From positions 224,001 to 288,000 of the forward strand of contig OZ241867.1 in assembly GCA_965203175.1 (NCBI GenBank): a DNA stretch of 64,000 bases, in the 5' to 3' direction. The translations under genes and the position numbers were made by a program. Of this stretch, positions 1 to 64,000 are shown one piece after another (positions within the stretch are counted from its first letter, which is position 1; every line of letters starts with the position of its first letter). Below the pieces are notes generated by a model. That model searched no databases and was not told the origin of the DNA. It saw only the letters and a list, made by a program, of their open reading frames with translations. Source of the stretch: Candidatus Latescibacterota bacterium. GTDB lineage: Bacteria > Latescibacterota > UBA2968 > UBA8231.

Positions 1-629
1 TCGCATATCGCCTGCACAAACCCCACTGATTCCTCCAAAGTCAGCGCGGTCGTCGCGCCAATCACGCCTTTAGTAGTAAGCCCAGCGTGCGCCACCACAA
101 TGTCGGCACCGGCCGCCGCCATCTGCTCGCCCTCCTCGGGATTAAACGCATACGGCGTCGTCAACAACCCCATCTCGTGCGCCGTGCGGATCATCTCCAC
201 CTCCTCCCCATACCCCATCCCGGTTTCCTCCAAGTTCTGCCGATACAACCCGTCAATCAGGCCCACGGTCGGAAAATTCTGCACGCCGGAAAACCCGATG
301 GCCTCAACCTCGCGCAAGAAAACATCCATCTGCCGGAACGGATCCGTCCCGCACACGCCGGCTAGCACCGGCGTATCCTCCACCACCGTCAACACCTCCC
401 CGGCCATATCCATCACAATCGCATTGGCGTCCCCATATGGCATGGTCCCAGCCAGTGACCCCCGGCCCGCCATGCGAAATCGCCCGGAATTGTAAATCAC
501 AATCAAATCAACCCCGCCAGCTTCCTCGAACTTCGCGCTGATTCCGGTACCAGCCCCTGCGCCGATAATGGGAACCCCATCGGCAATGTTCTGCCGCAGT
601 CTCGCGAGCACTTCTTCTCTTGTAAACAT
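1..629 (-). CDS. Phosphoenolpyruvate-hydrolase-like TIM-barrel protein (Tm-1 C-terminal-domain family), runs off the window edge
   Basis: Not in the ORF track. Manual translation from ATG at 629 gives [61 protein letters not shown]...GVCGTDPF...[13 protein letters not shown], the family signature. Confidence 0.9.
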
Positions 630-635
630 GGCTAC

Positions 636-1049
636 CTATCCGTTTAACGCCTTTTCTATCCGCACCCCCTCCATCTTCCGCAACTCGGCCTCCGGCCCAA
701 ACGGCGCGTATATGGCGATCAACTTCATCGGGCCGTCCCCATTATTGACCGTCGAGTGATACACAGCCGTCGGAATGTGTACCAACTCGCCTGGGCCGAT
801 CTCCTTTTCCAGCATGCCCGACTCCAGCTCCACCGTCTGGATTCCGGTTCCCTCTATCACGTAGAGAATCTCCTCGCTATACGGATGGTTGTGGCGCACG
901 TGCCCCTTGCCCGGCGCCAGCTCCACTACGCCGCAGCTAAAGTGCTCGGCCGCAGTCACCAGCGGCTCGGAAAGCCAGTTTAACCGGCCCCAGTCAAAGA
1001 CTTGGGTCTCCACGTCGGCGCATTGGATAAATGTCTTTTTTTCGCTCAT
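636..1049 (-). CDS. Cupin domain protein
   Basis: Cupin motifs HVRHNHPYSEEILYVIEG and GELVHIPTAVYHST; start overlaps the upstream stop at 1049. Confidence 0.9.
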   Translation of the reverse strand: MSEKKTFIQCADVETQVFDWGRLNWLSEPLVTAAEHFSCGVVELAPGKGHVRHNHPYSEEILYVIEGTGIQTVELESGMLEKEIGPGELVHIPTAVYHSTVNNGDGPMKLIAIYAPFGPEAELRKMEGVRIEKALNG

Positions 1050-2278
1050 TACTCTCCTGCTTTCTCGGCAATTAGCTCCAGTAGCAGCGCGGTCGCCGCG
1101 GCTGCAAACGCTGGATCGTTGATGTTGTGATCTACTTCGCGGACGAGGATGCCCTCGTCCAGATTGGCTTTGAGGGCGTCGCCAAAGGCGCGGTCAGCTT
1201 CGCGGTCGCAAAACAGCTCGCCGTCGCCGTCGAGGATCGACACGCCCCTGAGCGGAATGAGAACGGCGACCGGGCCTGTGGCGGCGTTGAGCTTGTCGGC
1301 GAATATCCGGCCCATCTGCGCATTTTCCTCGGCATTGGTGCGCATCAAGGTCACCTCTGGGTTCCACTCGTAAAAGAGCCGCGTGCCGTCCTTATACTGT
1401 TGCGGCACCGTATCCATGCCGCCAAAATTGGCCATGTCCACGCAACCGGGGACCACTAGCTGGGGCAAACCCGCCCGGCCCGCCGCGCTCAAGCGCTCCG
1501 GACCCGCGCTGAAGACGCCACCGCACACTTCGTCAGCCCACTCGGTGGTAGTGATGTCCAGCACTGCATCCACCAAGCCCTCGTCGATGAGTGACTCCAT
1601 GGTGCGGCCACCGGTGCCAGTGGCGTGAAAGATCAAGACCTCGTACCCGCTCGCCGACAGGGTCTCGCTGCACGCGTCTACGCATTCTGTGGTGTTGCCA
1701 AACATCGACACCACGACGATCGGTTTGTCGTCGCCAGCCGGCGCTGGCTCGGCTTCGACCATGCCGCAGATCGCGCCAGCGGCGCGCGTAAAAATCACTC
1801 GCGAAATCCGATTGACTCCGGCCACGTCCACAATCGACGGAATGAGCACCACGTCCTTGCTGCCCACGTATGCTCCCGTGTCGCCAGCCGCCACAGTCGA
1901 AACGCACACCTTGGGCACACCTACCGGCAGGGCGCGCATGGCCGCGGTCACCACGCTGCTGCCGCCGGACCCACCCATGCCGACGATGCCGTCAAACCGG
2001 CCCTCGGCGAACCCTTGCTCCGCCACCTTGGCCGCGCCCTCACCCATAACCTTCATGGCTGCACCGCGATCGCCAGCCGCGCGCAGCGACTCCAGCGATG
2101 CGCCCGCGGCCGCCGCCACCTCGCTGGCATCCACATCCACGGCAAAGGCTTCGCACTCGCCCATAACGCCCGTATTTACCGACAGGACTTCGTGGCCGCG
2201 GGCCAAAATCTGCTCGCGCAAGAAGGCGTATTCCACGCCCTTGGTGTCAAACGCCCCAACCATCATAATCGTAGCCAT
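1049..2278 (-). CDS. Tm-1-like ATP-binding domain protein (UPF0261)
   Basis: GAFDTKGVE, GGSGGS, LPVGVPKVCVST, MFGNTT, FHATGTGG, LDITTTE, HNIND motifs. Confidence 0.92.
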   Translation of the reverse strand: MATIMMVGAFDTKGVEYAFLREQILARGHEVLSVNTGVMGECEAFAVDVDASEVAAAAGASLESLRAAGDRGAAMKVMGEGAAKVAEQGFAEGRFDGIVGMGGSGGSSVVTAAMRALPVGVPKVCVSTVAAGDTGAYVGSKDVVLIPSIVDVAGVNRISRVIFTRAAGAICGMVEAEPAPAGDDKPIVVVSMFGNTTECVDACSETLSASGYEVLIFHATGTGGRTMESLIDEGLVDAVLDITTTEWADEVCGGVFSAGPERLSAAGRAGLPQLVVPGCVDMANFGGMDTVPQQYKDGTRLFYEWNPEVTLMRTNAEENAQMGRIFADKLNAATGPVAVLIPLRGVSILDGDGELFCDREADRAFGDALKANLDEGILVREVDHNINDPAFAAAATALLLELIAEKAGE

Positions 2279-2320
2279 AACGCTCTCCTCAAGCTGGCGT
2301 CGTTAGGTGCTTTCCTTTTC

Positions 2321-2348
2321 TGTCATGCTGAGCGTAGCGAAGCATCCC
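2321..2348 (+). repeat. REP-like short palindromic element
   Basis: TGTCATGCTGAGCGTAGCGAAGCATCCC contains the ATGCT...AGCAT stem and resembles the widespread GTCATxCTGAGCGxAGCGAAGxATC intergenic repeat class; single copy in the window. Confidence 0.6.
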
Positions 2349-2395
2349 ATATCCAAAGTGTCCCGTGCACAACATCAGCCTGTAATATGGCGGCT

Positions 2396-4624
2396 TCAGC
2401 TAAAGCGCCGCAACCGGAGCGCGTTCATCACCACCGACACCGACGAAAAGGCCATCGCGAGGCTCGCCAGCATTGGATTGAGCAGCGGACCGCCGAATAG
2501 GTAAAGTGCGCCCGCAGCCACCGGAATGCCTGCGGCGTTGTAAAAAAACGCCCAGAATAAATTCTGCTTTATGGTCCGCACAACCGCTCGGCTCAACTCA
2601 ATGGCTCGCGCCACATCCGCCAACCGGCTGTGCATGAGCACCACGGGAGCAGACGCGGCCGCCACATCCGTCCCAGTGGCAAAGGCCATACCCACATCGG
2701 CGGTGGCTAGCGCTGGCGCGTCGTTGATCCCGTCGCCGACCATGGCCACGCAGCGGCCCTCGTCCTGCAATGCCTGCACGGTCGCGGCCTTGTCTGCGGG
2801 CAAGACCTCGGCACGCACGGTCTCAATCCCCACTTGACGCGCCACGGCTTCTGCGGCCGGACGGCTGTCGCCCGTGAGCATCACCACTTCCAAGCCGCCT
2901 TGGCGCAGCCGAGCCACGTCGTCCTTGCTCTGCGGACGGGGGCGGTCGGCCAAAGACACGCGACCTACCAATGCGCCCGCCACCGCAATCCACGCGACAG
3001 TGGCACCGTCCGCCGAGTCGCTGTCTTCATCTACGCGAACTCCCACCGCCGCCATCATGGCGCGATTGCCCACCACCACATCCTCGCCTTCTACCGTGGC
3101 CTGCGCACCTTTGCCCGGACTCGCCACAACTTCGGTAGCCTCCGGCACGGCAAGGTCCCGCTCTGTTGCGGCGGCCACAATCGCCGCAGCCAGTGGATGC
3201 TCTGAGCCGCGCTCCACGGCCGCGGCCAAGCTCAGCACTTCGTCGGCGCGGCGGCCGTTTAACGGCTCTACTGCCACCACCTGCGGCCGCCCCTCGGTAA
3301 TCGTGCCGGTTTTGTCCAGCACCACGGCATCTACTTTGTGCGCTGTTTCCAGCACTTCTGGACCTTTGAACAGGATGCCTAAATGCGCGCCGCGTCCCGT
3401 ACCGACCATGATCGCGGCCGGCGTGGCCAAGCCCAAGCTGCACGGGCAGGCGATGATCAACACGGCCACAAAGACTTGCAACGCAAAGCTCAGGCCCTCC
3501 CCAGCCCATAGCCAACCCACTGCGGCCACCGCGCCTATGACTAGCACGGCCGGCACGAAATACCCAGCAATGATATCGGCTAGGCGGGCAATCGGCGCTT
3601 TACCCGCCTGCGCGGCTTCGACTAAGCGCACCATTTGCATCAGCATCGCATCCCCGGCCGTGCGCGTTGCACGCACCATGAGTGCACCCGCGCCGTTGAG
3701 GCTACCACCAGTCACAGCATCGCCCAGTTCCTTGGCCACGGGCAGCGACTCGCCGGTCAGCAGCGACTCATCCACCGTAGAGTTTCCTTCGACGACTTCG
3801 CCGTCGGCTGGAATGCGCTCGCCCGGACGCACGCGCAGGCAGTCACCCACTTCGATGGCGTCGGCCGCGATTTCCCGCTCCCCATCGTCAGTCACCAGTG
3901 CGGCCTTGTCGGGTTTGAGCCGCAGCAGGGCACCTATGGCCTCCTCGGCCCGCAACCGCGAGCGCGCTTCGAGATAGCGGCCCATTAGCATGAAGGTGAG
4001 GATCGTCGCAACCGTCGGGAAATAGGAGTCAAACGCCGCAACCGCACCCACAGCGACGGACCCCAAGCCCCAAGCGCTGTAGATCCACGCCGCAGCCGTG
4101 CCAATGGCGATGAGCGAAAACATGTTGGGTCGGCCCCGCCACAGAGCTTGTCCGCCTTCGGCGTAGATCTGGCGGCCAACCCACATCACCGGCAGCACAA
4201 ACAGCAGATGCAAAACGCCTACCCGCAGAGGATGCTGGACCAAGGACAGCGCCGGGACAACGGGTGCGGCCATCTGCTCGACCATCTCCACTGCAAAGAG
4301 CGGCAGCCAAAATACAACAGCCCAGCGAAATGACCCCGCTTGCTCGGCGAGTTCGGTCCGCTTGCGCTCCTGCCGCCTAGCCGCGCCTTCGGCTTCGGGC
4401 GTTTGCACCCGCGCCCGGAACCCCGCCTTTACCACGGCCGCCGCAATGCTTTCCTCATCCACGGCTACCGGATCAAAGCGCACGGCCATCTGCTCGGTCG
4501 CCAAGTTGACATCAGCTACTTCAACGCCGGCCAAGCCGGACACCTGCTGCTCGACCTGCCGCACGCAGCCAGCGCAGTGCATGCCCTCAATGGCGAAATG
4601 TTGCTCTCTACTGTTTGCCGTCAT
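2396..4624 (-). CDS. copA: Cu(I)-translocating P1B-type ATPase
   Basis: HMA GMHCAGC, TGES, CPC, DKTGT, SEHPL, GDGIND, YN and MAFSS motifs; ATG at 4624 has a GAGGT RBS. Confidence 0.93.
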
Positions 4625-4669
4625 GTTGCAACCTCGGAACTTGACCGACGAACCCACTCAGTACGGTGG

Positions 4670-4696
4670 TTTTCAATGCCGTCACGGGATTGAAAA
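4670..4696. promoter_or_regulatory. Inverted repeat upstream of copA (terminator or operator)
   Basis: TTTTCAAT-N11-ATTGAAAA between the temptin-like gene stop and the copA start. Confidence 0.4.
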
Positions 4697-4724
4697 ATTG
4701 CCGCGACAAGCCATTCGATCAACC

Positions 4725-5168
4725 TCAGTCGAGCGCGCCGATCAGTTTCTTGATCTGCCCCCACGTCGTCTCCTCAACCGCCGTGTCTGGCGGTGGCAGC
4801 GGCGGGGTACTCTCGGGATCGCCGGGGTGAAACGTTTCGCCTTCTGGATTGTCATCGCCCGCCACCCAAGTGCCGTCGGGGTCGCCCAACTCCGCGCCAT
4901 TAGACGCTCCATCGCCGTCGGAATCCAACGCCGCCAGCTCTGGGCCCCAAATCACGTCACCGGGTGCACCGGCTGAGGTAAGGAAGTTGGTTGCAATCTC
5001 CAAGCCAAACGGATTGAGCGGCGAACCGCCTCCAGCCGTGTGGCAGGTGTTGCAACTCACTGCGGAGCCATTGGGAACCTGTCTTACGCGCTTGCTGCGC
5101 GCAGCCGCCTCATCGACAATCACGCCGCATAAAAAGAACACGGCTACCAGCAAAACTCTCAAAGTCAT
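4725..5168 (-). CDS. Secreted temptin-like protein with CxxCH motif and C-terminal TWGxIK tail
   Basis: Signal peptide ending AAA; VPNGSAVSCNTCH, PLNPFG, DSDGDGASNGAELGDP; Pro linker; TAVEETTWGQIK; AGGAG RBS before ATG 5168. Confidence 0.75.
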   Translation of the reverse strand: MTLRVLLVAVFFLCGVIVDEAAARSKRVRQVPNGSAVSCNTCHTAGGGSPLNPFGLEIATNFLTSAGAPGDVIWGPELAALDSDGDGASNGAELGDPDGTWVAGDDNPEGETFHPGDPESTPPLPPPDTAVEETTWGQIKKLIGALD

Positions 5169-5313
5169 GGAAAATCTCCTTTCCTCGTATTCGTCGTGAG
5201 ATGTCTCGCTCTTCAGAACATGCTCACGTGCAGCACTGTAAGTCAATACAAACCCTCGCCCCACACCGCCAAATCGCGCATATTTAAAGTCCATTCCACA
5301 GGAGGCAACGCTC

Positions 5314-7134
5314 ATGTCCACCGCTCAACGTCTCGACCTAAGCGAAGTGCGGCCGCAGATTGATGTCGATCCAGCGACTTGCGTCTATCACCGGCTCGCA
5401 CCGGCCAGCGAATTTGCCGCAGGCGAGGGCCGGCCCTTTACCATTGACGGCATTCACCTCGCAGTCTTTCTCTACGAAGGCTCCTTCCACGCCGTTGACA
5501 ATCGCTGTCCGCACATGGGCTATCCCATGTCCAAAGGCAGCATCCGCGACGGAGTGCTGATTTGCCACTGGCACCACTGGGAATTTGACCTAAAGACCGG
5601 CGGCTGCCTGCTGACTTCGGGCGACGACCTGAAAGCCTTTCCCGTGGAGGTGCGCGACGACGGCTACGCATGGGTCGGCATCCCACCCGGCGAGAAGGAG
5701 GAGGCCCGCCTGCGGCTCGTGGCCCGCGGCAAGCGCGCTCTCGAACAGGGGCTCAAAGACCGCAGTTCTTTCCTCATCGCCAAAGCGGTCGCCGCACTCC
5801 GCCAAACGGGTGCCACCCCGCAGGAAATCATCCAACAGGGACTTTACTACGGCGCACACAAAACCAGCGAAGGCTGGTCGTCGGGCGTCGCCATCCTAAC
5901 CCTCGCGGCGAACATGTGGGACGACATCGCCGAGGCCGATCAAAACCTCTTTCTCGTCCACGGTCTGACCCAGATTTCGCGGCGCACCTCCGGCTCGTCG
6001 CGCCGCCAGCGCTTCCCCTTTCCCCGCGCCAATGACGACCAAGACTTGGCCACCCTCAAGCGCTGGTTTCGCACCTTTGTCGATCAGCGGCACCACGGCG
6101 CGGCCGAGCGCATCTTGCTCACCCTGCACGACCGCGACTGCGGCAAGGAAACCCTCGCGGATTTCGTCTTCACCGCGGCCACGGATTTCTACTTCACCGG
6201 CGACGGGCACGCTCTCGACTTTGCCAACAAGATGTTCGAGGCTCTCGACTATGTAGAATGGGTTGGCGCGCACGAGATCCTCCGCCCGATCGCCGTCGAT
6301 TTGGTGAGTCGCACCCGCCACGAAGAGACCTCGCGCTGGGCCGACAGCCTGCCGCTCTTAGAAAGCATTTTCGCACGCCTAGACGAGATCTGGGAGGACA
6401 ATCAGCGCAACGAAGCGACCCTCGACGTCTCCGAGTTCACCCAAGTCATGCTCGGCGACGACTTTGAACCCATCCTCGCCCGCGTCGAAGAAGCCCTGCG
6501 CGCTGGCGTGCCGCCGACCCAACTCTGCCGTGCCATGACCTATGCCAGCGCACAGCGTACCCTGCGCTTCCACCTCAAGAACGAGGGCGACTGGCACGAC
6601 GTGGCCAACATTTATTCCTACGCCCACGCCCTGTACGCGACCTTCCACTACGCCGCCAGCAAAGAGCTGTTGCGCGCCATTTTCCACGGCGCGGTCTTCC
6701 TCACCTACCTGCGCTGGCTCAACATGCCCTCCGCCCGCGTCCCGCAGCACGGGCAGAAGCTCGACGAGCACTTCGCCTCCAGTGAGGACATGCTCAAGCG
6801 CCTCGGCGAACTAGCCGATTTCCAAAAGGTCTTCGAGGCCGAAATCCTCGTCAGCCAGTACCTCGAAGAAGGACGCGACGTCGCCAAGCTCCGCCACGCC
6901 TTGGCCCACATCATGCTCCGCGAAGACGCCGAGCTGCACATGTTCCAAGTGCTCGAAGCCGCGTTCCGGCACTACGACTTGAGCGACGATCCAGAGGAAA
7001 AGCGCGTCCACCTATTGGCGGCGACCCGCTACATCACCGCGCAAAAGGTGATGAAGAACATCCTCTGGGCCACGGAAAACGCCGAGCGGCTCCAGCGCGG
7101 CGAACTGCTCAGCGAGCGCGAAGACGACGATTGA
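5314..7134 (+). CDS. Rieske [2Fe-2S] domain protein with long helical C-terminal region
   Basis: CPH...CHWHHWEFD Rieske motif; AGGAGG RBS; about 480 aa helical tail. Confidence 0.85.
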   Translation: MSTAQRLDLSEVRPQIDVDPATCVYHRLAPASEFAAGEGRPFTIDGIHLAVFLYEGSFHAVDNRCPHMGYPMSKGSIRDGVLICHWHHWEFDLKTGGCLLTSGDDLKAFPVEVRDDGYAWVGIPPGEKEEARLRLVARGKRALEQGLKDRSSFLIAKAVAALRQTGATPQEIIQQGLYYGAHKTSEGWSSGVAILTLAANMWDDIAEADQNLFLVHGLTQISRRTSGSSRRQRFPFPRANDDQDLATLKRWFRTFVDQRHHGAAERILLTLHDRDCGKETLADFVFTAATDFYFTGDGHALDFANKMFEALDYVEWVGAHEILRPIAVDLVSRTRHEETSRWADSLPLLESIFARLDEIWEDNQRNEATLDVSEFTQVMLGDDFEPILARVEEALRAGVPPTQLCRAMTYASAQRTLRFHLKNEGDWHDVANIYSYAHALYATFHYAASKELLRAIFHGAVFLTYLRWLNMPSARVPQHGQKLDEHFASSEDMLKRLGELADFQKVFEAEILVSQYLEEGRDVAKLRHALAHIMLREDAELHMFQVLEAAFRHYDLSDDPEEKRVHLLAATRYITAQKVMKNILWATENAERLQRGELLSEREDDD

Positions 7135-7140
7135 GGAGCG

Positions 7141-10986
<3,846 letters not shown>

Positions 10987-10995
10987 GGTAGCCTC

Positions 10996-12828
10996 CTACT
11001 CGTGGCCGGCGAAGGTCTCGCGCAGGCTGCCGCAACGGTACATCTGGCCGCCGAAGTAGGGATTTTGGGTCTGCATCGCCTGTTGCAGCCAAGCTGCCCC
11101 CTCGTTGTCAAAGGCCATTGGACAGTGAAAAAGATGCACTGGCCCGGCATGGACGCCCCCCTGCCGCGCCACCCGAATCAGCACCGTCGAGAGCTCAGCA
11201 AAGGCTTGGCGGGCCGCGGCGAGATCACCAGCTCCGCTGATCGCGTCTCCGATCTCCTGCGACGCCGGGTGGACCGCGAGCGTTGCGGCGGCGGCCTGTG
11301 CCCCCAACAGATCGTCCTTGCTCAACGCCTGTTGCGTGGCGAAATAGGCCGTCCAGACCGCGGACGGCGGGCCGTGCGCGTGGCCGTTTGGCTCGTCGTC
11401 GCGCTGGTCGGCCCGCGCTGGCGCATTCATCATGCTCGGCTGGGCGCGGATCTGGAGGGCACTGTCGATTTTGAACGCGCCATTGATCACCACTTGTTCT
11501 CCCTCGCGCAGACCCTCGCGGACCAAGTAGTAATCCCCAGCCCGCGGCCCGAGTACGACCTCGCGGCCCTCGTATAGGCCCTCGCCGAGCGCGACGTACA
11601 CCACGGCGCGTTTGCCCGTCAGCAGTGGTGCCGAAGCTGGCACCACCAGTGGCATCTCGCGCTCCGCCTCGTCGCCAGTGTCATACAACTCTTCGGCGCG
11701 CACTAGGGCCATGCCGCAAATGTCGCAGGCACCGGGCGCGTCGCGGACGATCTCTGGGTGCATCGGGCTGATCCACTTGCCCTTGAGCGCGGGCGACATA
11801 GCGCGCCCGTGGGCTCCGACCTCGGCTTGGGCCACGGCCCACACCAACATCCCCGGCTTCAGCCGACCTTGCTCGTTGGCCACGTTGACTCGCACGCGCA
11901 CCGTACGCGTGCGCTCGTCCAGCACTGGATCGACGAAGGATATTTGGCCGCTGAACACCTCGCCCGGATAGGCTTCGGCCGAGAATTCAACGGCCTGGCC
12001 GTAGTGGATCCAAGATATATCCGATTCGTAGGCGCGGAGTTCCAACCACAGCCGCGACAAGTCCGCAATGGTGTAAATCGGCGTCCCAGTCTGCACGTAC
12101 GCGCCCTCGCTGAGGTGCTTTTCTATCACCACGCCGCCGGTTGGCGCGTAAATCGTCAGATGGTCGGAGGCTTGGCGCTCGCGCTCGACGCGCTCGATTT
12201 GCTCCTCCTTCAGCCCGAGCAGACGCAGCTTTTCGCGCGCAGCCTCGACCGTCGCTTGCGCCGTCTGCCCAACGGACGTGCCGCTGTCAACCAAGCGCTC
12301 GCGGGCGCGCAGGGCCTGAATCAGCTCCTCTTGAGCGGTCAACAACTCGGGGCTGTAGAGATAGGCTATGTGGTCGCCCTTTTCGACTCGCACGCCCGTG
12401 TAGTCCACATACAGCCGGTCAATCCGGCCCGCTACCCAAGCGGTAATAGAGCGAACTTGCGTCTCATCTACCGCAATCTTACCGACCATCCGCGTCTCGA
12501 CCGGCGCGAAGCGGCGCTCGACCGGCGCGGTCTGGATGCTGGCAAGCTCCTGCGCGGCCGGCGAGAGACGCAACTGGCGCGGGGCCAAAATGTCGCCAGC
12601 CTCGGGCGCGGCCACCGGGATTAGGTCCATTCCGCATATTGGACAGTGACCCGGCTTAGGCTGGCGGATCTGCGGGTGCATTGAGCAGGTCCACGTTTCG
12701 CCCTGCTCGACGACTGCGGCGGGTGCATGTCCGCTGGGTGCATCCGAACCGCTCAAACCCCAGCCTACGGCCAAGCCGACGATCCCCGCCACGATACCGG
12801 TAGCTATTATTTGTTTCGTTGCTTTCAT
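10996..12828 (-). CDS. cusB: RND periplasmic adaptor (CusB family) with two heavy-metal-binding motifs and a DUF3347-like C-terminus
   Basis: WTCSMHPQI..CPICGMDL, WISPMHPEI..CDICGMAL, YSPELLTAQEE, CPMAFDNEGAAWLQ..NPYFG. Confidence 0.9.
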   Translation of the reverse strand: MKATKQIIATGIVAGIVGLAVGWGLSGSDAPSGHAPAAVVEQGETWTCSMHPQIRQPKPGHCPICGMDLIPVAAPEAGDILAPRQLRLSPAAQELASIQTAPVERRFAPVETRMVGKIAVDETQVRSITAWVAGRIDRLYVDYTGVRVEKGDHIAYLYSPELLTAQEELIQALRARERLVDSGTSVGQTAQATVEAAREKLRLLGLKEEQIERVERERQASDHLTIYAPTGGVVIEKHLSEGAYVQTGTPIYTIADLSRLWLELRAYESDISWIHYGQAVEFSAEAYPGEVFSGQISFVDPVLDERTRTVRVRVNVANEQGRLKPGMLVWAVAQAEVGAHGRAMSPALKGKWISPMHPEIVRDAPGACDICGMALVRAEELYDTGDEAEREMPLVVPASAPLLTGKRAVVYVALGEGLYEGREVVLGPRAGDYYLVREGLREGEQVVINGAFKIDSALQIRAQPSMMNAPARADQRDDEPNGHAHGPPSAVWTAYFATQQALSKDDLLGAQAAAATLAVHPASQEIGDAISGAGDLAAARQAFAELSTVLIRVARQGGVHAGPVHLFHCPMAFDNEGAAWLQQAMQTQNPYFGGQMYRCGSLRETFAGHE

Positions 12829-14084
12829 GGTTGGATTTCCTCCGTGGGTTCGCCGACCAGCTTTTCAATCTCGGCCCAATGCAAGGCTTGGTCGGTCTGC
12901 GCCCGTTCGTACGCTAGCTGGAACTCCAGCAGAGTGCGTTGGGCGTCAATGACCGCGAGAAAATCACTGCGGTCGGCGGCAAAGGCGCGCTGCGTTACGT
13001 TGAGCGCCTGTTCGGCCTTGGGCAGCAAGCTGTCCCGGTAGAGAGCACTGCGGCTTTGGGCGTCGCGCTGCTTGTACAAGGCCAGTTCCAGTTCGGCAAC
13101 GAGCCTATTCTCCTCGTCCGCAACGCCCTGCACGGCGGCCTGATGGCTCAGTTTGGCCGCGCGTTCTCCGGCCTCGTAGGACGAGCGCCACAAGGGCAGG
13201 TTGAGCGAGGCCATGGCCATCAGCGGATTCTCGCCCCGGTCGCCGATGTGGATGTAATCGAGGCTCACGGTCAGGTCCGGGTAGAACTGCTTGCCGGCCA
13301 ATTCGACGCCTAGGGACTGCGCCCGCGCTTGCGTGTGCCGCATTTGCAGCGTCGGGTTCGCGGCCTGCAAGCGCGCCTTTAGCACTTCTTCGTCTAAGTC
13401 CAACGCAGCCATGGGCAGCGAATCGGGCACAGCTATTGGCGCGGTCGCCGCGCGGCCGAGCGCCGCATTTAACCGGGCTGCGGTTGGCCGCCGCTGCTGA
13501 CGCAAGCTGCGCAGTTGATCCTCTAAGCGCCCCAATTCTACCTGCGCCTTGAGAACTGGGGCGTGCTCTCCGGTGCCGCCGCGATAGCGGGTCCGGCCTA
13601 CTTCTTCTAGGTGAGCCAACAGGCGCAAGTTGCCCTCGGTGACGGCAATGGCTCGCTCCAAAAAGTAGCAGTCGTAGTACGCGGCCTTGACCTCGAAAAT
13701 CAGCGACCGCCGAGTGGCCTCATAGCGCTGGCTCTCGACTACGGCCTCTTGCTGGGCGATCCGTCCCTTGAGGTCCAGCTTGCCCTTCCACGGGAAGGTT
13801 TGCGCCGCGCTAAAGCGCATTTCCTGCGGGCCAGTGCGCGTCTCTACCGGGCGCGCGAAATAGCCGTAGGTCAGGCGGGGATCGACCCAAGCGCTCGCCG
13901 AGGGCACCTTTGCTAGGGCGGCTTGGTAGCGCGTCAAAGCCTGCTTGAGCTTAGGGTTGTGCTGTTCAGCGTAGCGCACGTATTCCGCGAGTTCGGCACG
14001 GGAATCGAACGCTGCTTCTTCCTGCGACCAAACCGGTCCTGCGAGCAGACTAGCTAGCAGCAGGACCATTTTATTTTTGAACAT
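12825..14084 (-). CDS. TolC-family outer-membrane efflux protein
   Basis: Signal peptide, QTFPWKGKL, FYPDLTV, DFLAVIDAQRTLL; first gene of the cus operon. Confidence 0.88.
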   Translation of the reverse strand: MFKNKMVLLLASLLAGPVWSQEEAAFDSRAELAEYVRYAEQHNPKLKQALTRYQAALAKVPSASAWVDPRLTYGYFARPVETRTGPQEMRFSAAQTFPWKGKLDLKGRIAQQEAVVESQRYEATRRSLIFEVKAAYYDCYFLERAIAVTEGNLRLLAHLEEVGRTRYRGGTGEHAPVLKAQVELGRLEDQLRSLRQQRRPTAARLNAALGRAATAPIAVPDSLPMAALDLDEEVLKARLQAANPTLQMRHTQARAQSLGVELAGKQFYPDLTVSLDYIHIGDRGENPLMAMASLNLPLWRSSYEAGERAAKLSHQAAVQGVADEENRLVAELELALYKQRDAQSRSALYRDSLLPKAEQALNVTQRAFAADRSDFLAVIDAQRTLLEFQLAYERAQTDQALHWAEIEKLVGEPTEEIQP

Positions 14085-14092
14085 GCAAATAC

Positions 14093-14231
14093 TCCTCGCC
14101 GCGCGGAGATCTGGGATTCGCGCACAGACCTCCGCAAATTGAGTGGAGTGTGAGACTTAGAAGCGTCTGGAAATTTCCGGGTATGCCCTAAGCTCGGACA
14201 GCTTCTTAGGACACACTCAGTGCGGCGAGAA
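14093..14231 (-). promoter_or_regulatory. Structured intercistronic RNA sequestering the tolC Shine-Dalgarno
   Basis: In the mRNA 14231-14222 (UUCUCGCCGC) pairs with 14102-14093 (GCGGCGAGGA). Inner helices: 14103-14113/14125-14135, 14146-14152/14212-14218, 14156-14164/14201-14209. Confidence 0.65.
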
Positions 14232-14588
14232 TCAGATCAGGAAGGAGCAGTAGAGTTGGAAGAGCGGGGGATGTGGTTTGGGAATGCGGTTGGGCAGCGA
14301 CCGTAGCGCAGCCGAACGAGGCGGCAGCAAAGTGGTCGCCACTATTCCAATCGCGGGCGTTGAAACGGATGGCTGCTCGGCTGGGGGAACAAACGGAGGA
14401 GACGCGCTGTTGGATTCTGCACGCAGACAGCAACAACCCGCTTGCAGGCCCTCCTCGCCACAGGCATTGGCGACATGGCAGGGCATCGGGGCGGCCTCTG
14501 CAATAGGAGCACAGAGAACCTGCAAGCCGCTACAGGCAAAAGCCAGCAGCAGGACTAAAGACGCAGTTATGGGTCGAAAGTTTTTCAT
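14232..14588 (-). CDS. Cys-rich, Pro-tailed exported leader protein upstream of the metal efflux operon (HYC_CC_PP/DUF2946-like)
   Basis: Hydrophobic N-terminus, MPCH..C..CCC, C-terminal PKPHPPLFQLYCSFLI. Confidence 0.7.
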   Translation of the reverse strand: MKNFRPITASLVLLLAFACSGLQVLCAPIAEAAPMPCHVANACGEEGLQAGCCCLRAESNSASPPFVPPAEQPSVSTPAIGIVATTLLPPRSAALRSLPNRIPKPHPPLFQLYCSFLI

Positions 14589-14682
14589 TAGCAATCAATC
14601 GCTCGGCAGAAGGCCGAGTACGCAAATAGACTACGGACCGAATAAAGAAGTTTCAACAGAATTAGCGCAAGCGCAAAATTCG

Positions 14683-15399
14683 CTACTTGGACACCATCTT
14701 GCGCACGCCGCGCTCGTACACCACTTCGTACTCGCCCTCCGGCACCTCCATATTCCGCACGGCCAATTCGCCCATCGTCACCATTGGCTCAGACTTCAAT
14801 AGCAGTTCGTCGAACGACTCCTCGGGCGTCTTGCCGGTGGTGTCTAAGACGATTGTGCGGTTCTGATGGCTAAACAGCGACGCGGCGATTTCTTCCCCAA
14901 AGCGCGCTTTGACCTCGGCAATGTGTTCTTGGCGCACGACCGGATATTCGTGCGGGCTGTCCTGCATCCGCCGCGCGATTTCCTCGTCAGAGGCCGTTAC
15001 GTGGAATAGCACCACATCGGGCAGATGGGCCTCTAACACCAGCGATTCGTAGAGCCGCTGAAAGCCGTAGTGGAAGTTCGGGTAGTAAAAGCTATTCGGG
15101 TCGTCGCCGTAAAAACTGGTGTACACGGCCTCCTCTAAATGCCAGCCGACGATCAGCGGACAGGCGTACTTTTTGATGATGTCCACGTGGTAGTGGATCT
15201 GCATCCGCTGCCCGCGCTCCTTTATGTCGTTGGGCAGGCCGACCAAGATCTTGCGCGACTCTGGGCTGAGCGAGGCGTCGGGGAGGGTGAAGTGATCGTC
15301 GCCGTGGATGGGGACTCGCCGGTGCCGGTAGTACTCCCCAAGCATAGTGGCCAGCGTGCTTTTCCCTGCGTATTCAATACCTGCAAAAATGCTGCGCAT
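14683..15399 (-). CDS. P-loop nucleotide-kinase-like protein
   Basis: N-terminal Walker A GIEYAGKST; VLFHVTAS..IARRM lid; LDTTGKTPEE. Confidence 0.7.
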   Translation of the reverse strand: MRSIFAGIEYAGKSTLATMLGEYYRHRRVPIHGDDHFTLPDASLSPESRKILVGLPNDIKERGQRMQIHYHVDIIKKYACPLIVGWHLEEAVYTSFYGDDPNSFYYPNFHYGFQRLYESLVLEAHLPDVVLFHVTASDEEIARRMQDSPHEYPVVRQEHIAEVKARFGEEIAASLFSHQNRTIVLDTTGKTPEESFDELLLKSEPMVTMGELAVRNMEVPEGEYEVVYERGVRKMVSK

Positions 15400-15488
15400 G
15401 TCTGCTCTCCTTTGGGCTTTTCAAGACGGCGTTCTCGGATATATTCTCAAAAGTAAGTCGCCGCACATCCTCCAGCAAACGCCCGCTT

Positions 15489-16505
15489 ATGCCCGCTAGC
15501 TCTTCCAAAATCGGCGTCCTCGTCGCCCAGCTCGGCACGCCGCAAGCACCGACCGCCCGCGCCCTGCGACCCTATCTGCGCCAATTTCTCTCCGACCCGC
15601 GCGTCATCGACCTCCACCCGCTCAGGTGGTATCCCATCCTCTATCTCTTTGTCCTCACCCGCCGACCCGCGCGCTCGGCCGCCCTGTACGCCAATATCTG
15701 GACCGACAAAGGCTCGCCTCTCATGGTCCATTCCCAAGCGCAGACCCGCGGCTTGCAAGAGCGGTTGGGCGCGGCGTATCGAGTCGTGCTCGGCATGCGC
15801 TACGGCGAGCCGAGCATCAAGCGCGCCGTACAGTCCCTAGAAAGTGAAGGCATCGAGCGCATCCTCGTCTTTCCCATGTTCCCGCAGTTTTCCTGCGCCA
15901 CCACCGGCTCGATCTATGACGCGGTCAACCGCGCGGCCTTGGGCAGACGCTGCCCTTGGTTTTTCGACCGCAAACGCCAAATGCCGGTGCTGCGTTTCGT
16001 CCCTCCCTACGCAGACCATCCCGCGTACATCAACGCGCTCAAACAGTCGGTCGCCGAAGCAGTCGCCCGCCTCAGTTGGACGCCCGACCGCTACCTAATC
16101 ACTTTCCACGGCATTCCCCAACGCTACGTCGATGAAGGCGATCCATACCGCCGCCAGTGCGAAGAAACCGCGCGCCAGCTGGCCACAGCGCTTGGCCTCG
16201 CAGACGACGAGTGGGTCAGCGGCTTCCAGTCGCGCTTCGGCAAAGAGCCTTGGCTAGAGCCTTATACCGAGGAAGTCCTAGAACGCCTCGGGGGGCAGGG
16301 CGTGCGCCGCTTAGTCGCCATCTGCCCCGGCTTCACCGCCGATTGCCTCGAAACGCTCGACGAGATTGGCCGCGAAGGAGCCGAGCAATTTTCCCACGGG
16401 GGCGGCCAGCAGTTCCACTTAGTGCCCTGCCTCAACAACCACCCGGCTTGGCTCGATGCTATGGCAGCCATCGCCCGCCAAGAACTGGCCGGTTGGGATG
16501 CCTGA
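15489..16505 (+). CDS. hemH: Ferrochelatase
   Basis: QLGTP, FLSDPRV, GMRYGEP, FHGIP, FQSRFG..WLEP, DCLETLDEI, PCLN. Confidence 0.95.
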   Translation: MPASSSKIGVLVAQLGTPQAPTARALRPYLRQFLSDPRVIDLHPLRWYPILYLFVLTRRPARSAALYANIWTDKGSPLMVHSQAQTRGLQERLGAAYRVVLGMRYGEPSIKRAVQSLESEGIERILVFPMFPQFSCATTGSIYDAVNRAALGRRCPWFFDRKRQMPVLRFVPPYADHPAYINALKQSVAEAVARLSWTPDRYLITFHGIPQRYVDEGDPYRRQCEETARQLATALGLADDEWVSGFQSRFGKEPWLEPYTEEVLERLGGQGVRRLVAICPGFTADCLETLDEIGREGAEQFSHGGGQQFHLVPCLNNHPAWLDAMAAIARQELAGWDA

Positions 16506-16553
16506 CAGCAATGTGTCATTTACTTGACACTTTTGTGTCTTTTTTGTCATACT
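16503..16553 (+). promoter_or_regulatory. Sigma70-like promoter overlapped by TGACA/TGTC palindromes
   Basis: TTGACA 16524-16529, 18 nt spacer, CATACT 16548-16553; palindromes TGACA-N6-TGTCA (16503-16518) and GACAC-TTTT-GTGTC. Confidence 0.55.
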
Positions 16554-16568
16554 TAGCGCGGCTCTGTT

Positions 16569-17678
16569 ATGGACAAGCTACACCCCGCGCTCGAACGCAA
16601 ACTCATCCGACTCGGCACTCGTCTCATCGATCAAAAACGCGGCCGACGCCTCATCGAACCGACCAAAGACCGAGCTGGCTTCTGGTTTGGCGGCGGCAAT
16701 TCGGTCCGCGACCCCAGCGATGGTAGCCTCTATCTCATCGGCCGCTACCGCGATGCCGGCGACAGCCGCACCGGGCTGACCGCTGGCCCTCGAGGCCGCG
16801 CTCTGTCCATCTTTCGCTCGACGGACAATGGACGCAGTTTTGCCGAGGTTCGCACTTGGGACAAATCCGACCTCTACTGCGGCTCGGCCGTGCTCAGCAT
16901 TGAGGGCAGCGCTCTGCACCTCAACAAGCGCCGCGTTCAAGTGCTGGTCTCCACCGAGAAAGTCCGCCTCTATCCGCGGGCCGTCGCCGCTTTTCAGAAG
17001 CCGGGCACCGGTGTCTGGAGCATCGACACCTTCTCCGCCACCTCCATCGGCCAGCTCGACTCACAGGAGTCGATTCCCCCGCTGCTGACCAGCGACGACC
17101 CAGCCTATTTGCACCTCAAAGACCCCCACCTCTCGCCCGGGATGGGTCGGCGGCCCCTGCTCCTCTATTGCGCCCATCCGTACACTTGGTCTGCCAGCAC
17201 TTCGGGCCACGGCGTGCTCGCGGCCGACTCGTGCGAGAGCCACGGCCATGACTTCTTTCCCCGCGGCCCGACCTGGGACGTGGCAGCCTTGCGCGTCACC
17301 TGCCGCTTGCCCGTGCCCAAGCTGGGCGAATTCGCTCATTTGCCCTCGCTCTCACTCTATTTCTACGACGGGGCCGAATCCATGCACCCACTTAAAGCGC
17401 ATGAAAAGGGGGTCGTCCGGCCGCGCGGCTACTCCTGCGAGGAATTGGGCGGCTTGGCGTATGGCTTTGATCGCCAGTTCCCGCGCCTTCACCGCCTCAG
17501 CCACCTCCAGCCGCTCTTCGTCTCGCCGGAAGGCACGGGATGCTCGCGCTACGCGTCCGTGCTGACAGAAGCAGACGGAGGGCTTTTCGCCACTTGGCAG
17601 CGCTCGACCCCCACCCGCTCGCAGCCGCTTTTCGGCCACCGGCTCACACCAGCGCGGGTTGAGTCTCTACTTTCCTGA
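16569..17678 (+). CDS. Hypothetical beta-propeller/sialidase-like protein
   Basis: Asp-box STDNGRSF; GFWFGGG, HLKDP and RY motifs typical of propeller glycosidase-like proteins; no signal peptide. Confidence 0.6.
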   Translation: MDKLHPALERKLIRLGTRLIDQKRGRRLIEPTKDRAGFWFGGGNSVRDPSDGSLYLIGRYRDAGDSRTGLTAGPRGRALSIFRSTDNGRSFAEVRTWDKSDLYCGSAVLSIEGSALHLNKRRVQVLVSTEKVRLYPRAVAAFQKPGTGVWSIDTFSATSIGQLDSQESIPPLLTSDDPAYLHLKDPHLSPGMGRRPLLLYCAHPYTWSASTSGHGVLAADSCESHGHDFFPRGPTWDVAALRVTCRLPVPKLGEFAHLPSLSLYFYDGAESMHPLKAHEKGVVRPRGYSCEELGGLAYGFDRQFPRLHRLSHLQPLFVSPEGTGCSRYASVLTEADGGLFATWQRSTPTRSQPLFGHRLTPARVESLLS

Positions 17679-17684
17679 AATTTG

Positions 17685-18335
17685 CTAAGGGGTATCCAAG
17701 CGCGCCCGTAGCCAAGCGTCCAAGTCCTCTAAGCACGGCTGGGCAATCGCGTGGGGCATGTCGTATTCTTTGTACTGCAAGTCCAGCCCGAAGGGAGCAA
17801 GCAAGTCTCTGGAGGCGCGGGCTTGGGCAATGGGAATGATCGGATCAAAGCGCCCGTGCGACATAAAAACCTTCAGGCCCTGCACCGACGCCGCATCCTG
17901 CGGCAACATCTCTGGACAGCACAGCCCACTCAATGCGATGACCCCGGCAAATTCCCGAGGCCGCTTTAGCGCGGCTGCCAGCGCCATGCTCGCCCCTTGG
18001 CTGAACCCCGCGATGAAGACGCGAGTGGGCCAGTGTTCTTGCCGCAGCGCATCCACCAAGGACAAGACCTGCACTAAGGGTTCTTCGGCCTCGGCAAAAG
18101 CAAAGCGCACTCCCTCCGCGACGATCTCGACATTAAACCATGCAAAGCCGCCAAAATCGAGCGCGTAGGGCGCGCGGGCACTGACGCAAACAAGCCGCGT
18201 ATCCAAGTACGGTGCCAAGCCCAGCAGATCCTCCTCATTAGCACCATAGCCGTGCAAAAGTAGAAGCAGCGGCGCACCTTCGGGGGGCGCGTCGGGCGAC
18301 TTGTGGACGACGTGGTAGAGAGATTCTGTGGTCAT
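17685..18335 (-). CDS. Phospholipase/carboxylesterase (alpha/beta hydrolase)
   Basis: LHGYG, GFSQG nucleophile, HGRFDPII, MPHAI. Confidence 0.92.
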   Translation of the reverse strand: MTTESLYHVVHKSPDAPPEGAPLLLLLHGYGANEEDLLGLAPYLDTRLVCVSARAPYALDFGGFAWFNVEIVAEGVRFAFAEAEEPLVQVLSLVDALRQEHWPTRVFIAGFSQGASMALAAALKRPREFAGVIALSGLCCPEMLPQDAASVQGLKVFMSHGRFDPIIPIAQARASRDLLAPFGLDLQYKEYDMPHAIAQPCLEDLDAWLRARLDTP

Positions 18336-18342
18336 GTGGCTA

Positions 18343-20448
18343 CTACTCCACCGACACTTCGTACTGCCCGGCCCGCCGCAACACCATCACCACTCGCTCT
18401 TCTTGGCTGATTAGTTCCTGCACGTGGAAGTTGGGGTGGGCCTTCTCGTTGCGCCACACCGTCTCGCCGTTGATCTCAATTTGGGGGAAGCGCTTGTCGC
18501 AGCGGGGTACCGACAAGTGAGTTTCGCCGTCGTGCGGCACGGAAAGGCGCGCGGAAAAGCCGCCACCATACGCCCCCCAAGCGATCTCGACATCGCCGTG
18601 TGGCGTGGGCACGACGCCCTCGGCGCGTTCGAGCCCGGACAACTGCGGCCGAATCCCTAAGATCCCCTCGGCCGTAGGCACAACCCCTAGCACGTGCGCC
18701 GCCAACAAGCTCTCTGGCCCAGGTTGCGCGGCCACTGACCCGGCCTTCTCACCCCACGTCCGACCCGGACGTGCCAGCAAGCGGCCCCATTTTCTCTGTA
18801 CGTAAGCCAAGGCCGCCGTATCTGCGCCCGCCTGCCACAGCGCCCCAGCGACAAAAAACGCCTGCCACCAATCGTCTTCTGACGTCGAACTGCCGGATAG
18901 GTGTTGCGCCACCCGTACCTGCTGTCTAGAGTTGGCCAAATCGAAGTAGAGCACCAAGGCATTCGTCCAGCGGCTGCAATCGCCGGACCCGACGGCATCG
19001 GCAAAAAGCCCTTGCTCTTCGCTCCAAGCGGCTTGCAATGCCTTGCGCGCCCGGTGATGAGCGCGCTCGCATTGGACCGCTTGTTGACGGTCGCCCGTGC
19101 GTCGGCACAAGGCCGCGACCGCCAGCCAAGCCCCAGCCTGCAAAGCGACAACAGCAGTCGCCGACGCACCCTCGGCCTCGACCGTTTGCAAGCTGTTCAC
19201 TAGGTCCGCTAGCCGCTCGGCAGTCAAACGCTCGCCGTCGTAGCGCTGCGTCAGTTCGACGAACAGCGCGTGGAAACAAGCCTGTTCCCCGCCAATAGGT
19301 GTCTCGCTACCGGCCAGCACGGCGCGCGCCGTATCCACGCTGCCAGTCACATATAAATCGTTCATGGCCCAAACGTAGAGCTGATCCCAGTTGAGCTGTT
19401 GATCGCCGAGGGCGTACACTTCTTGGCGGCTAGCGGCCAAAGTTTGCTCCCCAGTCCCCCACAGCCGCTCCCAATCTTCGCCCACGGTTGTAAAACGCCC
19501 GCGCGCCGCGACATCCACGCGCCGCTCCACTAGCGAGACGCTGTCTATTTCCATGTCTTCTGGGCACGATCCGATTCGCACCACTAGGTAGCGGCACATC
19601 GCCAATTGCGGCGCTGTCCACTCCTGCAACCCATCGCGGCACACGTAGCGCAAGCGCGATTCCACCGCGCCTACCGCCCGCGTAAAACCTAAGTCAATCA
19701 CCGCGCCGAACTGGCCCCGCAGCCGCAGATGGGGAAATCCGCAGAGCAACCGCCCGAAATCCAAAACTATATACGCGGCCCGGGCAGCGTCTGTCGCCTG
19801 CACCAAGGAGTGAGTTTTACCACCTGTCAGAAACGCTTCCCGTCGCACGCATTTGGCAGTCTGCATGGTCTCGGGGAAAGCGATCCATTCGAGCGCACCT
19901 TCGCTAGCTACCTCGCCAAAAGCCGCCACCTCCCGCGCCCACGCCATGCTTTCCACCGCGGGCAACGGCGACCAATCCCTCGGCGCGGCTCCGGCCACTA
20001 CAGCCGCTTCCCGCCATCCCGCAAACCGCCCTTTGGCCCACCCAGCCGGTGCCAGCGCGGCTACATAGCCGGCTGCGCCCCAAGCATCGGCCGGCTGCAC
20101 CTGCCAAGGCTCGCCCGTGTACAGCACCTGCTCGGCCCCGTCGCTGCACTCAATCTTTCCTTCGGCGCAGAACCAGTCCGCTGTGCCGCAGCCTATGGCA
20201 AAGACCAACAGCACATTTTCGCCATCCCGCAGCGCAGCGTCCAACGCGAATTGCTCCCACATGGCCACCTCGGCCACCGCTGGCCCTAACCCCCTGCCCA
20301 CTCGCTCGCCATTCAAGTACACCTCGTACGGTCCACTCGCAGCACAGCGCAGCAGCCCTTTGGCTGCTGCGCTGTTCAGGTAGAATTCGAGACGGGTATA
20401 TACGGCCAAAGCGGCCGGGTGCCATATAGCTTGCGAGCGCATACTCAA
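18343..20448 (-). CDS. Alpha-L-rhamnosidase (GH78)-like protein, divergent
   Basis: YEVYLNGERVG, IVLDFG, HVLGVVP, GVVPTPHGDVEIAW C-terminal domain; catalytic segment atypical. Confidence 0.65.
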   Translation of the reverse strand: MSMRSQAIWHPAALAVYTRLEFYLNSAAAKGLLRCAASGPYEVYLNGERVGRGLGPAVAEVAMWEQFALDAALRDGENVLLVFAIGCGTADWFCAEGKIECSDGAEQVLYTGEPWQVQPADAWGAAGYVAALAPAGWAKGRFAGWREAAVVAGAAPRDWSPLPAVESMAWAREVAAFGEVASEGALEWIAFPETMQTAKCVRREAFLTGGKTHSLVQATDAARAAYIVLDFGRLLCGFPHLRLRGQFGAVIDLGFTRAVGAVESRLRYVCRDGLQEWTAPQLAMCRYLVVRIGSCPEDMEIDSVSLVERRVDVAARGRFTTVGEDWERLWGTGEQTLAASRQEVYALGDQQLNWDQLYVWAMNDLYVTGSVDTARAVLAGSETPIGGEQACFHALFVELTQRYDGERLTAERLADLVNSLQTVEAEGASATAVVALQAGAWLAVAALCRRTGDRQQAVQCERAHHRARKALQAAWSEEQGLFADAVGSGDCSRWTNALVLYFDLANSRQQVRVAQHLSGSSTSEDDWWQAFFVAGALWQAGADTAALAYVQRKWGRLLARPGRTWGEKAGSVAAQPGPESLLAAHVLGVVPTAEGILGIRPQLSGLERAEGVVPTPHGDVEIAWGAYGGGFSARLSVPHDGETHLSVPRCDKRFPQIEINGETVWRNEKAHPNFHVQELISQEERVVMVLRRAGQYEVSVE

Positions 20449-21848
20449 TTTACGGGCATCCGCATCCCCACCAGCCGCGTCCCCCGATCTCCCAGCACCC
20501 GCATCATAAACGCGGCCCCCGGCTTAATTTCTTCCAATACGTCTTCATAATCTTCCACATTTTCCACCACGGTTTCCGCCTGTTTGTATTTGATCGCCTG
20601 AATGAGTTCCCCTCGACGCAAACCCCGCTTCGCCGCCTCGCTGCCTCTGGCCACTCGCACGACCATCACCCCAGATTCATCTTCGTATCCCAAGCGTTCC
20701 AAGCGTTCCGCCCACTCGTCTTTCAGGTTCTCTACCCTTATCCCCAACGGCCCCCTCGCCCCGTCGGAATCGCGGGAACCGGCTGTCGAGGCGAACACCT
20801 CCTCGGTCAGGGCCTCCAGTTCGACCTCAATGCGCTTTTGCTCGCCGTCGCGTAGCACCAGCAACTCGACCTCCACGCCGGGAGCCGTGCGCCCGATTAG
20901 GCTCCGCAGACCGACTGCGTTATGCACGGGCTGGCCATCGACTTCCAGCACGATGTCGTCCCTTTTGACGCCGGCCTTATCCGCCGCTCGGTCAGGGCTT
21001 ACGCCAGTGATCAACACACCTTGGGTATTGTCCAACCCCATGGCTTCAGCCAACAGCGGCTCCAAGTTGTCGATACTCACGCCGAGAAAACCGCGCCGCA
21101 CCTCACCGTGCTCAATGAGTTGCTCGGCCACATGCTTGACCAAGTTGATTGGAATGGCAAAGCCAATGCCTATATTGCCGCCGTCGTTGCTAGAAATGGC
21201 AGTGTTGATGCCCACAAGCTCCCCGCGCAAGTTGACCAAGGCACCGCCGCTATTGCCCATATTGATGGCGGCGTCGGTCTGGATGAAAGAGCCGTACTCA
21301 GGTCCGAAACGCGCCCGCCCCAACGCACTGACCGTGCCTATAGTCACGGAGTAAGCCAAGCCCAAGGGGTGGCCTATGGCTATCACCCACTCGCCCTCGC
21401 GCAGTTGGTCTGAGTCGCCCATTGTCAAGGTGGGTAGGTCGTCGGCATCGATCTTCAGCACGGCGACATCGCTCAACGAATCGCGGCCGACCACCTCGGC
21501 TGCAAAGAAGCGCGAATCCGTCCCCTCTACGCGGATGTCGTCGGCGTGGCGAATCACGTGGTTATTGGTGATGATGTACTGCTGGCCGTCAAATTCGGCG
21601 ACCACGCCCGAACCCTGGCCACGACGCGGCTGATCGGGAGTACGGAAGGGCCTTCCCCACGGAAGGTCAAATATGCGGCCTTCCTCAGTCCCCTCCGTAG
21701 TGATTTTTACGACGCCGGGCTTGAGCTGTGCAGCGAGTTCGGCGAAGCCATCGCTCATCTGGCGCAGGAACTGCAAGTTCTCGCTGGCTTGGGCACTGCC
21801 AGCCACGGCGAGGCTTAAAATGAGCAGGGACAGGTACAACTTCCGCAT
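20445..21848 (-). CDS. degP: DegP/DegQ (HtrA) serine protease with two PDZ domains
   Basis: TNNHV, DVAVLK, TDAAINMGNSGGAL; signal peptide. Confidence 0.93.
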   Translation of the reverse strand: MRKLYLSLLILSLAVAGSAQASENLQFLRQMSDGFAELAAQLKPGVVKITTEGTEEGRIFDLPWGRPFRTPDQPRRGQGSGVVAEFDGQQYIITNNHVIRHADDIRVEGTDSRFFAAEVVGRDSLSDVAVLKIDADDLPTLTMGDSDQLREGEWVIAIGHPLGLAYSVTIGTVSALGRARFGPEYGSFIQTDAAINMGNSGGALVNLRGELVGINTAISSNDGGNIGIGFAIPINLVKHVAEQLIEHGEVRRGFLGVSIDNLEPLLAEAMGLDNTQGVLITGVSPDRAADKAGVKRDDIVLEVDGQPVHNAVGLRSLIGRTAPGVEVELLVLRDGEQKRIEVELEALTEEVFASTAGSRDSDGARGPLGIRVENLKDEWAERLERLGYEDESGVMVVRVARGSEAAKRGLRRGELIQAIKYKQAETVVENVEDYEDVLEEIKPGAAFMMRVLGDRGTRLVGMRMPVN

Positions 21849-21919
21849 GGTATTTCCTCTCTGAAAAGGGTGTGAAAATACGGATATTTCTCAATGTCCA
21901 CAAAAAAAGACGACAAGTG

Positions 21920-24070
21920 CTAACTATCGGTTCCCGCTTCCAGTGGCTGGTGTCGCACGGCCAATTGGCCTTCTTCGAGCACCACCTCAACCTGCGACCC
22001 CTCGGGCATGTCGCCGGCCACCAGCAAGCGAGCGATCCGCGTTTCGAGCTCGCGCTGCAAAAATCGCTTGAGTGGTCGAGCGCCATAGACTGGGTCGAAA
22101 CCTGCGTGGGCAATGTGCCGACGCGCCGGTGCAGCGACCGCGAGCTCAATGTGCTTGGCAGCCAGCCGCTGGCGCAGTTCGTCAATCAGCAGTTCGACGA
22201 TTTCCTCTATCTCCGCCAAGGTCAGCGGCTTGAAGAGCACCACGTCGTCGATCCGGTTGAGAAACTCCGGGCGAAAGTGCGCCCGCAACTCGCCCATGAC
22301 CTGCTGGCGCACAGACTCGGCGATCTCCCCTTTCGGCGTCAGCCCCTCGACCAAGTGCGGCGAGCCAATGTTGGAAGTCATAATCACCACGACGTTCTTA
22401 AAATCCACCACCCGGCCCTGCGCGTCGGTGAGCCGCCCATCGTCCAAAAGCTGCAACAGCGCGTTAAAAACGTCCGGGTTCGCCTTTTCAATTTCGTCGA
22501 AAAGCACCACCGAGTAGGGCTTGCGGCGCACGGCCTCGGTTAGCTGGCCGCCCTCCTCGTAGCCCACGTACCCAGGAGGAGCGCCCAATAGCTTGGACAC
22601 CGAGTGCTTTTCCATGTATTCGCTCATGTCTAAGCGCACTATGTTATCCTCGGCGTCGAAGAGGGCTTGCGCCAGAGCCTTGGCCAGCTCGGTCTTGCCC
22701 ACCCCCGTCGGTCCTAGGAAAACGAAAGAGCCGATCGGCTTTTGCTCGTCTTTGATGCCGGAGCGCGCCCGCATCACGGCGTCGGCCACCAGGCTCACGG
22801 CCTCGTCCTGACCCACGACTCGCTGGTGCAGGGTCTGGTCGAGGCGCGCTAGCTTCTCGCGCTCGCCCTCGGTCAGCCTCTGCAGCGGAATGCCAGTCCA
22901 GCGCGAGACAATCTCGGCCACCTCCTCTTGGGTGACTTCCTCGCGCAGCAGTCGCGGGCCATCGCCCTCGGCCGCTTGCTGCGCCGCCGCTAACTGCCGC
23001 TCCAACTCCGGCAATTTTCCGTGTTTCAGTTCAGCGGCGCGGTTCAGGTCGTATTGGCGCTCGGCTTCTTCGATTTGATGCCGAACCTGCTCAATTTCCT
23101 CGCGCAATGCGCGCTCGCCCACCAAGGACGCTCGCTCCTCCTCCCACTGGGCGCGCAAAGCACCGGCCTGTACCTTGAGGTCGGCCAGTTCCTTGAGCAG
23201 GCTTTCGAGGCGTTCCTCGCTGGTTTTGTCCTGCTCCTTTTTCAGCGCAGCTTCCTCGATCTCTAGCTGCATGACCCGGCGCTCTACTTGGTCTAACTCG
23301 GCTGGCACCGAGTCGATCTCCGTGCGAACGGTGGCGCACGCCTCGTCGATCAGATCGATGGCCTTGTCTGGCAAGAAGCGGTCCGAGATGTAGCGATTGG
23401 ACAGTACGGCTGCATCTACCAAGGCATTGTCTTGGATGCGCACGCCGTGGTGAACCTCGAATCGCTCGCGCAAGCCCCGCAGGATCGAGATCGAATCCTC
23501 TACTGTGGGAGCGTCTATTAGCACCGGCTGAAAGCGCCGCTCCAGCGCGGCGTCCTTCTCAATGTGCCGGCGGTGTTCGTCGAGCGTGGTCGCGCCGATG
23601 CAGTGCAGCTCGCCACGAGCCAGCATGGGTTTGAGCATATTGCCCGCGTCGGTCGATCCCTCGGTCTTGCCAGCGCCGACGATGGTGTGCAGCTCGTCGA
23701 TGAAGAGCAAGATACGCCCTTCGCTGGCACGGATTTCGTCGAGCACGGCCTTGAGCCGCTCTTCAAACTCGCCCCGGTACTTGGCCCCGGCCATCAGCGC
23801 ACCCATGTCCAGTGCAAAGATCGTCTGATCCTGCATCCACTCAGGGACATCGCCGCGCACAATGCGCTGTGCCAAACCCTCGATGATCGCGGTCTTGCCC
23901 ACGCCTGGCTCGCCGATGAGCACGGGGTTGTTCTTGGTCTTGCGCGAGAGGATGCGGATGGTGCGGCGTATCTCTTCGTCGCGCCCAATCACCGGGTCGA
24001 GCTGACCGGCGCGCGCCTGGGCCACCAAGTCGAGTCCGTAGCGCTCAAGGGCCTCATAGCTAGTATTCAT
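21920..24070 (-). CDS. clpB: ClpB disaggregase lacking the N-terminal Clp-repeat domain
   Basis: Two AAA modules ([16 protein letters not shown]), coiled-coil M domain, GAPPGYVG; GAGAGGA RBS before ATG 24070. Confidence 0.9.
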
Positions 24071-24112
24071 GTCGGTTTCCTCTCAGAAGTCGGTTTTGCC
24101 TATCCGAATGAT

Positions 24113-24128
24113 TGCAAATACCGTACCA
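24113..24128 (-). promoter_or_regulatory. Sigma54 (-24/-12) promoter of clpB
   Basis: Minus strand TGGTACGGTATTTGCA matches TGGCACG-N4-TTGCW; TGTCA/TGCCA-like repeats just upstream (about 24148-24184). Confidence 0.7.
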
Positions 24129-24222
24129 GTGCCGATATGTATCCTTTTGACACATTTTGACCGTCGAATGGGACATTGTGGCACACAAACCATTGGAATG
24201 GGCAAAAAAGACCGAGGGGCCG

Positions 24223-25665
24223 TCAGACGATACTCAAGCGAAAGAACATCACGGAAATGGCAGTGCCCTTAGCTATTCCCGGTAAGAGGCCGCCGCGCAT
24301 GGCGAGGCTGGTCTCCAAGAAGCGGATCTGCATGGACGACAGCACAAACGGACCGAAGCCAAAGCCGACCGCCGAGCTGCTGCTCCGCCCGCCCAACGAC
24401 AGGCCAATGCGGGCCGGCAACCAGTCCGCCAACCAGTACTCGACTCCGCCGGCCAGCCGCGGCCGAGTCCGCATCCCAAACTTGGAGCTGAACGCCTGGT
24501 CCCAATTGCCAACCACCGTTAGCTGGGGCTTGGCCTGATAGGCCACTCCGAGCCGCAGCATGGCCGGTAGCGAGCGCGAGAACGGCTTTTGGCTGATCTG
24601 CTTGGTAAAGTCTGGATCGCCGTCGCCGTCGAAATCCGGGTTGTCGAATACTTCCTCAATGGACCGCGAGTCCGCGTCCAAAAAACGGGAGATGCGCAGT
24701 TCGTTGGTCGCAAGGAAAATGGAATCTTGGCGCACTTCCTCATTCCAAGAGAAGGTGTCGATCAAGTTGAGCGCACTGAAGCTGAAGGTCGTCTTGCGAT
24801 TTTTGGCTCGGCCAGCAATGCCGACGTCGATGCCAACGCCGACGCCCATTTTGGCGTGCTGGGCAATCAGCCAAGCATCCGCTTCGGCACCGCCGACATG
24901 GGCTACCAGTCCGGTGCCGCCGGATTCGATAATCTCTCCGTAGCTACCCATCGAGAGCTTGAGCGTACTGCCGACTGTGAACTCGCTTAGATAGGGCGCG
25001 AGACGCGCAGGCAGTGCGGGCTTCGCAACGGCGACATTGAGCGTACCCACCGCCCACCCCGATCCATTCCAGTCGCTGATGTCGTACCCTTCGCTCTTGC
25101 CGGCCGCCAAGCGGTCCTCCGCAAACTCATTGCCAAAAAAGAAAAGCTCTAACACGTCCTTGGGAATTTCGCTCTCGACCCCGCTGGTAAATCCCACGGC
25201 AATAGCCGAGCGCACTTCCTCGACTGCAAAGGCCACACCTCCGTTGAGCGGGAGACCCGCGACGACCGTCGGCTCGATATCCCCGTTCATGCGCAGGCCC
25301 GCATCTGGGATGTCGGCGAGCAGGTTCTTTTTCTCCACCGGGCTGATGTAGTACGGACTGCCGTTGGGAGATACGTTATCGTTGGCAGCCGTGAAGTTGG
25401 CGTTGTATGTGGCGACTGAAAAACTGTTGTTTTCGACAGCCAAGCAAAGACCCGCGCCGAGCAAGTCCCAAGAAAACTTGCGGCTGTCCGACAGAGCTAA
25501 ATTCGCCGGATTCCAAAACACGGCTTCCGGCCCCCGGGCCAGTGCCGTATAGGCTTGACCCAGCGCCATGGCCCGTGGACTGGCGTCGCCGGGGACGGCG
25601 GCCACCTGCCTGTAAGCCCCGGCGATGAGCAGGGCCGCTATAATAATCAATCCCTTGCCTTGCAT
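24223..25665 (-). CDS. Outer-membrane beta-barrel (DUF5723/FadL-PorV-like)
   Basis: Signal peptide, PRAMALGQAYTALARG..AVFWNPANL, GIDVG, LPAMLRLGVAY, amphipathic strands. Confidence 0.7.
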   Translation of the reverse strand: MQGKGLIIIAALLIAGAYRQVAAVPGDASPRAMALGQAYTALARGPEAVFWNPANLALSDSRKFSWDLLGAGLCLAVENNSFSVATYNANFTAANDNVSPNGSPYYISPVEKKNLLADIPDAGLRMNGDIEPTVVAGLPLNGGVAFAVEEVRSAIAVGFTSGVESEIPKDVLELFFFGNEFAEDRLAAGKSEGYDISDWNGSGWAVGTLNVAVAKPALPARLAPYLSEFTVGSTLKLSMGSYGEIIESGGTGLVAHVGGAEADAWLIAQHAKMGVGVGIDVGIAGRAKNRKTTFSFSALNLIDTFSWNEEVRQDSIFLATNELRISRFLDADSRSIEEVFDNPDFDGDGDPDFTKQISQKPFSRSLPAMLRLGVAYQAKPQLTVVGNWDQAFSSKFGMRTRPRLAGGVEYWLADWLPARIGLSLGGRSSSSAVGFGFGPFVLSSMQIRFLETSLAMRGGLLPGIAKGTAISVMFFRLSIV

Positions 25666-25672
25666 CTGCGCC

Positions 25673-27241
25673 CTACTTGACCAAGTCCTTGTTGAACTCC
25701 ATGAAAATCACCGCCCCAGCTTCTACGGCGACGAAGTCGCTCCCCCGCATCACTACCTCGCGCGGTGTCTTGTCCAGCTCGACCAGCATGCCCGTATAGA
25801 CGCCTTCCTCCCGCAGAAAGACCTCCACGTCTTCGTCCGAGAGCGCGATCCGTTGGTGGCTGAATGCACTTGTCACAACCTGTCCTTCGGGACCTACCTC
25901 GCCAGCCCCCACTGCAAAGGAACCCTGCTTGGGAATCCGCAGATAGCCGTTGGCTTCGTTATCGGTGAACAGGTCTTTGCTGCCGTACACATCCTCGGCC
26001 CTCGGCGCGACCCACAGACTGACGCGGATCGCAGTGGGCAGGTGATTTTCAATCGCGGTAACTGCAACGGCACTGTCGAGGCCAGCGTGGATGCGGCGGC
26101 GGGCATCGTCGTCCTGTAGGCGGCGAAAGATCGGATCGAACTCGATGTGGGTGTTTTCTTTTAGCTGAAAATAGCCCCGCGTAGCAAAGCGGACGTGGTC
26201 GATCTGCACCCAATGATCGGAATCGATTACCTCCACGGACTCGCCGTCGCCAATGCGCACGGTCGGCGAGACCGCGACTTCGGTCGGCAGCAGGTTGAGA
26301 AACTCGGTCAGCTCTGCGGAGGCCAACGACAAGGTGAGCGATACTGGGCGATCTGGGTCGCCGCGCTGGAATATTTCGGAAATCGTCAGGGAATCCCGCT
26401 CGCCGTGGCTATTGATACCCGCGATGTGAAGGTCAATGCGGCTGCGGAAACCAACTCCTGACGTCAGGCCGACTTCCAAGGCGACCGAGTTGAAGGCGAT
26501 CTGATCTAAGCCCGAAGGGAAATTGACCGCGCGGGCGACCGGAGCGACTGGCAGGATGACTTCGTTGAGCACCCCCTCGACGCGGCTAAGTAGCAAATCC
26601 TCGGTTTCGACCTCCAGCAATAGCTCGTTGGTGGCGGCCTCTGCGAACTCGCCCTGCACTCGGTATGAGAACTGTAATTCAAGGGGATTCTGCGGGGCAA
26701 ATTCGCTGCCAGCTAAGTCAAAGGGCACCACCTTGCTCTCGCTAGGGGCGAGCGCGTCGATGAGGAAGGCAGGGGGCGTACCGTCCGGCCTTTTGACATC
26801 GTCCAAGACCAGCTCGACCTGCAAGGGAATCGCAGTCTGGTTAGTCGCCTTGAGGGTCAGGCCGCCCTCGGCGATGATCGCGTGCGCGATTTGGATGCGG
26901 TCGTCGACGAAGGCGAGGACCTCGGTCTTGGCCATCGCACCGTCAGCCGGCTCAATCGGCACCGCCAAGGCAGCAGAGACGGGCGCGACGCGAAGGCGGT
27001 CGCCAACTTCTTCGCGATGATTGAAGTCCGCTGTAAAATCTACCGCGAGCAGGCCCTCGTCGTCTATCTTCAGGAAGCCGGGGCGCTCGTCGGCCAAGTC
27101 CTGAACCGTCGTTCGGTCGTCGGCAACCGGGATGCTGATCTGGAAATTGGTGCTGGGAATTTGGGGGGGATGTACCTCGCAGCCCGTCAACGCTCCAGCC
27201 CCTAGGAGTGCACCTAACCATCGGCACGGCACGGCATTCAT
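25673..27241 (-). CDS. Hypothetical beta-rich lipoprotein
   Basis: Lipobox LTGC; beta-rich; 7 nt from the downstream barrel gene. Confidence 0.7.
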   Translation of the reverse strand: MNAVPCRWLGALLGAGALTGCEVHPPQIPSTNFQISIPVADDRTTVQDLADERPGFLKIDDEGLLAVDFTADFNHREEVGDRLRVAPVSAALAVPIEPADGAMAKTEVLAFVDDRIQIAHAIIAEGGLTLKATNQTAIPLQVELVLDDVKRPDGTPPAFLIDALAPSESKVVPFDLAGSEFAPQNPLELQFSYRVQGEFAEAATNELLLEVETEDLLLSRVEGVLNEVILPVAPVARAVNFPSGLDQIAFNSVALEVGLTSGVGFRSRIDLHIAGINSHGERDSLTISEIFQRGDPDRPVSLTLSLASAELTEFLNLLPTEVAVSPTVRIGDGESVEVIDSDHWVQIDHVRFATRGYFQLKENTHIEFDPIFRRLQDDDARRRIHAGLDSAVAVTAIENHLPTAIRVSLWVAPRAEDVYGSKDLFTDNEANGYLRIPKQGSFAVGAGEVGPEGQVVTSAFSHQRIALSDEDVEVFLREEGVYTGMLVELDKTPREVVMRGSDFVAVEAGAVIFMEFNKDLVK

Positions 27242-27263
27242 CTGCTACTAGCCGCCCAAGGCC

Positions 27264-28430
<1,167 letters not shown>

Positions 28431-28449
28431 AGTGTATTCTCAAGCTCCT

Positions 28450-30216
28450 TCAGTGATACCTCTGACGCCAGAAGGGTACGTACTCGCCGACGGCATCTCC
28501 CAAGTGCTCGCGCACCTCAGTTCCAGTGTCCATGGCCAAGCATTCGTCGGCGATCTCCCGCGCCTTTTCCGCGTGAATAGCGCGAATGACCTCCTTGACT
28601 TCCGGAATGAGACCGGGGCTTAGACTCAGACAATTTAGCCCGAGACCAAGCAAGAGCGTCGTGGCCAAGGGGTCGCCGGCCATCTCGCCGCAGATGCTCA
28701 CGGGCGTGTTGGTGCGCTGGCCGCTGTCGGCGACCATCTTGATCAAGCGCAAGACCGCCGGGTGAAACGGGTCGTAGAGCCAAGCCACTTTGCTCATGCC
28801 GCGATCTACGGCCAATGCGTACTGGGTCAGGTCGTTGGTGCCGAGGCTAAAAAAATCTACTTCGCCGGCAAAGTGATCGGCCATCAAAGCCACGGACGGC
28901 ACTTCGACCATAATGCCCAACTTGCAATGCTCGGCAAAGGGCCGCCCCGCCGCTCGCAACTCGTCTTTGGCTTCCTCCACTAGCACCCGGATGCGCCGCA
29001 GTTCGTTCAAGCTAGATATCATTGGCAACAAAATTTGCGCCTCGCCGCGTACTCCGGCTCTGAGCAGGGCGCGCAACTGCGTCTTGAACAGATCTGGGGT
29101 ATCGAGACAAATGCGGATGCCGCGCCACCCCAAGAAGGGGTTGGCCTCGGGCGGCACCTCCAAGACGTGGGACAGCTTATCGCCTCCCAAATCCATGGTG
29201 CGAATCACTACGGGATGCGGGACCAGCGATTCGACGAGGGCGGAATAGACTTTGAACTGCTCCTCCTCGGAGGGTAAGCGGTAGTTGAGATACAGGAACT
29301 CGGTGCGGTACATGCCCACGCCGTTAGCGCCGTTGTCGAGCGCCATCTGTACTTCGGTCTGCACATCGACGTTGGCCATCAATGCGATTTCCTTCCCATC
29401 TTGAGTAACAGCGGGCAAGTTGCGACGCCGCTCTAGGTTGCGCTCGCGCCGCAGTTGACGCCGGCGACGCGCCCGATAGCGGCGCTCGCCGAGAGCATCG
29501 GGCCGCAGATGGACCTGGCCTTCGTTGCCATCGACGACCACCAAGTCGCCGTCTGCTACTTGCTGCGAACAGTCGCCAGTGCCAACTACCGTGGGTAGCT
29601 GCAACGAGCGGGCGATGATGGCCGCGTGCGAAGCCGCGCCGCCGGCATCGAGCACCACGCCTTTAATCCGGCGGCGCTCTAAGCGCACCATCTCCGAGGG
29701 CAGCAAGTCGTGGGCTAGGACAATCGTGTTGGCGCGGAGCGAATCGAGTGCTTTGACTTCGCCCCCTGCTAACCGCATCAATACCTGATTTTCGATGTCT
29801 GCGATGTCGCTTACCCTCGCCCGCAGGTATTCGTTCTCAATGCTGCCGAAGGCCTCTTTGACTTTCTCCAGTTCCTCGGCGTACGCCCGCTCGGCCGAAT
29901 AGTGCTTTTCGAGGATCAATCCCTCGGTGCGCTCTATGATGGATGAGTCCTCTAGCATGGCTAGCTGGGCGTCGAATATCTGCGCCAGTTCCTCGCCCTG
30001 CTCGCTGGCGACCCAGCGGCGAATGCGCCGAATCTCGTCCCCAGCCTGGTGGAGTATGTTGCGAAAGCGCTCGATCTCCTCCCCAACCAGATACGGCGCA
30101 ACGCGCTGGCGAGTAATAACCGGGGCCTGCTTGTCGTATGCGAAAGCCCGGCCAATGCCAATACCGGGAGAAACGCATATACCATCGAAAACCCTATGTT
30201 CACTGGTCGCGGTCAA
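28450..30216 (-). CDS. ptsI: PTS enzyme I
   Basis: SHAAIIARS phospho-His, YRTEFL, EANPFLGWRGIR, GTNDLTQY, CGEMAGDP. Confidence 0.96.
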   Translation of the reverse strand: MTATSEHRVFDGICVSPGIGIGRAFAYDKQAPVITRQRVAPYLVGEEIERFRNILHQAGDEIRRIRRWVASEQGEELAQIFDAQLAMLEDSSIIERTEGLILEKHYSAERAYAEELEKVKEAFGSIENEYLRARVSDIADIENQVLMRLAGGEVKALDSLRANTIVLAHDLLPSEMVRLERRRIKGVVLDAGGAASHAAIIARSLQLPTVVGTGDCSQQVADGDLVVVDGNEGQVHLRPDALGERRYRARRRRQLRRERNLERRRNLPAVTQDGKEIALMANVDVQTEVQMALDNGANGVGMYRTEFLYLNYRLPSEEEQFKVYSALVESLVPHPVVIRTMDLGGDKLSHVLEVPPEANPFLGWRGIRICLDTPDLFKTQLRALLRAGVRGEAQILLPMISSLNELRRIRVLVEEAKDELRAAGRPFAEHCKLGIMVEVPSVALMADHFAGEVDFFSLGTNDLTQYALAVDRGMSKVAWLYDPFHPAVLRLIKMVADSGQRTNTPVSICGEMAGDPLATTLLLGLGLNCLSLSPGLIPEVKEVIRAIHAEKAREIADECLAMDTGTEVREHLGDAVGEYVPFWRQRYH

Positions 30217-30485
30217 ATTTGCCCCTCGAATGTGCTCTCTAGCAGTGAGACCATGGCCTCGACGGCCGCGTCCTCGTCCTCGCCCTCGGCCCGGACGTCG
30301 ACTTGGGCACCTTGCTCGGCGGCCAGCATCATCACGCCCATGATGCTCTTGCCGTTGACCCCATCGACTTCGCCTTTAGACAGGTAAATCTCGGCCTTGA
30401 ATTTCGCCGCTGTCTGTACCAAAAGCGCGGCTGGACGAGCGTGAATACCCAGTGGATTGTTGATCGTGGCCGTCTTTTCAACCAT
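30213..30485 (-). CDS. ptsH: Phosphocarrier HPr
   Basis: GIHARPA and NGKSIMGVMML. Confidence 0.96.
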   Translation of the reverse strand: MVEKTATINNPLGIHARPAALLVQTAAKFKAEIYLSKGEVDGVNGKSIMGVMMLAAEQGAQVDVRAEGEDEDAAVEAMVSLLESTFEGQI

Positions 30486-30505
30486 GGCCTATTGCTTTAC
30501 TCCTA

Positions 30506-31252
30506 TCATTCTTTTGCGTGTACTGCTCGGCTCAGAGCGCACAGGCGCTGCTGATCGTCTTCGACGACACTGCCCGTGACGACGAAGCCCGCGCCGGCCT
30601 CTACCTTGGCCCGCGCCACCCCCGGGTCGCGGATGCCACCGCCAACGACGACCGGCACCGAAACACAATCGGCGACCGCGCTCACCATTTCGTCGGGCAC
30701 AGAAGCGCACGCACCGCTGCCGGTCTCTAGATAAATAAGCCGCATGCCCAAGTACTCGGCCGCCAAGGCGTGGGCCATGGCGATGTCGATCTTGTCGCGC
30801 GGAATGGGCCGAGTATCGCTCATAAATTCCACGGATGTCAAGGTCCCCGACTCGACCAGCATATACCCAGTGGGGATGGTCTCAATGCCGTACTCGTGGA
30901 TCAAGGGAGCGGCCTTGACGTGCTCGCCGATCAAGAGCTCGGGGTTGCGCCCGCTGACCAGCGACAGAAAAAGGATCGCATCGGCTGTCGGCACCACTTG
31001 GCCCGAACTCCCTGGGAAGCTGATCACCGGCACATCGACCTTGGCTCGGACGCGCTCGAAACAGACCGCGTTGCGCGACGAAAACATCAGGCTCGTGCCG
31101 ATGAGGATGGCATCGGCCCCGGCTGCAACGCAGAGCTGGGCGCGATCCTCCAATTCGTCTGGAGCCAATCGATCTGGATCTAGCAAGGGCAGGTAGCCTG
31201 CGCCACGGCGGTGGCGGATGTCTAGTAGGTGTTGCAATACACTGCTAGTCAC
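30506..31252 (-). CDS. Geranylgeranylglyceryl/heptaprenylglyceryl phosphate synthase (group II-like)
   Basis: LLDPD, FPGS, FLSLVSGRNPELLIGEHV, PTGYMLVESG, YLETGSGA, VGGGIR. Confidence 0.9.
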   Translation of the reverse strand: MTSSVLQHLLDIRHRRGAGYLPLLDPDRLAPDELEDRAQLCVAAGADAILIGTSLMFSSRNAVCFERVRAKVDVPVISFPGSSGQVVPTADAILFLSLVSGRNPELLIGEHVKAAPLIHEYGIETIPTGYMLVESGTLTSVEFMSDTRPIPRDKIDIAMAHALAAEYLGMRLIYLETGSGACASVPDEMVSAVADCVSVPVVVGGGIRDPGVARAKVEAGAGFVVTGSVVEDDQQRLCALSRAVHAKE

Positions 31253-31264
31253 GAATCAGCTCGC

Positions 31265-33874
31265 CTATTTTAGCTGCTGCTCGACGATGCCCGCCACTTG
31301 CTCTAGCGCCTCGTCAAGTTTGCCCGGATCGCGTCCGCCCGCCTGGGCCAAATGCGGCTTGCCGCCACCCGAACCGCCGGCTAGCTGCGCCACCCCGCGC
31401 ACAATATCGCCGGCCTTCAGTCCACGGTCTTTGATCAGATCGTCGGTAACAACGGCAATAAAGGAAACCTTGCCGCTGATATCCGCCCCCAACACACCAA
31501 CTCCCGATCCCAAGCTCTCGCGCAGTCCGTCGGCCATGGCCCGCAGACTGGGCACATCCTCTGCCTCAGTGCGTCGCGCCACAACCCGGACTCCTTCTAC
31601 TTCGCGTGCCCCATTCGACAGATCGCTCGTCTCTAGCGCTGCGACCCGGCGTCGCAATTCGTCGAGGGATCGTTCCAACTGGCGGTTGCGCCCCAAGAGC
31701 GCCTCGATTTTGTCCGCTAATTCTTCGGGCGCGGCGTTGAGCCGAGTGCCCAAGTCCGCCAACACCTGCCGCCGTTGGCGCGCGGCCCGCTCGGCTCCTT
31801 CGCCGGTCAATGCCTCGCTGCGCCGGACGCCAGCGGCAATGCCGCTTTCGGAGAGCAAATCGAATGCGCCAATCTCGCCGGTCGAGCGCACGTGGGTACC
31901 CCCGCATAGCTCTAAGCTAAAGTCGCCAATGCGCACCACGCGAACCTGATCCTCGTATTTTTCGCCAAAGAGCGCTTGCGCCCCCATGGCCTTGGCCTTT
32001 TCCAATTCCTCTTGAAAAGCACTCACTTCCAGGTCTGCGCGAATCTGTTCGTTGACCCGCTCCTCGATTTCTCGCAACTGCTCAGGCTCTACCGCGGCGA
32101 AATGCGAAAAGTCAAAGCGCAAGCGGTCCGGTGCGACCAGCGAACCCATCTGTCCTACGTGGTCGCCGAGCGTCCGCCGCAACGACTCATGCAATAAATG
32201 GGTCGCCGTGTGGTTGCGCTCGGCGTCCATGCGAGCTTGGCGATCGACGCGGGCGACGACTGTACCGGTCAATGCTCCAGTCTCACCTTCCACTAAGCGA
32301 CCTCTATGGACGATGCCGCCGCGCGCCTTCTGTACGTCTTCGACTTCGACGGCAAAACCGTTGCCCTCGATTCTCCCTCGGTCGCCGACCTGCCCCCCCG
32401 CCTCAGCGTAGAAAGGGGTCGAGTCCAGCACGAGCCACACTCGGTCGTCTTCATCCTCGCCGGTAAGCACCACTTGAGCGTCTATTTCCAACTCGTCGTA
32501 GCCGACGAAGAGCGAATGCCCTTCCTCCAGTATATCGCCGACGCCTTCGGTGGCGCTAAACTGGGCACGGGTGGCCTGACGCGCCCGCTGCCGCTGGGCT
32601 TCAAGCGCGTGATCGAATTCCTCCCGTTCAACGAAGGGGATCCCCTGTTCACGAGCCATTAGCTCTGTCAGGTCCAGCGGAAAACCATAGGTGTCGTAGA
32701 GCTGGAAGGCATCGCCACCTGTAATCTGTCCCTTAGCGGCGAACCGCGCGAAGATGTCCAAGCCGCGGTCGAGGGTCTTACCAAAACTCTCTTCCTCGGA
32801 GTAGATGACTCCGGCAATGTGATCCTTCCTAGCAGCAACCTCCGGGAAGACGTGACCCATAGTTTCGCCCAACGTACCAACCAACTGATGAATGAAGGGA
32901 TCGTGTTGATCGAGCTGGCGGGCGTAGCGCGCGGCGCGGCGCAGGATGCGGCGCAGGACGTACCCACGGCCCTCGTTGGAGGGCATTGCACCATCGGCCA
33001 TAGTGAAGCTGAGCGCGCGGACGTGGTCGGCGATAACCTGCATGGGAACGCGGTGTTCGCCGCCGTACTCTTTGCCCGTCAATTCGGCAATGCGGCCGAT
33101 AAGCGGCTGGAAGACATCAGTCTCGTAGTTGTTCTCGGCCCCTTGTAAAAGGCTGCACATCCGCTCAAAGCCCATGCCCGTATCCACGTGCTTCTCAGGC
33201 AGTGGTTGCAGCGCCCCGGTCTCGTCGCGGTTGTACTGGATAAAGACCAAGTTCCAGATTTCGACCAAATCGCCCGTATCGTCGATGAGCATACGGCTGT
33301 CCTGCGCGTCCAGATCGTCGCCCAAATAGTAATGGATCTCGGAGCAAGGGCCGCAGGGGCCGGTCGCGCCCATTTCCCAGAAGTTTTCCTTGGCCGGCAA
33401 GCGCACGACGCGGCCCGGCAGTAGGTCGGTACATTCATACCAGAACGCCTCTGCCTCCACGTCGGCTTCTACCGCGTCATCACCCACAAAGACAGTGGCC
33501 CAGAGCCGCTCCTTTTCCAAACCAAAGTGATCGGTAATCAACTCCCAGCCCCACTCAATGGCCTCTTTTTTGAAGTAATCGCCAAAGGACCAGTTGCCCA
33601 ACATCTCAAAGAAGGTGTGGTGCCAAGGGCTGTAGCCGACTTCGTCGAGGTCGTTGTGCTTGCCCGAGACCCGCATGACCTTCTGCGTATCAACCGCCCG
33701 GGTGTAGTCGCGCCGACCCAAGCCCAAGAAGACATCCTTGAACTGGTTCATGCCGGCGTTGGTAAAATAGAGGGTGGGGTCGTCTTGCGGCACGACCGGC
33801 GCGCTTGGTACGCGCACGTGGTTCTTACCTTCGAAAAAACGGAGGAACGCCTCCCTAATCTCCCTCGACTTCAT
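31265..33874 (-). CDS. alaS: Alanine--tRNA ligase
   Basis: FTNAGMNQFK, HHTFFEMLGNWSFGDYFK, NHTATHLL, ELCGGTHV, GGGKP. Confidence 0.98.
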   Translation of the reverse strand: MKSREIREAFLRFFEGKNHVRVPSAPVVPQDDPTLYFTNAGMNQFKDVFLGLGRRDYTRAVDTQKVMRVSGKHNDLDEVGYSPWHHTFFEMLGNWSFGDYFKKEAIEWGWELITDHFGLEKERLWATVFVGDDAVEADVEAEAFWYECTDLLPGRVVRLPAKENFWEMGATGPCGPCSEIHYYLGDDLDAQDSRMLIDDTGDLVEIWNLVFIQYNRDETGALQPLPEKHVDTGMGFERMCSLLQGAENNYETDVFQPLIGRIAELTGKEYGGEHRVPMQVIADHVRALSFTMADGAMPSNEGRGYVLRRILRRAARYARQLDQHDPFIHQLVGTLGETMGHVFPEVAARKDHIAGVIYSEEESFGKTLDRGLDIFARFAAKGQITGGDAFQLYDTYGFPLDLTELMAREQGIPFVEREEFDHALEAQRQRARQATRAQFSATEGVGDILEEGHSLFVGYDELEIDAQVVLTGEDEDDRVWLVLDSTPFYAEAGGQVGDRGRIEGNGFAVEVEDVQKARGGIVHRGRLVEGETGALTGTVVARVDRQARMDAERNHTATHLLHESLRRTLGDHVGQMGSLVAPDRLRFDFSHFAAVEPEQLREIEERVNEQIRADLEVSAFQEELEKAKAMGAQALFGEKYEDQVRVVRIGDFSLELCGGTHVRSTGEIGAFDLLSESGIAAGVRRSEALTGEGAERAARQRRQVLADLGTRLNAAPEELADKIEALLGRNRQLERSLDELRRRVAALETSDLSNGAREVEGVRVVARRTEAEDVPSLRAMADGLRESLGSGVGVLGADISGKVSFIAVVTDDLIKDRGLKAGDIVRGVAQLAGGSGGGKPHLAQAGGRDPGKLDEALEQVAGIVEQQLK

Positions 33875-34343
33875 TGGCTAACTCCTGCCATACCTGTTCA
33901 ACCGCTGCTCTGGCCATTTCCTGATCACAACCGCGCCGGGCCAACAAGCCCAGCATCCGACGCTTGGCCTTGTCGGGAGCCAATCCCCGGTAGCGCCAAG
34001 CCTGCTTGCTCAATAGTTCGACCGCCCGTTCACTCGAATCGAGCACTCCGGCATACTCGGCGATGATCTCGTCAATTACACCTGTGGCCACGCCTTTGTG
34101 CCTGAGGTCTTGGGCTAGTTTACGCGCACCATTGGCCCGCTGCAACCGCGCCTCGATCCAGCGCCGGGCAAACTCGCGGTCGTCGAGGAGCTTCTGGCGC
34201 TGTAAGTCGTCGACAACCTCGGCGACAACCTCGGCGGCAAAGTCCTTCTCCTTTAGCTTGTCGCGCACCTCTGCTACGGATCGCGCCCGATAGCTGAGAT
34301 AGCGATAGGCGGCGTCCTTGGCCTTTTGCAGTTGGTCCTCCAC
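33855..34343 (-). CDS. recX: Regulatory protein RecX
   Basis: AYRYLSYRARS..E, LLDDREFA, LARRG; directly after recA. Confidence 0.9.
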   Translation of the reverse strand: MEDQLQKAKDAAYRYLSYRARSVAEVRDKLKEKDFAAEVVAEVVDDLQRQKLLDDREFARRWIEARLQRANGARKLAQDLRHKGVATGVIDEIIAEYAGVLDSSERAVELLSKQAWRYRGLAPDKAKRRMLGLLARRGCDQEMARAAVEQVWQELANEVEGD

Positions 34344-35408
34344 TTATTCCCCTGCTTGGCTGGCCTCGTCTTGCCCTACCACAGCCTCAAGCCCCAACTC
34401 GTCGCGCAGCTTGTGTTCGATTTCCGCGGCAATCTCTGGATGCTCGCGCAAAAATTCCTTGGCGTTGTCCCGGCCCTGTCCCAAGCGCTCGCCGTTGTAG
34501 GAAAACCACGCGCCGCTCTTTTCAACAAGCCCCTTGTCAACGCCGATATCGACTAAGTCCCCCTCCCAAGATATGCCGATTGAGTCGCCGTGAAAGATCA
34601 GGTCGAATTCGGCTTCGCGAAAGGGGGGTGCTACTTTGTTTTTCACGACCTTGACCCGAGTGCGATTGCCGATATCGAGGTCTCCGTCTTTGACGCGGGC
34701 GATGCGGCGTATGTCGATGCGCACCGAGGAATAGAAGGGCAGGGCGCGCCCGCCGGTGGTGGTCTCCGGGTTGCCGAACATCACGCCGATCTTCATGCGT
34801 AGTTGATTAAGAAAAATCAGACACGTTTTCGAGCGATTGATGGAGCCGGCCAACTTGCGCAGAGCCTGGGACATCAGCCGCGCGTGCAACCCCATGTGCG
34901 AATCGCCCATATCGCCCTCCAACTCGGCCTGCGGCACCAGCGCGGCCACCGAATCGACCACGATGATATCGAAGGCACCGCTGCGCACCAAGGTATCGAC
35001 GATCTCGAGAGCCTGTTCGCCCGAATCCGGCTGCGATATGATTAGGTTTTCTACATCGACGCCAATGCGCCGGGCGAAGCTGACGTCAAGGGCGTGTTCG
35101 GCGTCGATAAAAGCCGCAGTGCCGTTCTGCTTTTGCGACTCGCGGATGGCGTGCAGCGAGAGCATGGTCTTGCCCGCCCCCTCTGGACCGGATATTTCGA
35201 CGATCCGCCCCTTGGGCAAGCCGCCGATGCCCAGCGCTGCATCTACAGCCAGCGATCCAGTAGAAATCGCCTCCACCTCTTGCACCCCACCCTCGTCCCC
35301 GAGGCGCATAATCGACCCCTTGCCGTACTGCTTTTCAATCTGCGACATTGCCAGTTCCAGCGCTCTAGCCTTGTTGCCGTCGGCACTGTGTCCGTTCGCT
35401 TTCGCCAT
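34344..35408 (-). CDS. recA: Recombinase A
   Basis: [35 protein letters not shown]; likely start MAKANG at 35408 with GGAG RBS. Confidence 0.98.
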
Positions 35409-35440
35409 GAAAATCTCCCCAAGTAAAGTGTGGTATCGGT

Positions 35441-35890
35441 CTAGCTCGCCCACTCGACCAAATAGGACGACGAGCGAATGACCACGTTGCTGTACAGGCC
35501 GGCGATCACGTCGTCGGCCACAATGCCCCATCCTCCGGGCAGGGCTTCTAGCTGCCGCGCTGGAGGCGGCTTGACAATATCGAAGGCGCGGAAGACGAAG
35601 AAACCCGCGATAACCGTCCCAGCGCTTGCGGGCAAAAATGCCACTGCAAAGAGAAAGCCCACTCCCTCGTCAACGACGACCTGTCCGGGGTCCTCGCCCC
35701 ATTCCGGGGCCGCCCGCCCCGCGCTGTACACCCCAATGGTCGAGGCGACCAAGAGCACACCGAGCCATTCCAGCATCCCCAACGGAGGGAAAAACAACCA
35801 GTATAACAGGGCGACGAACGCGGTACCAGCCGTACCGGGTGCCCATGGGGCATAACCAACAAAAAAGAGCGTAGCGATCAGTCGATTCAG
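35441..35890 (-). CDS. pgpA: Phosphatidylglycerophosphatase A (start uncertain)
   Basis: In-frame [12 protein letters not shown] lies upstream of the listed ORF; [24 protein letters not shown]. Confidence 0.85.
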
Positions 35891-35916
35891 AAGAAACGCG
35901 TTCCTCTACGCCGCGC

Positions 35917-36519
35917 TCAGGGTTCCTTGTAGGAAGAGGTCGCGCGGAACAGGTAGTGAAAACCCGACAGCAGCGTCAGCAACAGCACCCCCGCCAACAG
36001 TGCATTGGCCAAAAGCTGGATTAGCTGGTCGTCGAGAAAGAAGAGATGACCCGCGGCAAAGCGCCCCATCGCCTCCTCGAGGCCAATGACAAAAAGTATG
36101 AAGATAACCGTGAAAAGCTGGACCGCGGTCTTCCACTTGGCCAAGCGCGAAGTGACCATGGGGCGGCCCCGGTATATCCCGTAGAGGCGCATGCCCGTGA
36201 TCAGGATGTCGCGCCCGACGATGGGCAACACCAGCCAAAAATTGACCATTCTGTTCAACGCTAGGGCAACGAGTGCCGACGTTACCAAAATCTTGTCAGC
36301 CAACGGGTCCAAGAAGCGTCCCAGCGGCGTTACTTGGTTGCCGGCGCGCGCTAGTTTGCCATCGTAGAAATCGGTCAGCGAGGCCGCGCTGAAGACGACG
36401 AAGGCAAGGCTTTTCAAATACCAAGTATCGGTGAACAGCAGCAGCAAAAACAGCGGCGTCAAACCGATCCTGAGCGCGGTCAGTCCATTGGGCAAGTTAA
36501 AAATATCGCGCCGGTCCAT
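35917..36519 (-). CDS. pgsA: CDP-diacylglycerol--glycerol-3-phosphate 3-phosphatidyltransferase
   Basis: NLPNGLTALR, TDFYDGKLAR..LGRFLDPLADK. Confidence 0.92.
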   Translation of the reverse strand: MDRRDIFNLPNGLTALRIGLTPLFLLLLFTDTWYLKSLAFVVFSAASLTDFYDGKLARAGNQVTPLGRFLDPLADKILVTSALVALALNRMVNFWLVLPIVGRDILITGMRLYGIYRGRPMVTSRLAKWKTAVQLFTVIFILFVIGLEEAMGRFAAGHLFFLDDQLIQLLANALLAGVLLLTLLSGFHYLFRATSSYKEP

Positions 36520-36526
36520 GATTACC

Positions 36527-37123
36527 TCACAGCGAAGACCGGCCGGCAAAGGCGAGGGAGAGAGTGACGCTGTCGGCCAAGTCCAAATCCGCACCCACCG
36601 GCAGGCCGCGCGCCAGCCTCGACACCTTGGTCCGCGGCATGAGTTGCTGAGCAATGAAGTGAGCGGTGGCATCGCCCTCGGCGTTGGCGTTGAGCGCGAG
36701 CATTACCTCCTGTACGCCCTGCTGGCGCACGCGCTCGACCAAGGAGTCGATGTGCAAATCTTCGGGCAGCACTCCGTCCTGGGGAGAGAGCACCCCGCCG
36801 AGCACGTGATACGCCCCGGAGTAAAACTGACTCATCTCAAAGGCCAACACATCGCTGGCTTCGGCCACCACGCAGATGAACTGCTGGTCGCGCCGGGTGT
36901 CTCGACAGACTTCGCATAGGGGCTCGCCCTTTTGGGTGAAATTGTAGCAGGTGGCGCAGTGTTCGATCTGGTCTTTGGCGGCAATGAGCGCCTTGGCGAG
37001 CAGCTCGGCTTCCTCGCGCGGCCTCTTGACCACATAGAGCGCCAAGCGCTGCGCTGTCTTGCGGCCGATACCGGGCAGCTTGGCAAATGCGACGATCAAG
37101 TCTTCGAGGGCCAGAGGTTCCAT
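36527..37123 (-). CDS. recR: Recombination mediator RecR
   Basis: LPGIGRKTAQRL, C4 zinc finger, YHVLGG, EGDATA, LARGLPVG. Confidence 0.96.
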   Translation of the reverse strand: MEPLALEDLIVAFAKLPGIGRKTAQRLALYVVKRPREEAELLAKALIAAKDQIEHCATCYNFTQKGEPLCEVCRDTRRDQQFICVVAEASDVLAFEMSQFYSGAYHVLGGVLSPQDGVLPEDLHIDSLVERVRQQGVQEVMLALNANAEGDATAHFIAQQLMPRTKVSRLARGLPVGADLDLADSVTLSLAFAGRSSL

Positions 37124-37131
37124 GGGATCTC

Positions 37132-38790
37132 TCAGACTAACTCGCCGTCAAAAGTGTCGAGCACCGAACGGAGAGTGGGGTCGGACTCGGGTTGGCTCGT
37201 CGCCTGCGGGGTCGGCTGATCTCCTTTCTCTGCGACGGCCTCCAAGCGCAGCCGCCGCCCGTATTTCGCTTCAGCTATCTCCTCTACGCTTTCTCGGTTG
37301 TTGAGCACCTGGTTCATGGCAAAGCGGTCGGCCTCACCAAAGCCCAGCTTGAGTACGTGGCCTTCGAGGCCAACTAAAGTTGCCCCATTGAGAAAATGGG
37401 CCAGCGACGGCTTGATAGCGCGCACGGCATTGACTAGCTCGTTCCAAGTAGTGCGCACTTGATCAATGCTCAGGCTAGTAGCGGCATTACTTGACCCAGC
37501 CGAGGCGGCGACTTGCTGCTGGGCCGGGAGCGGAGGCGCGGGCGATTCATCGAGATTATTTGGGGGTGGGGGCGCGACTTGTTCACTCCGGTCGCTTGGA
37601 GGCGGGGCCGGTTCGCTCCGACCACTGCTCAGCGGCGGCGCGACCGGGCGCGGTGCGGCACCTTCGAGCGACTGCAAGCGGCGAAGCAGCTCGCCCACAT
37701 CGACAGATCGGCCCATCAGCGCCAGATGTACCAAGGCGATTTCCACGCGAAAACGCGGCTGTACCGAGCGCTTTATATCCGCTTCTAAATCCAAGAGCGA
37801 CTGCATCATGCGGAGCAAATCCTCGACCTCCATAGCGGCTGCAAGCTCGCCACAGCGCTGGCGGGCGTCCTCGACCATATCCAACTCGTCGGTCCCGCCC
37901 TGTATCTTGGCAAAAAGCAGGTGGCGCAAAAGTTCAACTAGGCCATAGACGAACTCCTCAATATCGACCCCTTCGTCAACCGCTCGGGCGACGATATCCA
38001 GCACCTGAGCGGGTGCCGCTTCGCGCATGGCGTCGAGCAATTCAAAGTAGAGTCCTCGATCAACGAGACCCAACACCTGCACCACGGCTTGCTGCGACAC
38101 CTCTGTACCCAATGAAACCACCTGATCGAGCAGGCTCTCGGCGTCGCGCAAGGCACCGTCCGCACGGCTAGCCAACAGATGGAGCGCTCCCTCCTCGACC
38201 GCGATGCCTTCGGCTTGGGCAATCATGCCGAGATGAGCGGCGATCTGCCCGGCGGAGATGCGGCGAAAATTGAAGCGCTGACAGCGCGAGAGAATGGTGT
38301 CGGGAACCGACTGCACCTCCGTGGTGGCGAAGATGAAAACCACGTGCTCCGGCGGCTCCTCCAGCGTCTTCAACAGCGCATTGAATGCCGAGGTCGAGAG
38401 CATGTGGACTTCGTCGATGATGTAGATCTTATAGACGCCTTCAGTCGCGGCGTAGCGCACGACTTCGCGCAACTCGCGGATGTCATCGACGCTGTTGTTG
38501 GAGGCCCCGTCGATCTCCAGCACGTTCATGCTGGTGGAGGTAGCGATGCTCTTGCAGGAATCGCACGCCTCGCAGGGATTGCCCTCGCGGGGGGCGGCGC
38601 AGTTGAGAACCTTGGCGAGAATCCGCGCTGTCGTGGTCTTGCCCACGCCGCGGGGGCCGCAAAACAGGTAGCACTGCGCAATGCGTCCGGAATGGACGGC
38701 ATTCTTTAAGGTCGCAGTGATGTGCTCCTGCCCAACTACTTCGTCGAATTGGCGAGGACGCCACTTGCGCGCTGTTACCTGATAGGCCAT
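37132..38790 (-). CDS. dnaX: DNA polymerase III gamma/tau
   Basis: ARKWRP, GPRGVGKT, IIDEVHML, LKTLEEPP, SRCQ; start MAYQVT at 38790. Confidence 0.96.
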   Translation of the reverse strand: MAYQVTARKWRPRQFDEVVGQEHITATLKNAVHSGRIAQCYLFCGPRGVGKTTTARILAKVLNCAAPREGNPCEACDSCKSIATSTSMNVLEIDGASNNSVDDIRELREVVRYAATEGVYKIYIIDEVHMLSTSAFNALLKTLEEPPEHVVFIFATTEVQSVPDTILSRCQRFNFRRISAGQIAAHLGMIAQAEGIAVEEGALHLLASRADGALRDAESLLDQVVSLGTEVSQQAVVQVLGLVDRGLYFELLDAMREAAPAQVLDIVARAVDEGVDIEEFVYGLVELLRHLLFAKIQGGTDELDMVEDARQRCGELAAAMEVEDLLRMMQSLLDLEADIKRSVQPRFRVEIALVHLALMGRSVDVGELLRRLQSLEGAAPRPVAPPLSSGRSEPAPPPSDRSEQVAPPPPNNLDESPAPPLPAQQQVAASAGSSNAATSLSIDQVRTTWNELVNAVRAIKPSLAHFLNGATLVGLEGHVLKLGFGEADRFAMNQVLNNRESVEEIAEAKYGRRLRLEAVAEKGDQPTPQATSQPESDPTLRSVLDTFDGELV

Positions 38791-38840
38791 TTGCGTTGCT
38801 CGACACAGCCAAGCTGAAGGGATTAAACAAAAAATTAAAA

Positions 38841-39111
38841 GGCCGTGCACCCATCTTCGACCCCGCCCTCAGGTCTGCCCAGTGCCAGTTAGCTCCAACC
38901 GGACAGCTCTGCGGCACATCAAGAAACATTCCTACCGCTGCTACCTTCCGGTCCTGACGGGGTTCAGAAGCTCTTGATTGCGCAGAATCCGGTTTTCAGC
39001 GCCACTTTGCTCCGGTCGAACAAGAGGTGCGAAGACCTCTGGATGGGAATTCAATCCCGCTATAGCGGATTGCGGGTACAGGGCACCGCTATCTCCCCAT
39101 CTAGCACGACC
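38841..39111 (-). ncRNA. ffs: Large (Alu-domain-containing) bacterial SRP RNA
   Basis: 5' GGTCGTGCTAGATGGGGAGATAGCGGTGCCCTGTACCCGCAATCCGCTA (Bacillus scRNA-like Alu domain); helix 8 TCAGGACCGGAAGGTAGCAG; 5'/3' ends pair (GGTCGTGC/GCACGGCC); T-rich tail follows. Confidence 0.92.
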
Positions 39112-39148
39112 TAAAATTCTGCATTTCACAGCGGGTATCCGGAAAATA

Positions 39149-39224
39149 TGGTGGAGCAGATGGGGATCGAACCCACGACCTCCAGATTGCGAACCTGGCG
39201 CTCTCCCAGCTGAGCTACTGCCCC
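39149..39224 (-). tRNA. tRNA-Ala(CGC)
   Basis: GGGGCAGTAGCTCAGCTGGGAGAGC...CCAGG-TT-CGC-AA-TCTGG...GTTCGATCCC...CTCCACCA. Confidence 0.95.
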
Positions 39225-39238
39225 ATCCGGATCAATTA

Positions 39239-39329
39239 TGGCGGAGAGAGTGGGATTCGAACCCACGGTAGGGGGTTACCCTACACACGATTTCCAGTCG
39301 TGCACCTTCGGCCACTCGGTCATCTCTCC
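39239..39329 (-). tRNA. tRNA-Ser(GGA)
   Basis: CACGA-CT-GGA-AA-TCGTG anticodon arm, long variable arm, GTTCGAATC, GCCA end. Confidence 0.95.
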
Positions 39330-39348
39330 GCAAAAGCATTTTATAATA

Positions 39349-39438
<90 letters not shown>

Positions 39439-39443
39439 CCAAT

Positions 39444-39929
39444 CTACTTGACCGCTCGCAGGGCCATAAAAAAACCCTTGAGCAGCTCGGCACATTCTTG
39501 CTCTAGCACTCCGCCGCGGACCTGACAGCGATGATTGAGCCGAGGATCCTCTGCAACATTGCGCAATGAGCCGCAAGCACCGGCTTTGGGATCAGCGGCC
39601 CCAAAGACCAGCCGCGGCACTCGGGCCAAGACCGCAGCTCCAGCGCACATGGCGCAAGGTTCCAAAGTGACGTAGAGCGTCGTTGCCAACAGGCGCCGCG
39701 TCCCCAGTGCCGCTGCGGCTTGGCGCAAGGCCAGCATCTCCGCGTGGGCCGTGGGATCCTGCGCCGCTTCAATGGCGTTGCCAGCCCGACCCAAAACCCG
39801 CCCGGCTCCGACGACCACAGCACCGACGGGCACCTCGCCGCGACGGCCAGCGCGCTCAGCCTCACGCAGGGCTTCGCGCATCCAACGACTGTCTTCGGCG
39901 AATGAGCTAACTTCTTCCGTAGATTCCAT
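39444..39929 (-). CDS. tadA: tRNA adenosine(34) deaminase
   Basis: EVPVGAV, DPTAHAE, TLEPCAMCAGA, DPKAGA. Confidence 0.95.
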   Translation of the reverse strand: MESTEEVSSFAEDSRWMREALREAERAGRRGEVPVGAVVVGAGRVLGRAGNAIEAAQDPTAHAEMLALRQAAAALGTRRLLATTLYVTLEPCAMCAGAAVLARVPRLVFGAADPKAGACGSLRNVAEDPRLNHRCQVRGGVLEQECAELLKGFFMALRAVK

Positions 39930-39965
39930 TTGAGGCCGTTTTTAAGGGGCCTCCCAAGCGGTGTA

Positions 39966-39994
39966 AATATAACGGCTGCCCAAAACAAGAGCAA
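39966..39994 (-). promoter_or_regulatory. Putative sigma70 promoter for tadA-tRNA-ffs-dnaX
   Basis: TTGCTC-17nt-TATATT on the minus strand. Confidence 0.5.
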
Positions 39995-40008
39995 GGCTTA
40001 GTGGGGCT

Positions 40009-40434
40009 TCAAAAGCGTTTGCGATAATGGTCGCGAGGAAACAAAGAAGGGGCACGACGCTGCCAGTAACTTTCCTCGTCGGACGCGATCTTGCGGTCGA
40101 GCGGATCATGCCCCAAAAGGCGCATGCCAAGCCCAATCAGCGCAAAAAGTGTGTAGAAAACTAGTCCCAAGAGTAGGTGGATATTGACAAAAGCCACGAT
40201 TCTCGCCAGCCACATGTAGGGAAAGTAGATCGGCTTCAACGCGACGGGCAGCGCCAAGCCGACCCCCAGAAACACCAGCGAGGCCGCGTGTACGAGCTGG
40301 GCAATGCCGACCGCTTCCACGTACCACAGATAGCCGCCTAGCAAGGCCAACAATGCCGCCAGCACGATTCCGAATCGGCGCAAATCGCCGCGCGTGGGAA
40401 CCGCAACCCCCCAGTAGCTCTTGACCTCAGTCAA
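40009..40434 (-). CDS. SxtJ-family membrane protein
   Basis: LRRFG, three TM segments, LLGHDPL..SYW; overlaps the carbamoyltransferase stop. Confidence 0.85.
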   Translation of the reverse strand: MTEVKSYWGVAVPTRGDLRRFGIVLAALLALLGGYLWYVEAVGIAQLVHAASLVFLGVGLALPVALKPIYFPYMWLARIVAFVNIHLLLGLVFYTLFALIGLGMRLLGHDPLDRKIASDEESYWQRRAPSLFPRDHYRKRF

Positions 40435-42250
40435 GCTCGAACTCCTCTTGCCAATCCAGCTCTTCCTGCCACTGCGGCTGGTCTTTCTTGTCCAAGATAT
40501 AAGAGCCTATGACCAAAAAATCCATCTCGGTCCGCATGAAGCAGCGATAGGCATCTTCTGGGCTTTGGACGATGGGCTCGCCGCGCACGTTGAAGGACGT
40601 GTTGACCACCACTGGATATCCGGTCAGGCTTTGAAAGGCGCGAATCGCGTCGTAGTAGCGCGGGTGATCTTGCCGGCGCAGCGTCTGCACCCGCGCCGAG
40701 TAGTCCACGTGGGTGACGGCCGGCATATCCGAGCGCGGCACGTTTAGCTTGTCGATGCCGAACAGTCGCTGCTGGTCCTCGCTCATGGGGATCTGCCGTT
40801 CCGCTTTAACTGGGGCCACTTGCAGCATGTAGGGCGAGTCGGCATCCAGCTCAAAGAACTCGTGTACGCATTCGCGTAAGACTGTCGGGGCAAAGGGGCG
40901 GAAGCTCTCGCGGAACTTGATCTTGAGGTTCATCACCGACTGCATTTGGGTGGAGCGCGGGTCGCCGAGAATCGACCGGGCGCCGAGCGCACGCGGCCCA
41001 AATTCCATCCGCCCCTGAAAAAAGCCGACCACCTTGCCCGCAGCCAACAGCTCGGCCACGCGCACCGGCAACTCGTCCTCGGCGAGTTTGTGCGCCACCC
41101 CCGCCTGCTGCTCAATGCACTGATAGATTTCTTCATCCCCGTACTCAGGCCCTAACAGCGCCCCCTGCATCGCGTCGTTTTCGCCGTCTGCCACCCGCTC
41201 GTGGCCCAAGTGGTTATACCACAGCGCCAGCGCGACGCCCAAGGCCCCGCCGGCATCGCCCGCCGCCGGCTGGATCCAGATGTTTTCAAAGGGCCCCTCG
41301 CGCAAGATGCGGCCGTTGCCGACGCAGTTGAGGGCCACGCCACCGGCCATGCACAAGTTTTTGAGTTTGGTTTCTCGATGCACCGTGCGGGCAATGCGCA
41401 ACATGACTTCCTCGGTGACGACCTGACAGGAGCGCGCAATATCCATCTCGCGCTGGGTTAGCGGTGTCTCTGGCCGCCGGGGCGGTCCCCCGAAGAGCTT
41501 GTCCATGGCCCGACTGGTCATCGTCAGGCCGGATAGGTAGTTGAAATATCGAGTGTTGAGCTTGAAAGAACCGTCGTCCTTCAGGTCGATGATCTCGTTG
41601 AGCATTAGATCGACGTATTTCGGCTCGCCATAAGGGGCCAGCCCCATCAGCTTGTACTCGCCGGAGTTGACCTTGAAGCCCGTAAAGTAGGTAAAGGCCG
41701 AATAGAACAAACCCAGCGAGTGGGGAAACTTGATGTCGGCCAGCGTGTGAATTTCAGCATCTCGGCCGTAGCCATAGCTGGTAGTGGTCCACTCGCCGAC
41801 CCCGTCCAAGGTCGCGATCGCCGCTTCTCGATACGGCGACGGATAGAAGGCCGACGCAGCGTGCGACTCGTGGTGGTCGCTGAACAGCACAGGTACATCG
41901 CAGCCTAGCTGCTCTTGGATTAACTGCGGGATCCACAGTTTTTTCTCCAGCCATACCCGCATGCTCTTCCAGTAGAGGCGGAGGCCCAACGGCGCCGTGC
42001 CGAGATGCGTCTCTAGCAGGCGTTCAAAGGTCAGCAGGGGTTTGTCGTAAAACCCCACGCAGTACAGGTCTTTGGCCTCGATACCGCCTTCCCGCAGACA
42101 GTATTCGACGGCGCGAGCGGGAAAATCTGGATCGTGTTTAACGCGCGAAAATCGCTCCTCCTGCGCCGCGGCGACGATCTGGCCGTCGCGCACCAAACAG
42201 GCCGCGCTATCGTGGTAGAACGCGGAAATGCCGAGGATGTAAGTGGCCAT
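40427..42250 (-). CDS. O-carbamoyltransferase (NodU/CmcH/SxtI family)
   Basis: HDSAA, EERFSR, HHESHAAS, DGVGE, EYKLMGLAPYG, GGVALNC, EFGPRALG, NTSFN. Confidence 0.95.
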   Translation of the reverse strand: MATYILGISAFYHDSAACLVRDGQIVAAAQEERFSRVKHDPDFPARAVEYCLREGGIEAKDLYCVGFYDKPLLTFERLLETHLGTAPLGLRLYWKSMRVWLEKKLWIPQLIQEQLGCDVPVLFSDHHESHAASAFYPSPYREAAIATLDGVGEWTTTSYGYGRDAEIHTLADIKFPHSLGLFYSAFTYFTGFKVNSGEYKLMGLAPYGEPKYVDLMLNEIIDLKDDGSFKLNTRYFNYLSGLTMTSRAMDKLFGGPPRRPETPLTQREMDIARSCQVVTEEVMLRIARTVHRETKLKNLCMAGGVALNCVGNGRILREGPFENIWIQPAAGDAGGALGVALALWYNHLGHERVADGENDAMQGALLGPEYGDEEIYQCIEQQAGVAHKLAEDELPVRVAELLAAGKVVGFFQGRMEFGPRALGARSILGDPRSTQMQSVMNLKIKFRESFRPFAPTVLRECVHEFFELDADSPYMLQVAPVKAERQIPMSEDQQRLFGIDKLNVPRSDMPAVTHVDYSARVQTLRRQDHPRYYDAIRAFQSLTGYPVVVNTSFNVRGEPIVQSPEDAYRCFMRTEMDFLVIGSYILDKKDQPQWQEELDWQEEFELD

Positions 42251-42257
42251 AAGAAGC

Positions 42258-42286
42258 TTGACAAAATGGGGTGTAACAGCGATACT
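42258..42286 (+). promoter_or_regulatory. Sigma70 promoter for lysA
   Basis: TTGACA-17nt-GATACT. Confidence 0.6.
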
Positions 42287-42342
42287 AAAAAGTTTTCATA
42301 ACCTACGGATTCTATTGAAAAATATCAAGTTAGGGTCATTCG

Positions 42343-43614
42343 ATGGAACGGCTTTCACTCCTGTCTGAAGACCAAGTTCGCGCCGTCCAGCGCCAGTTTG
42401 GGACGCCCACCTTTGTCTATGATCAAAAGGCGTTGGAATCCCAAGCCCAAAAGGCACTGGCCTTCCCCAATGCATACGGCCTGACGGTGCGCTACGCGGT
42501 GAAAGCTTGTCCGGCAGCCGGTGTGATCCGCATTCTCAACCGCGCTGGCCTGCACATCGACGCGAGCAGTGGCCACGAAGCGCTGCGGGCCATGCGCGCT
42601 GGCATCCCCGCGGTCCAAATTCAGATCACGGCCCAACAACTACCTGACAATTTAGCAGACCTAGTGCGCCAAGGCGTCCTCTTCAACGCCTGTTCTCTGC
42701 ATCAACTCGCAGCCTACGGCCGACTTTTTCCGGGCCGCGAAGTCTCTGTGCGCATCAACCCAGGCCTAGGCTCGGGACACAGCAACCGCACCAATACGGG
42801 CGGCCCTTCGTCGAGCTTCGGTATCTGGCATGAACACCTCGACCAAGTACTTGCAACAGCCGCCGAACACAACCTGCAACTCACTGGCTTGCACAGCCAT
42901 ATCGGCTCGGGCAGCGATCCAGAAGTCTGGCAGCACTGCGCCCGACTGACACTTGGCGTGGCTGCCAAGCTGCCCGAGGTGAGGCGCGTGAATATGGGCG
43001 GCGGTTTCAAAATTGGGCGCATGGCCGACGAAGTATCGACCGACTTGCGCGAGGCCGGCCAACCTGTCGCCGACGAATTCAACCGCTTCGCCCGCGAGCA
43101 CGGCCGCAAACTGCATTTGGAAATCGAACCTGGGACCTTCTTGGTGGGCAACGCCGGCGCTATCGTCTGTAGCGTCGTCGATGTAGTCGATACCGGCCAG
43201 CAAGGCTACTCCTTCATCAAGATCGATAGCGGGATGACCGAAGTGCTGCGTCCCAGCATGTACGGAGCGCAACACCCCATCGTCGTAGTCCCGGCCACTC
43301 CAGAAGAGCGCGACCAAGGCGAGTACCTAATTGCCGGTCACTGCTGTGAAAGCGGGGATATTCTCACGCCTGCATCCGGCAATCCCGAAGAACTGGAACC
43401 TCGCGTACTCACCGAGCCGCGCATCGGCGACGCGGTCTTTATCGGCGGCAGTGGAGCCTATTGCGCTGGCATGGCCGCCAAAAACTACAATTCCTTCCCG
43501 GAAGCATGTGAAGTGCTGCTCGGCACAGACGGCGAGTTCCATCTGCTGCGCCAGCGACAAACCCTTGACCAAGTCGTAGCCAACGAGTCCCTACCCGCTT
43601 TCCTCAGCGCCTGA
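42343..43614 (+). CDS. lysA: Diaminopimelate decarboxylase
   Basis: YAVKA PLP lysine, HSHIGSG, GGGF, EPG, CESGD, GAY. Confidence 0.88.
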   Translation: MERLSLLSEDQVRAVQRQFGTPTFVYDQKALESQAQKALAFPNAYGLTVRYAVKACPAAGVIRILNRAGLHIDASSGHEALRAMRAGIPAVQIQITAQQLPDNLADLVRQGVLFNACSLHQLAAYGRLFPGREVSVRINPGLGSGHSNRTNTGGPSSSFGIWHEHLDQVLATAAEHNLQLTGLHSHIGSGSDPEVWQHCARLTLGVAAKLPEVRRVNMGGGFKIGRMADEVSTDLREAGQPVADEFNRFAREHGRKLHLEIEPGTFLVGNAGAIVCSVVDVVDTGQQGYSFIKIDSGMTEVLRPSMYGAQHPIVVVPATPEERDQGEYLIAGHCCESGDILTPASGNPEELEPRVLTEPRIGDAVFIGGSGAYCAGMAAKNYNSFPEACEVLLGTDGEFHLLRQRQTLDQVVANESLPAFLSA

Positions 43615-44634
43615 GCCGCGCAGCTTCGGGTCCAGCGCATCGCGCAGCCCGTCGCCCAACAGGTTGTACAGGGTCACGGTCGCAAAAATGGCCAAGCCCG
43701 GCACGACCACCAACCACCAGGCTGCCGCATTACTGCGCGCCCCAGCCAGCAGGGCACCCCAAGTGATCACTTCTGCTGGTATCCCTATCCCTAAAAAGCT
43801 CAATCCCGACTCGGCGAGGATGGCACCTGCGACCCCGAAGGCCGCCGGAATCAGGATTGGGCCGATGGCGTTGGGCAGGATGTGACGGAACATGATCCGC
43901 CTGTTTGAGTACCCGAGGCTGCGCGCAGCGACCACGTAATCGTAGCTGCGCACCTGCAAGAATTGTGAGCGCGTCAGACGGGCGATACCGACCCAACTCG
44001 TAAGACCAATAATGATCATGACGAAAAACAGGCTCGGCGGAAAAAACGCCGCGACCGTCAATATCAGGAAGAAGCTGGGGATCGCGGCCCATAGTTCGAA
44101 AAGGCGCGAGAGTGCCAAGTCAACCCAGCCTCCGAAGTAGCCAGCCAACGCCCCCAAGACCAAGCCAATGGCCAGCGATATGCCCACAGCCACTAGACCG
44201 ATGGTCAAAGCGTAGCGCGTGCCGTGAATCAGCCCCGAGAGCACATCGCGGCCCAAGCGATCCGTGCCCAACCAGTGCTCAGCCCCCGGGGGCTGGTACT
44301 TCTCCCGCAAGCGGATTTCGCCTGGAGCATAAGGCACCGGCGGGAAGATGGCCTCCTCTAGCTTGAGCTTTTTGAAGTTGCGGCGACGCTTCAATTCCAC
44401 TGGCCAGTCCACTACCCCTAGATAGACTGCGTATTGGCGGAAGGCCGGAAAGTAGGTCTCGCCCTTGTATTTCATGTAGTACGGCTTGTCGCCGGCCAGT
44501 AAGTCGGCGCTCAAGGCCAAGATTCCCAGCAAGACGATGCCCAAGAGACTGAGCAGAGCGGGTTTGTTCTTCTTGAATTGCTTCCAGACGACCCGCCCGT
44601 AGGACTGCCCTTGTGTAACGGCCTCTGTGCTCAT
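43591..44634 (-). CDS. oppC: Peptide ABC transporter permease OppC/DppC
   Basis: HWLGTDRLGRD, YVVAARSLG, HILPN, ESGLSFLG, GDGLRDALDP. Confidence 0.92.
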   Translation of the reverse strand: MSTEAVTQGQSYGRVVWKQFKKNKPALLSLLGIVLLGILALSADLLAGDKPYYMKYKGETYFPAFRQYAVYLGVVDWPVELKRRRNFKKLKLEEAIFPPVPYAPGEIRLREKYQPPGAEHWLGTDRLGRDVLSGLIHGTRYALTIGLVAVGISLAIGLVLGALAGYFGGWVDLALSRLFELWAAIPSFFLILTVAAFFPPSLFFVMIIIGLTSWVGIARLTRSQFLQVRSYDYVVAARSLGYSNRRIMFRHILPNAIGPILIPAAFGVAGAILAESGLSFLGIGIPAEVITWGALLAGARSNAAAWWLVVVPGLAIFATVTLYNLLGDGLRDALDPKLRGSGAEESG

Positions 44635-45930
44635 TTACACACTCGCAAAGTCAATGCGCGGGTCCACGACCTTGAGCAAAATATCCGCCACTAAGATCCC
44701 CGCCAGCGACAGGGCTGCGCCAATGGTGAAGAGCGCCATGGCCACGGGGTAGTCGCGCACAATGACCGACTGGTAAGCCAAAAAGCCCATGCCCGGAATG
44801 GTGAAGATCGTCTCGATAAACACCGAACCCGCGATCATTCCTGGCAAAAGCCCAGCCATCAGCGTCACGATGGGAATCAAGGAGTTGCGCAGCACATGGC
44901 GCAGCACTACCACTCGGTAGCGCAATCCCTTGGCTTGGGCGGTACGCACGTAGTCCAGCCGCAAATTTTCCAGCATGCTGGTGCGCATATAGCGCGAGAT
45001 ACCAGCGAAGCTGGCGTAGGTCGAAGCTAGCACCGGCAAGACCATGTGGTGGGCGTGGTCAGTCAGCAGCCGCCAGAATCCCCAGTCTTCTCCAGCCTGC
45101 AAGGATTGGATGCCAGAGGCTGGGAACCAGTAGAAGAATTCCTTGTTGCAGAAAAACAAGATCAACAGCATACCAACCCAAAAAGAAGGCATCGACCACA
45201 GCATGAAGGTCCCGGTGGTAACCAAGCGGTCGATAGCGGTGTTTTGCTTGACCGCGATCACTATGCCCAGCGGCACGCCGATTAGGTAGGCAAAGACCAG
45301 GCTGATGAGGTTGATTTCTAGCGTGATAGGCAACCGGTCGAGGATGTGGTCAATGACCGGTTCCTGATCTTTGAAGGAGCGCCCCAGATTCAGCGTCACC
45401 AAACGCCAATCGCCCACCTGCGCCAGTTCCAAACCAGATCCAGCATACGCGTAGTTTTGGGTTGGCGAGAAAAGGCGGCTCTGCCAGAAAGGCGACTCGA
45501 CCAACTCGTTGACGCGCTCGGGACGAAGGCGGCGAAAGTGCGCCGAGAACCGCGCCTTGCGTTCCTCGCCCTCAAGCGAGGCCAACTCGGCCCGCGCCGC
45601 GTCTGACAGTTCATCTAGGACGGAGTCGGCCAACAAGGCCCCTCGGTCGAATGCGCCTAGGTCCTCCACGCGCAAGACCAAGTTGGAAAGCCAGTGCAAA
45701 TACTGGAGATGTAGCGGTTGGTCCAGCCCGAGTTGGCGGCGCAAATCTCGGCGCGTCTTCTCCATGTTCGCTTGGTGGTCGGTGGAGAGACCCTCGCCGC
45801 CAGCAGCCCCGCCCAAGAACAGATCGACCGGGTCGCCGGGTGCCAAGCGCATAATCAGGAAGGTCAGTAGGGTGATGCCGAGGAGGGTCGGGATGGCGAG
45901 CAGAATGCGCTGGACGGTGTACTGCAGCAT
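44635..45930 (-). CDS. oppB: Peptide ABC transporter permease OppB/DppB with periplasmic insertion
   Basis: PGDP, LGRSF, SMPSFW, YVRTAQAKGL, HVLRNSL, RDYP, DPRI. Confidence 0.92.
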   Translation of the reverse strand: MLQYTVQRILLAIPTLLGITLLTFLIMRLAPGDPVDLFLGGAAGGEGLSTDHQANMEKTRRDLRRQLGLDQPLHLQYLHWLSNLVLRVEDLGAFDRGALLADSVLDELSDAARAELASLEGEERKARFSAHFRRLRPERVNELVESPFWQSRLFSPTQNYAYAGSGLELAQVGDWRLVTLNLGRSFKDQEPVIDHILDRLPITLEINLISLVFAYLIGVPLGIVIAVKQNTAIDRLVTTGTFMLWSMPSFWVGMLLILFFCNKEFFYWFPASGIQSLQAGEDWGFWRLLTDHAHHMVLPVLASTYASFAGISRYMRTSMLENLRLDYVRTAQAKGLRYRVVVLRHVLRNSLIPIVTLMAGLLPGMIAGSVFIETIFTIPGMGFLAYQSVIVRDYPVAMALFTIGAALSLAGILVADILLKVVDPRIDFASV

Positions 45931-45954
45931 GGTGGGTTACAGAGCGGGACCTTT

Positions 45955-46959
45955 TTACTCCTCTAGTTCCTCGGCCCGCGCAAACGCCGCCTCGCTTTCC
46001 TCAATCAATTCTTTATGGGCGTAAACCGTCCCCAAGTGCAGCCACACCAACGCATTGTCTGGCGTTTGTTCGGAGAGCTGTTCCAAGAGAGGCAACGCAC
46101 CATCGTAGTCCTCTGTGGCCAAATGGACCATGGCGAGATTGTAGCGCGCGTCCCCGTCGTCAGGTTCGAGCTGTAGGACCTGCTCATAGGCCCGCTTAGC
46201 CGCAGTGTATTTTTCTTGTTGCCAGTAGAGGTTGCCCAAGTTGAAATGGGGCTTGAAATCATCGGGGTTCAGCTCTATGACCTTGCGATAATTGGCCTCG
46301 GCACCCTCGTAGTCCTCGGCTTGGGCTTGGGCGATGGCGAGATTGGTCAGGCCATTGAGGTTTTCGGGATTGATCTTGACCACCTGCGACAAGGCACGGA
46401 TGGCTTCATCGAGCTGGCCATTTTCCAAGTAGAGCGACCCTAGGCTGAAAAAGGTGCCCTCGTCTTCTGGATCCGCGGACGCGATCTTCTGGTAGGTGGC
46501 AATAGCCGCATCCGTGCTGTCGATCTGGTAATAGACGTACGCGAGGTTGCGCCAAGCGTCGAGCGCGCTTTCGTCGATGAGGGTAGCGTTGTGAAACGAG
46601 TGCCGTGCCATCGCGTAATTCGGTACCTCGCCTTGGGCGTGGACGACGCCGGCATTGTACTCGCGCGCCCAAAAGTGGCGGCGCGTTCGTTCAGACTCGC
46701 TTTGAAACTTGGGATTGTTCTCGGCGTGCGCTAGGTGCTCAGCCATTTCGCCATAGCGGCCCTCGTCCCCTAAGAGCTTGCCCATGAGCAAGTGAGCCTC
46801 GCTATTTTCTGGCTCGGCCTGCAAGACTAGGGCAAGTTGCTTTTTGGCCTCTTGGGGCTGCTCCTGCTGGATATAGAGCTTGGCCGCGGTCATGGCCGAA
46901 CTCTGACACCCCAATCCGGCGACGATGACGAGCGCCGCCAGCCAGCATACGCGCTTCAT
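45955..46959 (-). CDS. TPR-repeat lipoprotein
   Basis: Lipobox LGC; tandem TPRs (FFSLGSLY, HFNLGNLY, RYNLAMVH). Confidence 0.85.
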   Translation of the reverse strand: MKRVCWLAALVIVAGLGCQSSAMTAAKLYIQQEQPQEAKKQLALVLQAEPENSEAHLLMGKLLGDEGRYGEMAEHLAHAENNPKFQSESERTRRHFWAREYNAGVVHAQGEVPNYAMARHSFHNATLIDESALDAWRNLAYVYYQIDSTDAAIATYQKIASADPEDEGTFFSLGSLYLENGQLDEAIRALSQVVKINPENLNGLTNLAIAQAQAEDYEGAEANYRKVIELNPDDFKPHFNLGNLYWQQEKYTAAKRAYEQVLQLEPDDGDARYNLAMVHLATEDYDGALPLLEQLSEQTPDNALVWLHLGTVYAHKELIEESEAAFARAEELEE

Positions 46960-46976
46960 TGGCAATTTCCCGCGAG

Positions 46977-47011
46977 AAAAGCTGCGCGGCGCACGTCCTG
47001 TGCGCCGCGCA
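46977..47011 (-). terminator. GC-rich hairpin with short U tract (terminator or mRNA-stabilising stem)
   Basis: TGCGCGGCGCAC-N5-GTGCGCCGCGCA, a 12-bp stem, followed on the minus strand by GCTTTT. Confidence 0.65.
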
Positions 47012-47021
47012 ACGGTCGAAC

Positions 47022-48044
47022 TCAGAACCCGAACTGAAAGGTAAAGGTGTTGAGCGCGTCGAAATACTCGACCGTAGTGTAGGCGTAATCAACGCGCAAA
47101 TCTTTGATCGTCCCGGCATCCAGATTCAGACCAAAGCCGAAGCTGGTGCCGTAGATGTAGTCGTCATCCGAGTTGGGCGCGTAGTCGAAGCCAGTGCGCA
47201 GGGCAAAGAAATCGCCCAACACGTATTCAGCACCCAACCGGTACTGGTCGTAGGCAAAATTGTTGTGCCGGAAGACCGAGGACAGGTTGAGCGCGTCCAT
47301 ATAGCGATAGCTCAGACCGAGCTCAAACGTTGAGGGCAAGTCTGCCGAGCTAGCCTCCACATTGTAATCGGAAGGTCCACGGCGTAACTCGTTGAGCTGA
47401 CCGCGACGCAACAAGCCGGAACCGCCAAACTGCATCCGCGTGCCAATGTGCTTGAGCGCGACCCCCAAGTCCAAGCCGGCAACCCCGCCTAGATTGGCGT
47501 ATTGCAGACCGGCGCTAAACGAAGCCGCAGTAGCCTCGACGCGCAGGATGCGGTTGACGATATAATGGCTGGTAAACCCAACGGCGATGCGATCAGTCAG
47601 CTCCTTCGCAAAGGTCAGGCCTACGGTGAAGAAGGTCGGCGAAAAGTCCGCACCGGTGCCATCTGGATTGGCCTCGGTCGTCACCGGGATTGGGCCGAAA
47701 TCCAGCGCCTTGATGTTGAGGGCCAGCGCACCGAGGCCCTTGAAGTTAGCACCGGTGGCCAGATAGTTGATGCGGGTATCCGCCAGATAGGACATCGTCG
47801 AGACCATGATGCCCGCGTTGGATTCGGACTTGGACAGGCCTGCCGGGTTCCAGTGCAGAGCCTCCAGACCGGAACTGGTGGCGATTGAGGCACCGCCCAA
47901 GGCCATGTCGCGCGCGCCAACCGGAATCAGCAGTTCCGGGGCCGCGGCCGTACCGGCGCGATCATAGCCGTCGGCAAAAGCCGAGGCCGAGGCGAAAACC
48001 AGCGCCAGCAGGATCGTCGGGATGCGAAAGCTGTGTCGAAGCAT
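47022..48044 (-). CDS. PorV/UPF0164-family outer-membrane barrel
   Basis: GTAAAPELLIPVGARDMALGG..WNPAGL, LPSTFELG, VDYAY, C-terminal FGF. Confidence 0.85.
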   Translation of the reverse strand: MLRHSFRIPTILLALVFASASAFADGYDRAGTAAAPELLIPVGARDMALGGASIATSSGLEALHWNPAGLSKSESNAGIMVSTMSYLADTRINYLATGANFKGLGALALNIKALDFGPIPVTTEANPDGTGADFSPTFFTVGLTFAKELTDRIAVGFTSHYIVNRILRVEATAASFSAGLQYANLGGVAGLDLGVALKHIGTRMQFGGSGLLRRGQLNELRRGPSDYNVEASSADLPSTFELGLSYRYMDALNLSSVFRHNNFAYDQYRLGAEYVLGDFFALRTGFDYAPNSDDDYIYGTSFGFGLNLDAGTIKDLRVDYAYTTVEYFDALNTFTFQFGF

Positions 48045-48083
48045 GGAATGGCCTCCTATTTCTCTCTTTGATATCCCGTGCAC

Positions 48084-51000
48084 TTAGAAGTTCTCCAGGA
48101 ACTGCTGCTCTTGGATGATGGCCAGCTTGAGGATCCGACTCATGCCGTGATCCGGCAGTTCGATATGGGCGATATACATGCCGCTGGCCACCGGCAGTGC
48201 ATTGTGGTTTTGCAGATCCCAGCGCGTGAACTGCGATGGGTCGTCCTTCTCAATCGCGCGCACCAGCGTGCCGCTCATGTCGAAGATGCGGATATTCGCC
48301 TTGGTCGGCAGGTGGCTGAAGGTCACGAAGTGGCTGTAGCGGCTGGTCTCCGCCGCGTTGACGCCGAGGTAGGGATTGGGGAAGACATTGATCTTCTCGA
48401 TGTCCTCCTTAAGTAATTCGGCGTTCTCCTCTTGCCCTGGAACGAGAAAGGAAAATACGTCGTTGGCGGTGTTGACCCTGTAAGGGATCAACCTCAGAAT
48501 CTGACCGTCTTCGAGCATCTCCATCTCGTGGTCACCACTTCTTAGCTTGACCCATAGTGCCGCATGAATGTCGAAGGTAACTGCATCGGCTAAGATGCTT
48601 TTGCCTTCGCCGTATTGCTCCAGTGGCGTGTCGCTATAGTCGCTGTCGAAAATGAACAGGTACTCGCGACCACCGAGGTTGCGATCCGCCTCGTCCGAGG
48701 CCAAGTCCCAAGTGCCGTTCTCCGAAGTGGAACCCACGTTCTCGACAAAGCCGATATTGACCTGCCGCGGTGGATCGCTGTCCACTTCCCAAGCGGTAAA
48801 AGGCACATCGACAAAATCTTGAAACGCGTAATTGGGATCGCCCCCGCGCAGATAGCGGTAGCCCTTCTGCGTGTTGGTGCGGCTAAAGCGAATCTCGACG
48901 GTCTTCAGGTCGGCACCGCCGAGCGAAGAGCCGAAGAAATTGGGACCGACATCGGCACCGCCGAAAATGCCACTGCCTCCCCAGTTGACACCGGTTAGCC
49001 AGCGATCCGATCCCTCCCACTCCCAATCACTAAGCGCCAGCGGTGGGCCGAGGACCATCAATTCAAAACCGTGGTCAGGGAGGTAGATGGCCGCTCGCGC
49101 GTCGCCCGGGCCGATCTCGAACTGGTCGGCAAGGAGGGTCGTGCCACCGGTTTCATCTATCAGGCTCCACACGGTGTGGCCCTCTTCATCCGCGCCAAAG
49201 CGGACCTGATAGTTGTGGCCCGTAGTGAGCGTGGGGTTGACAACCACGACCTCAACCTCTCCCTCACTGATACCGGCGGTGTGTTCGGGGGGTATCACGG
49301 CACCAGGTTCGCTCAGATAGCGGGTGCCCGGCGGCGGTTCCTGCGGCACGCAGATCAGGCCCTGCGGCGCGCTCTCTAGGGTGGTGGTAGCGGTACCTTC
49401 GGCGGTGGCGCGGTTGTAGGCCGTCACCGCAAAGTAGTATCGCTGGCCGTTGACCAGCGGGCCGCTGCGAATGTGGTCCTGAGTAATCATGATATTGCGC
49501 TTGATCCCGAAGTCAATGCCGATCTGCAGGGGCACATCGAGCACCACGCCCGACTCCTCGTCGAGGGCAATGCCGAGAATCGTAGTCACACCATTCTCGA
49601 TGTCGAAGGTCGCCACCTTGACGCCCTGCGAAAGCGTGGCTTCGGCCGAGGGCAACTGGTAGAGATTGTAGCCTTCGAATTCGAAGCCGGGCGAACCCTC
49701 GCCTTCGGTGGCCTGAATCGACTCGTCGTCCCAACCCCAATCCAAGATGAGCGCCTCGTCGAGCTCGGCTATGCGGACATTGGGCTGGGTCGGCGGCTTG
49801 GGGACCTGGAAGAAGTTGTTGTAGGCGTCCTGCACGAACTGGTTGGAGAACTTCAGCTTGGAGACGCTGCGCAGGCGGTCGGTAGAAATGCCGCCCAGCA
49901 GCGCGACCACCACTTCCTGGGTGTCGCCCAATGCCATCTCGAAAGGCCCGGTGGCCAGCACGATGCGCCGGTCGCCAGCCGGCAACGGTACGCCATCGTT
50001 CCAGCCGGTGGCTCTGGTCGGATCGCCGTCGAGCGTGAACTTGGTGTCGGCATTGGTCAGTGGATTGGTATAGGGCACGGGGTTTTCAACATCGTCCTGC
50101 GGTTGGAAGCCGCGCAGCAGGTTGTACCACTCCTGAGTGCCCACGTATTCGCCCAGTTCTGGATCGGATATCGCGCTGCCGGCGGCAAAGTACACGAAGG
50201 CCGTCATCGGCAAGTTCTGGTAGCCGGGACGTAGCCCCTCGTTGAAGATGGCCACCGAACTCTCGTCGAGCAGTTGGTTGCCGTCCTCGTCAACGGCGAT
50301 ATTGCCGTCTTCGTCTAGCTGATAAACCGGCACGATCGGGCCTTGCAAAAAGTCGTACCCAACAGCCGGCGGGGCCAAGCCGAAGGAGACGTAGCTATGA
50401 TCGTCGTCAATCGAGTTGTACACATAACCCAAGCTCAGATCGACATCGGCACCGGCAAAGTCGTCGCCGTAATCGCCCAGATCTGGATCGGACCACTGGG
50501 CGAAATACATGTCCTCGATCACGGCATCGTCCGTGGCCTCTGCGGTGCCCTTGTAGATGACCTTGAACTTCTTGAAGATCACGTCGCCCAAGGCGTCGGT
50601 GCGCGCATAGCCCCAAAGCGTAACCTGAGCCTCCAAGCCGATGGGCAACGAGCCGTAGAGATTGGTGGTGGCCCCCTGGTCCAAATCGTTTATAGCAAAC
50701 CAGATTACCTGGTCCGCGTTGGCCAAACCCGGCTCGTCAACCGAGGGGTCGTACTGCCCATCTCCGTCGTTGTCGTAAAAGGGCGCACCCAACTCGGCCG
50801 GCCACTCTTCCCAATCGCGTCCATATTGAGCGCGCACCGCCTCCTCGTGGGCATCGGTGACTTGGCTCAAACCCATGTTGAGAACCTCGGAGGCGTCTAG
50901 CCGCAAATCCGCGGTTGCCCAGTCGCGGCGGATCCGGTAGAGCCGGGCCGTATCGCGGTCTTGGGCTACGCCTTTGGACTCGATGACCCCTGGCACGGTG

Positions 51001-51329
51001 CCGATCTCGTACGTCTGGCCGCCTACGCGCAGTTCTTGGTCATTGCCGTCCTTGACCCGACCGCCCCAGATCATGCCGTCTTGGAAGATGACTTGGGCGG
51101 TTGAGCGCGGGTAGGTCACGCCCGAATTGCCGGTGAGCGGGTCGCGAGCCGACCACCCGTCGCTCTGTATCCACATGGCCATATTGTTGATGTTGAGCTG
51201 GGTCCGTTCGGTGGACACCTCGACATCGTCTTGGGCCAATTTGGCGGCCGGTGCGCCCCGCTCTTCGCGTGCTTGGACATTGCCAACTAGGAAGAGCGCC
51301 GCCAAAAATAAGAAAACAAGCTTTTTCAT
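48084..51329 (-). CDS. Large acidic secreted protein with T9SS-like/FlgD C-terminal domain
   Basis: Signal peptide; WSDPDLG, GYDFLQGP, GDRR; FN3-like FEGYNLY..YYFAVTAY; C-terminal VFPNPY..IRIFDMSGTLVR..WDLQN..VASGMYI. Confidence 0.85.
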   Translation of the reverse strand: MKKLVFLFLAALFLVGNVQAREERGAPAAKLAQDDVEVSTERTQLNINNMAMWIQSDGWSARDPLTGNSGVTYPRSTAQVIFQDGMIWGGRVKDGNDQELRVGGQTYEIGTVPGVIESKGVAQDRDTARLYRIRRDWATADLRLDASEVLNMGLSQVTDAHEEAVRAQYGRDWEEWPAELGAPFYDNDGDGQYDPSVDEPGLANADQVIWFAINDLDQGATTNLYGSLPIGLEAQVTLWGYARTDALGDVIFKKFKVIYKGTAEATDDAVIEDMYFAQWSDPDLGDYGDDFAGADVDLSLGYVYNSIDDDHSYVSFGLAPPAVGYDFLQGPIVPVYQLDEDGNIAVDEDGNQLLDESSVAIFNEGLRPGYQNLPMTAFVYFAAGSAISDPELGEYVGTQEWYNLLRGFQPQDDVENPVPYTNPLTNADTKFTLDGDPTRATGWNDGVPLPAGDRRIVLATGPFEMALGDTQEVVVALLGGISTDRLRSVSKLKFSNQFVQDAYNNFFQVPKPPTQPNVRIAELDEALILDWGWDDESIQATEGEGSPGFEFEGYNLYQLPSAEATLSQGVKVATFDIENGVTTILGIALDEESGVVLDVPLQIGIDFGIKRNIMITQDHIRSGPLVNGQRYYFAVTAYNRATAEGTATTTLESAPQGLICVPQEPPPGTRYLSEPGAVIPPEHTAGISEGEVEVVVVNPTLTTGHNYQVRFGADEEGHTVWSLIDETGGTTLLADQFEIGPGDARAAIYLPDHGFELMVLGPPLALSDWEWEGSDRWLTGVNWGGSGIFGGADVGPNFFGSSLGGADLKTVEIRFSRTNTQKGYRYLRGGDPNYAFQDFVDVPFTAWEVDSDPPRQVNIGFVENVGSTSENGTWDLASDEADRNLGGREYLFIFDSDYSDTPLEQYGEGKSILADAVTFDIHAALWVKLRSGDHEMEMLEDGQILRLIPYRVNTANDVFSFLVPGQEENAELLKEDIEKINVFPNPYLGVNAAETSRYSHFVTFSHLPTKANIRIFDMSGTLVRAIEKDDPSQFTRWDLQNHNALPVASGMYIAHIELPDHGMSRILKLAIIQEQQFLENF

Positions 51330-51347
51330 AATGCGTTCCTCTCTTTC

Positions 51348-54300
51348 CTAGAAATTGAACTGCAGACCGAAGCGAATCTGGCGTGGCGAGTCGTAGATAT
51401 CGCCGCCCTCGTTGGACCAATAGGCTTGGCGGTTGGCCAAGTTGATCGCCTCGTAGAGTTGCACGTACTGTTGCCCGCCGCTGGCCTCGACGATCTGTTG
51501 GCTCAGTTCCGGATTGGTCAAGAAGCCATCGTCCTTGTCGGAGCCGGTGCGGTTGTACACGTTGAGCACGTTCTTGCGATTGAAGAGGTTGAGAATACGG
51601 CTATAGACCTTGGCATTGAGACCAAATAGCGAGAAGCCCTTGTCGACGCGCAGGTTGGTATTGAAAGTCCACGGCGTCGTCGAGCGGTTGATCGACTCGA
51701 GCGGCTTGCGCGAGCGCGGGTCGAAGCTGTCGAGTACGCCGGCGTTTTCTGGACCGCGCTGACCGATCGAACCGGTGACCAAGGTAAAGTTGTGCCCGCT
51801 CGTGAAGCTCATCAGCAGGTTGGCCCCGAGACCCCGCAGAATTGGGTTGGGCTCGTTGTCGGGGTAGCGGTAGTCTAGGAAGATCGAGCCGCGGTGCGTC
51901 TCGTTAAAGTCGAGCGGCGAGATGATCGTCGGCAGGTTGGTCTCGTTCTCAACCCCGGAAATGGCCGAGCCAGTATACGAACCCGTGCCGCGTGCGTCGG
52001 ACAGGGTGTAGTTCAGTTCGGTGCGTAGGTTATTGACGCGCCTGAGCTTGAACTGGAACTCAATGCCCTTGGTCGTGGCGAAGTCGCCGTTTTGCAGGAA
52101 AACGTACGCACCAGCGTCAACCGCGCTAGCCGAGAGTTGCTGCTTGCGCAACTGTATCTGCCCTTTGATGTCGCGGTAGAAGCCCGTGACGTCAAAGGAA
52201 GCGGACTCGGAGAACTGACGCTCAAAGCCGATTTCGTACTGGGTAGTCCGCATCGGCTCGATGTCGTAGGCGGTCGGATAGCGGATGTAGTTCTGGCCGC
52301 CCAACTCTAGGGCAAGGCGCGCGCCGCCGGCATACATGGAGCGCATCGCCGGCATTTGCGAGAAGCGCCCGTATTGCACGTGAAAAACCGTCAAATCCGA
52401 CACTGGGAACGACATCCCCAAACGCGGGCTAATATCGGTGTAGGTGGGAGTCTTTTCCATCGACGCGAGATCAATGGTGTAGTTTTTCGAGTCTCGCACC
52501 GGTGCTGCCGGATCCTTAAAGCGCCAGCTATCCGCGTCGAAGTAGTCGATGCGCAGACCGGCGTTGATGATCAGGTCGTTATACTCGACCTTGTCTTGGA
52601 TAAAGGCAGCGGCTACCGTCGGATGGCGCGGTGCCTCTAGCCCCTCGCGGTCGGTCTCGCGACCGAACTCGTCGAAGCCAAAGAAATCGCTGGCACTAGT
52701 CGAGCGCAGCAACCTAACAAGATCCTGCTTGCTACCCTTGCCATCTTCAAGACTCTCGGCCTTCTTGAGCAGTTCGTCGAGGATCTGGTCTTCGCTTATC
52801 TCATCGTTGTAGTAGCGGTCGTACACCGCGTCCAGCTCGGGATAGGTGTTGGCTATCCCCGAGCGGATCGAACGCAACGAGATCCCATAGCGCCGCGTGG
52901 TCCAATTCTGGTAGTCGAAACCGGCCTTAAGCTGATGCATGTCGGTTTGCTTGGTCCAGCTACCGGCCAGCCCCCAATAGCCATCCGACGTGGTGCTGTA
53001 GGAGGTCGTACGCGAACCCGGGCGGCTGAAGGGAAAGCCAGCCAGATCGTAGAGCCTGGGCCCCGAACCTTGCTGGGTATAGGGCGTGTACTCACCCGTG
53101 CCCTCGAGGGCGCGCTGTACGGCCACGCTGTCGTTGTACACCCACCACCGATCTTTGAAAAGCGGGTCGTAGGACTCGGCACTCCGCTCGTAGCGGCTCA
53201 CGTTGAGTTCGTAGAACATGCTCTTGTCGAGCAGGTGGGTGATCTTGGCGTTGACTAGGTTGGAGGACGCATCCGACTCGCGCAGACGCCGGGTGTTAAA
53301 AACATTGCGGATGGGCGTGTAGTTGCTTTCAGAAAACCCGTCCGTGTACAGATTCGTGAGGCGGACCTGGACAGGATAGTAGTCGAGCAGCAAGGTCCCG
53401 TTGAAAATGACCGCTTCACTACTCGTGTGCGGAATATTGCCGGGCTTGATTTCGAGCTGCTCGATCTGGTCGGGAACGAGATTGCCTTCTTCGTCCTCGC
53501 TCCAGTGCCGGCGTCCACCGCGGAGGCCAGTGTCTTCGAGATCCTCGAAGGTAAATCCCGACCAGTAAGTCGGCCAGGAACCGATGCCGCGGCGCTGGCC
53601 AGCCAAGAAGGCGCGAATCTTCTGGTTTCCCACAACCGGACCACCGGCGGTCATCACCTGATTGAAGTAGCCGTAGGAATACGTGCCAAAGCGCTGCTCG
53701 TAGTCGTTGGTAAAATTGTCCGACTCAGAGAGGATTTCGAAGTCCCACTCGCTGCCGCCGGTGCGCAACTCTTGCAGAATAATGCCGGCGTTGGCACCGC
53801 CGTACTCGGCGTTAAAGCCGCCGGCCTGGAGCTGGATTTCCTCCAGCGCCTCGTCGATCAGGCCCACCGCGCTGCTGCCAGTGACCACATTGCGGACGCT
53901 GGCCCCCTCAACGTAGTAGCCGATCTCGTCGCTGCGCGAGCCGCGGATGTGAAGCGACCCCTCATCTTCAACCACGCCGGTCTGCAGGGCTATGACTGAA
54001 CTGACACCTCGGAGCGGCAGAATCTCGAGATCTTCAGCATCGATAATGCGCACCGCATTGGTGGCGGTTTTGTCGATGATCGGCCGCTCGGCGCGGATTA
54101 CTACTTCCTCGACCTGGATATCCGAAGAAGTCAATTCAACGGCGATATTCGTGGTCAGGTCGGCGGAGACCCGCACGTCCTCGACGGTATAATCCGCGTA
54201 GCCGATATACGTGGCCTTGAGGGTGTAGGTGCCCGCTGGCACGTTGAGAATAAAAAAGCGGCCCTTTTCGTCCGCTGTAGCCCCTAGCTTGGTATCCACC

Positions 54301-54458
54301 ACCACGATATTGGCATGGGGCAGCCCATCCCCAGTGGCGGCATCCTTGATGACACCGGCGATCTTGCCGCCCGTACTGGCCCCGGCTGGAGCCAAGCTCA
54401 GCGCGAGCAGGACGCCCAGTGCGGTCAAGACGCGAAAAACGCTCGCAAATTTAGTCAT
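51348..54458 (-). CDS. TonB-dependent receptor with carboxypeptidase-regulatory-like N-domain
   Basis: GKIAGVIKD..G, IRGSR plug, GGFNAEYG, NAGLR, SPRLG, NLFN, C-terminal PRQIRFGLQFNF. Confidence 0.93.
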   Translation of the reverse strand: MTKFASVFRVLTALGVLLALSLAPAGASTGGKIAGVIKDAATGDGLPHANIVVVDTKLGATADEKGRFFILNVPAGTYTLKATYIGYADYTVEDVRVSADLTTNIAVELTSSDIQVEEVVIRAERPIIDKTATNAVRIIDAEDLEILPLRGVSSVIALQTGVVEDEGSLHIRGSRSDEIGYYVEGASVRNVVTGSSAVGLIDEALEEIQLQAGGFNAEYGGANAGIILQELRTGGSEWDFEILSESDNFTNDYEQRFGTYSYGYFNQVMTAGGPVVGNQKIRAFLAGQRRGIGSWPTYWSGFTFEDLEDTGLRGGRRHWSEDEEGNLVPDQIEQLEIKPGNIPHTSSEAVIFNGTLLLDYYPVQVRLTNLYTDGFSESNYTPIRNVFNTRRLRESDASSNLVNAKITHLLDKSMFYELNVSRYERSAESYDPLFKDRWWVYNDSVAVQRALEGTGEYTPYTQQGSGPRLYDLAGFPFSRPGSRTTSYSTTSDGYWGLAGSWTKQTDMHQLKAGFDYQNWTTRRYGISLRSIRSGIANTYPELDAVYDRYYNDEISEDQILDELLKKAESLEDGKGSKQDLVRLLRSTSASDFFGFDEFGRETDREGLEAPRHPTVAAAFIQDKVEYNDLIINAGLRIDYFDADSWRFKDPAAPVRDSKNYTIDLASMEKTPTYTDISPRLGMSFPVSDLTVFHVQYGRFSQMPAMRSMYAGGARLALELGGQNYIRYPTAYDIEPMRTTQYEIGFERQFSESASFDVTGFYRDIKGQIQLRKQQLSASAVDAGAYVFLQNGDFATTKGIEFQFKLRRVNNLRTELNYTLSDARGTGSYTGSAISGVENETNLPTIISPLDFNETHRGSIFLDYRYPDNEPNPILRGLGANLLMSFTSGHNFTLVTGSIGQRGPENAGVLDSFDPRSRKPLESINRSTTPWTFNTNLRVDKGFSLFGLNAKVYSRILNLFNRKNVLNVYNRTGSDKDDGFLTNPELSQQIVEASGGQQYVQLYEAINLANRQAYWSNEGGDIYDSPRQIRFGLQFNF

Positions 54459-54491
54459 ATGTCCCTCCTTTGTAGGGTACTCAATACCCCT

Positions 54492-55205
54492 TCACATCAG
54501 GCGCAACCAGTCGTCTAAGAGAAAGGTCACACGCCCGATCAACAGCGAGACCCTCGCCATAATGGTGTAACCAAAAGAAGCCCCAAACGAGATCATCAAA
54601 AACCATATCCCCACCTTGGAGATGTGGCCCGCCGTGCCGGTGTGCTCGACGGAAAAAAAGAAATAAACCAACACCCCGATGACCCCCACGAGGACGATCA
54701 GCAAATTGAGCCCCTCCAAGCTCCAGGTTAGTGGTTTTAATGTAGGTTCTATTTGGGCCAAAATAAAGGAAGAAATATAGCGGGGAATCGTCAGGCCAGC
54801 CGCGAGCCCGACAAAGAATGCAAAAGCATAGCGGCTGAGCCAACCGAAGCGCAGCGAAAAGCGCGTCAACATCAACAGCCCGAGCACCGTCGGAGCCAAA
54901 AGCCACCAATTGGGCGTCTCCCCTTCCCCCGGATTGGTCCATTCGGCAATAATCTCGCCGTAGAGCGTCGGGTACCAATTCTGACCGAAAATGTAAGCCG
55001 CTGCCACGCCGACGAAAACGTGCTCGGCAAACTTAAAAAGAGGGTTATCCTTGTAGAGAAAACTATAGAGCGCCAAGGTCATGCCCGCCGCAACAATGAT
55101 GCCCAAGCCCGTCCAGTCCGCCGCCAAGGTCCCGTTGGCCACTAAGCCGATATTGACAGCGACAAACAGCAAAAGCAAGCCCAGAAAAATATACGTATCG
55201 CGCAC
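54492..55205 (-). CDS. Uncharacterised multi-TM membrane protein
   Basis: About 7 TM segments; YSFLYKDNPLFKFAEHVFVG, YFFFS, MISFGASFG. Confidence 0.85.
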   Translation of the reverse strand: MRDTYIFLGLLLLFVAVNIGLVANGTLAADWTGLGIIVAAGMTLALYSFLYKDNPLFKFAEHVFVGVAAAYIFGQNWYPTLYGEIIAEWTNPGEGETPNWWLLAPTVLGLLMLTRFSLRFGWLSRYAFAFFVGLAAGLTIPRYISSFILAQIEPTLKPLTWSLEGLNLLIVLVGVIGVLVYFFFSVEHTGTAGHISKVGIWFLMISFGASFGYTIMARVSLLIGRVTFLLDDWLRLM

Positions 55206-55208
55206 GGC

Positions 55209-56024
55209 TTAGCTCTCCTGTTGCAATCGGCCTCGCCGACTGGCGAAGTAAGCGATATTGCCAAAGATCACGAAAGCTACAATGATCAAATGGGTAACCG
55301 ACTGGGGAGGCATGCTCTTATTCGCCTCATCGCGGTGGTCAATCAGAACCTCGTAGGCGGCTGCACCGGCCAAGCCGCCGAGCAGGCCCACGAGTTGGCC
55401 CGAGCCGAGGAATGGATAGAGGTCTGGTGCCACCACTGCGGTGCAGCCGGCGGCAAAAGGAAAGCCGTATTTCTCCTGCCCGTAGGGAATCCACCAAAAC
55501 TCAATCGAATCCCCGGCCCCTAGGTCGAAAACGAGGTCGAAATCCCTCAGTGAGCGCACACTCCGCATCAATTCCAAATCGCCAACATCTGCGCCCCAAT
55601 TGTCCTGCGGGAAGGTGCCGTGTACGTCGTGCCCCATATTGAGAACGACGCTAAAATTGCCCGGCTTGTAGCCCATAAAGGTGTAATCCACCCCGTACTC
55701 CAAGTCGAATTCAGCCGTCATTTTGTCGAGCACCGCTTGAGCTAACCCGGTCGCTTCAGGCCACAGGCAGATGGCGACGACCTTGAGCTCGCGGCGAAAC
55801 GCGTGGCGCAAAACCGCCCGCGCCATGGGCTGCATCTCAGGAGCCGTGCTGGCACCGTAAGAAAAAGAGACTAAGACGACCTGCCCGGCGTCAAGTTGCT
55901 CGACTTGGTCGTAAGCCGCTCTCACCTGCTTGGACGGCGTGATCGGCAGGTCTAGCCCGACCAAGAGCGGCACAGCCACTCCGATAAACATCAAAGCAAA
56001 GAGGATGCGGCGATCAATCTGCAT
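55209..56024 (-). CDS. Uncharacterised membrane-anchored alpha/beta protein (probable DUF6754 paralogue)
   Basis: N- and C-terminal TM segments flank a soluble domain; LVGLLGGLAGAAAYE; start overlaps the upstream stop (TGATG). Confidence 0.85.
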   Translation of the reverse strand: MQIDRRILFALMFIGVAVPLLVGLDLPITPSKQVRAAYDQVEQLDAGQVVLVSFSYGASTAPEMQPMARAVLRHAFRRELKVVAICLWPEATGLAQAVLDKMTAEFDLEYGVDYTFMGYKPGNFSVVLNMGHDVHGTFPQDNWGADVGDLELMRSVRSLRDFDLVFDLGAGDSIEFWWIPYGQEKYGFPFAAGCTAVVAPDLYPFLGSGQLVGLLGGLAGAAAYEVLIDHRDEANKSMPPQSVTHLIIVAFVIFGNIAYFASRRGRLQQES

Positions 56025-56683
56025 CACTCGTCTCCTCCACCGCCCAAGTACGAACGCTCAATGCCGAAGATGATCCGCAGCGAGGTCGCGATGGCCCCTA
56101 GGGACACCCCGAGCAGAATCCCGCGCTTGGCCGCTAAATTCGGCACGCTCATCAGCCACTCGCTCACCAGCGGAAAATACTCGGAGATCTCTCGGCCAAT
56201 GGGCACCTGGCCTAGCATGACGATCACCGCTGCGACCAGCAACAGCGCGGCCTCGGGCGTGCGGGCGCGGAAGGTTCGGTAGGCCGCCGAAGCGATAAAA
56301 AAAGCCAAGATCGAGAACATAGTCCCCGAACAGGGCTGATGAACGTAATTGAAGAGCCAATTATAGCCCCCGGCTTCGGCCTGGGCGGCAAAGGGGCCGT
56401 GCCCATCGTTGTAGATAACGAAGAACATCATCAGCACAAAGCTGGCGATGGCAACGAAGCTGTAGCCCCAACCGACGACGTGCTGGCGGATCCGCTGCCA
56501 ATGCAGGTTGAGTAGGCTGTAGAGTCCAAGTAGATAAGAAAACGCGAAGACAATACGCACCCACAGCGCCATTTCTTGTTCAAAACTCTGTGCATTACCG
56601 TGCGGTATGTAGTAGATGGCAATGCCTAGCAGGCCAAAGACTAAGGCGACGGCCAGTGGTAAAGTCCGGCTAAAAAATGGCAT
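56024..56683 (-). CDS. Uncharacterised multi-TM membrane protein
   Basis: About 6 TM segments; LAFFIASAAYRTFRART.EA, GQVP, VPNLAAKRGILLG. Confidence 0.85.
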   Translation of the reverse strand: MPFFSRTLPLAVALVFGLLGIAIYYIPHGNAQSFEQEMALWVRIVFAFSYLLGLYSLLNLHWQRIRQHVVGWGYSFVAIASFVLMMFFVIYNDGHGPFAAQAEAGGYNWLFNYVHQPCSGTMFSILAFFIASAAYRTFRARTPEAALLLVAAVIVMLGQVPIGREISEYFPLVSEWLMSVPNLAAKRGILLGVSLGAIATSLRIIFGIERSYLGGGGDE

Positions 56684-56692
56684 GGCCCCTCC

Positions 56693-57985
56693 TCAATAAG
56701 GAGTAAAGAAGTGGGTTAGCTGGGGCAGCTCTAAAGCCGCCAAGATTGCGCCCAACACCAAAGCGGCTAAAATAAGGGCCTTGCCGGCGTCCTGGCCCTT
56801 GAGGGAGCCGAGCATTCTCGGCTCACCCGATAGATAAGCACTGGCTGCATAGAGCTCTTCGCCGAGCAGGGTATAGTCGCAGGTAGTAATAAAGAACGGC
56901 AACTGGGTGAAGGCATCGGTACCAGCGATCTGGATCGCCCCGGTCGTCGAACCTGTCTCGGCCAATAGCAGCGACTCAGCGTAGAAGTACCCCATCATAA
57001 TGTGAGCTGCCGGGCGATCGCGAACCATGATGCCCTCGACTGCCGCAGCGTAGCTAAACTGCTCGGTACCGGCGATGAAGACATGGTCTGGATTGAAAGC
57101 ATCGGGCCGTCCCGCCTCGACATACGAGGCTTTCATCGTCTCCTGACTCACAGATAGAACCACCGGGTCTGGGGCCACCACCCGCAGCGCAGTGTCGTAT
57201 TCGGCAGTGCGCCGTGCAACCCGTCCCAAGATATTGACCGCGGCAATGGTCGATATCGAGTCCATGCCGCGCAGGCCGTGAATGAAAAGCACCGGCTTGC
57301 CCATCTCGGTCGCCCGCCCTAGCGCCTCGTCGAGTGCCTCTAATCCGGCGATGCGGCGGATCTTGAGTTCGCGTCGCCGCGCAATGCCAATGTAGCCCAT
57401 GATGAGCCCTGAGAACACGAGGCACAACACTAGGTTATTGACCTTGGCGTCATTAAAAAAATTGCCTTTGGACTCGGCGTTGACGATCACCTTGCCGCGG
57501 ATCGCACCGCCGGCCGACCGCACATCGATGTGAAAGTAATACGTCTTGCCGTCTTCTAACGGCGTCTTGCCGCCCGTGCCAGCGAATTCCTCGACGTTGA
57601 CATAGTGATGATTCTCCAGATCGGCCCCACGACCAAAGAGCGCCGGCACCTCGGACATAAAATTCTCCATTGCCGCAACCTCGGTCACGACGCGAAAAGG
57701 CCCGCTGGGCGAATCGGCGATGGCGACCTGATACATCGCATTTTCGCTGATCTGACGATCTCGCTGCCAAGTCAGCGTAATGCTGCCCCCGTCGTCGTTG
57801 GGCGTGTCGAAGGCTTGGACCTCAATCGGTGGCATAGGATGTGCTAGCAACTCGCCGAGTTCCTGTTCTTCGACCGGCGGCGCAGGGTCTGTCAGCAACG
57901 TGCCGATCCCCAGTGTCTCATCTTCCGCCGCGCTCGCCAATGGCCAAGCCAAGACTAATGCAGACAGCCAGTTTTTTGCTCTCAT
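56693..57985 (-). CDS. FN3-like plus DUF6754 membrane protein
   Basis: Signal peptide; DTPNDDGGSITLTW..TYYF; TM; IRRIAGLEALDEALGRATEMGKP, FYAESL, LLGEELYAASAYLS; GAGGA RBS before ATG 57985. Confidence 0.85.
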   Translation of the reverse strand: MRAKNWLSALVLAWPLASAAEDETLGIGTLLTDPAPPVEEQELGELLAHPMPPIEVQAFDTPNDDGGSITLTWQRDRQISENAMYQVAIADSPSGPFRVVTEVAAMENFMSEVPALFGRGADLENHHYVNVEEFAGTGGKTPLEDGKTYYFHIDVRSAGGAIRGKVIVNAESKGNFFNDAKVNNLVLCLVFSGLIMGYIGIARRRELKIRRIAGLEALDEALGRATEMGKPVLFIHGLRGMDSISTIAAVNILGRVARRTAEYDTALRVVAPDPVVLSVSQETMKASYVEAGRPDAFNPDHVFIAGTEQFSYAAAVEGIMVRDRPAAHIMMGYFYAESLLLAETGSTTGAIQIAGTDAFTQLPFFITTCDYTLLGEELYAASAYLSGEPRMLGSLKGQDAGKALILAALVLGAILAALELPQLTHFFTPY

Positions 57986-57989
57986 GCCT

Positions 57990-59105
57990 TTATTCCTCAA
58001 TCAGCTCCACATTCGCCCGTGGCACTACCGCCTGCTCCCCGTCTTCAAACTCCACGGCCAATACCCGCACCCGCGCCCCGGACTCCACCGCGCACAGCTC
58101 GGTCGGCAAGTCGCTGACACGGCCGATCCGACCAAAATAGGGCATCCGAATCACCCGCAACAAATCGCCCACCTGCAATCCACCCGCGCCCGGCCGCACC
58201 TCTTCTTCCTCTTTGTCGGCGGCCGTGGGGACGATAATCTCCGGCCGCAAGACGCCAGCGCGGATCTGCGTTGCACCGGCCATGGACGCATCCATGCCAG
58301 CGCACGCCTGCAGAATATCAAAGGTCTTACGCGCCATGGCGACGCGGCCAAAACCCTCAGTCGCTACCACGGTCAGGCCGATTTGCTCGGTCCCGGTGAT
58401 GGCCACGCCCAAATCGCGACCGAGCAAGTCGCGCAAGTCGCGGTCGCGCAGGCCGCCGCCGATCAACCCCACAGCACCTGCCTGCCGGGCCTGTTCCACA
58501 GTCTCTGCGCTAATCAGGCTGCCGACCACTACAATCTTGCCCGCAACTTCCGGGCCCAGCGACCCGGCCGTGGCGTCTGGGGCATCAACCGCCAAGTGCA
58601 GTGCGCCCCAGCACTCGCCTCCCACGCCAAAAATGCCTTGGATATAAGCACCTCGCGCTGCGACGCGCACGCCCTCCTCGGCAAAAACTTCCTCTATGAC
58701 CCCATCGACGTAAGCCAGCACTTCGACCGGCCTAGGAGCTTGGCGCAATATCACCTGCCCCGTCACCGGCGAAATGCTCTCGACGGTACCGCTAACTGGG
58801 GATTCAACTGTGGTCTTGAACCAGCGAATAAATGGCTTAGTCTCGGCGAGTGGCTCGCCGGCTGCGACGCGGTCGCCTTCTTTCTTGAGCATATAGCCGA
58901 CTAGCTCTTGCGGCGAGATGCCCAAGCGGTTGACCAAGTTGAGAGTTGCCACCTCGCCCGGCAGTTCGGTGCGGGCCACGACTTGGTCGCGTCGCACCGC
59001 TTGGCCGCGTTCGACGACAACTTCGCCTTTGAGGGGCAAACGTCGCTCTTTGTCGACGACTGCGTATTGCGTCACGCGCAGTCCAGGGGTATAGGCGTGG
59101 GCCAT
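57990..59105 (-). CDS. Uncharacterised soluble protein with barrel-sandwich-hybrid repeats and a KOW-like C-terminus
   Basis: AYTPGL; GEVVVERGQAV, KKEGDRVAAGEPLA, ESPVSGTV; TEGFG; GATQIRAGVLRPE; VGDLLRVIRMPYFGRIG. Confidence 0.85.
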   Translation of the reverse strand: MAHAYTPGLRVTQYAVVDKERRLPLKGEVVVERGQAVRRDQVVARTELPGEVATLNLVNRLGISPQELVGYMLKKEGDRVAAGEPLAETKPFIRWFKTTVESPVSGTVESISPVTGQVILRQAPRPVEVLAYVDGVIEEVFAEEGVRVAARGAYIQGIFGVGGECWGALHLAVDAPDATAGSLGPEVAGKIVVVGSLISAETVEQARQAGAVGLIGGGLRDRDLRDLLGRDLGVAITGTEQIGLTVVATEGFGRVAMARKTFDILQACAGMDASMAGATQIRAGVLRPEIIVPTAADKEEEEVRPGAGGLQVGDLLRVIRMPYFGRIGRVSDLPTELCAVESGARVRVLAVEFEDGEQAVVPRANVELIEE

Positions 59106-59108
59106 GAG

Positions 59109-60890
59109 CTACTCGTATAGGTTTAACGCCTGCTGCCAGTCGCTTATCTGACGCCGGCGGTCTTGATCTGACGCCATCTGGATGGGCCGACCGCGACCGT
59201 CCAGCACTAGCCCCACAATCCCACCGCGCACCCGTGCATTTAGGGCTTGCCCTGGGCCAGCACCCACATCCCAACGCCGCGCCGGCTGGAGCGAGACTTC
59301 GACCTCCTCGCCATCGGCTAGGGGCATCCACTGTAGCTGACCGACCTGCAACTGGCCGGTTTGACGCCCGCTGGGCAGTTCTATCTCGTACTGGAGGCAG
59401 ACCTCGCCGTCCTTACCCTCGCCGACGGGGGCCACACAAGTGCCCAAGTAGATCAGGCAATCGCGCTCGAAAACCTCGGTGGCGGCCCGCTCGTCCACAG
59501 TCGAGAGCACCCCTAGGTGGGGCATCATGAAGATGCTATCGACCGCCAAGCGGGTGATGCCTTCGGGCTGGAAAGCATCTATGAGCATAGCGCAACTCTG
59601 CTCGCGGCGGGGCGCATGCGATAGCACTCCACCGCTGCCGACTATCATGTCCAGCGCCATCATCTCGACTAAACTCTCGCCGGTGGCACCCTGCTCAAAT
59701 ACATCGGCCAGCGTGCGCTTGCTCTGCACCCCCTTCAATCCCACCGCCAACGCCCGGTGCTGGTCAAAAGCCAAGCGCAGGGCTTCGCGGGCAATGGCTT
59801 GTTCTACTTGCAACTCCTGCATGAGCTGCGGGATGGTCGTCGGGCGGATCATCTTGTTCTTGATCCGGTCGCGTAGATCGGCTTCCTCAATGTCAAAAGG
59901 AACCCAGCGCATAATTTGGTCGAGGCCGGCCTCGGCCAGCACGTTGGAGACGCTATAGGACATGCCGAGATTGGCACTGACCGTGCGGTTGAACACATCG
60001 TCGAAGACGCTGAACACATCGGTCGTCGCCCCGCCGATATCCACGCCGACGACGTTGATCTCCTGCTGGCGGGCAATGGTCTGCATGATCTCGCCCACCG
60101 CCCCGGGCGTCGGCATAATCGGCGCGCTGGTCCAGTCCATCAGCGTGCGGTAACCCGGTGCCTGCGCCATGACGTGTTCGAGGAAGAGGTCGTGAATGAC
60201 GTGCCGCGCCGGGTCCAGATTTTCCTCTTCGAGCACGGGGCGGATATTCTCGGTAACGGTCAGAGCCATCTTCCCTCCCAGCGCCTTTTCAACTTCCTCG
60301 CGCGCGTCCTCATTGCCCGCAAAAATAATCGGCAACTGAAAGTCTGCGCCAAAGCGGGGCTTGGGATCGGCCGCGCTGATGAATTCGGCCAACTCGACCA
60401 CGTGGCTGACGGTGCCGCCATCCGTACCGCCCGACAGCAGCACCATATCGGGGCGCAATTGGCGGATGCGCTCTATTTTTTCGTGCGGCAAGCGCCCGTC
60501 GTTGGCAGCGAGCGCGTCCATGACGATCGCCCCGGCACCCAAGGCGCAGCGCTGCGCGCTCTCGCCGGTCATTGCCAGCACCACGCCGGCCACCACCATC
60601 TGCAACCCGCCGCCCGCACTGCTCGTCGAGATGTAGATATCGACCCCAACATCGCCGTCTGCCGGTGTGATAATCCGCTCGCCATCGAGGATCTGCCGGC
60701 CGGAAAGCTCCTCGACCTCCTGAATGGCATTGAGCACCCCCCGGGTAACGTCCTCAAAAGGGGCCTCGACCGTGGTCGGGGCCTCGCCGCGAAAGGTCTG
60801 GCGATACCCTTCGTCCTTCTTTTCGATCAAGATCGCCTTGGTCGTCGTACTGCCGCAGTCCGTGGCGATAACTACGTTGAGGTTATCCAT
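59109..60890 (-). CDS. GlmL/MutL-like (glutamate mutase L family) ASKHA ATPase
   Basis: DCGSTTTK, SSAGGGL, SGGTDGG, FAGN, PTPGAV, DIGGATTDVFS, GSGGVL. Confidence 0.88.
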   Translation of the reverse strand: MDNLNVVIATDCGSTTTKAILIEKKDEGYRQTFRGEAPTTVEAPFEDVTRGVLNAIQEVEELSGRQILDGERIITPADGDVGVDIYISTSSAGGGLQMVVAGVVLAMTGESAQRCALGAGAIVMDALAANDGRLPHEKIERIRQLRPDMVLLSGGTDGGTVSHVVELAEFISAADPKPRFGADFQLPIIFAGNEDAREEVEKALGGKMALTVTENIRPVLEEENLDPARHVIHDLFLEHVMAQAPGYRTLMDWTSAPIMPTPGAVGEIMQTIARQQEINVVGVDIGGATTDVFSVFDDVFNRTVSANLGMSYSVSNVLAEAGLDQIMRWVPFDIEEADLRDRIKNKMIRPTTIPQLMQELQVEQAIAREALRLAFDQHRALAVGLKGVQSKRTLADVFEQGATGESLVEMMALDMIVGSGGVLSHAPRREQSCAMLIDAFQPEGITRLAVDSIFMMPHLGVLSTVDERAATEVFERDCLIYLGTCVAPVGEGKDGEVCLQYEIELPSGRQTGQLQVGQLQWMPLADGEEVEVSLQPARRWDVGAGPGQALNARVRGGIVGLVLDGRGRPIQMASDQDRRRQISDWQQALNLYE

Positions 60891-61218
60891 GCTTTTGGCT
60901 TTCGCGCTGGACAATGGCCTCCGCAAGTAAGTCTATGCACTGGCGTCGCTCCAACATGCGCGTAAAGCGCTGGTACTCGTCGCGCGAAAAAACCAGCGTG
61001 GCAAACGGGGACAAAAAGGTCAGGGCCTGACTGCCCAAAAAATTGAGGGGGCGGCAAGCCTCCAACGCCATGGACGCGGCCACTCCCATCCGGCGACGCA
61101 CTAGAAACTCGGCCAGCCGCTCGGCGAGCGCGCGCTCTTCCTCAGACCAACCTGCCTCCGGGTCTTCAAGGGCGAAAGCGTGCCGCCATCGCGCTTTTAA
61201 GCTATTGACTTGGAACAT
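60883..61218 (-). CDS. Small hypothetical protein
   Basis: Overlaps both neighbours; LEACRPLNFLGSQ..LSPF. Confidence 0.75.
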   Translation of the reverse strand: MFQVNSLKARWRHAFALEDPEAGWSEEERALAERLAEFLVRRRMGVAASMALEACRPLNFLGSQALTFLSPFATLVFSRDEYQRFTRMLERRQCIDLLAEAIVQRESQKHG

Positions 61219-61618
61219 GGCACCGGACGAAACGCGCGACTTCTTCGCGGTTTTTATCGAACCGCAAGAAAACGCCGCGAAAGGAATCTAGCCGACCCGG
61301 GCGGGCGGACGGGCGCAAAAAAATACCGTCCCGATGCTCATCTGCTCGACGGAATTCCGCCCAAGAACGGCGCTGTTTAAAGCCGAGGTGTTCGCTGCTG
61401 ACTCCTTCGCCGTCGAGCACGTAGTACGTAGGAAAGAAATAGCGCGACAACGAGGCGGTCAATGCTCCCAGTGAAAATATCCCGTAGAACCAATGCTCAA
61501 AACCAAAAGCAGCAGCCGCTGAGGAAGCGACGATGAGCACGACTAGCAGTATCGACTTTGCCGGCCTCTCCCGGCGCAGGGGGTGGCTCTCCCAGCGAAG
61601 GGCGTCTGTGGAGGACAC
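61202..61618 (-). CDS. Two-TM protein with a PH-like (YcxB-type) tail
   Basis: WESHP, 2 TM, YFFPTYYVLDGEGV..RRSWAEF..GVFLRF. Confidence 0.75.
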   Translation of the reverse strand: MSSTDALRWESHPLRRERPAKSILLVVLIVASSAAAAFGFEHWFYGIFSLGALTASLSRYFFPTYYVLDGEGVSSEHLGFKQRRSWAEFRRADEHRDGIFLRPSARPGRLDSFRGVFLRFDKNREEVARFVRCHVPSQ

Positions 61619-61630
61619 GGACGCTCCCTG

Positions 61631-63463
61631 TTAGTACATCTGCTCTTCCTGCGCGACCCACCAGTCTTGCAGGCGGACGCCGGGGGGATACCAAGTGACG
61701 CCACTGAAGCGGCGGCTGTAGGCTTGGGGAGAGCGCGACTTCCACATGAAGGTGTACGGCTGTTCCTCATGCAGGATTTCCTGAAAGCGGCGGTAGAGTT
61801 CGATGCGCTTGTCTATGTCGAACTCGCGGCGGTAGGTCTCTAAGATGTTGTCAACTTCGTCGTTGATAAAGCTCACGTGATTGGAGCCGTTCTCCACTGT
61901 TTGGGAGGAATGCCAGATCTGGTAAGCGTCGGGAGCAAAGCGCAAGCTGCCGGTCCAGCCCAACACCATTGCGTCGAAGTTCTTGCCTTTGACCTTTTGT
62001 AGGAAGATCGACCAGTCTAGCTCGCGCACTTGGCAGTCAATGCCAATATCCTGCAGTTCGTATTGCACCGTCAGAGCGATGTCTTTGCGAAGCTGGTTGC
62101 CCGAGTTGATCAAGATCTCAAAGCTGAATGGCACCAACTCCCCATCGATGGTCTTGTCGAGAATGCCGTCCTCGTCAGCGTCTGCCCAGCCAGCCTCCGC
62201 CAGCAAGTCGAGGGCGCGGTCGGGATCGTACGTGTACGGCACGAGATCGTGGTTGTATTCGGGACGGAACTTGTTGATCGGCCCCTCCACCGTCTCGGCC
62301 AAACCGAACATGATGTTCTCCACCATACCCTCGCGGTCGGTCAAATAGGTCATGGCTTGGCGCACCCGCTTATCGCCGAAGATTGGATGGTTGTTGTTCC
62401 ACCCGATGTACAGATATCCACTGGAGTAGCTAACGCCTTTGAGGAAGCGGCGGTTAAAGTCGTCCGACCAGCTCTTTTCCTTGAACTCCAGAGGACGTAA
62501 GCCGTGGTAGTCAAGATGGCCGTTGGTCAACTCTATGAACGCCGCATCGGTATTGTTGATGATCTTAAAGACCACCTTATCGACAAAGCCCGACGGCAAC
62601 AGTTCCTCTATATCCCGACCCCAGTAGTTTTCATTCCGCGTCAGCACGACTTTCTGCTGGGTGACCAAATCGCGCTCTGGATCTTCGATCAAGTACGGCC
62701 CCGACCCAAGGGCCTTGCGATTGAAATTTTGGTTGAACTGTTGGGCAAAGCGCTCGACCCGTTCTTTGTGTGGCCCCACCTCCCAAGAGCCATCCACCAA
62801 GCTCTTGAACTCGACAGGGTCCATCAGCCCCTCCGGGTCGTAGAAATGCTTGGGCAGGATGTAGAAGCCACCCAAGATCAGGTCATTGCGGAAATAAGGC
62901 TCGCGGCAAAGGAAGCGGACCTTGTTCGTCCCCACGATCTGCACGTCTTGCACGGTAGCATAGTAGTTGCGCAGATGCGGCGCTAGTACTTGGGGGTTGT
63001 GGATAACTTTCATACTGAAGACGACGTCCGCAGCCGTCAGCGGCTTGCCGTCTGAGAAGTAAACCCCGTCGCGCAACTCAAACGTGTACGCAAGTTTGTC
63101 CGCGGCAACTTCAGGATAATCAACGGCCACCCAACCCCGCAGGTTGTACGGCGGATCGTGGCCAGCGTCGAGTAACCTTTCAAAGATAAGTTCCAACACC
63201 TGGCTGGCACCGGCATCGCTGGAGGTGTACGGGTTGAGTTTCTCAGGGTCGGATAGCATGTGGCGCACCATCCAGTCGCCGTGGGTCGGTGCTTCTTCTC
63301 CCTCGTAGCGCAGCGGCCCCTTCTCGGTGCCGTTGAGCACGACGATATCCTTGGTACTCATGAGGATTTTCTGCACCTCCTCCCACGCCTCCTCAGCGGC
63401 GGCATGACCGCCTACGCAGACACCCAACCAAGCGGCCACTATAGACATTCTAACTTTCGGCAT
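61631..63463 (-). CDS. oppA: Peptide ABC transporter substrate-binding protein (family 5)
   Basis: DPEKLNP, FELRDGVYFSDGKPLTAADVVFS, GSGPY, DKRVRQA, EILHEEQPY. Confidence 0.92.
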   Translation of the reverse strand: MPKVRMSIVAAWLGVCVGGHAAAEEAWEEVQKILMSTKDIVVLNGTEKGPLRYEGEEAPTHGDWMVRHMLSDPEKLNPYTSSDAGASQVLELIFERLLDAGHDPPYNLRGWVAVDYPEVAADKLAYTFELRDGVYFSDGKPLTAADVVFSMKVIHNPQVLAPHLRNYYATVQDVQIVGTNKVRFLCREPYFRNDLILGGFYILPKHFYDPEGLMDPVEFKSLVDGSWEVGPHKERVERFAQQFNQNFNRKALGSGPYLIEDPERDLVTQQKVVLTRNENYWGRDIEELLPSGFVDKVVFKIINNTDAAFIELTNGHLDYHGLRPLEFKEKSWSDDFNRRFLKGVSYSSGYLYIGWNNNHPIFGDKRVRQAMTYLTDREGMVENIMFGLAETVEGPINKFRPEYNHDLVPYTYDPDRALDLLAEAGWADADEDGILDKTIDGELVPFSFEILINSGNQLRKDIALTVQYELQDIGIDCQVRELDWSIFLQKVKGKNFDAMVLGWTGSLRFAPDAYQIWHSSQTVENGSNHVSFINDEVDNILETYRREFDIDKRIELYRRFQEILHEEQPYTFMWKSRSPQAYSRRFSGVTWYPPGVRLQDWWVAQEEQMY

Positions 63464-63501
63464 ATTCTCCCCTTTTGTACTAACCAGTCAGATCTAATTC
63501 A

Positions 63502-64000
63502 TCACACGAAGGTCAACCATCCGTGCCGATCCTCGACTTCGACGCGAACCACAGAGAAAAAGGCGTCTTGTATCTGCGCCGTGATCGGCCCGCATTTCCC
63601 ACAGCCGATCTGCACTTGGTCTATGGCGCGGATCGGCGTGATTTCGGCGGCCGTGCCCGTGAAGAACACCTCATCGGCGATGTAGAGGAACTCGCGCGGA
63701 ATCCCGCGCTGCTCGACTCGCATCCCCAGATCGCGTATCAGGGTAATGGAGGTGTGGCGGGTAATGCCCGGCAGGATGGCAAAACACGACTCGGGCGTGT
63801 AGATCGAGCCGTTCTTGATGACAAAGATATTCTCGCCGCTGCCCTCGCTCACCAACCCATCCGTGCCCAAGACAATTCCCTCGTCATAGCCGTTCGCATT
63901 GGCTTCGATCCGCACGAGTTGCGAATTGAGGTAGTTGCCGCCGGCCTTGGCCAAAGCGGGAAACGTATTCGGGGCCATGCGATTCCACGACGAGGTGCAG
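63502..64000 (-). CDS. ilvE: Branched-chain amino acid aminotransferase (5' end outside the window)
   Basis: AKAGGNYLNS, EGSGENIF, ILPGITR, ADEVFFTGTAAEITP. Confidence 0.93.
   Translation of the reverse strand, partial: CTSSWNRMAPNTFPALAKAGGNYLNSQLVRIEANANGYDEGIVLGTDGLVSEGSGENIFVIKNGSIYTPESCFAILPGITRHTSITLIRDLGMRVEQRGIPREFLYIADEVFFTGTAAEITPIRAIDQVQIGCGKCGPITAQIQDAFFSVVRVEVEDRHGWLTFV

Follow-up and report, generated by a model that had tools for sequence, protein, structure and literature searches.

A conserved leader ORF and a stop-adjacent anti-Shine-Dalgarno helix that may gate a Cus-like efflux operon in a sponge-associated Latescibacterota bacterium

Judged by analogy, the closest established precedent for the locus described here is CutF of Rhodobacter capsulatus (cutFOG operon), not CruR. 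According to PMC9973294, CutF combines a Sec signal peptide, a Cys motif and a C-terminal stalling motif with a stem-loop that shields the next gene's Shine-Dalgarno (SD) site, and it is metal-induced stalling, not release from it, that opens the stem-loop. This logic has been established experimentally (PMC9973294; bioRxiv 10.1101/2025.02.05.636593). According to the bioinformatic analysis reported in PMC9973294, the gene that most often follows CutF-like ORFs encodes an RND outer-membrane protein, and the same source classes CusD, SilD and CzcI of Cupriavidus metallidurans as CutF-like, CzcI being said to have no C-terminal proline motif. CruR (DUF2946) carries its C-terminal RAPP motif about three residues before the end (PMC9426467). 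A sequence-only reading of the present locus had invoked CruR as a stalling upstream ORF of the DUF2946 type, which agrees with its description in PMC9426467. Since CutF-like ORFs upstream of RND outer-membrane genes have already been described, the idea is less new than that reading assumed.

The host is an uncultured sponge-associated Latescibacterota bacterium. We analyzed a stretch of 64,000 nt of its genome (the window), and all the features described are located on the minus strand. The leader ORF and the genes that follow it are listed below.

14232..14588, minus strand: leader ORF, 118 aa plus stop (ATG at 14588, stop TGA at 14234-14232)
12825..14084, minus strand: outer-membrane efflux protein, CusC/TolC-like, 419 aa (Pfam OEP, E = 1.3e-42)
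10996..12828, minus strand: membrane-fusion protein, CusB-like (HlyD_D23, 5.8e-73; HMBD, 1.8e-25, two stretches)
7141..10986, minus strand: CusA/CzcA-family RND pump, 1281 aa (TIGR00914, 745.6 bits against a cut-off of 701)

The start of the cusB-like gene overlaps the stop of the outer-membrane gene by 4 nt, and the RND pump gene begins 9 nt past the cusB-like stop. The CusB-like protein has two heavy-metal-binding domains, and its RND_mfp score exceeds the cut-off. The closest solved structure to the pump is E. coli CusA (588 bits; ZneA, 397 bits). In the alignment with CusA, the pump has Met at chain positions 580 and 679 and also in the ISMIET/LEMVET segment; we take these positions to be the three-methionine metal site of CusA (Met573, Met623 and Met672). 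As far as sequence comparison can tell, the pump is a Cus-type (Cu/Ag) HME-RND protein, closer to CusA than to a divalent-cation pump. Thus, the proposal that the leader heads a Cus efflux operon agrees with the CusA-type heavy-metal efflux genes that follow it. OEP is also the next gene in all 8 divergent loci tested. A family scan revealed no CusF-type gene in the operon. The earlier remark that no metalloregulator is visible in the island was borne out as well: the MerR, CsoR, ArsR and two-component families had no match among the window's 52 ORFs with a length of 80 aa or more. In the host genome (93% complete) we found no CsoR, and no CueR above the cut-off. RNA-library contigs of relatives (~92-94% identical; three runs from two studies) span the leader, the spacer and the start of the outer-membrane gene. 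We set them aside as proof of co-transcription, DNA carry-over being possible in the libraries, and gave them no weight because such contigs cannot show a single transcript or transcript ends.

The leader consists of a signal-peptide-like N-terminus, a Cys cluster, a poorly conserved Pro-rich linker and an invariant C-terminus, with the following segments mapped.

14493..14588, minus strand: residues 1-32, with a basic n-region (K2, R5), a hydrophobic core SLVLLLAFAC and an AEA-type cleavage-like site
14427..14480, minus strand: Cys cluster C37-H38, C43, C52-C53-C54, a putative soft-metal site
14235..14270, minus strand: P107-x-LFQLYCSFLI118, the invariant C-terminal peptide abutting the stop, a candidate arrest peptide

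The search for homologues of the leader yielded 60 sequences, and a set of 1.84 billion proteins, clustered at 50% identity, included 18 representatives; the sequences obtained fall into some seven groups. In its own genome the gene is present in a single copy. Family members are 116-134 aa long, except for one 193-aa call with a long N-terminal extension, and the annotation of many relatives starts at Met35, which makes them 82-85 aa long. In 18 of 20 family members, a net-positive n-region precedes a 10-aa core whose mean Kyte-Doolittle value is at least 2.0; one of the two misses reaches 1.82 and the other has a mis-called start. In the wide alignment of 20 members, C37, C52 and C53 are invariant and C54 is nearly so. 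Of the earlier description as an exported Cys-rich ORF, the conserved ORF, the Cys cluster and the signal-peptide-like N-terminus therefore stand, and the basic N-terminus with its hydrophobic core suggests export itself. A lipoprotein reading of the N-terminus was rejected, as Cys19 is unconserved and the lipobox non-canonical. The distance from the end of the CCC triad to the C-terminus is 62-66 residues in 66 of 77 proteins, despite the poorly conserved linker. As had been reported, the 118-aa ORF read on the minus strand terminates in PKPHPPLFQLYCSFLI. Its last 10 codons show no non-synonymous changes in 27 sequences, with synonymous variation at 9 of the 10 positions, and L109, F110, L117 and I118 are invariant down to ~30% identity. 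Positions 113 and 114 are Y/H and C/H throughout the family and might be metal ligands. Judging from these patterns of conservation, the leader is a real gene under peptide-level selection. Apart from a CD59 match (E = 0.012) that we attribute to chance, neither the leader nor 14 relatives matched any Pfam or NCBIfam family. In the ESM Atlas the nearest clusters are unnamed, and the nearest named ones are DUF6769, DUF8199 and DUF6660 of Bacteroidota (scores 0.93-0.94), which we treat as leads only.

Like CutF, the leader is a small ORF heading a copper-defence operon, with a putative Sec-type N-terminus and a Cys motif whose distance to a C-terminal motif beside the stop is fixed; like other CutF-like ORFs, it has an RND outer-membrane gene downstream. 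With 118 aa, a P107-P108 pair within the last 15 residues and a 147-nt gap to the OEP gene, the window leader agrees with three rules of the CutF-like rule set of PMC9973294 (<150 aa, PP within the last 15 residues, and the gap criterion); the set also asks for an N-terminal signal peptide, which the leader may have, and was built by iterative jackhmmer searches from CutF seeds. However, its Cys pattern is CX5C plus CCC, whereas that of CutF is CxxxC, and the distance from Cys to the end is ~64 residues compared with 45 in CutF. The PPP staller of CutF has as its counterpart an invariant peptide of 10-12 residues in which Pro-Pro is dispensable: relatives show PL, PR, PQ, AP, VS and PD at this place. 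Moreover, CutF precedes a multicopper oxidase and the leader an efflux pump. Like CruR (Bp2923 of Bordetella pertussis), the leader is an upstream ORF that contains Cys residues and, at a conserved distance from them, an arrest-type motif at the C-terminus; a long spacer and a link to copper-related genes are further common points. CruR differs in having CXXC and RAPP, in using Rho-dependent termination with a stall that copper relieves and a signal peptide that is dispensable, and in its target, an uptake receptor turned off by copper (PMC9426467). RAPP does not occur in any member of the leader family, consistent with the variant without this motif that had been suggested, and a conserved CXXC is absent, the pattern being C37-x5-C43 plus C52-C53-C54. 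The DUF2946 model (PF11162, gathering score 23.7 bits) had no match in the window ORF or 14 relatives at E up to 10. A six-frame search of the leader's own genome gave a best score of 15.7 bits, below the cut-off and at other loci, and none of 168 genomes of the phylum contained a match above the cut-off. Compared by description, CusD, SilD and CzcI are likewise small ORFs directly upstream of heavy-metal RND operons, but they are proteobacterial and lie within the DUF2946-related network. In the supplementary files of PMC9973294 other than the protein list (File S1), neither Latescibacter nor the motif had a match. Set apart from CutF-like proteins by motif descriptions and the DUF2946 HMM, the leader family looks like a new sequence family using the known CutF-type logic.

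Two features were mapped upstream of the leader.

14651..14656, minus strand: TTGAAA, a -35-like hexamer kept upstream of the leader in relatives
14602..14618, minus strand: small hairpin CTCGGC-cttct-GCCGAG, 13 nt upstream of the leader ATG

Most related loci have the sequence GTTGAAAC, or a variant of it with one or two base changes, ahead of the leader, including loci with another upstream gene, and the TTGAAA hexamer is a possible promoter of the operon. A scan of positions 13900-15600 for consensus sigma-70 promoters found none on the minus strand, neither at the hexamer nor in the spacer, where a separate promoter had been named beforehand as evidence against leader control; the consensus may not be the promoter type of this phylum, hence the null is weak. 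The small hairpin is kept in relatives with changes in both arms (for example, TTGGCC..GACCAAG), as judged by eye. None of GGAG, GAGG and AGGA occurs ahead of the leader ATG, so that the leader has no SD-like motif; one of these motifs is present at 22 of 42 crude gene starts in the window.

The end of the leader and the start of the outer-membrane gene are joined by a predicted helix, hereafter the clamp, formed by the first two of the following elements.

14222..14231, minus strand: 5' arm of the clamp (anti-SD), TTCTCGCCGC, beginning at the first base past the leader stop
14093-14102, minus strand: 3' arm of the clamp, GCGGCGAGGA, overlapping the SD GAGGAG (14092-14097) of the outer-membrane gene
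14103..14135, minus strand: hairpin GCGGAGGTCTG...CAGATCTCCGC adjoining the SD arm, 12 pairs
14057..14067, minus strand: GGTCCTGCTGC, codons 6-10 of the outer-membrane gene, an alternative partner of the SD arm in constrained folding

The claim that the 10 nt past the stop pair with the SD region was confirmed on the sequence: TTCTCGCCGC and GCGGCGAGGA form nine Watson-Crick pairs and one G-U pair. The 3' arm takes in all but the last base of the GAGGAG SD, which stands 7 nt upstream of the ATG at 14084, and the partners of the SD core are the first six bases of the 5' arm. The pairing is indeed long-range, but the gap between the arms is 119 nt, not the ~130 nt given earlier. RNAfold assigned -62.6 kcal/mol to region 14070-14245 of the minus strand (z = -4.43; 0 of 200 shuffles fold as well), and the MFE and centroid structures both contain the clamp helix. 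It encloses a long-range stem with two small hairpins and a terminal hairpin, which is roughly the set of three additional helices noted before. The hairpin adjoining the SD arm has changes on both sides at 5 of its 12 pairs, with 82% of cells paired, and could stack on the clamp. As in CutF, RNA structure in the spacer would shield the SD of the next gene; unlike in CutF, the helix of the clamp bridges a long range, 90-187 nt. Because its 5' arm starts at the first base past the stop, the ribosome that acts on it should sit at the stop codon.

With a ribosome modelled at the stop, the mean opening energy of the ribosome-binding site in 28 spacers of the genus decreases from 19.3 to 13.4 kcal/mol. 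The corresponding change in 150 background gene pairs is -0.04 +/- 1.33 (95th percentile 2.1), and none of the 150 reaches the genus mean of 5.9. Among the genus spacers, 25 of 28 gain more than 2.1 kcal/mol, as do 5 of 9 divergent ones. The idea that a ribosome at the leader stop melts the anti-SD helix is thus supported by the model for most of the genus, but for the window's own sequence the predicted switch is weak (15.7 to 14.7, a gain of 1.0 kcal/mol). It is likewise weak in relatives L003 and L022 (gain 1.5), and in the L025-type subgroup a ribosome at the stop brings no predicted gain. When the 5' arm of the window is blocked, constrained folding predicts that the SD arm re-pairs with codons 6-10 of the outer-membrane gene, and we attribute the small predicted switch of the window to this re-pairing with GGTCCTGCTGC. 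The outcome also depends on ribosome position. A ribosome on Pro107/Pro108 raises the predicted unpaired probability of the SD from 0.17 to 0.21, compared with 0.34 for a ribosome at the stop; one paused on Pro107-Pro108, 10 codons upstream of the stop, is therefore predicted not to reach the helix. The placement of the anti-SD arm at the first base past the stop, together with the invariant last ten residues, points to a pause at termination rather than at polyproline, and such a pause would be metal-dependent. We know of no arrest motif that resembles LFQLYCSFLI, and the C-terminal motif strings had no match in the literature searched.

Our preferred reading, in which we place even credence, is that a CutF-type cis-acting leader gates translation of the Cus-like Cu(I)/Ag(I) efflux operon. 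It builds on the observed peptide conservation, spacing, clamp and operon context, and it presumes that the leader is exported, binds metal and causes arrest, as well as the direction in which the system responds. From the leader-controlled metal switch proposed earlier it thus keeps the conserved leader, the clamp and the efflux operon as firm parts, with stalling, metal binding and export as presumed ones. The direction is reversed: release of stalling had been thought to switch efflux on, but in CutF, as described in PMC9973294, stalling itself opens the stem-loop. In the off state, the 10 nt past the leader stop would pair with the SD of the outer-membrane gene, which would initiate poorly, as would the tightly coupled cusB-like and cusA-like genes. 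The leader, having no SD, would be translated at a low level and exported co-translationally via Sec. With the ribosome at the last codons, the Cys triad, which lies 62-66 residues before the C-terminus, would be just out on the periplasmic side. Metal bound to the Cys cluster would weaken the pull on the nascent chain, and P-x-LFQLYCSFLI would then hold the ribosome at or next to the stop codon. There it would cover and unwind the 5' arm and free the SD, allowing time for initiation, or for re-initiation by the same ribosome. When no metal is bound, termination would be fast and the clamp would re-form.

Parts of this scheme are familiar from other leaders. SecM, VemP and MifM are exported leaders in which a C-terminal arrest opens an SD-hiding stem-loop and pulling by the translocon releases the arrest; they monitor secretion capacity and control secA, secDF2 and yidC2, respectively. 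They share with the proposed leader the export and an arrest near the C-terminus that frees the next SD, but their arrest sequences are unrelated to LFQLYCSFLI and they have no metal-binding cluster. In TnaC, the nascent peptide together with tryptophan sensed in the tunnel causes arrest with the stop codon in the A site, and the output is Rho anti-termination. Arrest at the stop codon by a conserved nascent peptide and a small ligand is what TnaC would have in common with the leader; unlike the leader, it has neither export nor an SD clamp. All four are named in the discussion of PMC9973294. A tentative extension, which may well prove wrong, is that P-x-LFQLYCSFLI-stop is an unrecognised arrest peptide acting at the termination step, evolved within Latescibacterota independently of the DUF2946 RAPP/PPP stallers, and coupling soft-metal sensing to clamp opening. 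The clamp would then be opened by occupancy of the periplasmic CCC or, in a bolder version, by metal ligation in the tunnel by the Tyr/His-Cys/His pair. This pair would be located five to six residues from the peptidyl-transferase centre. If true, the sensing of metal across the membrane by a nascent chain would have been invented convergently, and its arrest chemistry would be new.

The strongest alternative, though a fairly unlikely one, is plain translational coupling without sensing, with the leader product acting as a periplasmic soft-metal-binding protein, a chaperone or buffer that stands in for CusF. For this, the clamp and its stop-adjacent position suffice, and the invariant Cys cluster, an operon in which no CusF-type gene was seen and the possible metal ligands at positions 113/114 (Y/H, C/H) would all be in keeping with such a protein. 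Its invariant C-terminus would serve the protein itself in partner binding, in anchoring or as a degradation tag. However, the 50-residue linker is poorly conserved and yet held in length (62-66 residues to the end), which fits a ruler better than a folded domain. The missing SD would be odd for a stoichiometric partner, and the analogue CutF is reported to work only in cis and to be degraded after export (PMC9973294).

A second alternative concerns the spacer between the leader and the OEP gene, which is 147 nt long in the window and 90-187 nt in relatives.

14136..14221, minus strand: variable spacer interior, with short-repeat insertions in relatives
14136-14157, minus strand: conserved C-rich, G-poor tract AGTCTCACACTCCACTCAATTT inside the spacer interior

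The richest 30-nt stretch of the spacer contains 13 C and 3 G, and the tract AGTCTCACACTCCACTCAATTT is a possible Rho loading site. In L020 and L021 the spacer interior is wholly replaced, with other C-rich repeats in its place. All this would suit a CruR-like transcriptional attenuation, in which the leader ribosome sets the access of Rho to the C-rich spacer and transcription terminates prematurely before the outer-membrane gene; CruR acts in this way across a 162-nt spacer (PMC9426467). The clamp would help by keeping the outer-membrane gene untranslated. We regard attenuation as improbable: as a rut site the tract would be short, the predicted fold has the spacer heavily base-paired, and conservation is strongest in the SD clamp rather than in the tract.

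Loss of the helix in relatives had been named beforehand as an outcome that would count against gating by the leader, but the clamp is retained in all 25 close relatives while spacer length varies. In the RNAalifold consensus of the 25 spacers it is the only element kept, with 99% of its cells paired compared with 46-57% for slid partners, and its 5' arm persists despite complete turnover of the spacer interior. Within the 25-sequence alignment, 14 of the 17 non-standard cells of the 5' arm are C/U exchanges opposite G, at four positions, and still pair. The other three are unpaired and result from a misaligned 3-nt insertion in L021 and a change in the 3' arm of L014. In L021 a T-to-G change in the 3' arm corresponds to the insertion, so that 11 pairs follow one another without a break. 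The 3' arm is invariant at 8 of 10 positions, and no pair of the clamp has changes on both sides in this alignment. The fold (z = -4.43) and the conservation of the helix speak for the clamp; double-sided changes do not. Within the genus, the clamp could be one inherited event kept by selection.

In 39 of 41 distinct spacers the MFE structure pairs stop-adjacent bases with the initiation region. However, six or more such pairs also occur in 108 of 400 random gene pairs (27%), and because of this genomic null we dropped the count as evidence and relied instead on tests of duplex energy and of ribosome constraint, each set against background. In this GC-rich RNA, shuffling the mononucleotides of the 5' arm had little discriminating power. 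The duplex of the stop-adjacent and SD arms has an energy of -25.0 kcal/mol. Compared with 816 co-directional gene pairs from this genome, it falls at the 0.1 percentile; since only 0.1% of these pairs reach it, the clamp is more than chance. A top stop-adjacent anti-SD match of the background, a ParA-like gene followed by a sigma-54 activator, is unrelated and was dropped. It is very unlikely that the helix is a structural or stability element (spacer closure or a processing site) with no role in initiation, an incidental SD overlap and separately conserved arms: common end-to-end MFE pairing (27% of random gene pairs), a 3' arm expected to be conserved as an SD anyway and a clamp with no double compensatory change would fit it, but the 0.1-percentile duplex energy, the survival of the 5' arm through full interior turnover, the 14 of 17 exchanges that keep pairing and a ribosome-dependent opening beyond the 95th background percentile in 25 of 28 genus spacers argue against it.

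Divergent relatives show weaker, partial signs of the clamp layout, with a duplex that is modestly unusual. The fraction of background pairs at least as stable is 0.054 for both L037 and L039, 0.154 for L035 and 0.201 for L038, and it is ~0.5 for L036, L033 and L034. In the L025-type subgroup, the partner of the stop-adjacent arm is the start-codon region rather than the SD.

Metal sensing by a nascent exported leader (CutF, CruR) is a concept only a few years old, demonstrated in two proteobacteria. The present locus suggests that the same logic works in an uncultured, sponge-associated candidate phylum, in a leader family that the DUF2946 model does not detect and that precedes a tripartite Cu/Ag efflux pump. 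With the anti-SD arm at the first base past the stop and the last ten residues invariant, the locus is an unusually clean experimental design, and a termination pause, if real, could extend the short list of arrest sequences by a new one. Since annotation misses such leaders, calling them as 82-85-aa proteins from Met35, copper regulation is under-counted in environmental genomes.

The leader (118 aa, minus strand, ATG at 14588, TGA at 14234-14232, C-terminal end PKPHPPLFQLYCSFLI) is separated by a spacer of 147 nt from the first of three pump genes, and the region 2396-7134 beyond them looks like a copper island:

12825-14084, minus strand, outer-membrane efflux protein (Pfam OEP, 1.3e-42)
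10996-12828, minus strand, membrane-fusion protein with two heavy-metal-binding domains; its start overlaps the outer-membrane gene stop by 4 nt
7141-10986, minus strand, RND pump of 1281 aa, beginning 9 nt past the membrane-fusion gene stop
5314-7134, plus strand, divergent 606-aa protein with a Rieske domain
4725-5321, minus strand, Temptin_C-domain protein, just upstream of the P1B ATPase
2396-4657, minus strand, copper-type P1B ATPase, part of the copper-island-like region

The RND pump passes the CusA/CzcA family model (745.6 bits, cut-off 701) and its similarity to E. coli CusA (588 bits) far exceeds that to the zinc pump ZneA (397 bits). Its methionines align at what we take to be the three-methionine Cu(I)/Ag(I) site of CusA, and the copper-type ATPase lies on the same strand, 2.5 kb downstream. 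The label 'Cus-like' is therefore fair. Solved CusA has about 1050 aa; in the longer pump found here the matched stretches are 44-517, 683-760 and 842-1265, which leaves two inserts, one of roughly 165 and one of roughly 80 residues, unmatched. In the membrane-fusion protein (610 aa) the metal-binding domains are N-terminal, and a C-terminal extension weakly matches DUF3347 (E = 0.0022). The sequence-only reading had seen no metalloregulator, and indeed none of 52 ORFs of the window matched a regulator family. In the 93%-complete genome, searches for CsoR and CueR returned no CsoR and no CueR above the cut-off.

Sixty homologues of the leader were found, and when 1.84 billion representatives were searched exhaustively with a profile, only 18 clusters matched. 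The gene is single-copy and present in 35 of the 168 Latescibacterota genomes, including 27 of the 30 genomes of the window's genus, 6 of the 8 of the sister genus and one elsewhere. Family invariants are C37, C52, C53, L109, F110, L117 and I118, with C54 nearly invariant, and a basic n-region followed by a hydrophobic core is present in 18 of 20 members. Sequence conservation is poor in the linker from the Cys triad to the C-terminus, but 66 of the 77 proteins compared have a linker length of 62-66 residues, the exceptions being mostly pattern-match artefacts, plus two frameshifted entries. The last 12 residues show essentially no variation within the genus. Among 27 DNA sequences the last ten codons show no amino-acid change and synonymous variation at nine of the ten positions, so it is the peptide rather than the RNA that is constrained. 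The leader is a genuine gene whose peptide is under selection. In the databases, about half of its relatives are called from Met35 as 82-85-aa proteins and so lose the signal-peptide-like N-terminus; two database entries (P0059, P0061) have a frameshift near the 3' end.

No SD-like motif precedes the leader, and all three pump genes have an SD. Upstream of the leader (14602-14656, minus strand) most relatives keep GTTGAAAC, or a variant of one or two bases, and a small hairpin directly before the ATG in which both arms vary; both persist even with a different upstream gene. RNA-library contigs of relatives from two studies (X16, X17) stop at the same position, 15377, which falls 22 nt into a 238-aa upstream ORF as counted from its crude start; one contig carries adapter sequence there. 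In relatives, transcripts may begin at this position.

Nine Watson-Crick pairs and one G-U pair join the 10 nt past the leader stop, TTCTCGCCGC (14231-14222), to GCGGCGAGGA (14102-14093), as first read from the sequence. This clamp covers GAGGA, all but the last base of the outer-membrane gene SD (GAGGAG), which lies 7 nt upstream of the start codon. RNAfold, a check proposed with the original claim, gave -62.6 kcal/mol (z = -4.43) for the spacer region, with the helix in both the MFE and centroid structures. That claim also hung on conservation of the helix, which is kept in the window and 24 close loci: spacer length ranges from 90 to 187 nt through short-repeat insertions, and the interior is wholly replaced in two loci (L020, L021), but the 5' arm at the first base past the stop and the SD arm occur in 25 of 25. 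The clamp is the sole element retained by RNAalifold, its cells being 99% paired versus 46-57% with partners slid by 1-3 columns. Fourteen cells at four 5'-arm positions are C/U exchanges opposite G; the three unpaired cells come from a misaligned 3-nt insertion in L021 and a 3'-arm change in L014. The L021 insertion is accompanied by a T-to-G change opposite, which gives a longer helix. In the 25-spacer alignment no outer-helix pair has changes on both sides, as expected because one arm is the SD, but a second hairpin adjoining the SD arm has five such pairs.

Short repeats, C-rich or G-rich (units of the CTGACCA/CCACTGA type, and the complements of these), are concentrated in the spacer interior, which they lengthen or wholly replace while both clamp arms stay (L001:3361-3545, L003:3361-3547, L020:3292-3385, L021:3358-3459). 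The interior also holds AGTCTCACACTCCACTCAATTT (14136-14157, minus strand), a C-rich, G-poor element that hardly varies in 22 of 25 close relatives. This near-invariance is not accounted for by the clamp; the element may serve for Rho loading, act as a second anti-SD (ACTCC against GGAGT) or bind a protein.

In 39 of 41 distinct spacers the MFE structure joins stop-adjacent bases to the initiation region. We dropped this count as support: when random co-directional gene pairs of the window's genome are folded as isolated stop-to-start segments, which tend toward end-to-end closure, the ends also pair in 27% of them by at least 6 pairs and in 11.5% by at least 10. Sightings of an 'anti-SD after the stop' thus require a genomic null, and because the MFE null is high we used two other tests. 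In the first, the stop-adjacent 24 nt were paired with the initiation region; 0.1% of 816 co-directional gene pairs of the same genome gave a duplex as stable as that of the window. Expressed as the background fraction at least as stable, the result was 0.001 for the window, 0.013 and 0.001 for two divergent members of its genus, 0.054, 0.054, 0.154 and 0.201 for loci of other lineages with different arm sequences (L037, L039, L035 and L038), and about 0.5 for three lineages. In the second, bases under a ribosome with the stop codon in the A site were blocked and opening energies of the initiation region compared. The energy dropped by 5.9 kcal/mol on average in 28 genus spacers, versus -0.04 +/- 1.33 in 150 background pairs (95th percentile 2.1; none at least 5.9), and the gain exceeded 2.1 in 25 of 28 genus and 5 of 9 divergent spacers. 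In the L025-type subgroup stop-adjacent bases pair with the start-codon region, not the SD, and no gain is predicted. These tests thus give the clamp layout strong support within the window's genus and suggestive support outside it.

One result speaks against the simple form of the proposal that a ribosome at the leader stop melts the anti-SD helix: for the window's own sequence the model predicts a gain of just 1.0 kcal/mol (from 15.7 to 14.7). Blocking the 5' arm gives the SD arm a new predicted partner, GGTCCTGCTGC (14057-14067), which lies in codons 6-10 of the outer-membrane gene. Either kinetics would dominate (SD capture on release, or re-initiation by the terminating ribosome), or the window copy would be a weak switch. 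Modelling the ribosome on Pro107 or Pro108 leaves the unpaired SD fraction nearly unchanged (0.17 to 0.21), whereas at the stop it rises from 0.17 to 0.34. The Pro-Pro pair varies within the family; the ten residues that a stop-codon pause would place in the upper exit tunnel do not. Together these observations point to a predicted pause at or next to termination.

The precedent originally invoked, CruR, does regulate by a stall: CXXC and RAPP define its family (Pfam DUF2946), which acts via Rho, copper relieving the stall (PMC9426467). CutF of Rhodobacter capsulatus is closer; Cu-induced stalling there melts a stem-loop shielding the cutO SD (PMC9973294; bioRxiv 10.1101/2025.02.05.636593). 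Its authors list 5,334 'CutF-like' proteins, whose commonest downstream neighbour is given as an RND outer-membrane protein (PMC9973294). This type of system is therefore already known, and the sequence-only reading was correct in outline but less novel than its author thought. The leader family nevertheless differs from both: it has no PF11162 match even at E = 10, its motifs are not those of CruR or CutF, and its clamp, unlike that of CutF, is a long-range helix anchored at the stop. The C-terminal motif was not found in the literature searched. No phylum genome searched has a PF11162 match above the cut-off. At a different locus of a congener genome (L044; G142:C1:3468259-3468543, minus strand), a 117-aa ORF matches almost the full DUF2946 model at 22.4 bits (cut-off 23.7) and may be a genuine DUF2946-like leader in the window's genus.

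Plain translational coupling, the main rival, seems to us rather improbable. The most likely mechanism, on which we remain evenly divided, is a CutF-like pause, probably at termination, in which the paused ribosome would open the anti-SD clamp.

Follow-up and report, generated by a model that had tools for sequence, protein, structure and literature searches.

ASKHA (actin/Hsp70-fold) proteins include many kinases, and the proteins that assist B12 enzymes are regarded as ATP-dependent chaperones. In the diol/glycerol dehydratase reactivase (DdrAB type), an actin/Hsp70-fold ATPase is combined with a swivelling domain and ATP is used to pry open the partner protein. The Pfam family DUF6754 (PF20539) is only catalogued; the literature library searched yielded no paper on it or on the gene system described here, and no experiment on any member of the set was found. 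Here, we present an in-silico analysis of eight genes from a sponge-associated bacterium that bring an ATPase of this fold together with a DUF6754 protein. The gene set is very conserved and widespread, and its ATPase is mislabelled as a vitamin-B12 enzyme helper.

Layout, conservation and neighbours of the gene set

The window, a 64,000-nucleotide stretch of the genome of a Candidatus Latescibacterota bacterium, carries at 54492-61618 eight co-oriented minus-strand ORFs that overlap or nearly abut (Table 1). The set can be divided into an ATPase part (g2, g3 and g4) and a membrane part (g5, g6, g7 and g8). As calculated from the ORF coordinates, g1 and g2 overlap by 17 nt, g4 and g5 by 11 nt and g6 and g7 by 4 nt, while gaps of 3 nt (g3/g4), 9 nt (g5/g6) and 3 nt (g7/g8) separate the others. 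The g2/g3 overlap amounts to 44 nt if g3 begins at the listed TTG, or to 8 nt if it begins at an ATG twelve codons inward; this ATG may be the true start, and it is where the alignment conservation of g3 begins. All seven junctions are therefore as the earlier note described them, with either an overlap or a gap of at most 9 nt. RNA-library contigs from two runs extend across the boundary between g5 and g6, with 0 and 1 mismatches, such contigs being no proof of transcription.

Table 1 Genes of the eight-gene set and Opp-like genes in the window.
Feature	Coordinates	Strand	Description
g1	61202-61618	-	138 aa; small membrane protein; first gene of the set; lineage-restricted
g2	60883-61218	-	111 aa; small protein accompanying the ATPase
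g3	59109-60926	-	605 aa; long-form MutL/GlmL-type ASKHA (actin/Hsp70-fold) ATPase
g4	57990-59105	-	371 aa; soluble ATPase partner; barrel-sandwich hybrid, swivelling beta/beta/alpha domain and KOW/SH3-like barrel
g5	56693-58000	-	435 aa; signal peptide, exported FN3, TM, DUF6754, C-terminal TM
g6	56024-56683	-	219 aa; polytopic membrane protein
g7	55209-56027	-	272 aa; N-terminal TM, ~180-aa domain, C-terminal TM
g8	54492-55205	-	237 aa; polytopic membrane protein
OppA-like solute-binding protein (SBP_bac_5)	61631-63463	-	PF00496, E 1.2e-74
OppB-like ABC permease	44635-45930	-	BPD_transp_1 with BPD_transp_1_N or OppC_N (OppB/OppC pair)
OppC-like ABC permease	43591-44634	-	BPD_transp_1 with BPD_transp_1_N or OppC_N (OppB/OppC pair)

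The set was compared across 80 related loci, 65 of Latescibacterota type and 15 of Planctomycetota type. Of the 80, 59 have all eight genes collinear and in unchanged order, and 75 have g5-g8 together, the five misses falling at locus or contig ends; such conservation places the arrangement far beyond chance. Mean column identity across the two phyla ranges from 65 to 77% in g3-g8: 77% for the DUF6754 domain alignment, 75% for g3 (25 sequences), 70% for g4, 70% for g6 (30 sequences), 66% for g8 (29 sequences) and 65% for g7 (29 sequences). The ATPase part and the four-protein inner-membrane unit are inherited together, and both stay in one genome even when split apart. Five anammox genomes (2.9-3.9 Mb) hold a stand-alone g5-g8, and all five carry a 69-71% identical g3 elsewhere. 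DUF6754 is present in 33 of 121 Planctomycetota genomes and a g3 relative in 31, each of these 31 also having DUF6754, while 88 of the 121 have neither; this near-identical pattern, together with the collinear loci and the split anammox genomes, answers in the affirmative the question of the earlier note whether the genes co-occur elsewhere. In three Planctomycetota genomes a single g3 is accompanied by two DUF6754 genes, spaced 3.3-3.5 kb from each other.

These distributions also bear on the possibility that g3 and g4 form a maintenance factor resembling a GlmL-related reactivase, which would spend ATP occasionally to assemble, reset or repair g5-g8, the latter working without ATP as a secondary transporter or a membrane enzyme. 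The frequent unlinking of the two parts in anammox genomes and the ability of one ATPase to accompany two membrane units are in line with such a role, as are the closest named relatives of g3, which are accessory proteins of B12 enzymes, and the swivelling domain that g4 has in common with the diol dehydratase reactivase. However, the almost perfect match of presence and absence (31/33 versus 0/88) and the 75% mean column identity of the ATPase are explained at least as well by a stoichiometric core subunit as by a helper. Computation separates neither reading from the other, and we judge a maintenance role unlikely.

The immediate neighbours are those reported earlier. Upstream lie the SBP_bac_5 gene (the OppA-like gene of Table 1), which is separated from g1 by 12 nt, and a branched-chain aminotransferase fragment; the gene downstream resembles a TonB receptor. 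The 80 related loci gave no support for a link to the TonB-receptor module that goes beyond local neighbourhood. Opp genes recur more broadly: of the 65 Latescibacterota-type loci, 34 carry an OppA relative adjacent to the set or inserted between g3 and g4, and 52 have at least one Opp component within 10 kb, in at least four different orders. One recorded order is g1-g3 / OppA-B-C / g4-g8 / OppD-F, and in other loci of this type g3 and g4 are separated by OppB/OppC relatives and the corresponding ATPase pair follows g8. This interleaving is newly found here. The scan of the window itself covered positions 31265-64000 and revealed no OppD/F gene, and the closest OppD/F-type ATPase pair of the genome lies at 5.434-5.436 Mb. 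Opp neighbours are kept only in the Latescibacterota lineage, where 13 of the 65 loci are devoid of any Opp component; none of the 15 Planctomycetota-type loci has them, the neighbours there being heterogeneous. The Opp link could be inherited gene order, nothing more.

The interleaved orders and the 52 loci with an Opp component could also indicate that in Latescibacterota the set feeds, gates or regulates OppABCDF and has no autonomous function. This is highly improbable in view of the Planctomycetota-type loci, the 13 loci without Opp, the five split-cluster anammox genomes checked, all of which keep the set, and a distribution of the set far wider than its Opp linkage. Moreover, a complete canonical Opp beside the set speaks against the set itself being the peptide permease. 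Support for the peptide or amino-acid transporter envisaged in the earlier note is circumstantial, namely the Opp interleaving in Latescibacterota-type loci and three M1 peptidase fusions (described below); the 15 Planctomycetota-type loci are devoid of Opp neighbours.

The ATPase part

The g3 product matches Pfam MutL (PF13941) end to end (E 1.1e-128, residues 19-490) and shows no variation in its phosphate-1, phosphate-2 and adenosine motifs among 25 relatives, which agrees with its description as an actin-fold ATPase with intact motifs. It is single copy in the genome and has a conserved C-terminal extension of ~115 aa. The Pfam match, the relatives named 'glutamate mutase L' in public records and the three B12-binding domains of the genome would suit an ordinary GlmL, helping a coenzyme-B12-dependent mutase encoded elsewhere. 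That reading is already contradicted: g3 falls below all three curated GlmL cut-offs (the equivalogs NF040745, 233 versus 475 bits, and NF040744, 216 versus 600; the subfamily model TIGR01319, 163 versus 204), glutamate mutase E (Met_asp_mut_E) has no match in the genome, which is 93% complete, and more than 1.5 Mb separates the set from the B12-binding domains. Its partners are g4 and DUF6754 rather than mutases; DUF6754 occurs in 40 of 41 relatives, as opposed to glutamate mutase E in 1 of 41. We consider an ordinary GlmL almost certainly wrong. The set has no link to B12 mutases, in keeping with the earlier view that the ATPase is not a mutase helper and with the absence of a B12 mutase from the window.

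No match to g2 was found in Pfam, NCBIfam or PADLOC. In Latescibacterota-type loci its relatives immediately precede g3; four loci of Planctomycetota type (L072, L073, L074 and L086) also have one, with 33-41% identity.

The g4 product (AlphaFold model pLDDT 85.4) begins with a barrel-sandwich hybrid, for which Pfam RnfC_N (26.8 bits versus a cut-off of 25.6) and Biotin_lipoyl both score above their cut-offs, and ends in a KOW-like barrel recognized by structural matching of the separate domains; both ends conform to the soluble barrel-sandwich/KOW protein predicted from the sequence. The alignment of relatives has no invariant histidine in the swivel domain, which makes a PTS-type phosphotransfer relay unlikely. 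Fusions of g4 and g3 are common and occur in many lineages; 42 of 43 longer g4 relatives carry PF13941, and of the 11 long forms of g3 one was checked by BLASTP (E 6e-26). In three long forms the ATPase is joined to an M1 peptidase domain that is exported. One of these, which comes from a Bacillota MAG, has 1332 aa and two close relatives, and is composed of a signal peptide, the M1 peptidase, a TM helix and the ATPase. The zinc motif of the peptidase domain is intact in the 1332-aa fusion, and the layout places the ATPase at the inner membrane face.

The membrane part and its exported domains

The g5 product is a full-length member of DUF6754 (E 2.7e-111, residues 178-431) with TM segments at 189-207 and 408-426 by crude hydropathy. 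Residues ~50-180 adopt an FN3 fold, all 50 of the 50 best structural matches being FN3 (Z 9.3-10.7), so that the FN3+DUF6754 composition given in the earlier note holds, the one by structure matching and the other by Pfam. The DUF6754 domain itself folded poorly in structure prediction (pLDDT < 50). Across the family (2369 clusters at 50% identity) DUF6754 is always C-terminal, and the part preceding it ranges from ~50 to 1070 aa. Binding-type N-terminal domains were found in 12 of 46 long forms scanned (10 PQQ_2 propeller, 1 fn3, 1 HEAT), and an enzyme domain in the N-terminal part of none of the 46.

Hydrophobic segments, five to six in g6 and typical of membrane proteins in g7 and g8, fit the assignment of all three as membrane proteins by crude hydropathy only. 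Weak Acyl_transf_3 matches occur in 4 of 30 g6 members, among which no Pfam family is consistent and for which no PDB relative was found; g7 and g8 have no Pfam or PDB relative, and the Atlas clusters nearest to g7 consist of unnamed proteins from Fidelibacterota, Chloroflexota and Latescibacterota. No relationship was detectable between g7 and g5 or between g8 and g6, no resemblance to a known transporter family was found for g6 or g8, and no solved structure related by sequence was found for g3-g8. The g1 product has one strong hydrophobic segment in the same type of scan and a weak, sub-threshold match to Pfam TgpA_N (15.7 bits versus a cut-off of 30); its tblastn matches are confined to Latescibacterota-type loci, with none in the 15 Planctomycetota-type loci (E <= 1e-5).

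Ectodomains of the scaffold type (FN3, BamB-like propeller, HEAT) raise the possibility of envelope biogenesis or export, in which the machine would move or anchor a surface component outward (a protein, a lipid-linked glycan or a surface layer) with the g5 ectodomain as scaffold. The window copy adjoins an outer-membrane receptor-like gene, a gene for a T9SS-tailed protein and a PorV-like gene, and two Planctomycetota loci have LpxK in the vicinity of the set. These neighbours are, however, local, the TonB-receptor-like gene being retained in only some of the Latescibacterota-type loci, and Pfam detects no glycosyltransferase or flippase domain in the set; an export function is, in our estimation, doubtful. 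A variable ectodomain on a constant cytoplasmic domain would also suit a sensor whose exported domains bind an external cue, the ASKHA protein serving as cytoplasmic output in the manner of the many kinases of this group, acting on a small molecule or a protein. Against this, Pfam finds no DNA-binding, response-regulator or second-messenger domain in the set, four membrane proteins would be a large number for a sensor, and the set occurs in one copy, with extremely conserved polytopic subunits; we consider signalling very improbable.

Proposed machine and its relation to known systems

Overall, the eight genes are best read as one copy of a conserved two-part, ATP-coupled trans-membrane machine, a predicted function in which our confidence is evenly balanced, and which possibly serves peptide acquisition as a putative role. 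The g3 ATPase, which we infer to be the motor, would bind and hydrolyse ATP in the cytoplasm, and g4 would relay its nucleotide-dependent movement to g5-g8, the most likely route being the near-invariant DUF6754 domain on the cytoplasmic side of g5. Outside the membrane, a ligand would be handled by the exported domain of g7 and by that of g5, a binding domain which varies (FN3 in this set, a beta-propeller or others elsewhere), and the polytopic g6 and g8 could constitute the membrane path, with uptake being the likelier direction of transport. More speculatively, the interleaving of the set with the genes of one Opp importer in Latescibacterota suggests that the cargo or process there may be linked to the acquisition of oligopeptides.

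Among described systems, GlmL/MutL (the glutamate/methylaspartate mutase accessory protein) and the GlmL-related Or-4 of ornithine degradation belong to the same ASKHA fold family as g3. Unlike them, g3 reaches no more than about half of either equivalog cut-off and stays under that of the subfamily model, has the additional conserved C-terminal residues and, with no mutase gene nearby or co-occurring, has g4 and a four-protein membrane unit as constant partners. The diol/glycerol dehydratase reactivase offers the same two elements as g3 and g4, an ATPase and a swivel; in contrast to it, these are separate or end-to-end fused proteins, g4 adds the barrel-sandwich and KOW-like domains, and the proposed partner is a membrane complex instead of a B12 enzyme. 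The N-terminal barrel-sandwich of g4 matches those of NqrA and RnfC, peripheral subunits of Na+-NQR and Rnf (Z 7.6-7.9, 25-28% identity over ~65 residues, VIA-align), but it is the only domain shared, the NqrA equivalog model giving 16 bits versus a cut-off of 450, and the set is without Fe-S, flavin or NADH domains and without Rnf/Nqr membrane subunits. Unlike ABC and ECF-type importers, the set has an actin-fold ATPase, a P-loop ATPase and an ABC permease fold being undetected in g1-g8. The resemblance to these importers is one of working principle and not of membership: a cytoplasmic ATPase part is combined with exchangeable membrane units bearing differing exposed binding domains, and in Latescibacterota an Opp importer is encoded in the same neighbourhood.

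Composition and phyletic distribution of the gene set

The eight minus-strand genes g1–g8, in which g2–g4 form the ATPase part and g5–g8 the membrane part, are tightly packed. By their coordinates, neighbouring genes overlap at four junctions (17, 44, 11 and 4 nt) and are separated at three (3, 9 and 3 nt), the 44-nt overlap shrinking to 8 nt if an inner ATG is used. Searches against Pfam and curated models left g2, g7 and g8 without a match and returned only sub-threshold matches for g1 and g6, and membrane segments in g1 and g5–g8 were supported by a crude hydropathy scan. The open reading frames, junctions, domain searches and hydropathy bear out the eight-gene description of the earlier note, apart from exact helix counts and the PH-like label of g1. 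The set is real and the core inference drawn there, that the ATPase belongs with the membrane genes and not with a B12 mutase, is supported, while the transporter reading is still hypothetical. None of the eight proteins matched a PADLOC anti-phage defence model at E <= 0.01, and a defence-system reading was dropped on that account.

The host assembly is a single contig of 6.58 Mb (93% complete) that has a single gene each of MutL type and of DUF6754 type. Public runs from 13 studies contain the stretch, many of them labelled sponge metagenome. Four metatranscriptome libraries carrying that label yielded contigs over parts of the stretch, of which two span the g5/g6 junction (one of 527 nt without differences, the other of 601 nt with a single one) and one spans g7/g8; such contigs denote presence and are no proof of transcription, and their depth cannot rank the genes.

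Coordinates of the gene set, its flanking features and features of related loci
Feature	Sequence	Position	Strand	Details
g1–g8 open reading frames	window	54492-61618	minus	138, 111, 605, 371, 435, 219, 272 and 237 aa respectively
OppA-like gene	window	ends 12 nt ahead of g1	minus	SBP_bac_5
TonB-receptor-like gene	window	starts 33 nt past g8	minus	
Genes past g8	window	47022-54458	minus	TonB-receptor-like, 1081-aa T9SS-tailed protein, PorV-like
Terminator-like hairpin	window	46981-47013	minus	14-bp stem, 11 G-C pairs, T-rich tail
g4 tail, residues 1-8	window	59082-59105		
Unnamed ORF past g8	L072	9293-10231	opposite	
Unnamed ORF past g8	L074	13415-14362	opposite	
Unnamed ORF past g8	L080	13856-14836	opposite	
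Unnamed ORF past g8	L092	14503-15477	opposite	
Lipoate-protein ligase A/B-like gene	L047	5355-6185		
Transposase-like gene	L037	5953-7533		DUF772
Small inserted gene	L074	9505-9867		
Small inserted gene	L080	11211-11582		
Small inserted gene	L092	11427-11894		

Taking one genome per species, a scan for g5 relatives turned up 582 stretches, from which the best 80 loci were retained; Latescibacterota, Gemmatimonadota, Handelsmanbacteria and Planctomycetota, with anammox genera among them, appear in their titles. On the basis of g5 similarity and record title they were split into 65 Latescibacterota-type and 15 Planctomycetota-type loci, one locus titled Planctomycetota (L041) grouping with the Latescibacterota type. 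By tblastn, 59 of these best 80 loci match all eight genes collinearly and on one strand. The membrane genes g5–g8 were complete in 75, the five misses ending at a locus or contig boundary, and g3 was found in 65. Full 10 kb of upstream DNA is present in six of the 15 loci lacking g3 (L080, L082, L083, L085, L089 and L092), and a g3 relative (69-71% identity) occurred elsewhere in all five genomes searched behind split or truncated anammox loci. Among the 15 Planctomycetota-type loci, g1 had no tblastn match and g2 was matched in four. From this presence pattern over the 80 loci, the core of the set is g2–g4 plus g5–g8. Alignments across two phyla gave mean column identities of 75% for g3, 70% for g4, 77% for the DUF6754 domain, 70% for g6, 65% for g7 and 66% for g8, which speaks for strong constraint on every component aligned.

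Small mobile or toxin-antitoxin-like genes lie between g4, g5 and g6 in Planctomycetota loci. The anammox-type loci L074, L080 and L092 hold small unrelated genes between set genes, encoding a 23S rRNA intervening-sequence protein, a PD-(D/E)XK nuclease and a nucleotidyltransferase, so the set tolerates insertions there.

The ATPase and membrane parts are inherited together. Of 121 Planctomycetota genomes drawn evenly, 33 had DUF6754 and 31 a g3 relative (E <= 1e-10), all 31 lying within the 33; the other 88 genomes had neither. The two genomes with DUF6754 and no g3 relative (G095 and G098) carry their DUF6754 genes near contig ends. Copy numbers vary: G058, G086 and G123 each combine one g3 relative with two DUF6754 genes spaced 3.3-3.5 kb apart, G068, G092, G111 and G128 have two DUF6754 genes with two or three g3-type genes, and G057 has two g3-type genes with one DUF6754 gene. 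A second g3 branch (45-49% identity) occurs in G057, G068, G092 and G128. An exhaustive profile search placed 2369 clusters at 50% identity in the DUF6754 family at E <= 0.001 (948 at E <= 1e-30), and the Atlas has DUF6754 clusters with Planctomycetota, Bacillota and Armatimonadota as their commonest phyla.

The ATPase and its soluble partner

Protein g3 matched the Pfam MutL family PF13941 over profile positions 1-450 (E 1.1e-128), which places it among the ASKHA ATPases, and its nucleotide-binding motifs are invariant in 25 sequences. The profile match stops near residue 490 and is followed by about 115 further conserved residues at the C-terminus. Scores against the curated models fell below the cut-off for GlmL (NF040745, 233.3 bits against 475), for Or-4 (NF040744, 216.3 against 600) and for TIGR01319 (162.9 against 204.05).

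GlmL/MutL-family proteins are accessory to B12 mutases, and one condition that would refute the earlier note was that this clade always tracks with such enzymes. It does not: among the 41 relatives of the host genome, one has Met_asp_mut_E and 40 have DUF6754, the sole genome without DUF6754 being 87% complete, and this failure to track supports the interpretation offered there. The host genome itself, at 93% completeness, has no Met_asp_mut_E. A search of it for Lys-AminoMut_A was likewise silent, a weak result since the control was silent too. The host carries three B12-binding domains, at 1.85, 3.24 and 3.71 Mb, and the nearest is more than 1.5 Mb from the window (0.22-0.29 Mb). With three curated cut-offs missed and no mutase nearby or co-occurring, the identity of g3 as GlmL or a B12-mutase helper was rejected, and g3 has no link to B12 mutases.

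Profile searches of the PDB with g3–g8 gave nothing significant. For the partner g4, 26 sequences went into an AlphaFold model (mean pLDDT 85.4), which was compared with known structures. Its N-terminal barrel-sandwich hybrid resembles the N-termini of NqrA and RnfC (Z 7.6-7.9, 25-28% identity) and biotin carboxyl carrier proteins (Z about 8), and Pfam matches to RnfC_N and Biotin_lipoyl barely exceed their cut-offs. Residues of about 130-294 form a swivelling beta/beta/alpha domain, with matches to Enzyme I (2wqd; Z 9.3, rmsd 2.7, 106 aligned), RraA (Z 8.8-9.3), AF_0055 (Z 8.8), the His domain of rifampin phosphotransferase (5hv1; Z 8.5) and the C-terminal domain of pyruvate kinase (Z 7.8-8.0). 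The C-terminal KOW/SH3-like barrel resembles NusG and Spt5 (Z 7-8). As these Z values stand only moderately over the background of the tool, and the fold class is common to many unrelated entries, the folds were accepted and no function was drawn from them.

Two functional readings of these folds were checked at individual residues. A biotin or lipoyl carrier is suggested by fold and Pfam match; the modifiable lysine of such domains, which we take to sit at the hairpin tip and hence at g4 residue 89, is replaced by R, Q or S in part of the 26 sequences and is absent from the invariant columns, and the carrier reading was rejected. A PTS-like phosphorelay through the swivel domain was set aside as well, the sole invariant histidine in the 26 sequences being H2, in the flexible N-terminus and outside that domain. 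Nor is g4 a whole NqrA or RnfC, the match being limited to its N-terminal domain and its score against the NqrA equivalog being 16 bits for a cut-off of 450. A likeness of g3 plus g4 to the alpha subunit of diol dehydratase reactivase (DdrA-like) is putative and may still exist, although this reactivase is absent among the structural matches listed for g4. In the N-terminal tail, H2, Y4, T5, P6, G7 and L8 are invariant in the 26 sequences. Residues 1-8 are predicted to be flexible (pLDDT under 50), and the invariant tail may be a docking or catalytic peptide.

Longer proteins join the two genes. Searching with g4 gave 43 such matches, of which 42 carry PF13941; most of these fusions measure 989-1022 aa and span 99-100% of g4, in metagenome-assembled genomes named Planctomycetota, Neomarinimicrobiota and Cloacimonas. 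Among the 11 longer matches found with g3, P0278 combines a zinc ribbon, the ATPase and a g4-like region (BLASTP E 6e-26, g4 residues 24-292). The joining of g3 and g4 in longer proteins constitutes strong evidence that the two act together.

A different fusion is seen in P0275–P0277 (1332-1334 aa, one named as a Bacillota MAG), built of a signal peptide, an M1 peptidase (E 7e-19), a hydrophobic helix, an arginine run and a long-form ATPase that is 52% identical to g3, C-terminal extension included. The HExxH...E zinc motif of the M1 domain reads as intact, and a g4 part is lacking in all three. With this domain order the ATPase sits on the inner membrane face and, in that lineage, is tied to an externally exposed peptidase. 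A metagenome scan with P0275 recovered M1 peptidases only, a set gene being found in none of 80 loci.

A 707-aa gene call, P0285, appeared to be a g4-DUF6754 fusion. It consists of g4, the g5 signal peptide, the FN3 domain and a truncated DUF6754; as the g4 end reads into the g5 signal peptide, the fusion was rejected, and P0285, which gives no evidence of contact, probably arose as a read-through, gene-call or assembly artefact where g4 and g5 overlap.

Membrane unit and oligopeptide-importer neighbourhood

Protein g5 is a member of DUF6754 (PF20539; 371.2 bits for a cut-off of 27, positions 2-256 of 257, E 2.7e-111), and the best 50 structural matches of its ectodomain are all FN3 domains (Z 9.3-10.7). 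The DUF6754 part, which folded poorly (pLDDT under 50 in AlphaFold with 31 sequences), lies between two hydrophobic helices with arginines after the first, and from this arrangement it should face the cytoplasm. In the best 150 of the 2369 family clusters DUF6754 is always C-terminal and is preceded by about 50-1070 residues. Among 46 long representatives picked by length from these 150, ten have a PQQ_2 (BamB-like) propeller, one fn3 and one HEAT repeats; the other 34 lack a recognisable N-terminal domain, and none has an enzyme domain.

The TM-domain-TM outline is shared by g5 and g7, and g6 resembles g8 in being polytopic, as a duplication of A-B-A'-B' type would give; neither BLASTP nor profile-profile comparison detected homology within either pair, and sequence does not support this reading. 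No consistent Pfam family covers g6 or g8: weak matches of g6 to Acyl_transf_3 (4 of 30 members) and of g8 to DUF3704 (4 of 29) were treated as chance, being inconsistent across members.

On the minus strand of the window, the order is an ilvE-like gene, an OppA-like gene, g1–g8, and TonB-receptor-like, T9SS-tailed and PorV-like genes, followed by a hairpin, a TPR gene, and OppB-like and OppC-like genes. This hairpin is the strongest terminator-like one of the region and lies directly past the PorV-like gene; from its position, the OppA-like to PorV-like genes may form one long transcription unit, apart from TPR-OppB-OppC. The TonB-receptor-like protein has an N-terminal carboxypeptidase-regulatory-like domain, and the 1081-aa protein is without a recognisable domain apart from its T9SS sorting tail; their genes adjoin the set in only a subset of Latescibacterota-type loci.

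The genes of one oligopeptide ABC importer (OppA, B, C, D and F) occur around and inside the set in several orders, an arrangement that was not part of the earlier description. In the window, the set and its Opp-like neighbours together span 43591-63463. In seven loci (L037, L045, L046, L050, L052, L053 and L055) the order is g1–g3, OppA-B-C, g4–g8 and two OppD/F-type ATPase genes, L046 being truncated with g1–g3 outside. In L047 and its relatives g1–g8 are followed by OppD and OppF, and in L029, L054 and L065 g8 is followed by a TPR gene (absent in L065), OppB and OppC. A DUF772 transposase-like gene sits between the OppB-like and OppC-like genes inside the set in L037, and in one Latescibacterota lineage (L047) a lipoate-protein ligase A/B-like gene is directly upstream of g1. 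The scanned part of the window (31265-64000) holds no OppD/F gene. Pairs of OppD/F type occur elsewhere in the host, in some cases with no OppC_N match nearby; the ATPase pair adjoining g8 in other loci is 61-72% identical to the host pair at 5.434-5.436 Mb, 5 Mb from the window. ABC_tran and BPD_transp_1 domains are confined to the neighbouring genes, with none in g1–g8.

Counted at >= 40% identity within the locus flanks, at least one Opp component was present in 52 of the 65 Latescibacterota-type loci (three of the 13 without one are short) and in none of the 15 of Planctomycetota type; the Opp linkage is thus lineage-specific. It could be inherited gene order; yet it persists through several rearrangements. 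Planctomycetota flanks are heterogeneous, with LpxK, HNH and restriction-modification genes. In four of these loci an unnamed ORF of 313-327 aa, without a Pfam family, lies past g8, followed in two by LpxK.

Proposed mechanism and comparison with known systems

In the mechanism that we propose, g3 would hydrolyse ATP, g4 would pass movement on to the cytoplasmic DUF6754 domain, g6 and g8 would form the membrane path, and the exported domains of g5 and g7 would handle an external ligand. A motor acting in every cycle and a reactivase-like maintenance factor are both candidate roles for the ATPase, between which sequence does not decide. The Opp interleaving and the M1 fusion together point to a peptide theme; peptides are the best lead for the cargo in Latescibacterota and give a testable hypothesis. 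Extended to many uncultured phyla, the proposal is that an ASKHA ATPase with a swivel adaptor replaces the P-loop ATPase and energises exchangeable four-protein units with different exposed binding domains, which would capture peptides or other oligomers with high affinity and import them; in this complete form we offer it as a tentative idea that may well prove wrong.

To our knowledge, all well-studied ATP-driven membrane transporters and envelope machines rely on a P-loop or P-type ATPase, and a widespread machine on an actin-fold ATPase would, if true, amount to a novel principle of design and would set right the "glutamate mutase L" label on some public g3 relatives. The family is large and strongly conserved, and its lineages dominate poorly understood habitats (sponge symbionts, anammox bacteria and marine groups).

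A literature search, with subscription journals largely outside its reach, found no paper on DUF6754, PF13941, PF20539 or a GlmL-like membrane system. Overall, the set is categorically new relative to published systems, and the window contributes a Latescibacterota member together with its peptide-related context. The nearest named family to g3 is GlmL/MutL, whose curated GlmL models it does not satisfy, and g4 shares single domains with NqrA/RnfC, carrier, swivel and KOW proteins, of which it lacks both the defining residues and the remaining domains. In its tandem membrane units per ATPase and its variable binding-type ectodomains, the set recalls the logic of ABC and ECF importers, from which it differs in the fold of the motor.

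Follow-up and report, generated by a model that had tools for sequence, protein, structure and literature searches.

In the genome of a Candidatus Latescibacterota bacterium (contig OZ241867.1), two nearby genes within the 64,000-nucleotide stretch analysed here (hereafter, the window) encode membrane proteins in which an alpha/beta domain is predicted to lie between two transmembrane (TM) helices. An earlier note, made from the DNA letters, had proposed that the two proteins are paralogues of opposite membrane topology, a symmetry typical of transporters. The locus raises three questions: whether the two proteins share a fold, whether they face opposite sides of the membrane, and whether they descend from one gene.

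A four-gene membrane cassette in bacteria and archaea

The two genes belong to a conserved cluster, all of whose features lie on the minus strand. Its first gene, S138 (61202..61618), is an open reading frame for a small protein with one TM helix (residues 22-40), and is followed by S111 (60883..61218), an open reading frame for a small soluble protein without any match in Pfam and NCBIfam searches. S138 lies upstream in 64 of 111 Latescibacterota-type loci, 31 of the loci being too short to reach it, and S111 is present in 65 of 111. The next gene encodes a 605-residue GlmL/MutL-like actin-fold protein (59109..60926) that matches PF13941 with 430 bits (E 1.1e-128; Pfam cut-off 27), and that scores below the cut-offs of both NCBIfam GlmL models (233 bits for NF040745, cut-off 475; 163 bits for TIGR01319, cut-off 204). 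Judged by these scores, this protein is best described as GlmL-like rather than as GlmL proper. It is followed by BL371 (57990..59105), with a predicted barrel-sandwich hybrid domain of the biotin-lipoyl, RnfC_N or NqrA_N-like kind (PF00364, E 5.6e-7; PF13375, E 5.3e-6; PF05896, E 1e-4).

Directly behind the actin-fold and barrel-sandwich genes sit four genes that overlap or abut. They encode the DUF6754 protein (subunit A; 56693..57985), M219 (subunit B; 56024..56683), an open reading frame predicted to be polytopic with about six TM helices, P272 (subunit A', 272 residues; 55209..56024) and M237 (subunit C; 54492..55205), an open reading frame predicted to be polytopic as well. The 435-residue DUF6754 protein is a member of PF20539, a family that Pfam has only catalogued: it scores 371.2 bits against a gathering cut-off of 27 (E 2.7e-111, profile positions 2-256 of 257), and 373 bits in the genome scan. 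Its start at 57985 is an ATG five codons inside a TTG-started open reading frame. For P272, the most likely start codon is the ATG at 56024, which shares bases with the upstream stop codon (TGATG).

The order DUF6754-M219-P272-M237 is consistent in 106 of the 111 Latescibacterota-type loci. A wider locus search, using a single distant protein as query, covered 57 loci from Bacillota, Nitrospira, Planctomycetota, Elusimicrobiota, Bathyarchaeia, Sulfolobales and others; the order was consistent in 56 of them and the full cassette was present in 51. Within the phylum Latescibacterota, DUF6754 was found in 126 of 151 sampled genomes, and the relatives of P272 amount to 3607 clusters at 50% identity (E <= 0.001). 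These four genes thus form a fixed and very widespread membrane cassette, which occurs in both bacteria and archaea and often has the gene of a GlmL-like actin-fold protein as its neighbour.

For three of the four proteins there is no match to a curated family in Pfam or NCBIfam, and sequence searches retrieved no solved relative of the cassette proteins. P272 has no Pfam match at E <= 0.1, nor has any of 112 relatives at E <= 0.01. No family was found above its cut-off for M219 (three sporadic single-member matches among 39 members), none of 40 M237 members matches Pfam, and neither polytopic protein has a PDB relative by sequence. The 30 ESM Atlas clusters nearest to P272 all lack a name, leaving no usable named cluster. 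A search of the literature library found no paper naming DUF6754, PF20539 or PF13941; the one candidate, PMC4682846, concerns mesaconase and is unrelated to the cassette.

Shared build and predicted orientation

The DUF6754 protein comprises a signal peptide, an FN3 domain (residues 52-180; 57461..57847), TM1 followed by a basic stretch (residues 184-209; 57374..57451), a predicted cytoplasmic Rossmann-like domain (residues 218-391; 56828..57349) and TM2, with conserved Q403, D404, K407 and G417 (residues 394-422; 56735..56821). P272 comprises TM1, with a conserved D-R-R motif just before it (residues 6-23; 55959..56012), a Rossmann-like domain predicted to be periplasmic (residues 33-228; 55344..55931) and a C-terminal helix, or TM2, with conserved Q242, S243, H246 and N257 (residues 234-271; 55215..55328). 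TM1 of each protein was placed by TM prediction and by the structure models (m2d54b46c23af for the DUF6754 protein, pLDDT 90.1; m2322a11ed046 for P272, pLDDT 97.3). Membrane and soluble elements are equal in number in the two models and follow an identical order (TM, helix, six beta-alpha units, TM), bearing out the architecture that had been claimed for both proteins. The parallel sheet of beta-alpha units aligns over most of the domain to solved Rossmann-like domains, the matches being of the kind of MT0777 (1kjn), RCK/TrkA-N/KtrA, SDR, sirtuin and GT-B halves. A Foldseek search with the whole 435-residue model gave multi-domain matches with rmsd >25 Å that are uninformative on the C-terminal domain. 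According to their models, therefore, the two proteins share their build and a Rossmann-like three-layer alpha/beta/alpha fold class.

For the DUF6754 protein, the soluble domain is predicted to be cytoplasmic. The signal peptide and FN3 domain precede TM1 and the basic stretch ARRRELKIRR (residues 207-216) follows it, as the earlier note had read, and the family agrees: the mean number of K+R is 4.31 in the 15 columns after TM1 vs 1.59 before it, and 6.90 in 30 inner-flank columns vs 1.90 in 24 outer-flank columns, with more on the inner side in 49 of 49 sequences. In P272, the basic residues reported outside the two TM helices are indeed present (DRR, residues 5-7; SRRGR, residues 263-267), and the family mean is 5.08 K+R in 17 outer columns vs 3.06 in 30 inner ones, that is, a density per column of 0.30 in the tails vs 0.10 in the domain-side flanks. 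The bias is less pronounced than in DUF6754: of 53 sequences, 41 have more K+R in the outer flanks, 4 have equal numbers and 8 have fewer. These 8 sequences would suit an arrangement in which the P272 domain, too, lies in the cytoplasm, its tails are outside and the charge bias is misleading. A second homologue-based hint in the same direction is that one P272 homologue has HEAT repeats, usually a cytoplasmic domain type, inserted into its soluble domain, and the matched Rossmann-like kinds (RCK, SDR, sirtuin) are mostly cytoplasmic as well. Nevertheless, another homologue, P0336, carries at the same site a ~550-residue insertion with a CARDB domain (29.2 bits, cut-off 22.7), and about 90-96% of 112 diverse sequences retain the D-R-R motif ahead of TM1 (D in 98, the first R in 108 and the second in 100). 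Furthermore, P0371 is a natural P272-M237 fusion whose linker joins the C-tail of P272 to the N-tail of M237; as the loop pattern of M237 predicts a cytoplasmic N-terminus, this fusion is consistent with a cytoplasmic C-terminus of P272. We therefore consider a location of both domains on the same side improbable, and the two globular domains probably face opposite sides of the inner membrane. The opposite topology claimed previously thus stands as a prediction from charge bias, the signal peptide and FN3 domain of DUF6754, the CARDB insertion and the fusion, with the 8 reversed sequences and the HEAT-repeat homologue speaking against it.

A variant of the opposite orientation would have the P272 domain exported in folded form by the Tat pathway, with D-R-R-x-[IV]-[FY] as an uncleaved twin-arginine signal anchor. 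Indeed, the two arginines are followed by hydrophobic residues, by F/Y in 112 of 112 sequences and then by a conserved proline in 101 of 112, and TatC is present in the genome of the window and, among 25 further genomes with the cassette, in 13. However, TatC was not found in the remaining 12 of the 25 (genome completeness not given), and P272 keeps the twin arginine in 5 of these 12. Archaeal copies and the second copies of Planctomycetota have a single basic residue, and the spacing of the motif is unlike the classical S/T-R-R-x-F-L-K. These observations weaken the Tat variant, which we regard as very improbable.

The question of common descent

Whether the shared build reflects a duplication is a different matter. 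The C-terminal stretches aligned by eye in the earlier note are present in the translations (DUF6754 residues 358-419; P272 residues 192-258), but the claim of paralogy found no significance in any of the BLASTP, hhalign, HMM, shuffle and element-matched tests. BLASTP between the two proteins gave E 0.87. The profile-profile comparison that the note had suggested (hhalign) gave probabilities of 0.2-7.5% overall, with 0.6%, 0.2% and 2.2% for whole units, and secondary-structure weighting added nothing, its score staying at 0.0. Cross-family HMM searches retrieved 0 of 441 and 0 of 287 sequences at E <= 0.01, the best E of the DUF6754-domain HMM against the 441 P272-family sequences being 0.031. 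P272 is consequently not a PF20539 member.

When 55,647 ungapped profile windows of 30 columns were scanned without bias, the register P272 229-258 / DUF6754 390-419, which is that of the alignment by eye, ranked first (z 5.5), and two further windows among the top 12 are collinear with it, allowing for a P272-specific insertion (139-164). Over two collinear windows, the two sequences have 13 identities in 60 columns, as counted by eye, and the same register was the best hhalign match in one run, at an insignificant probability of 0.2%. Yet block shuffling attains the score of the top window in 34 of 300 cases, and two unrelated control pairs exceed its raw score of 0.0 (DUF6754 vs M219, 1.5; M219 vs reversed M237, 0.4). 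The register of the alignment by eye was thus recovered, at a strength no greater than chance. In the element-matched test, which covers strands and helices, the sum for the observed pairing was attained by 133 of 720 permutations of the strands and by 3746 of 5040 of the helices. Elements at equivalent places in the two structures thus resemble each other no more than elements at different places do. A Smith-Waterman alignment on profile scores, whose score was reached by 1 of 200 column shuffles, was discarded: its path ends non-equivalently (P272 119, DUF6754 380), and shuffled columns make too lenient a null model where membrane proteins are concerned.

Other weak signals point to common descent. 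When the DUF6754 model is aligned to P272 proteins with HMMER, the sub-threshold alignments fall on the equivalent segments TM1-helix-strand 1, and the TM2 region is covered in 170 of 200 domain rows. The DUF6754 HMM reaches 8.0 bits on P272, compared with 0.3-5.9 bits for the other bitopic-vs-polytopic cross pairs listed, among which M237 model vs P272 is dominated by the P0371 fusion; in the reverse direction, the P272 HMM reaches only 4.3 bits on DUF6754 proteins. The start of TM2 has the same spacing in both families, Q-S-x-x-H ... G in P272 and Q-D-x-x-K ... G in DUF6754. Together with the constant co-occurrence of the two families in one cassette, these features would fit true ancient paralogues, a TM-Rossmann-TM gene having been duplicated in the cassette before its spread through bacteria and archaea, with one copy flipped by a shift of its flanking positive charges and the copies diverging until no likeness was recognisable, as they folded and worked in different compartments. 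As each family is strongly conserved between bacteria and archaea, such paralogy needs a very early burst of change, and with the tests above against it we hold it to be a tenable but doubtful explanation. On the sequence evidence, we lean towards a resemblance general to Rossmann domains, or else a common origin so old that its trace has been lost.

The comparison with known inverted-topology pairs points the same way. Like RnfA/RnfE and NqrD/NqrE, and the dual-topology EmrE- and Fluc-type proteins, DUF6754 and P272 are encoded by two nearby genes of a putative membrane complex and have opposite K+R biases. In contrast, those proteins are polytopic, with short loops and recognisable homology, whereas each protein here has just two TM helices, and its soluble domain, 160-200 residues long, would have had to change sides of the membrane. 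Of the features of an inverted-topology paralogue pair, we found the same fold and, by prediction, opposite orientation, but no detectable homology. We know of no such pair with a large soluble domain.

The cassette as a putative machine

The inverted repeats of transporters concern membrane-spanning bundles, and in this cassette the polytopic partners M219 and M237 both appear by their K+R patterns to have cytoplasmic N-termini; the transporter-like symmetry that had been suggested is therefore not supported. Their mutual similarity (54% hhalign probability with untrimmed open reading frames, 0.8% with cleaned alignments; 8-10 bits with HMMER) is not significant and is treated as unproven. 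A weak likeness links the first three helices of M219 to the last three of M237. A complex prediction for the four membrane proteins with P272 as partner scored 0.79, vs 0.76 for a control with another chain in place of DUF6754, a result that bears neither way on binding.

Another analogy may be found in PilN/PilO and GspL/GspM, pairs of similar bitopic subunits in envelope machines with the actin-fold protein PilM as a working partner. As in the cassette, these are two small membrane subunits that are structurally alike without clear sequence likeness and have an actin-fold partner, although they lie on the same side of the membrane and have one TM helix and a ferredoxin-like domain; the comparison implies no homology.

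Taken together, we see about an even chance that the DUF6754 protein and P272 are different, oppositely inserted subunits of one cassette. The DUF6754 protein would expose its FN3 domain on the outer side and keep its Rossmann-like domain in the cytoplasm, within reach of the GlmL-like and barrel-sandwich proteins. P272 would have its N- and C-termini in the cytoplasm and its Rossmann-like domain on the outer side. The four proteins may form one complex, in which the outer domain of P272 would handle something on the periplasmic side and the inner domain of DUF6754 would couple the membrane part to cytoplasmic partners, as in a transport or transduction machine. That the whole TM-Rossmann-TM subunit was copied and flipped by an ancient duplication, placing one fold on both membrane faces, seems unlikely to us; if it did occur, the likeness between the helices of M219 and M237 would be a second trace of an old internal duplication. 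Whatever its origin, duplication or convergence, a single fold presented on both membrane faces would be an unusual architecture, and a membrane cassette so widespread and uncharacterised, with three proteins outside the curated families, is worth a structure.

Organization and distribution of the cassette

Eight closely packed minus-strand genes of the window encode two small proteins, S138 (61202-61618) and S111 (60883-61218), a GlmL/MutL-like actin-fold protein (59109-60926; Pfam PF13941, E 1.1e-128), the barrel-sandwich hybrid domain protein BL371 (57990-59105; Pfam models biotin-lipoyl, RnfC_N, and NqrA_N), and a cassette of four membrane proteins. The latter are the DUF6754 protein (ORF 56693-58000; Pfam PF20539, E 2.7e-111), the polytopic M219 (56024-56683), P272 (55209-56027), and the polytopic M237 (54492-55205). 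The genes join in the manner of an operon with translational coupling: four bases separate the end of BL371 from the DUF6754 ATG at 57985 taken in the earlier note, nine bases separate the DUF6754 stop from the start of M219, which is preceded by GGAGG, the M219 stop and the P272 ATG overlap as TGATG, and three bases lie between the P272 stop and the M237 start. The mechanical DUF6754 ORF begins at a TTG (58000; window 57985-58000), and the ATG at 57985, with GAGGAA ahead of it, is the more likely start; P0133, a close relative, is 430 aa long. For P272, the ATG at 56024 is the probable start, giving 271 aa as in relatives. The window genome consists of one contig of 6.58 Mb. Directly 3' of the cassette, the minus strand (48084-54458) carries ORFs of 1036 and 1081 aa, which read by eye as an outer-membrane protein of the TonB-dependent-receptor type and a secreted protein carrying a sorting domain at its C-terminus.

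The order DUF6754-M219-P272-M237 is kept in 106/111 Latescibacterota-type loci and in 56/57 loci of other phyla, including Bacillota, Nitrospira, Planctomycetota, Elusimicrobiota, Bdellovibrionota, Zixibacteria, WOR-3, Bathyarchaeia, and Sulfolobales, among others. Of the six exceptions, four (L067, L090, L103, L130) are double matches to one family and two (L065, L109) are swaps by start coordinate of stop-to-stop ORFs. The cassette is complete in 51 of the 57 non-Latescibacterota-type loci, and a GlmL-like gene lies inside the fetched flanks of 30 of the 57. Four of the 57 carry two full cassettes in tandem (L139, L140, L141, L167), and in L159 a partial cassette is followed by a full one. 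The tandem loci belong to Planctomycetota and to records labelled 'uncultured bacterium', and show no duplication of the GlmL-like and barrel-sandwich genes within the fetched stretch. No curated Pfam or NCBIfam family, nor any solved relative by sequence, was found for M219, P272, or M237, and our literature search returned no publication naming DUF6754, PF20539, or PF13941.

Build and predicted orientation of the DUF6754 protein and P272

Every string quoted in the earlier note was found at its place in the translations. By hydropathy, both proteins present exactly two strong hydrophobic segments around a soluble part, at residues 189-207 and 408-426 of the DUF6754 protein and 8-26 and 244-262 of P272. 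AlphaFold models built on diverse alignments reached a mean pLDDT of 97.3 for P272 (112 sequences) and 90.1 for the DUF6754 protein (55 sequences), the latter being weak only in the signal peptide region. Both models show the same order of elements: a TM helix, one helix, six strand-helix units (strands at 50-56, 82-87, 115-120, 165-170, 191-195, and 214-217 in P272; 237-241, 272-276, 307-309, 332-336, 356-361, and 376-379 in the DUF6754 protein), and a long C-terminal TM helix. In a structural search in which 48,161 representative chains were aligned to each model, 1kjn_B was a match common to both; the evidence for a same fold is transitive. After strand 1, the P272 loop is S-F-D-Y-D-P across the family as a whole, with D nearly invariant (112 diverse sequences), but S-F-S-Y-G-A in the window genome and its Latescibacterota relatives (residues 51-59, window 55851-55877); it is therefore unlikely that this place supplies an acidic catalytic residue that every member requires. 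In P0267, a P272 relative, the soluble domain is doubled in tandem.

The opposite orientation of the two proteins, with the DUF6754 domain inside and that of P272 outside, is also predicted by our data, from a reversed K+R bias. The case is strong for the DUF6754 protein, which carries a signal peptide and an FN3 domain ahead of TM1 and basic residues after it: in 49 diverse sequences, mean K+R is 4.31 in the 15 columns after TM1 vs 1.59 before and 0.31 in the tail after TM2, and the domain-side flanks are richer in 49/49. In P272, K+R is 5.08 in 17 tail columns vs 3.06 in 30 domain-side columns (0.30 vs 0.10 per column), and K+R is higher in the tails of 41 of 53 sequences, the same in 4, and lower in 8; the higher count on untrimmed ORFs (50/53) may include untranslated upstream residues. 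An outside-facing P272 domain fits the homologue P0336, whose insertion of ~550 residues in the loop before strand 3 contains a CARDB domain over the cut-off, and also P0371, a natural fusion of the P272 C-tail to the M237 N-tail, taken together with the N-in loop charges of M237. The conservation of V17, P20, L21, and P28 in P272 TM1, as expected if this helix is kept as an anchor and not cleaved off as a signal, fits the outside-facing domain as well. In contrast, the homologue P0383 has HEAT repeats inserted in the loop that holds the CARDB insertion, which speaks against this orientation.

Directly before TM1, P272 carries a D-R-R-x-[IV]-[FY] motif (residues 5-10, window 55994-56012), conserved in the family alignment A3 at D in 98, R in 108, R in 100, and F/Y in all of the 112 sequences, and a conserved proline lies towards the end of the TM1 helix. 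The motif resembles a twin-arginine signal anchor, although archaeal and second Planctomycetota copies have a single basic residue at this site. Of 25 cassette-bearing genomes, 12 gave no TatC, and five of these 12 still retain RR in P272. Tat export of P272 is rated unlikely, with the caveat that the TatC-negative genomes may be incomplete.

Sequence relationship of the two proteins

The designation of the pair as paralogues exceeds the evidence: none of the sequence tests was positive. With BLASTP, the two proteins compared directly gave E 0.87, and hhalign gave probabilities of 0.6% with close-relative alignments, 0.2% (E 0.27, 21 columns) with 112 P272 representatives of 50%-identity clusters, and 0.1% with the soluble domains only. 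With cleaned alignments spanning bacterial and archaeal phyla (53 and 52 sequences, <70% identity), hhalign reached 2.2% over 25 columns, in a match that aligns P272 TM2 to DUF6754 TM1. Restricted to the C-terminal stretches aligned in the earlier note, a region chosen beforehand by the analyst, the local probability was 7.5% (P 0.003), and a forced global alignment over 69 columns gave P 0.058. HMM searches across the two families, run without any filter (E <= 0.01), retrieved 0/441 P272-family and 0/287 DUF6754-family sequences.

The by-eye C-terminal register itself (P272 229-258 vs DUF6754 390-419) ranked first among all 55,647 ungapped 30-column profile windows (z 5.5), two others of the best twelve independent windows were collinear with it, and the insignificant 21-column hhalign match shares it. 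Nevertheless, its score was reached by 34/300 block shuffles, and its raw score of 0.0 was exceeded by the control pairs DUF6754 vs M219 (1.5) and M219 vs reversed M237 (0.4), so that it is without significance. An element-matched test, which looked for a greater likeness between elements in equivalent structural positions than between non-equivalent elements of matching type, was likewise negative, the observed sum being reached by 133/720 permutations for strands and 3746/5040 for helices. In favour of common descent, TM2 starts with a conserved Q-S-x-x-H in P272 and Q-D-x-x-K in the DUF6754 protein, each followed by a Gly 14 residues further, an equal spacing that may reflect shared ancestry. 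Sub-threshold HMMER alignments may point the same way: they fall on equivalent segments, with a best score of 8.0 bits, 2 bits over the other listed bitopic-against-polytopic cross pairs (the M237-model-against-P272 comparison, dominated by the P0371 fusion, was unusable as a control). Overall, we regard common descent as possible, yet less probable than not.

Polytopic partners and a possible arrangement

The proposed transporter-like symmetry is not supported by the polytopic partners, as M219 and M237 both look N-in by loop charges and form no inverted pair: K+R-rich and K+R-poor loops alternate cleanly from the inside N-tail of M219, and M237 follows in the same phase. The two proteins show no similarity with hhalign on cleaned profiles (0.8%), vs 54% on untrimmed ORFs. 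A weak, sub-threshold parallel likeness (8-10 bits in both directions) links M219 helices 1-3 (residues 6-99, window 56386-56668) to M237 helices 5-7 (residues ~125-215, window 54561-54833); it is unproven and, if real, would not be inverted.

The four cassette proteins may constitute one inner-membrane machine of four subunits, in which M219 and M237 would form the membrane core. The inner Rossmann-like domain of the DUF6754 protein could connect this core with the GlmL-like protein and the barrel-sandwich protein in the cytoplasm, and its FN3 domain would extend into the periplasm. The initial observation is partly confirmed and its interpretation partly supported, and the DUF6754/P272 pair stands as a real, unusual feature of a widespread, unstudied membrane cassette.
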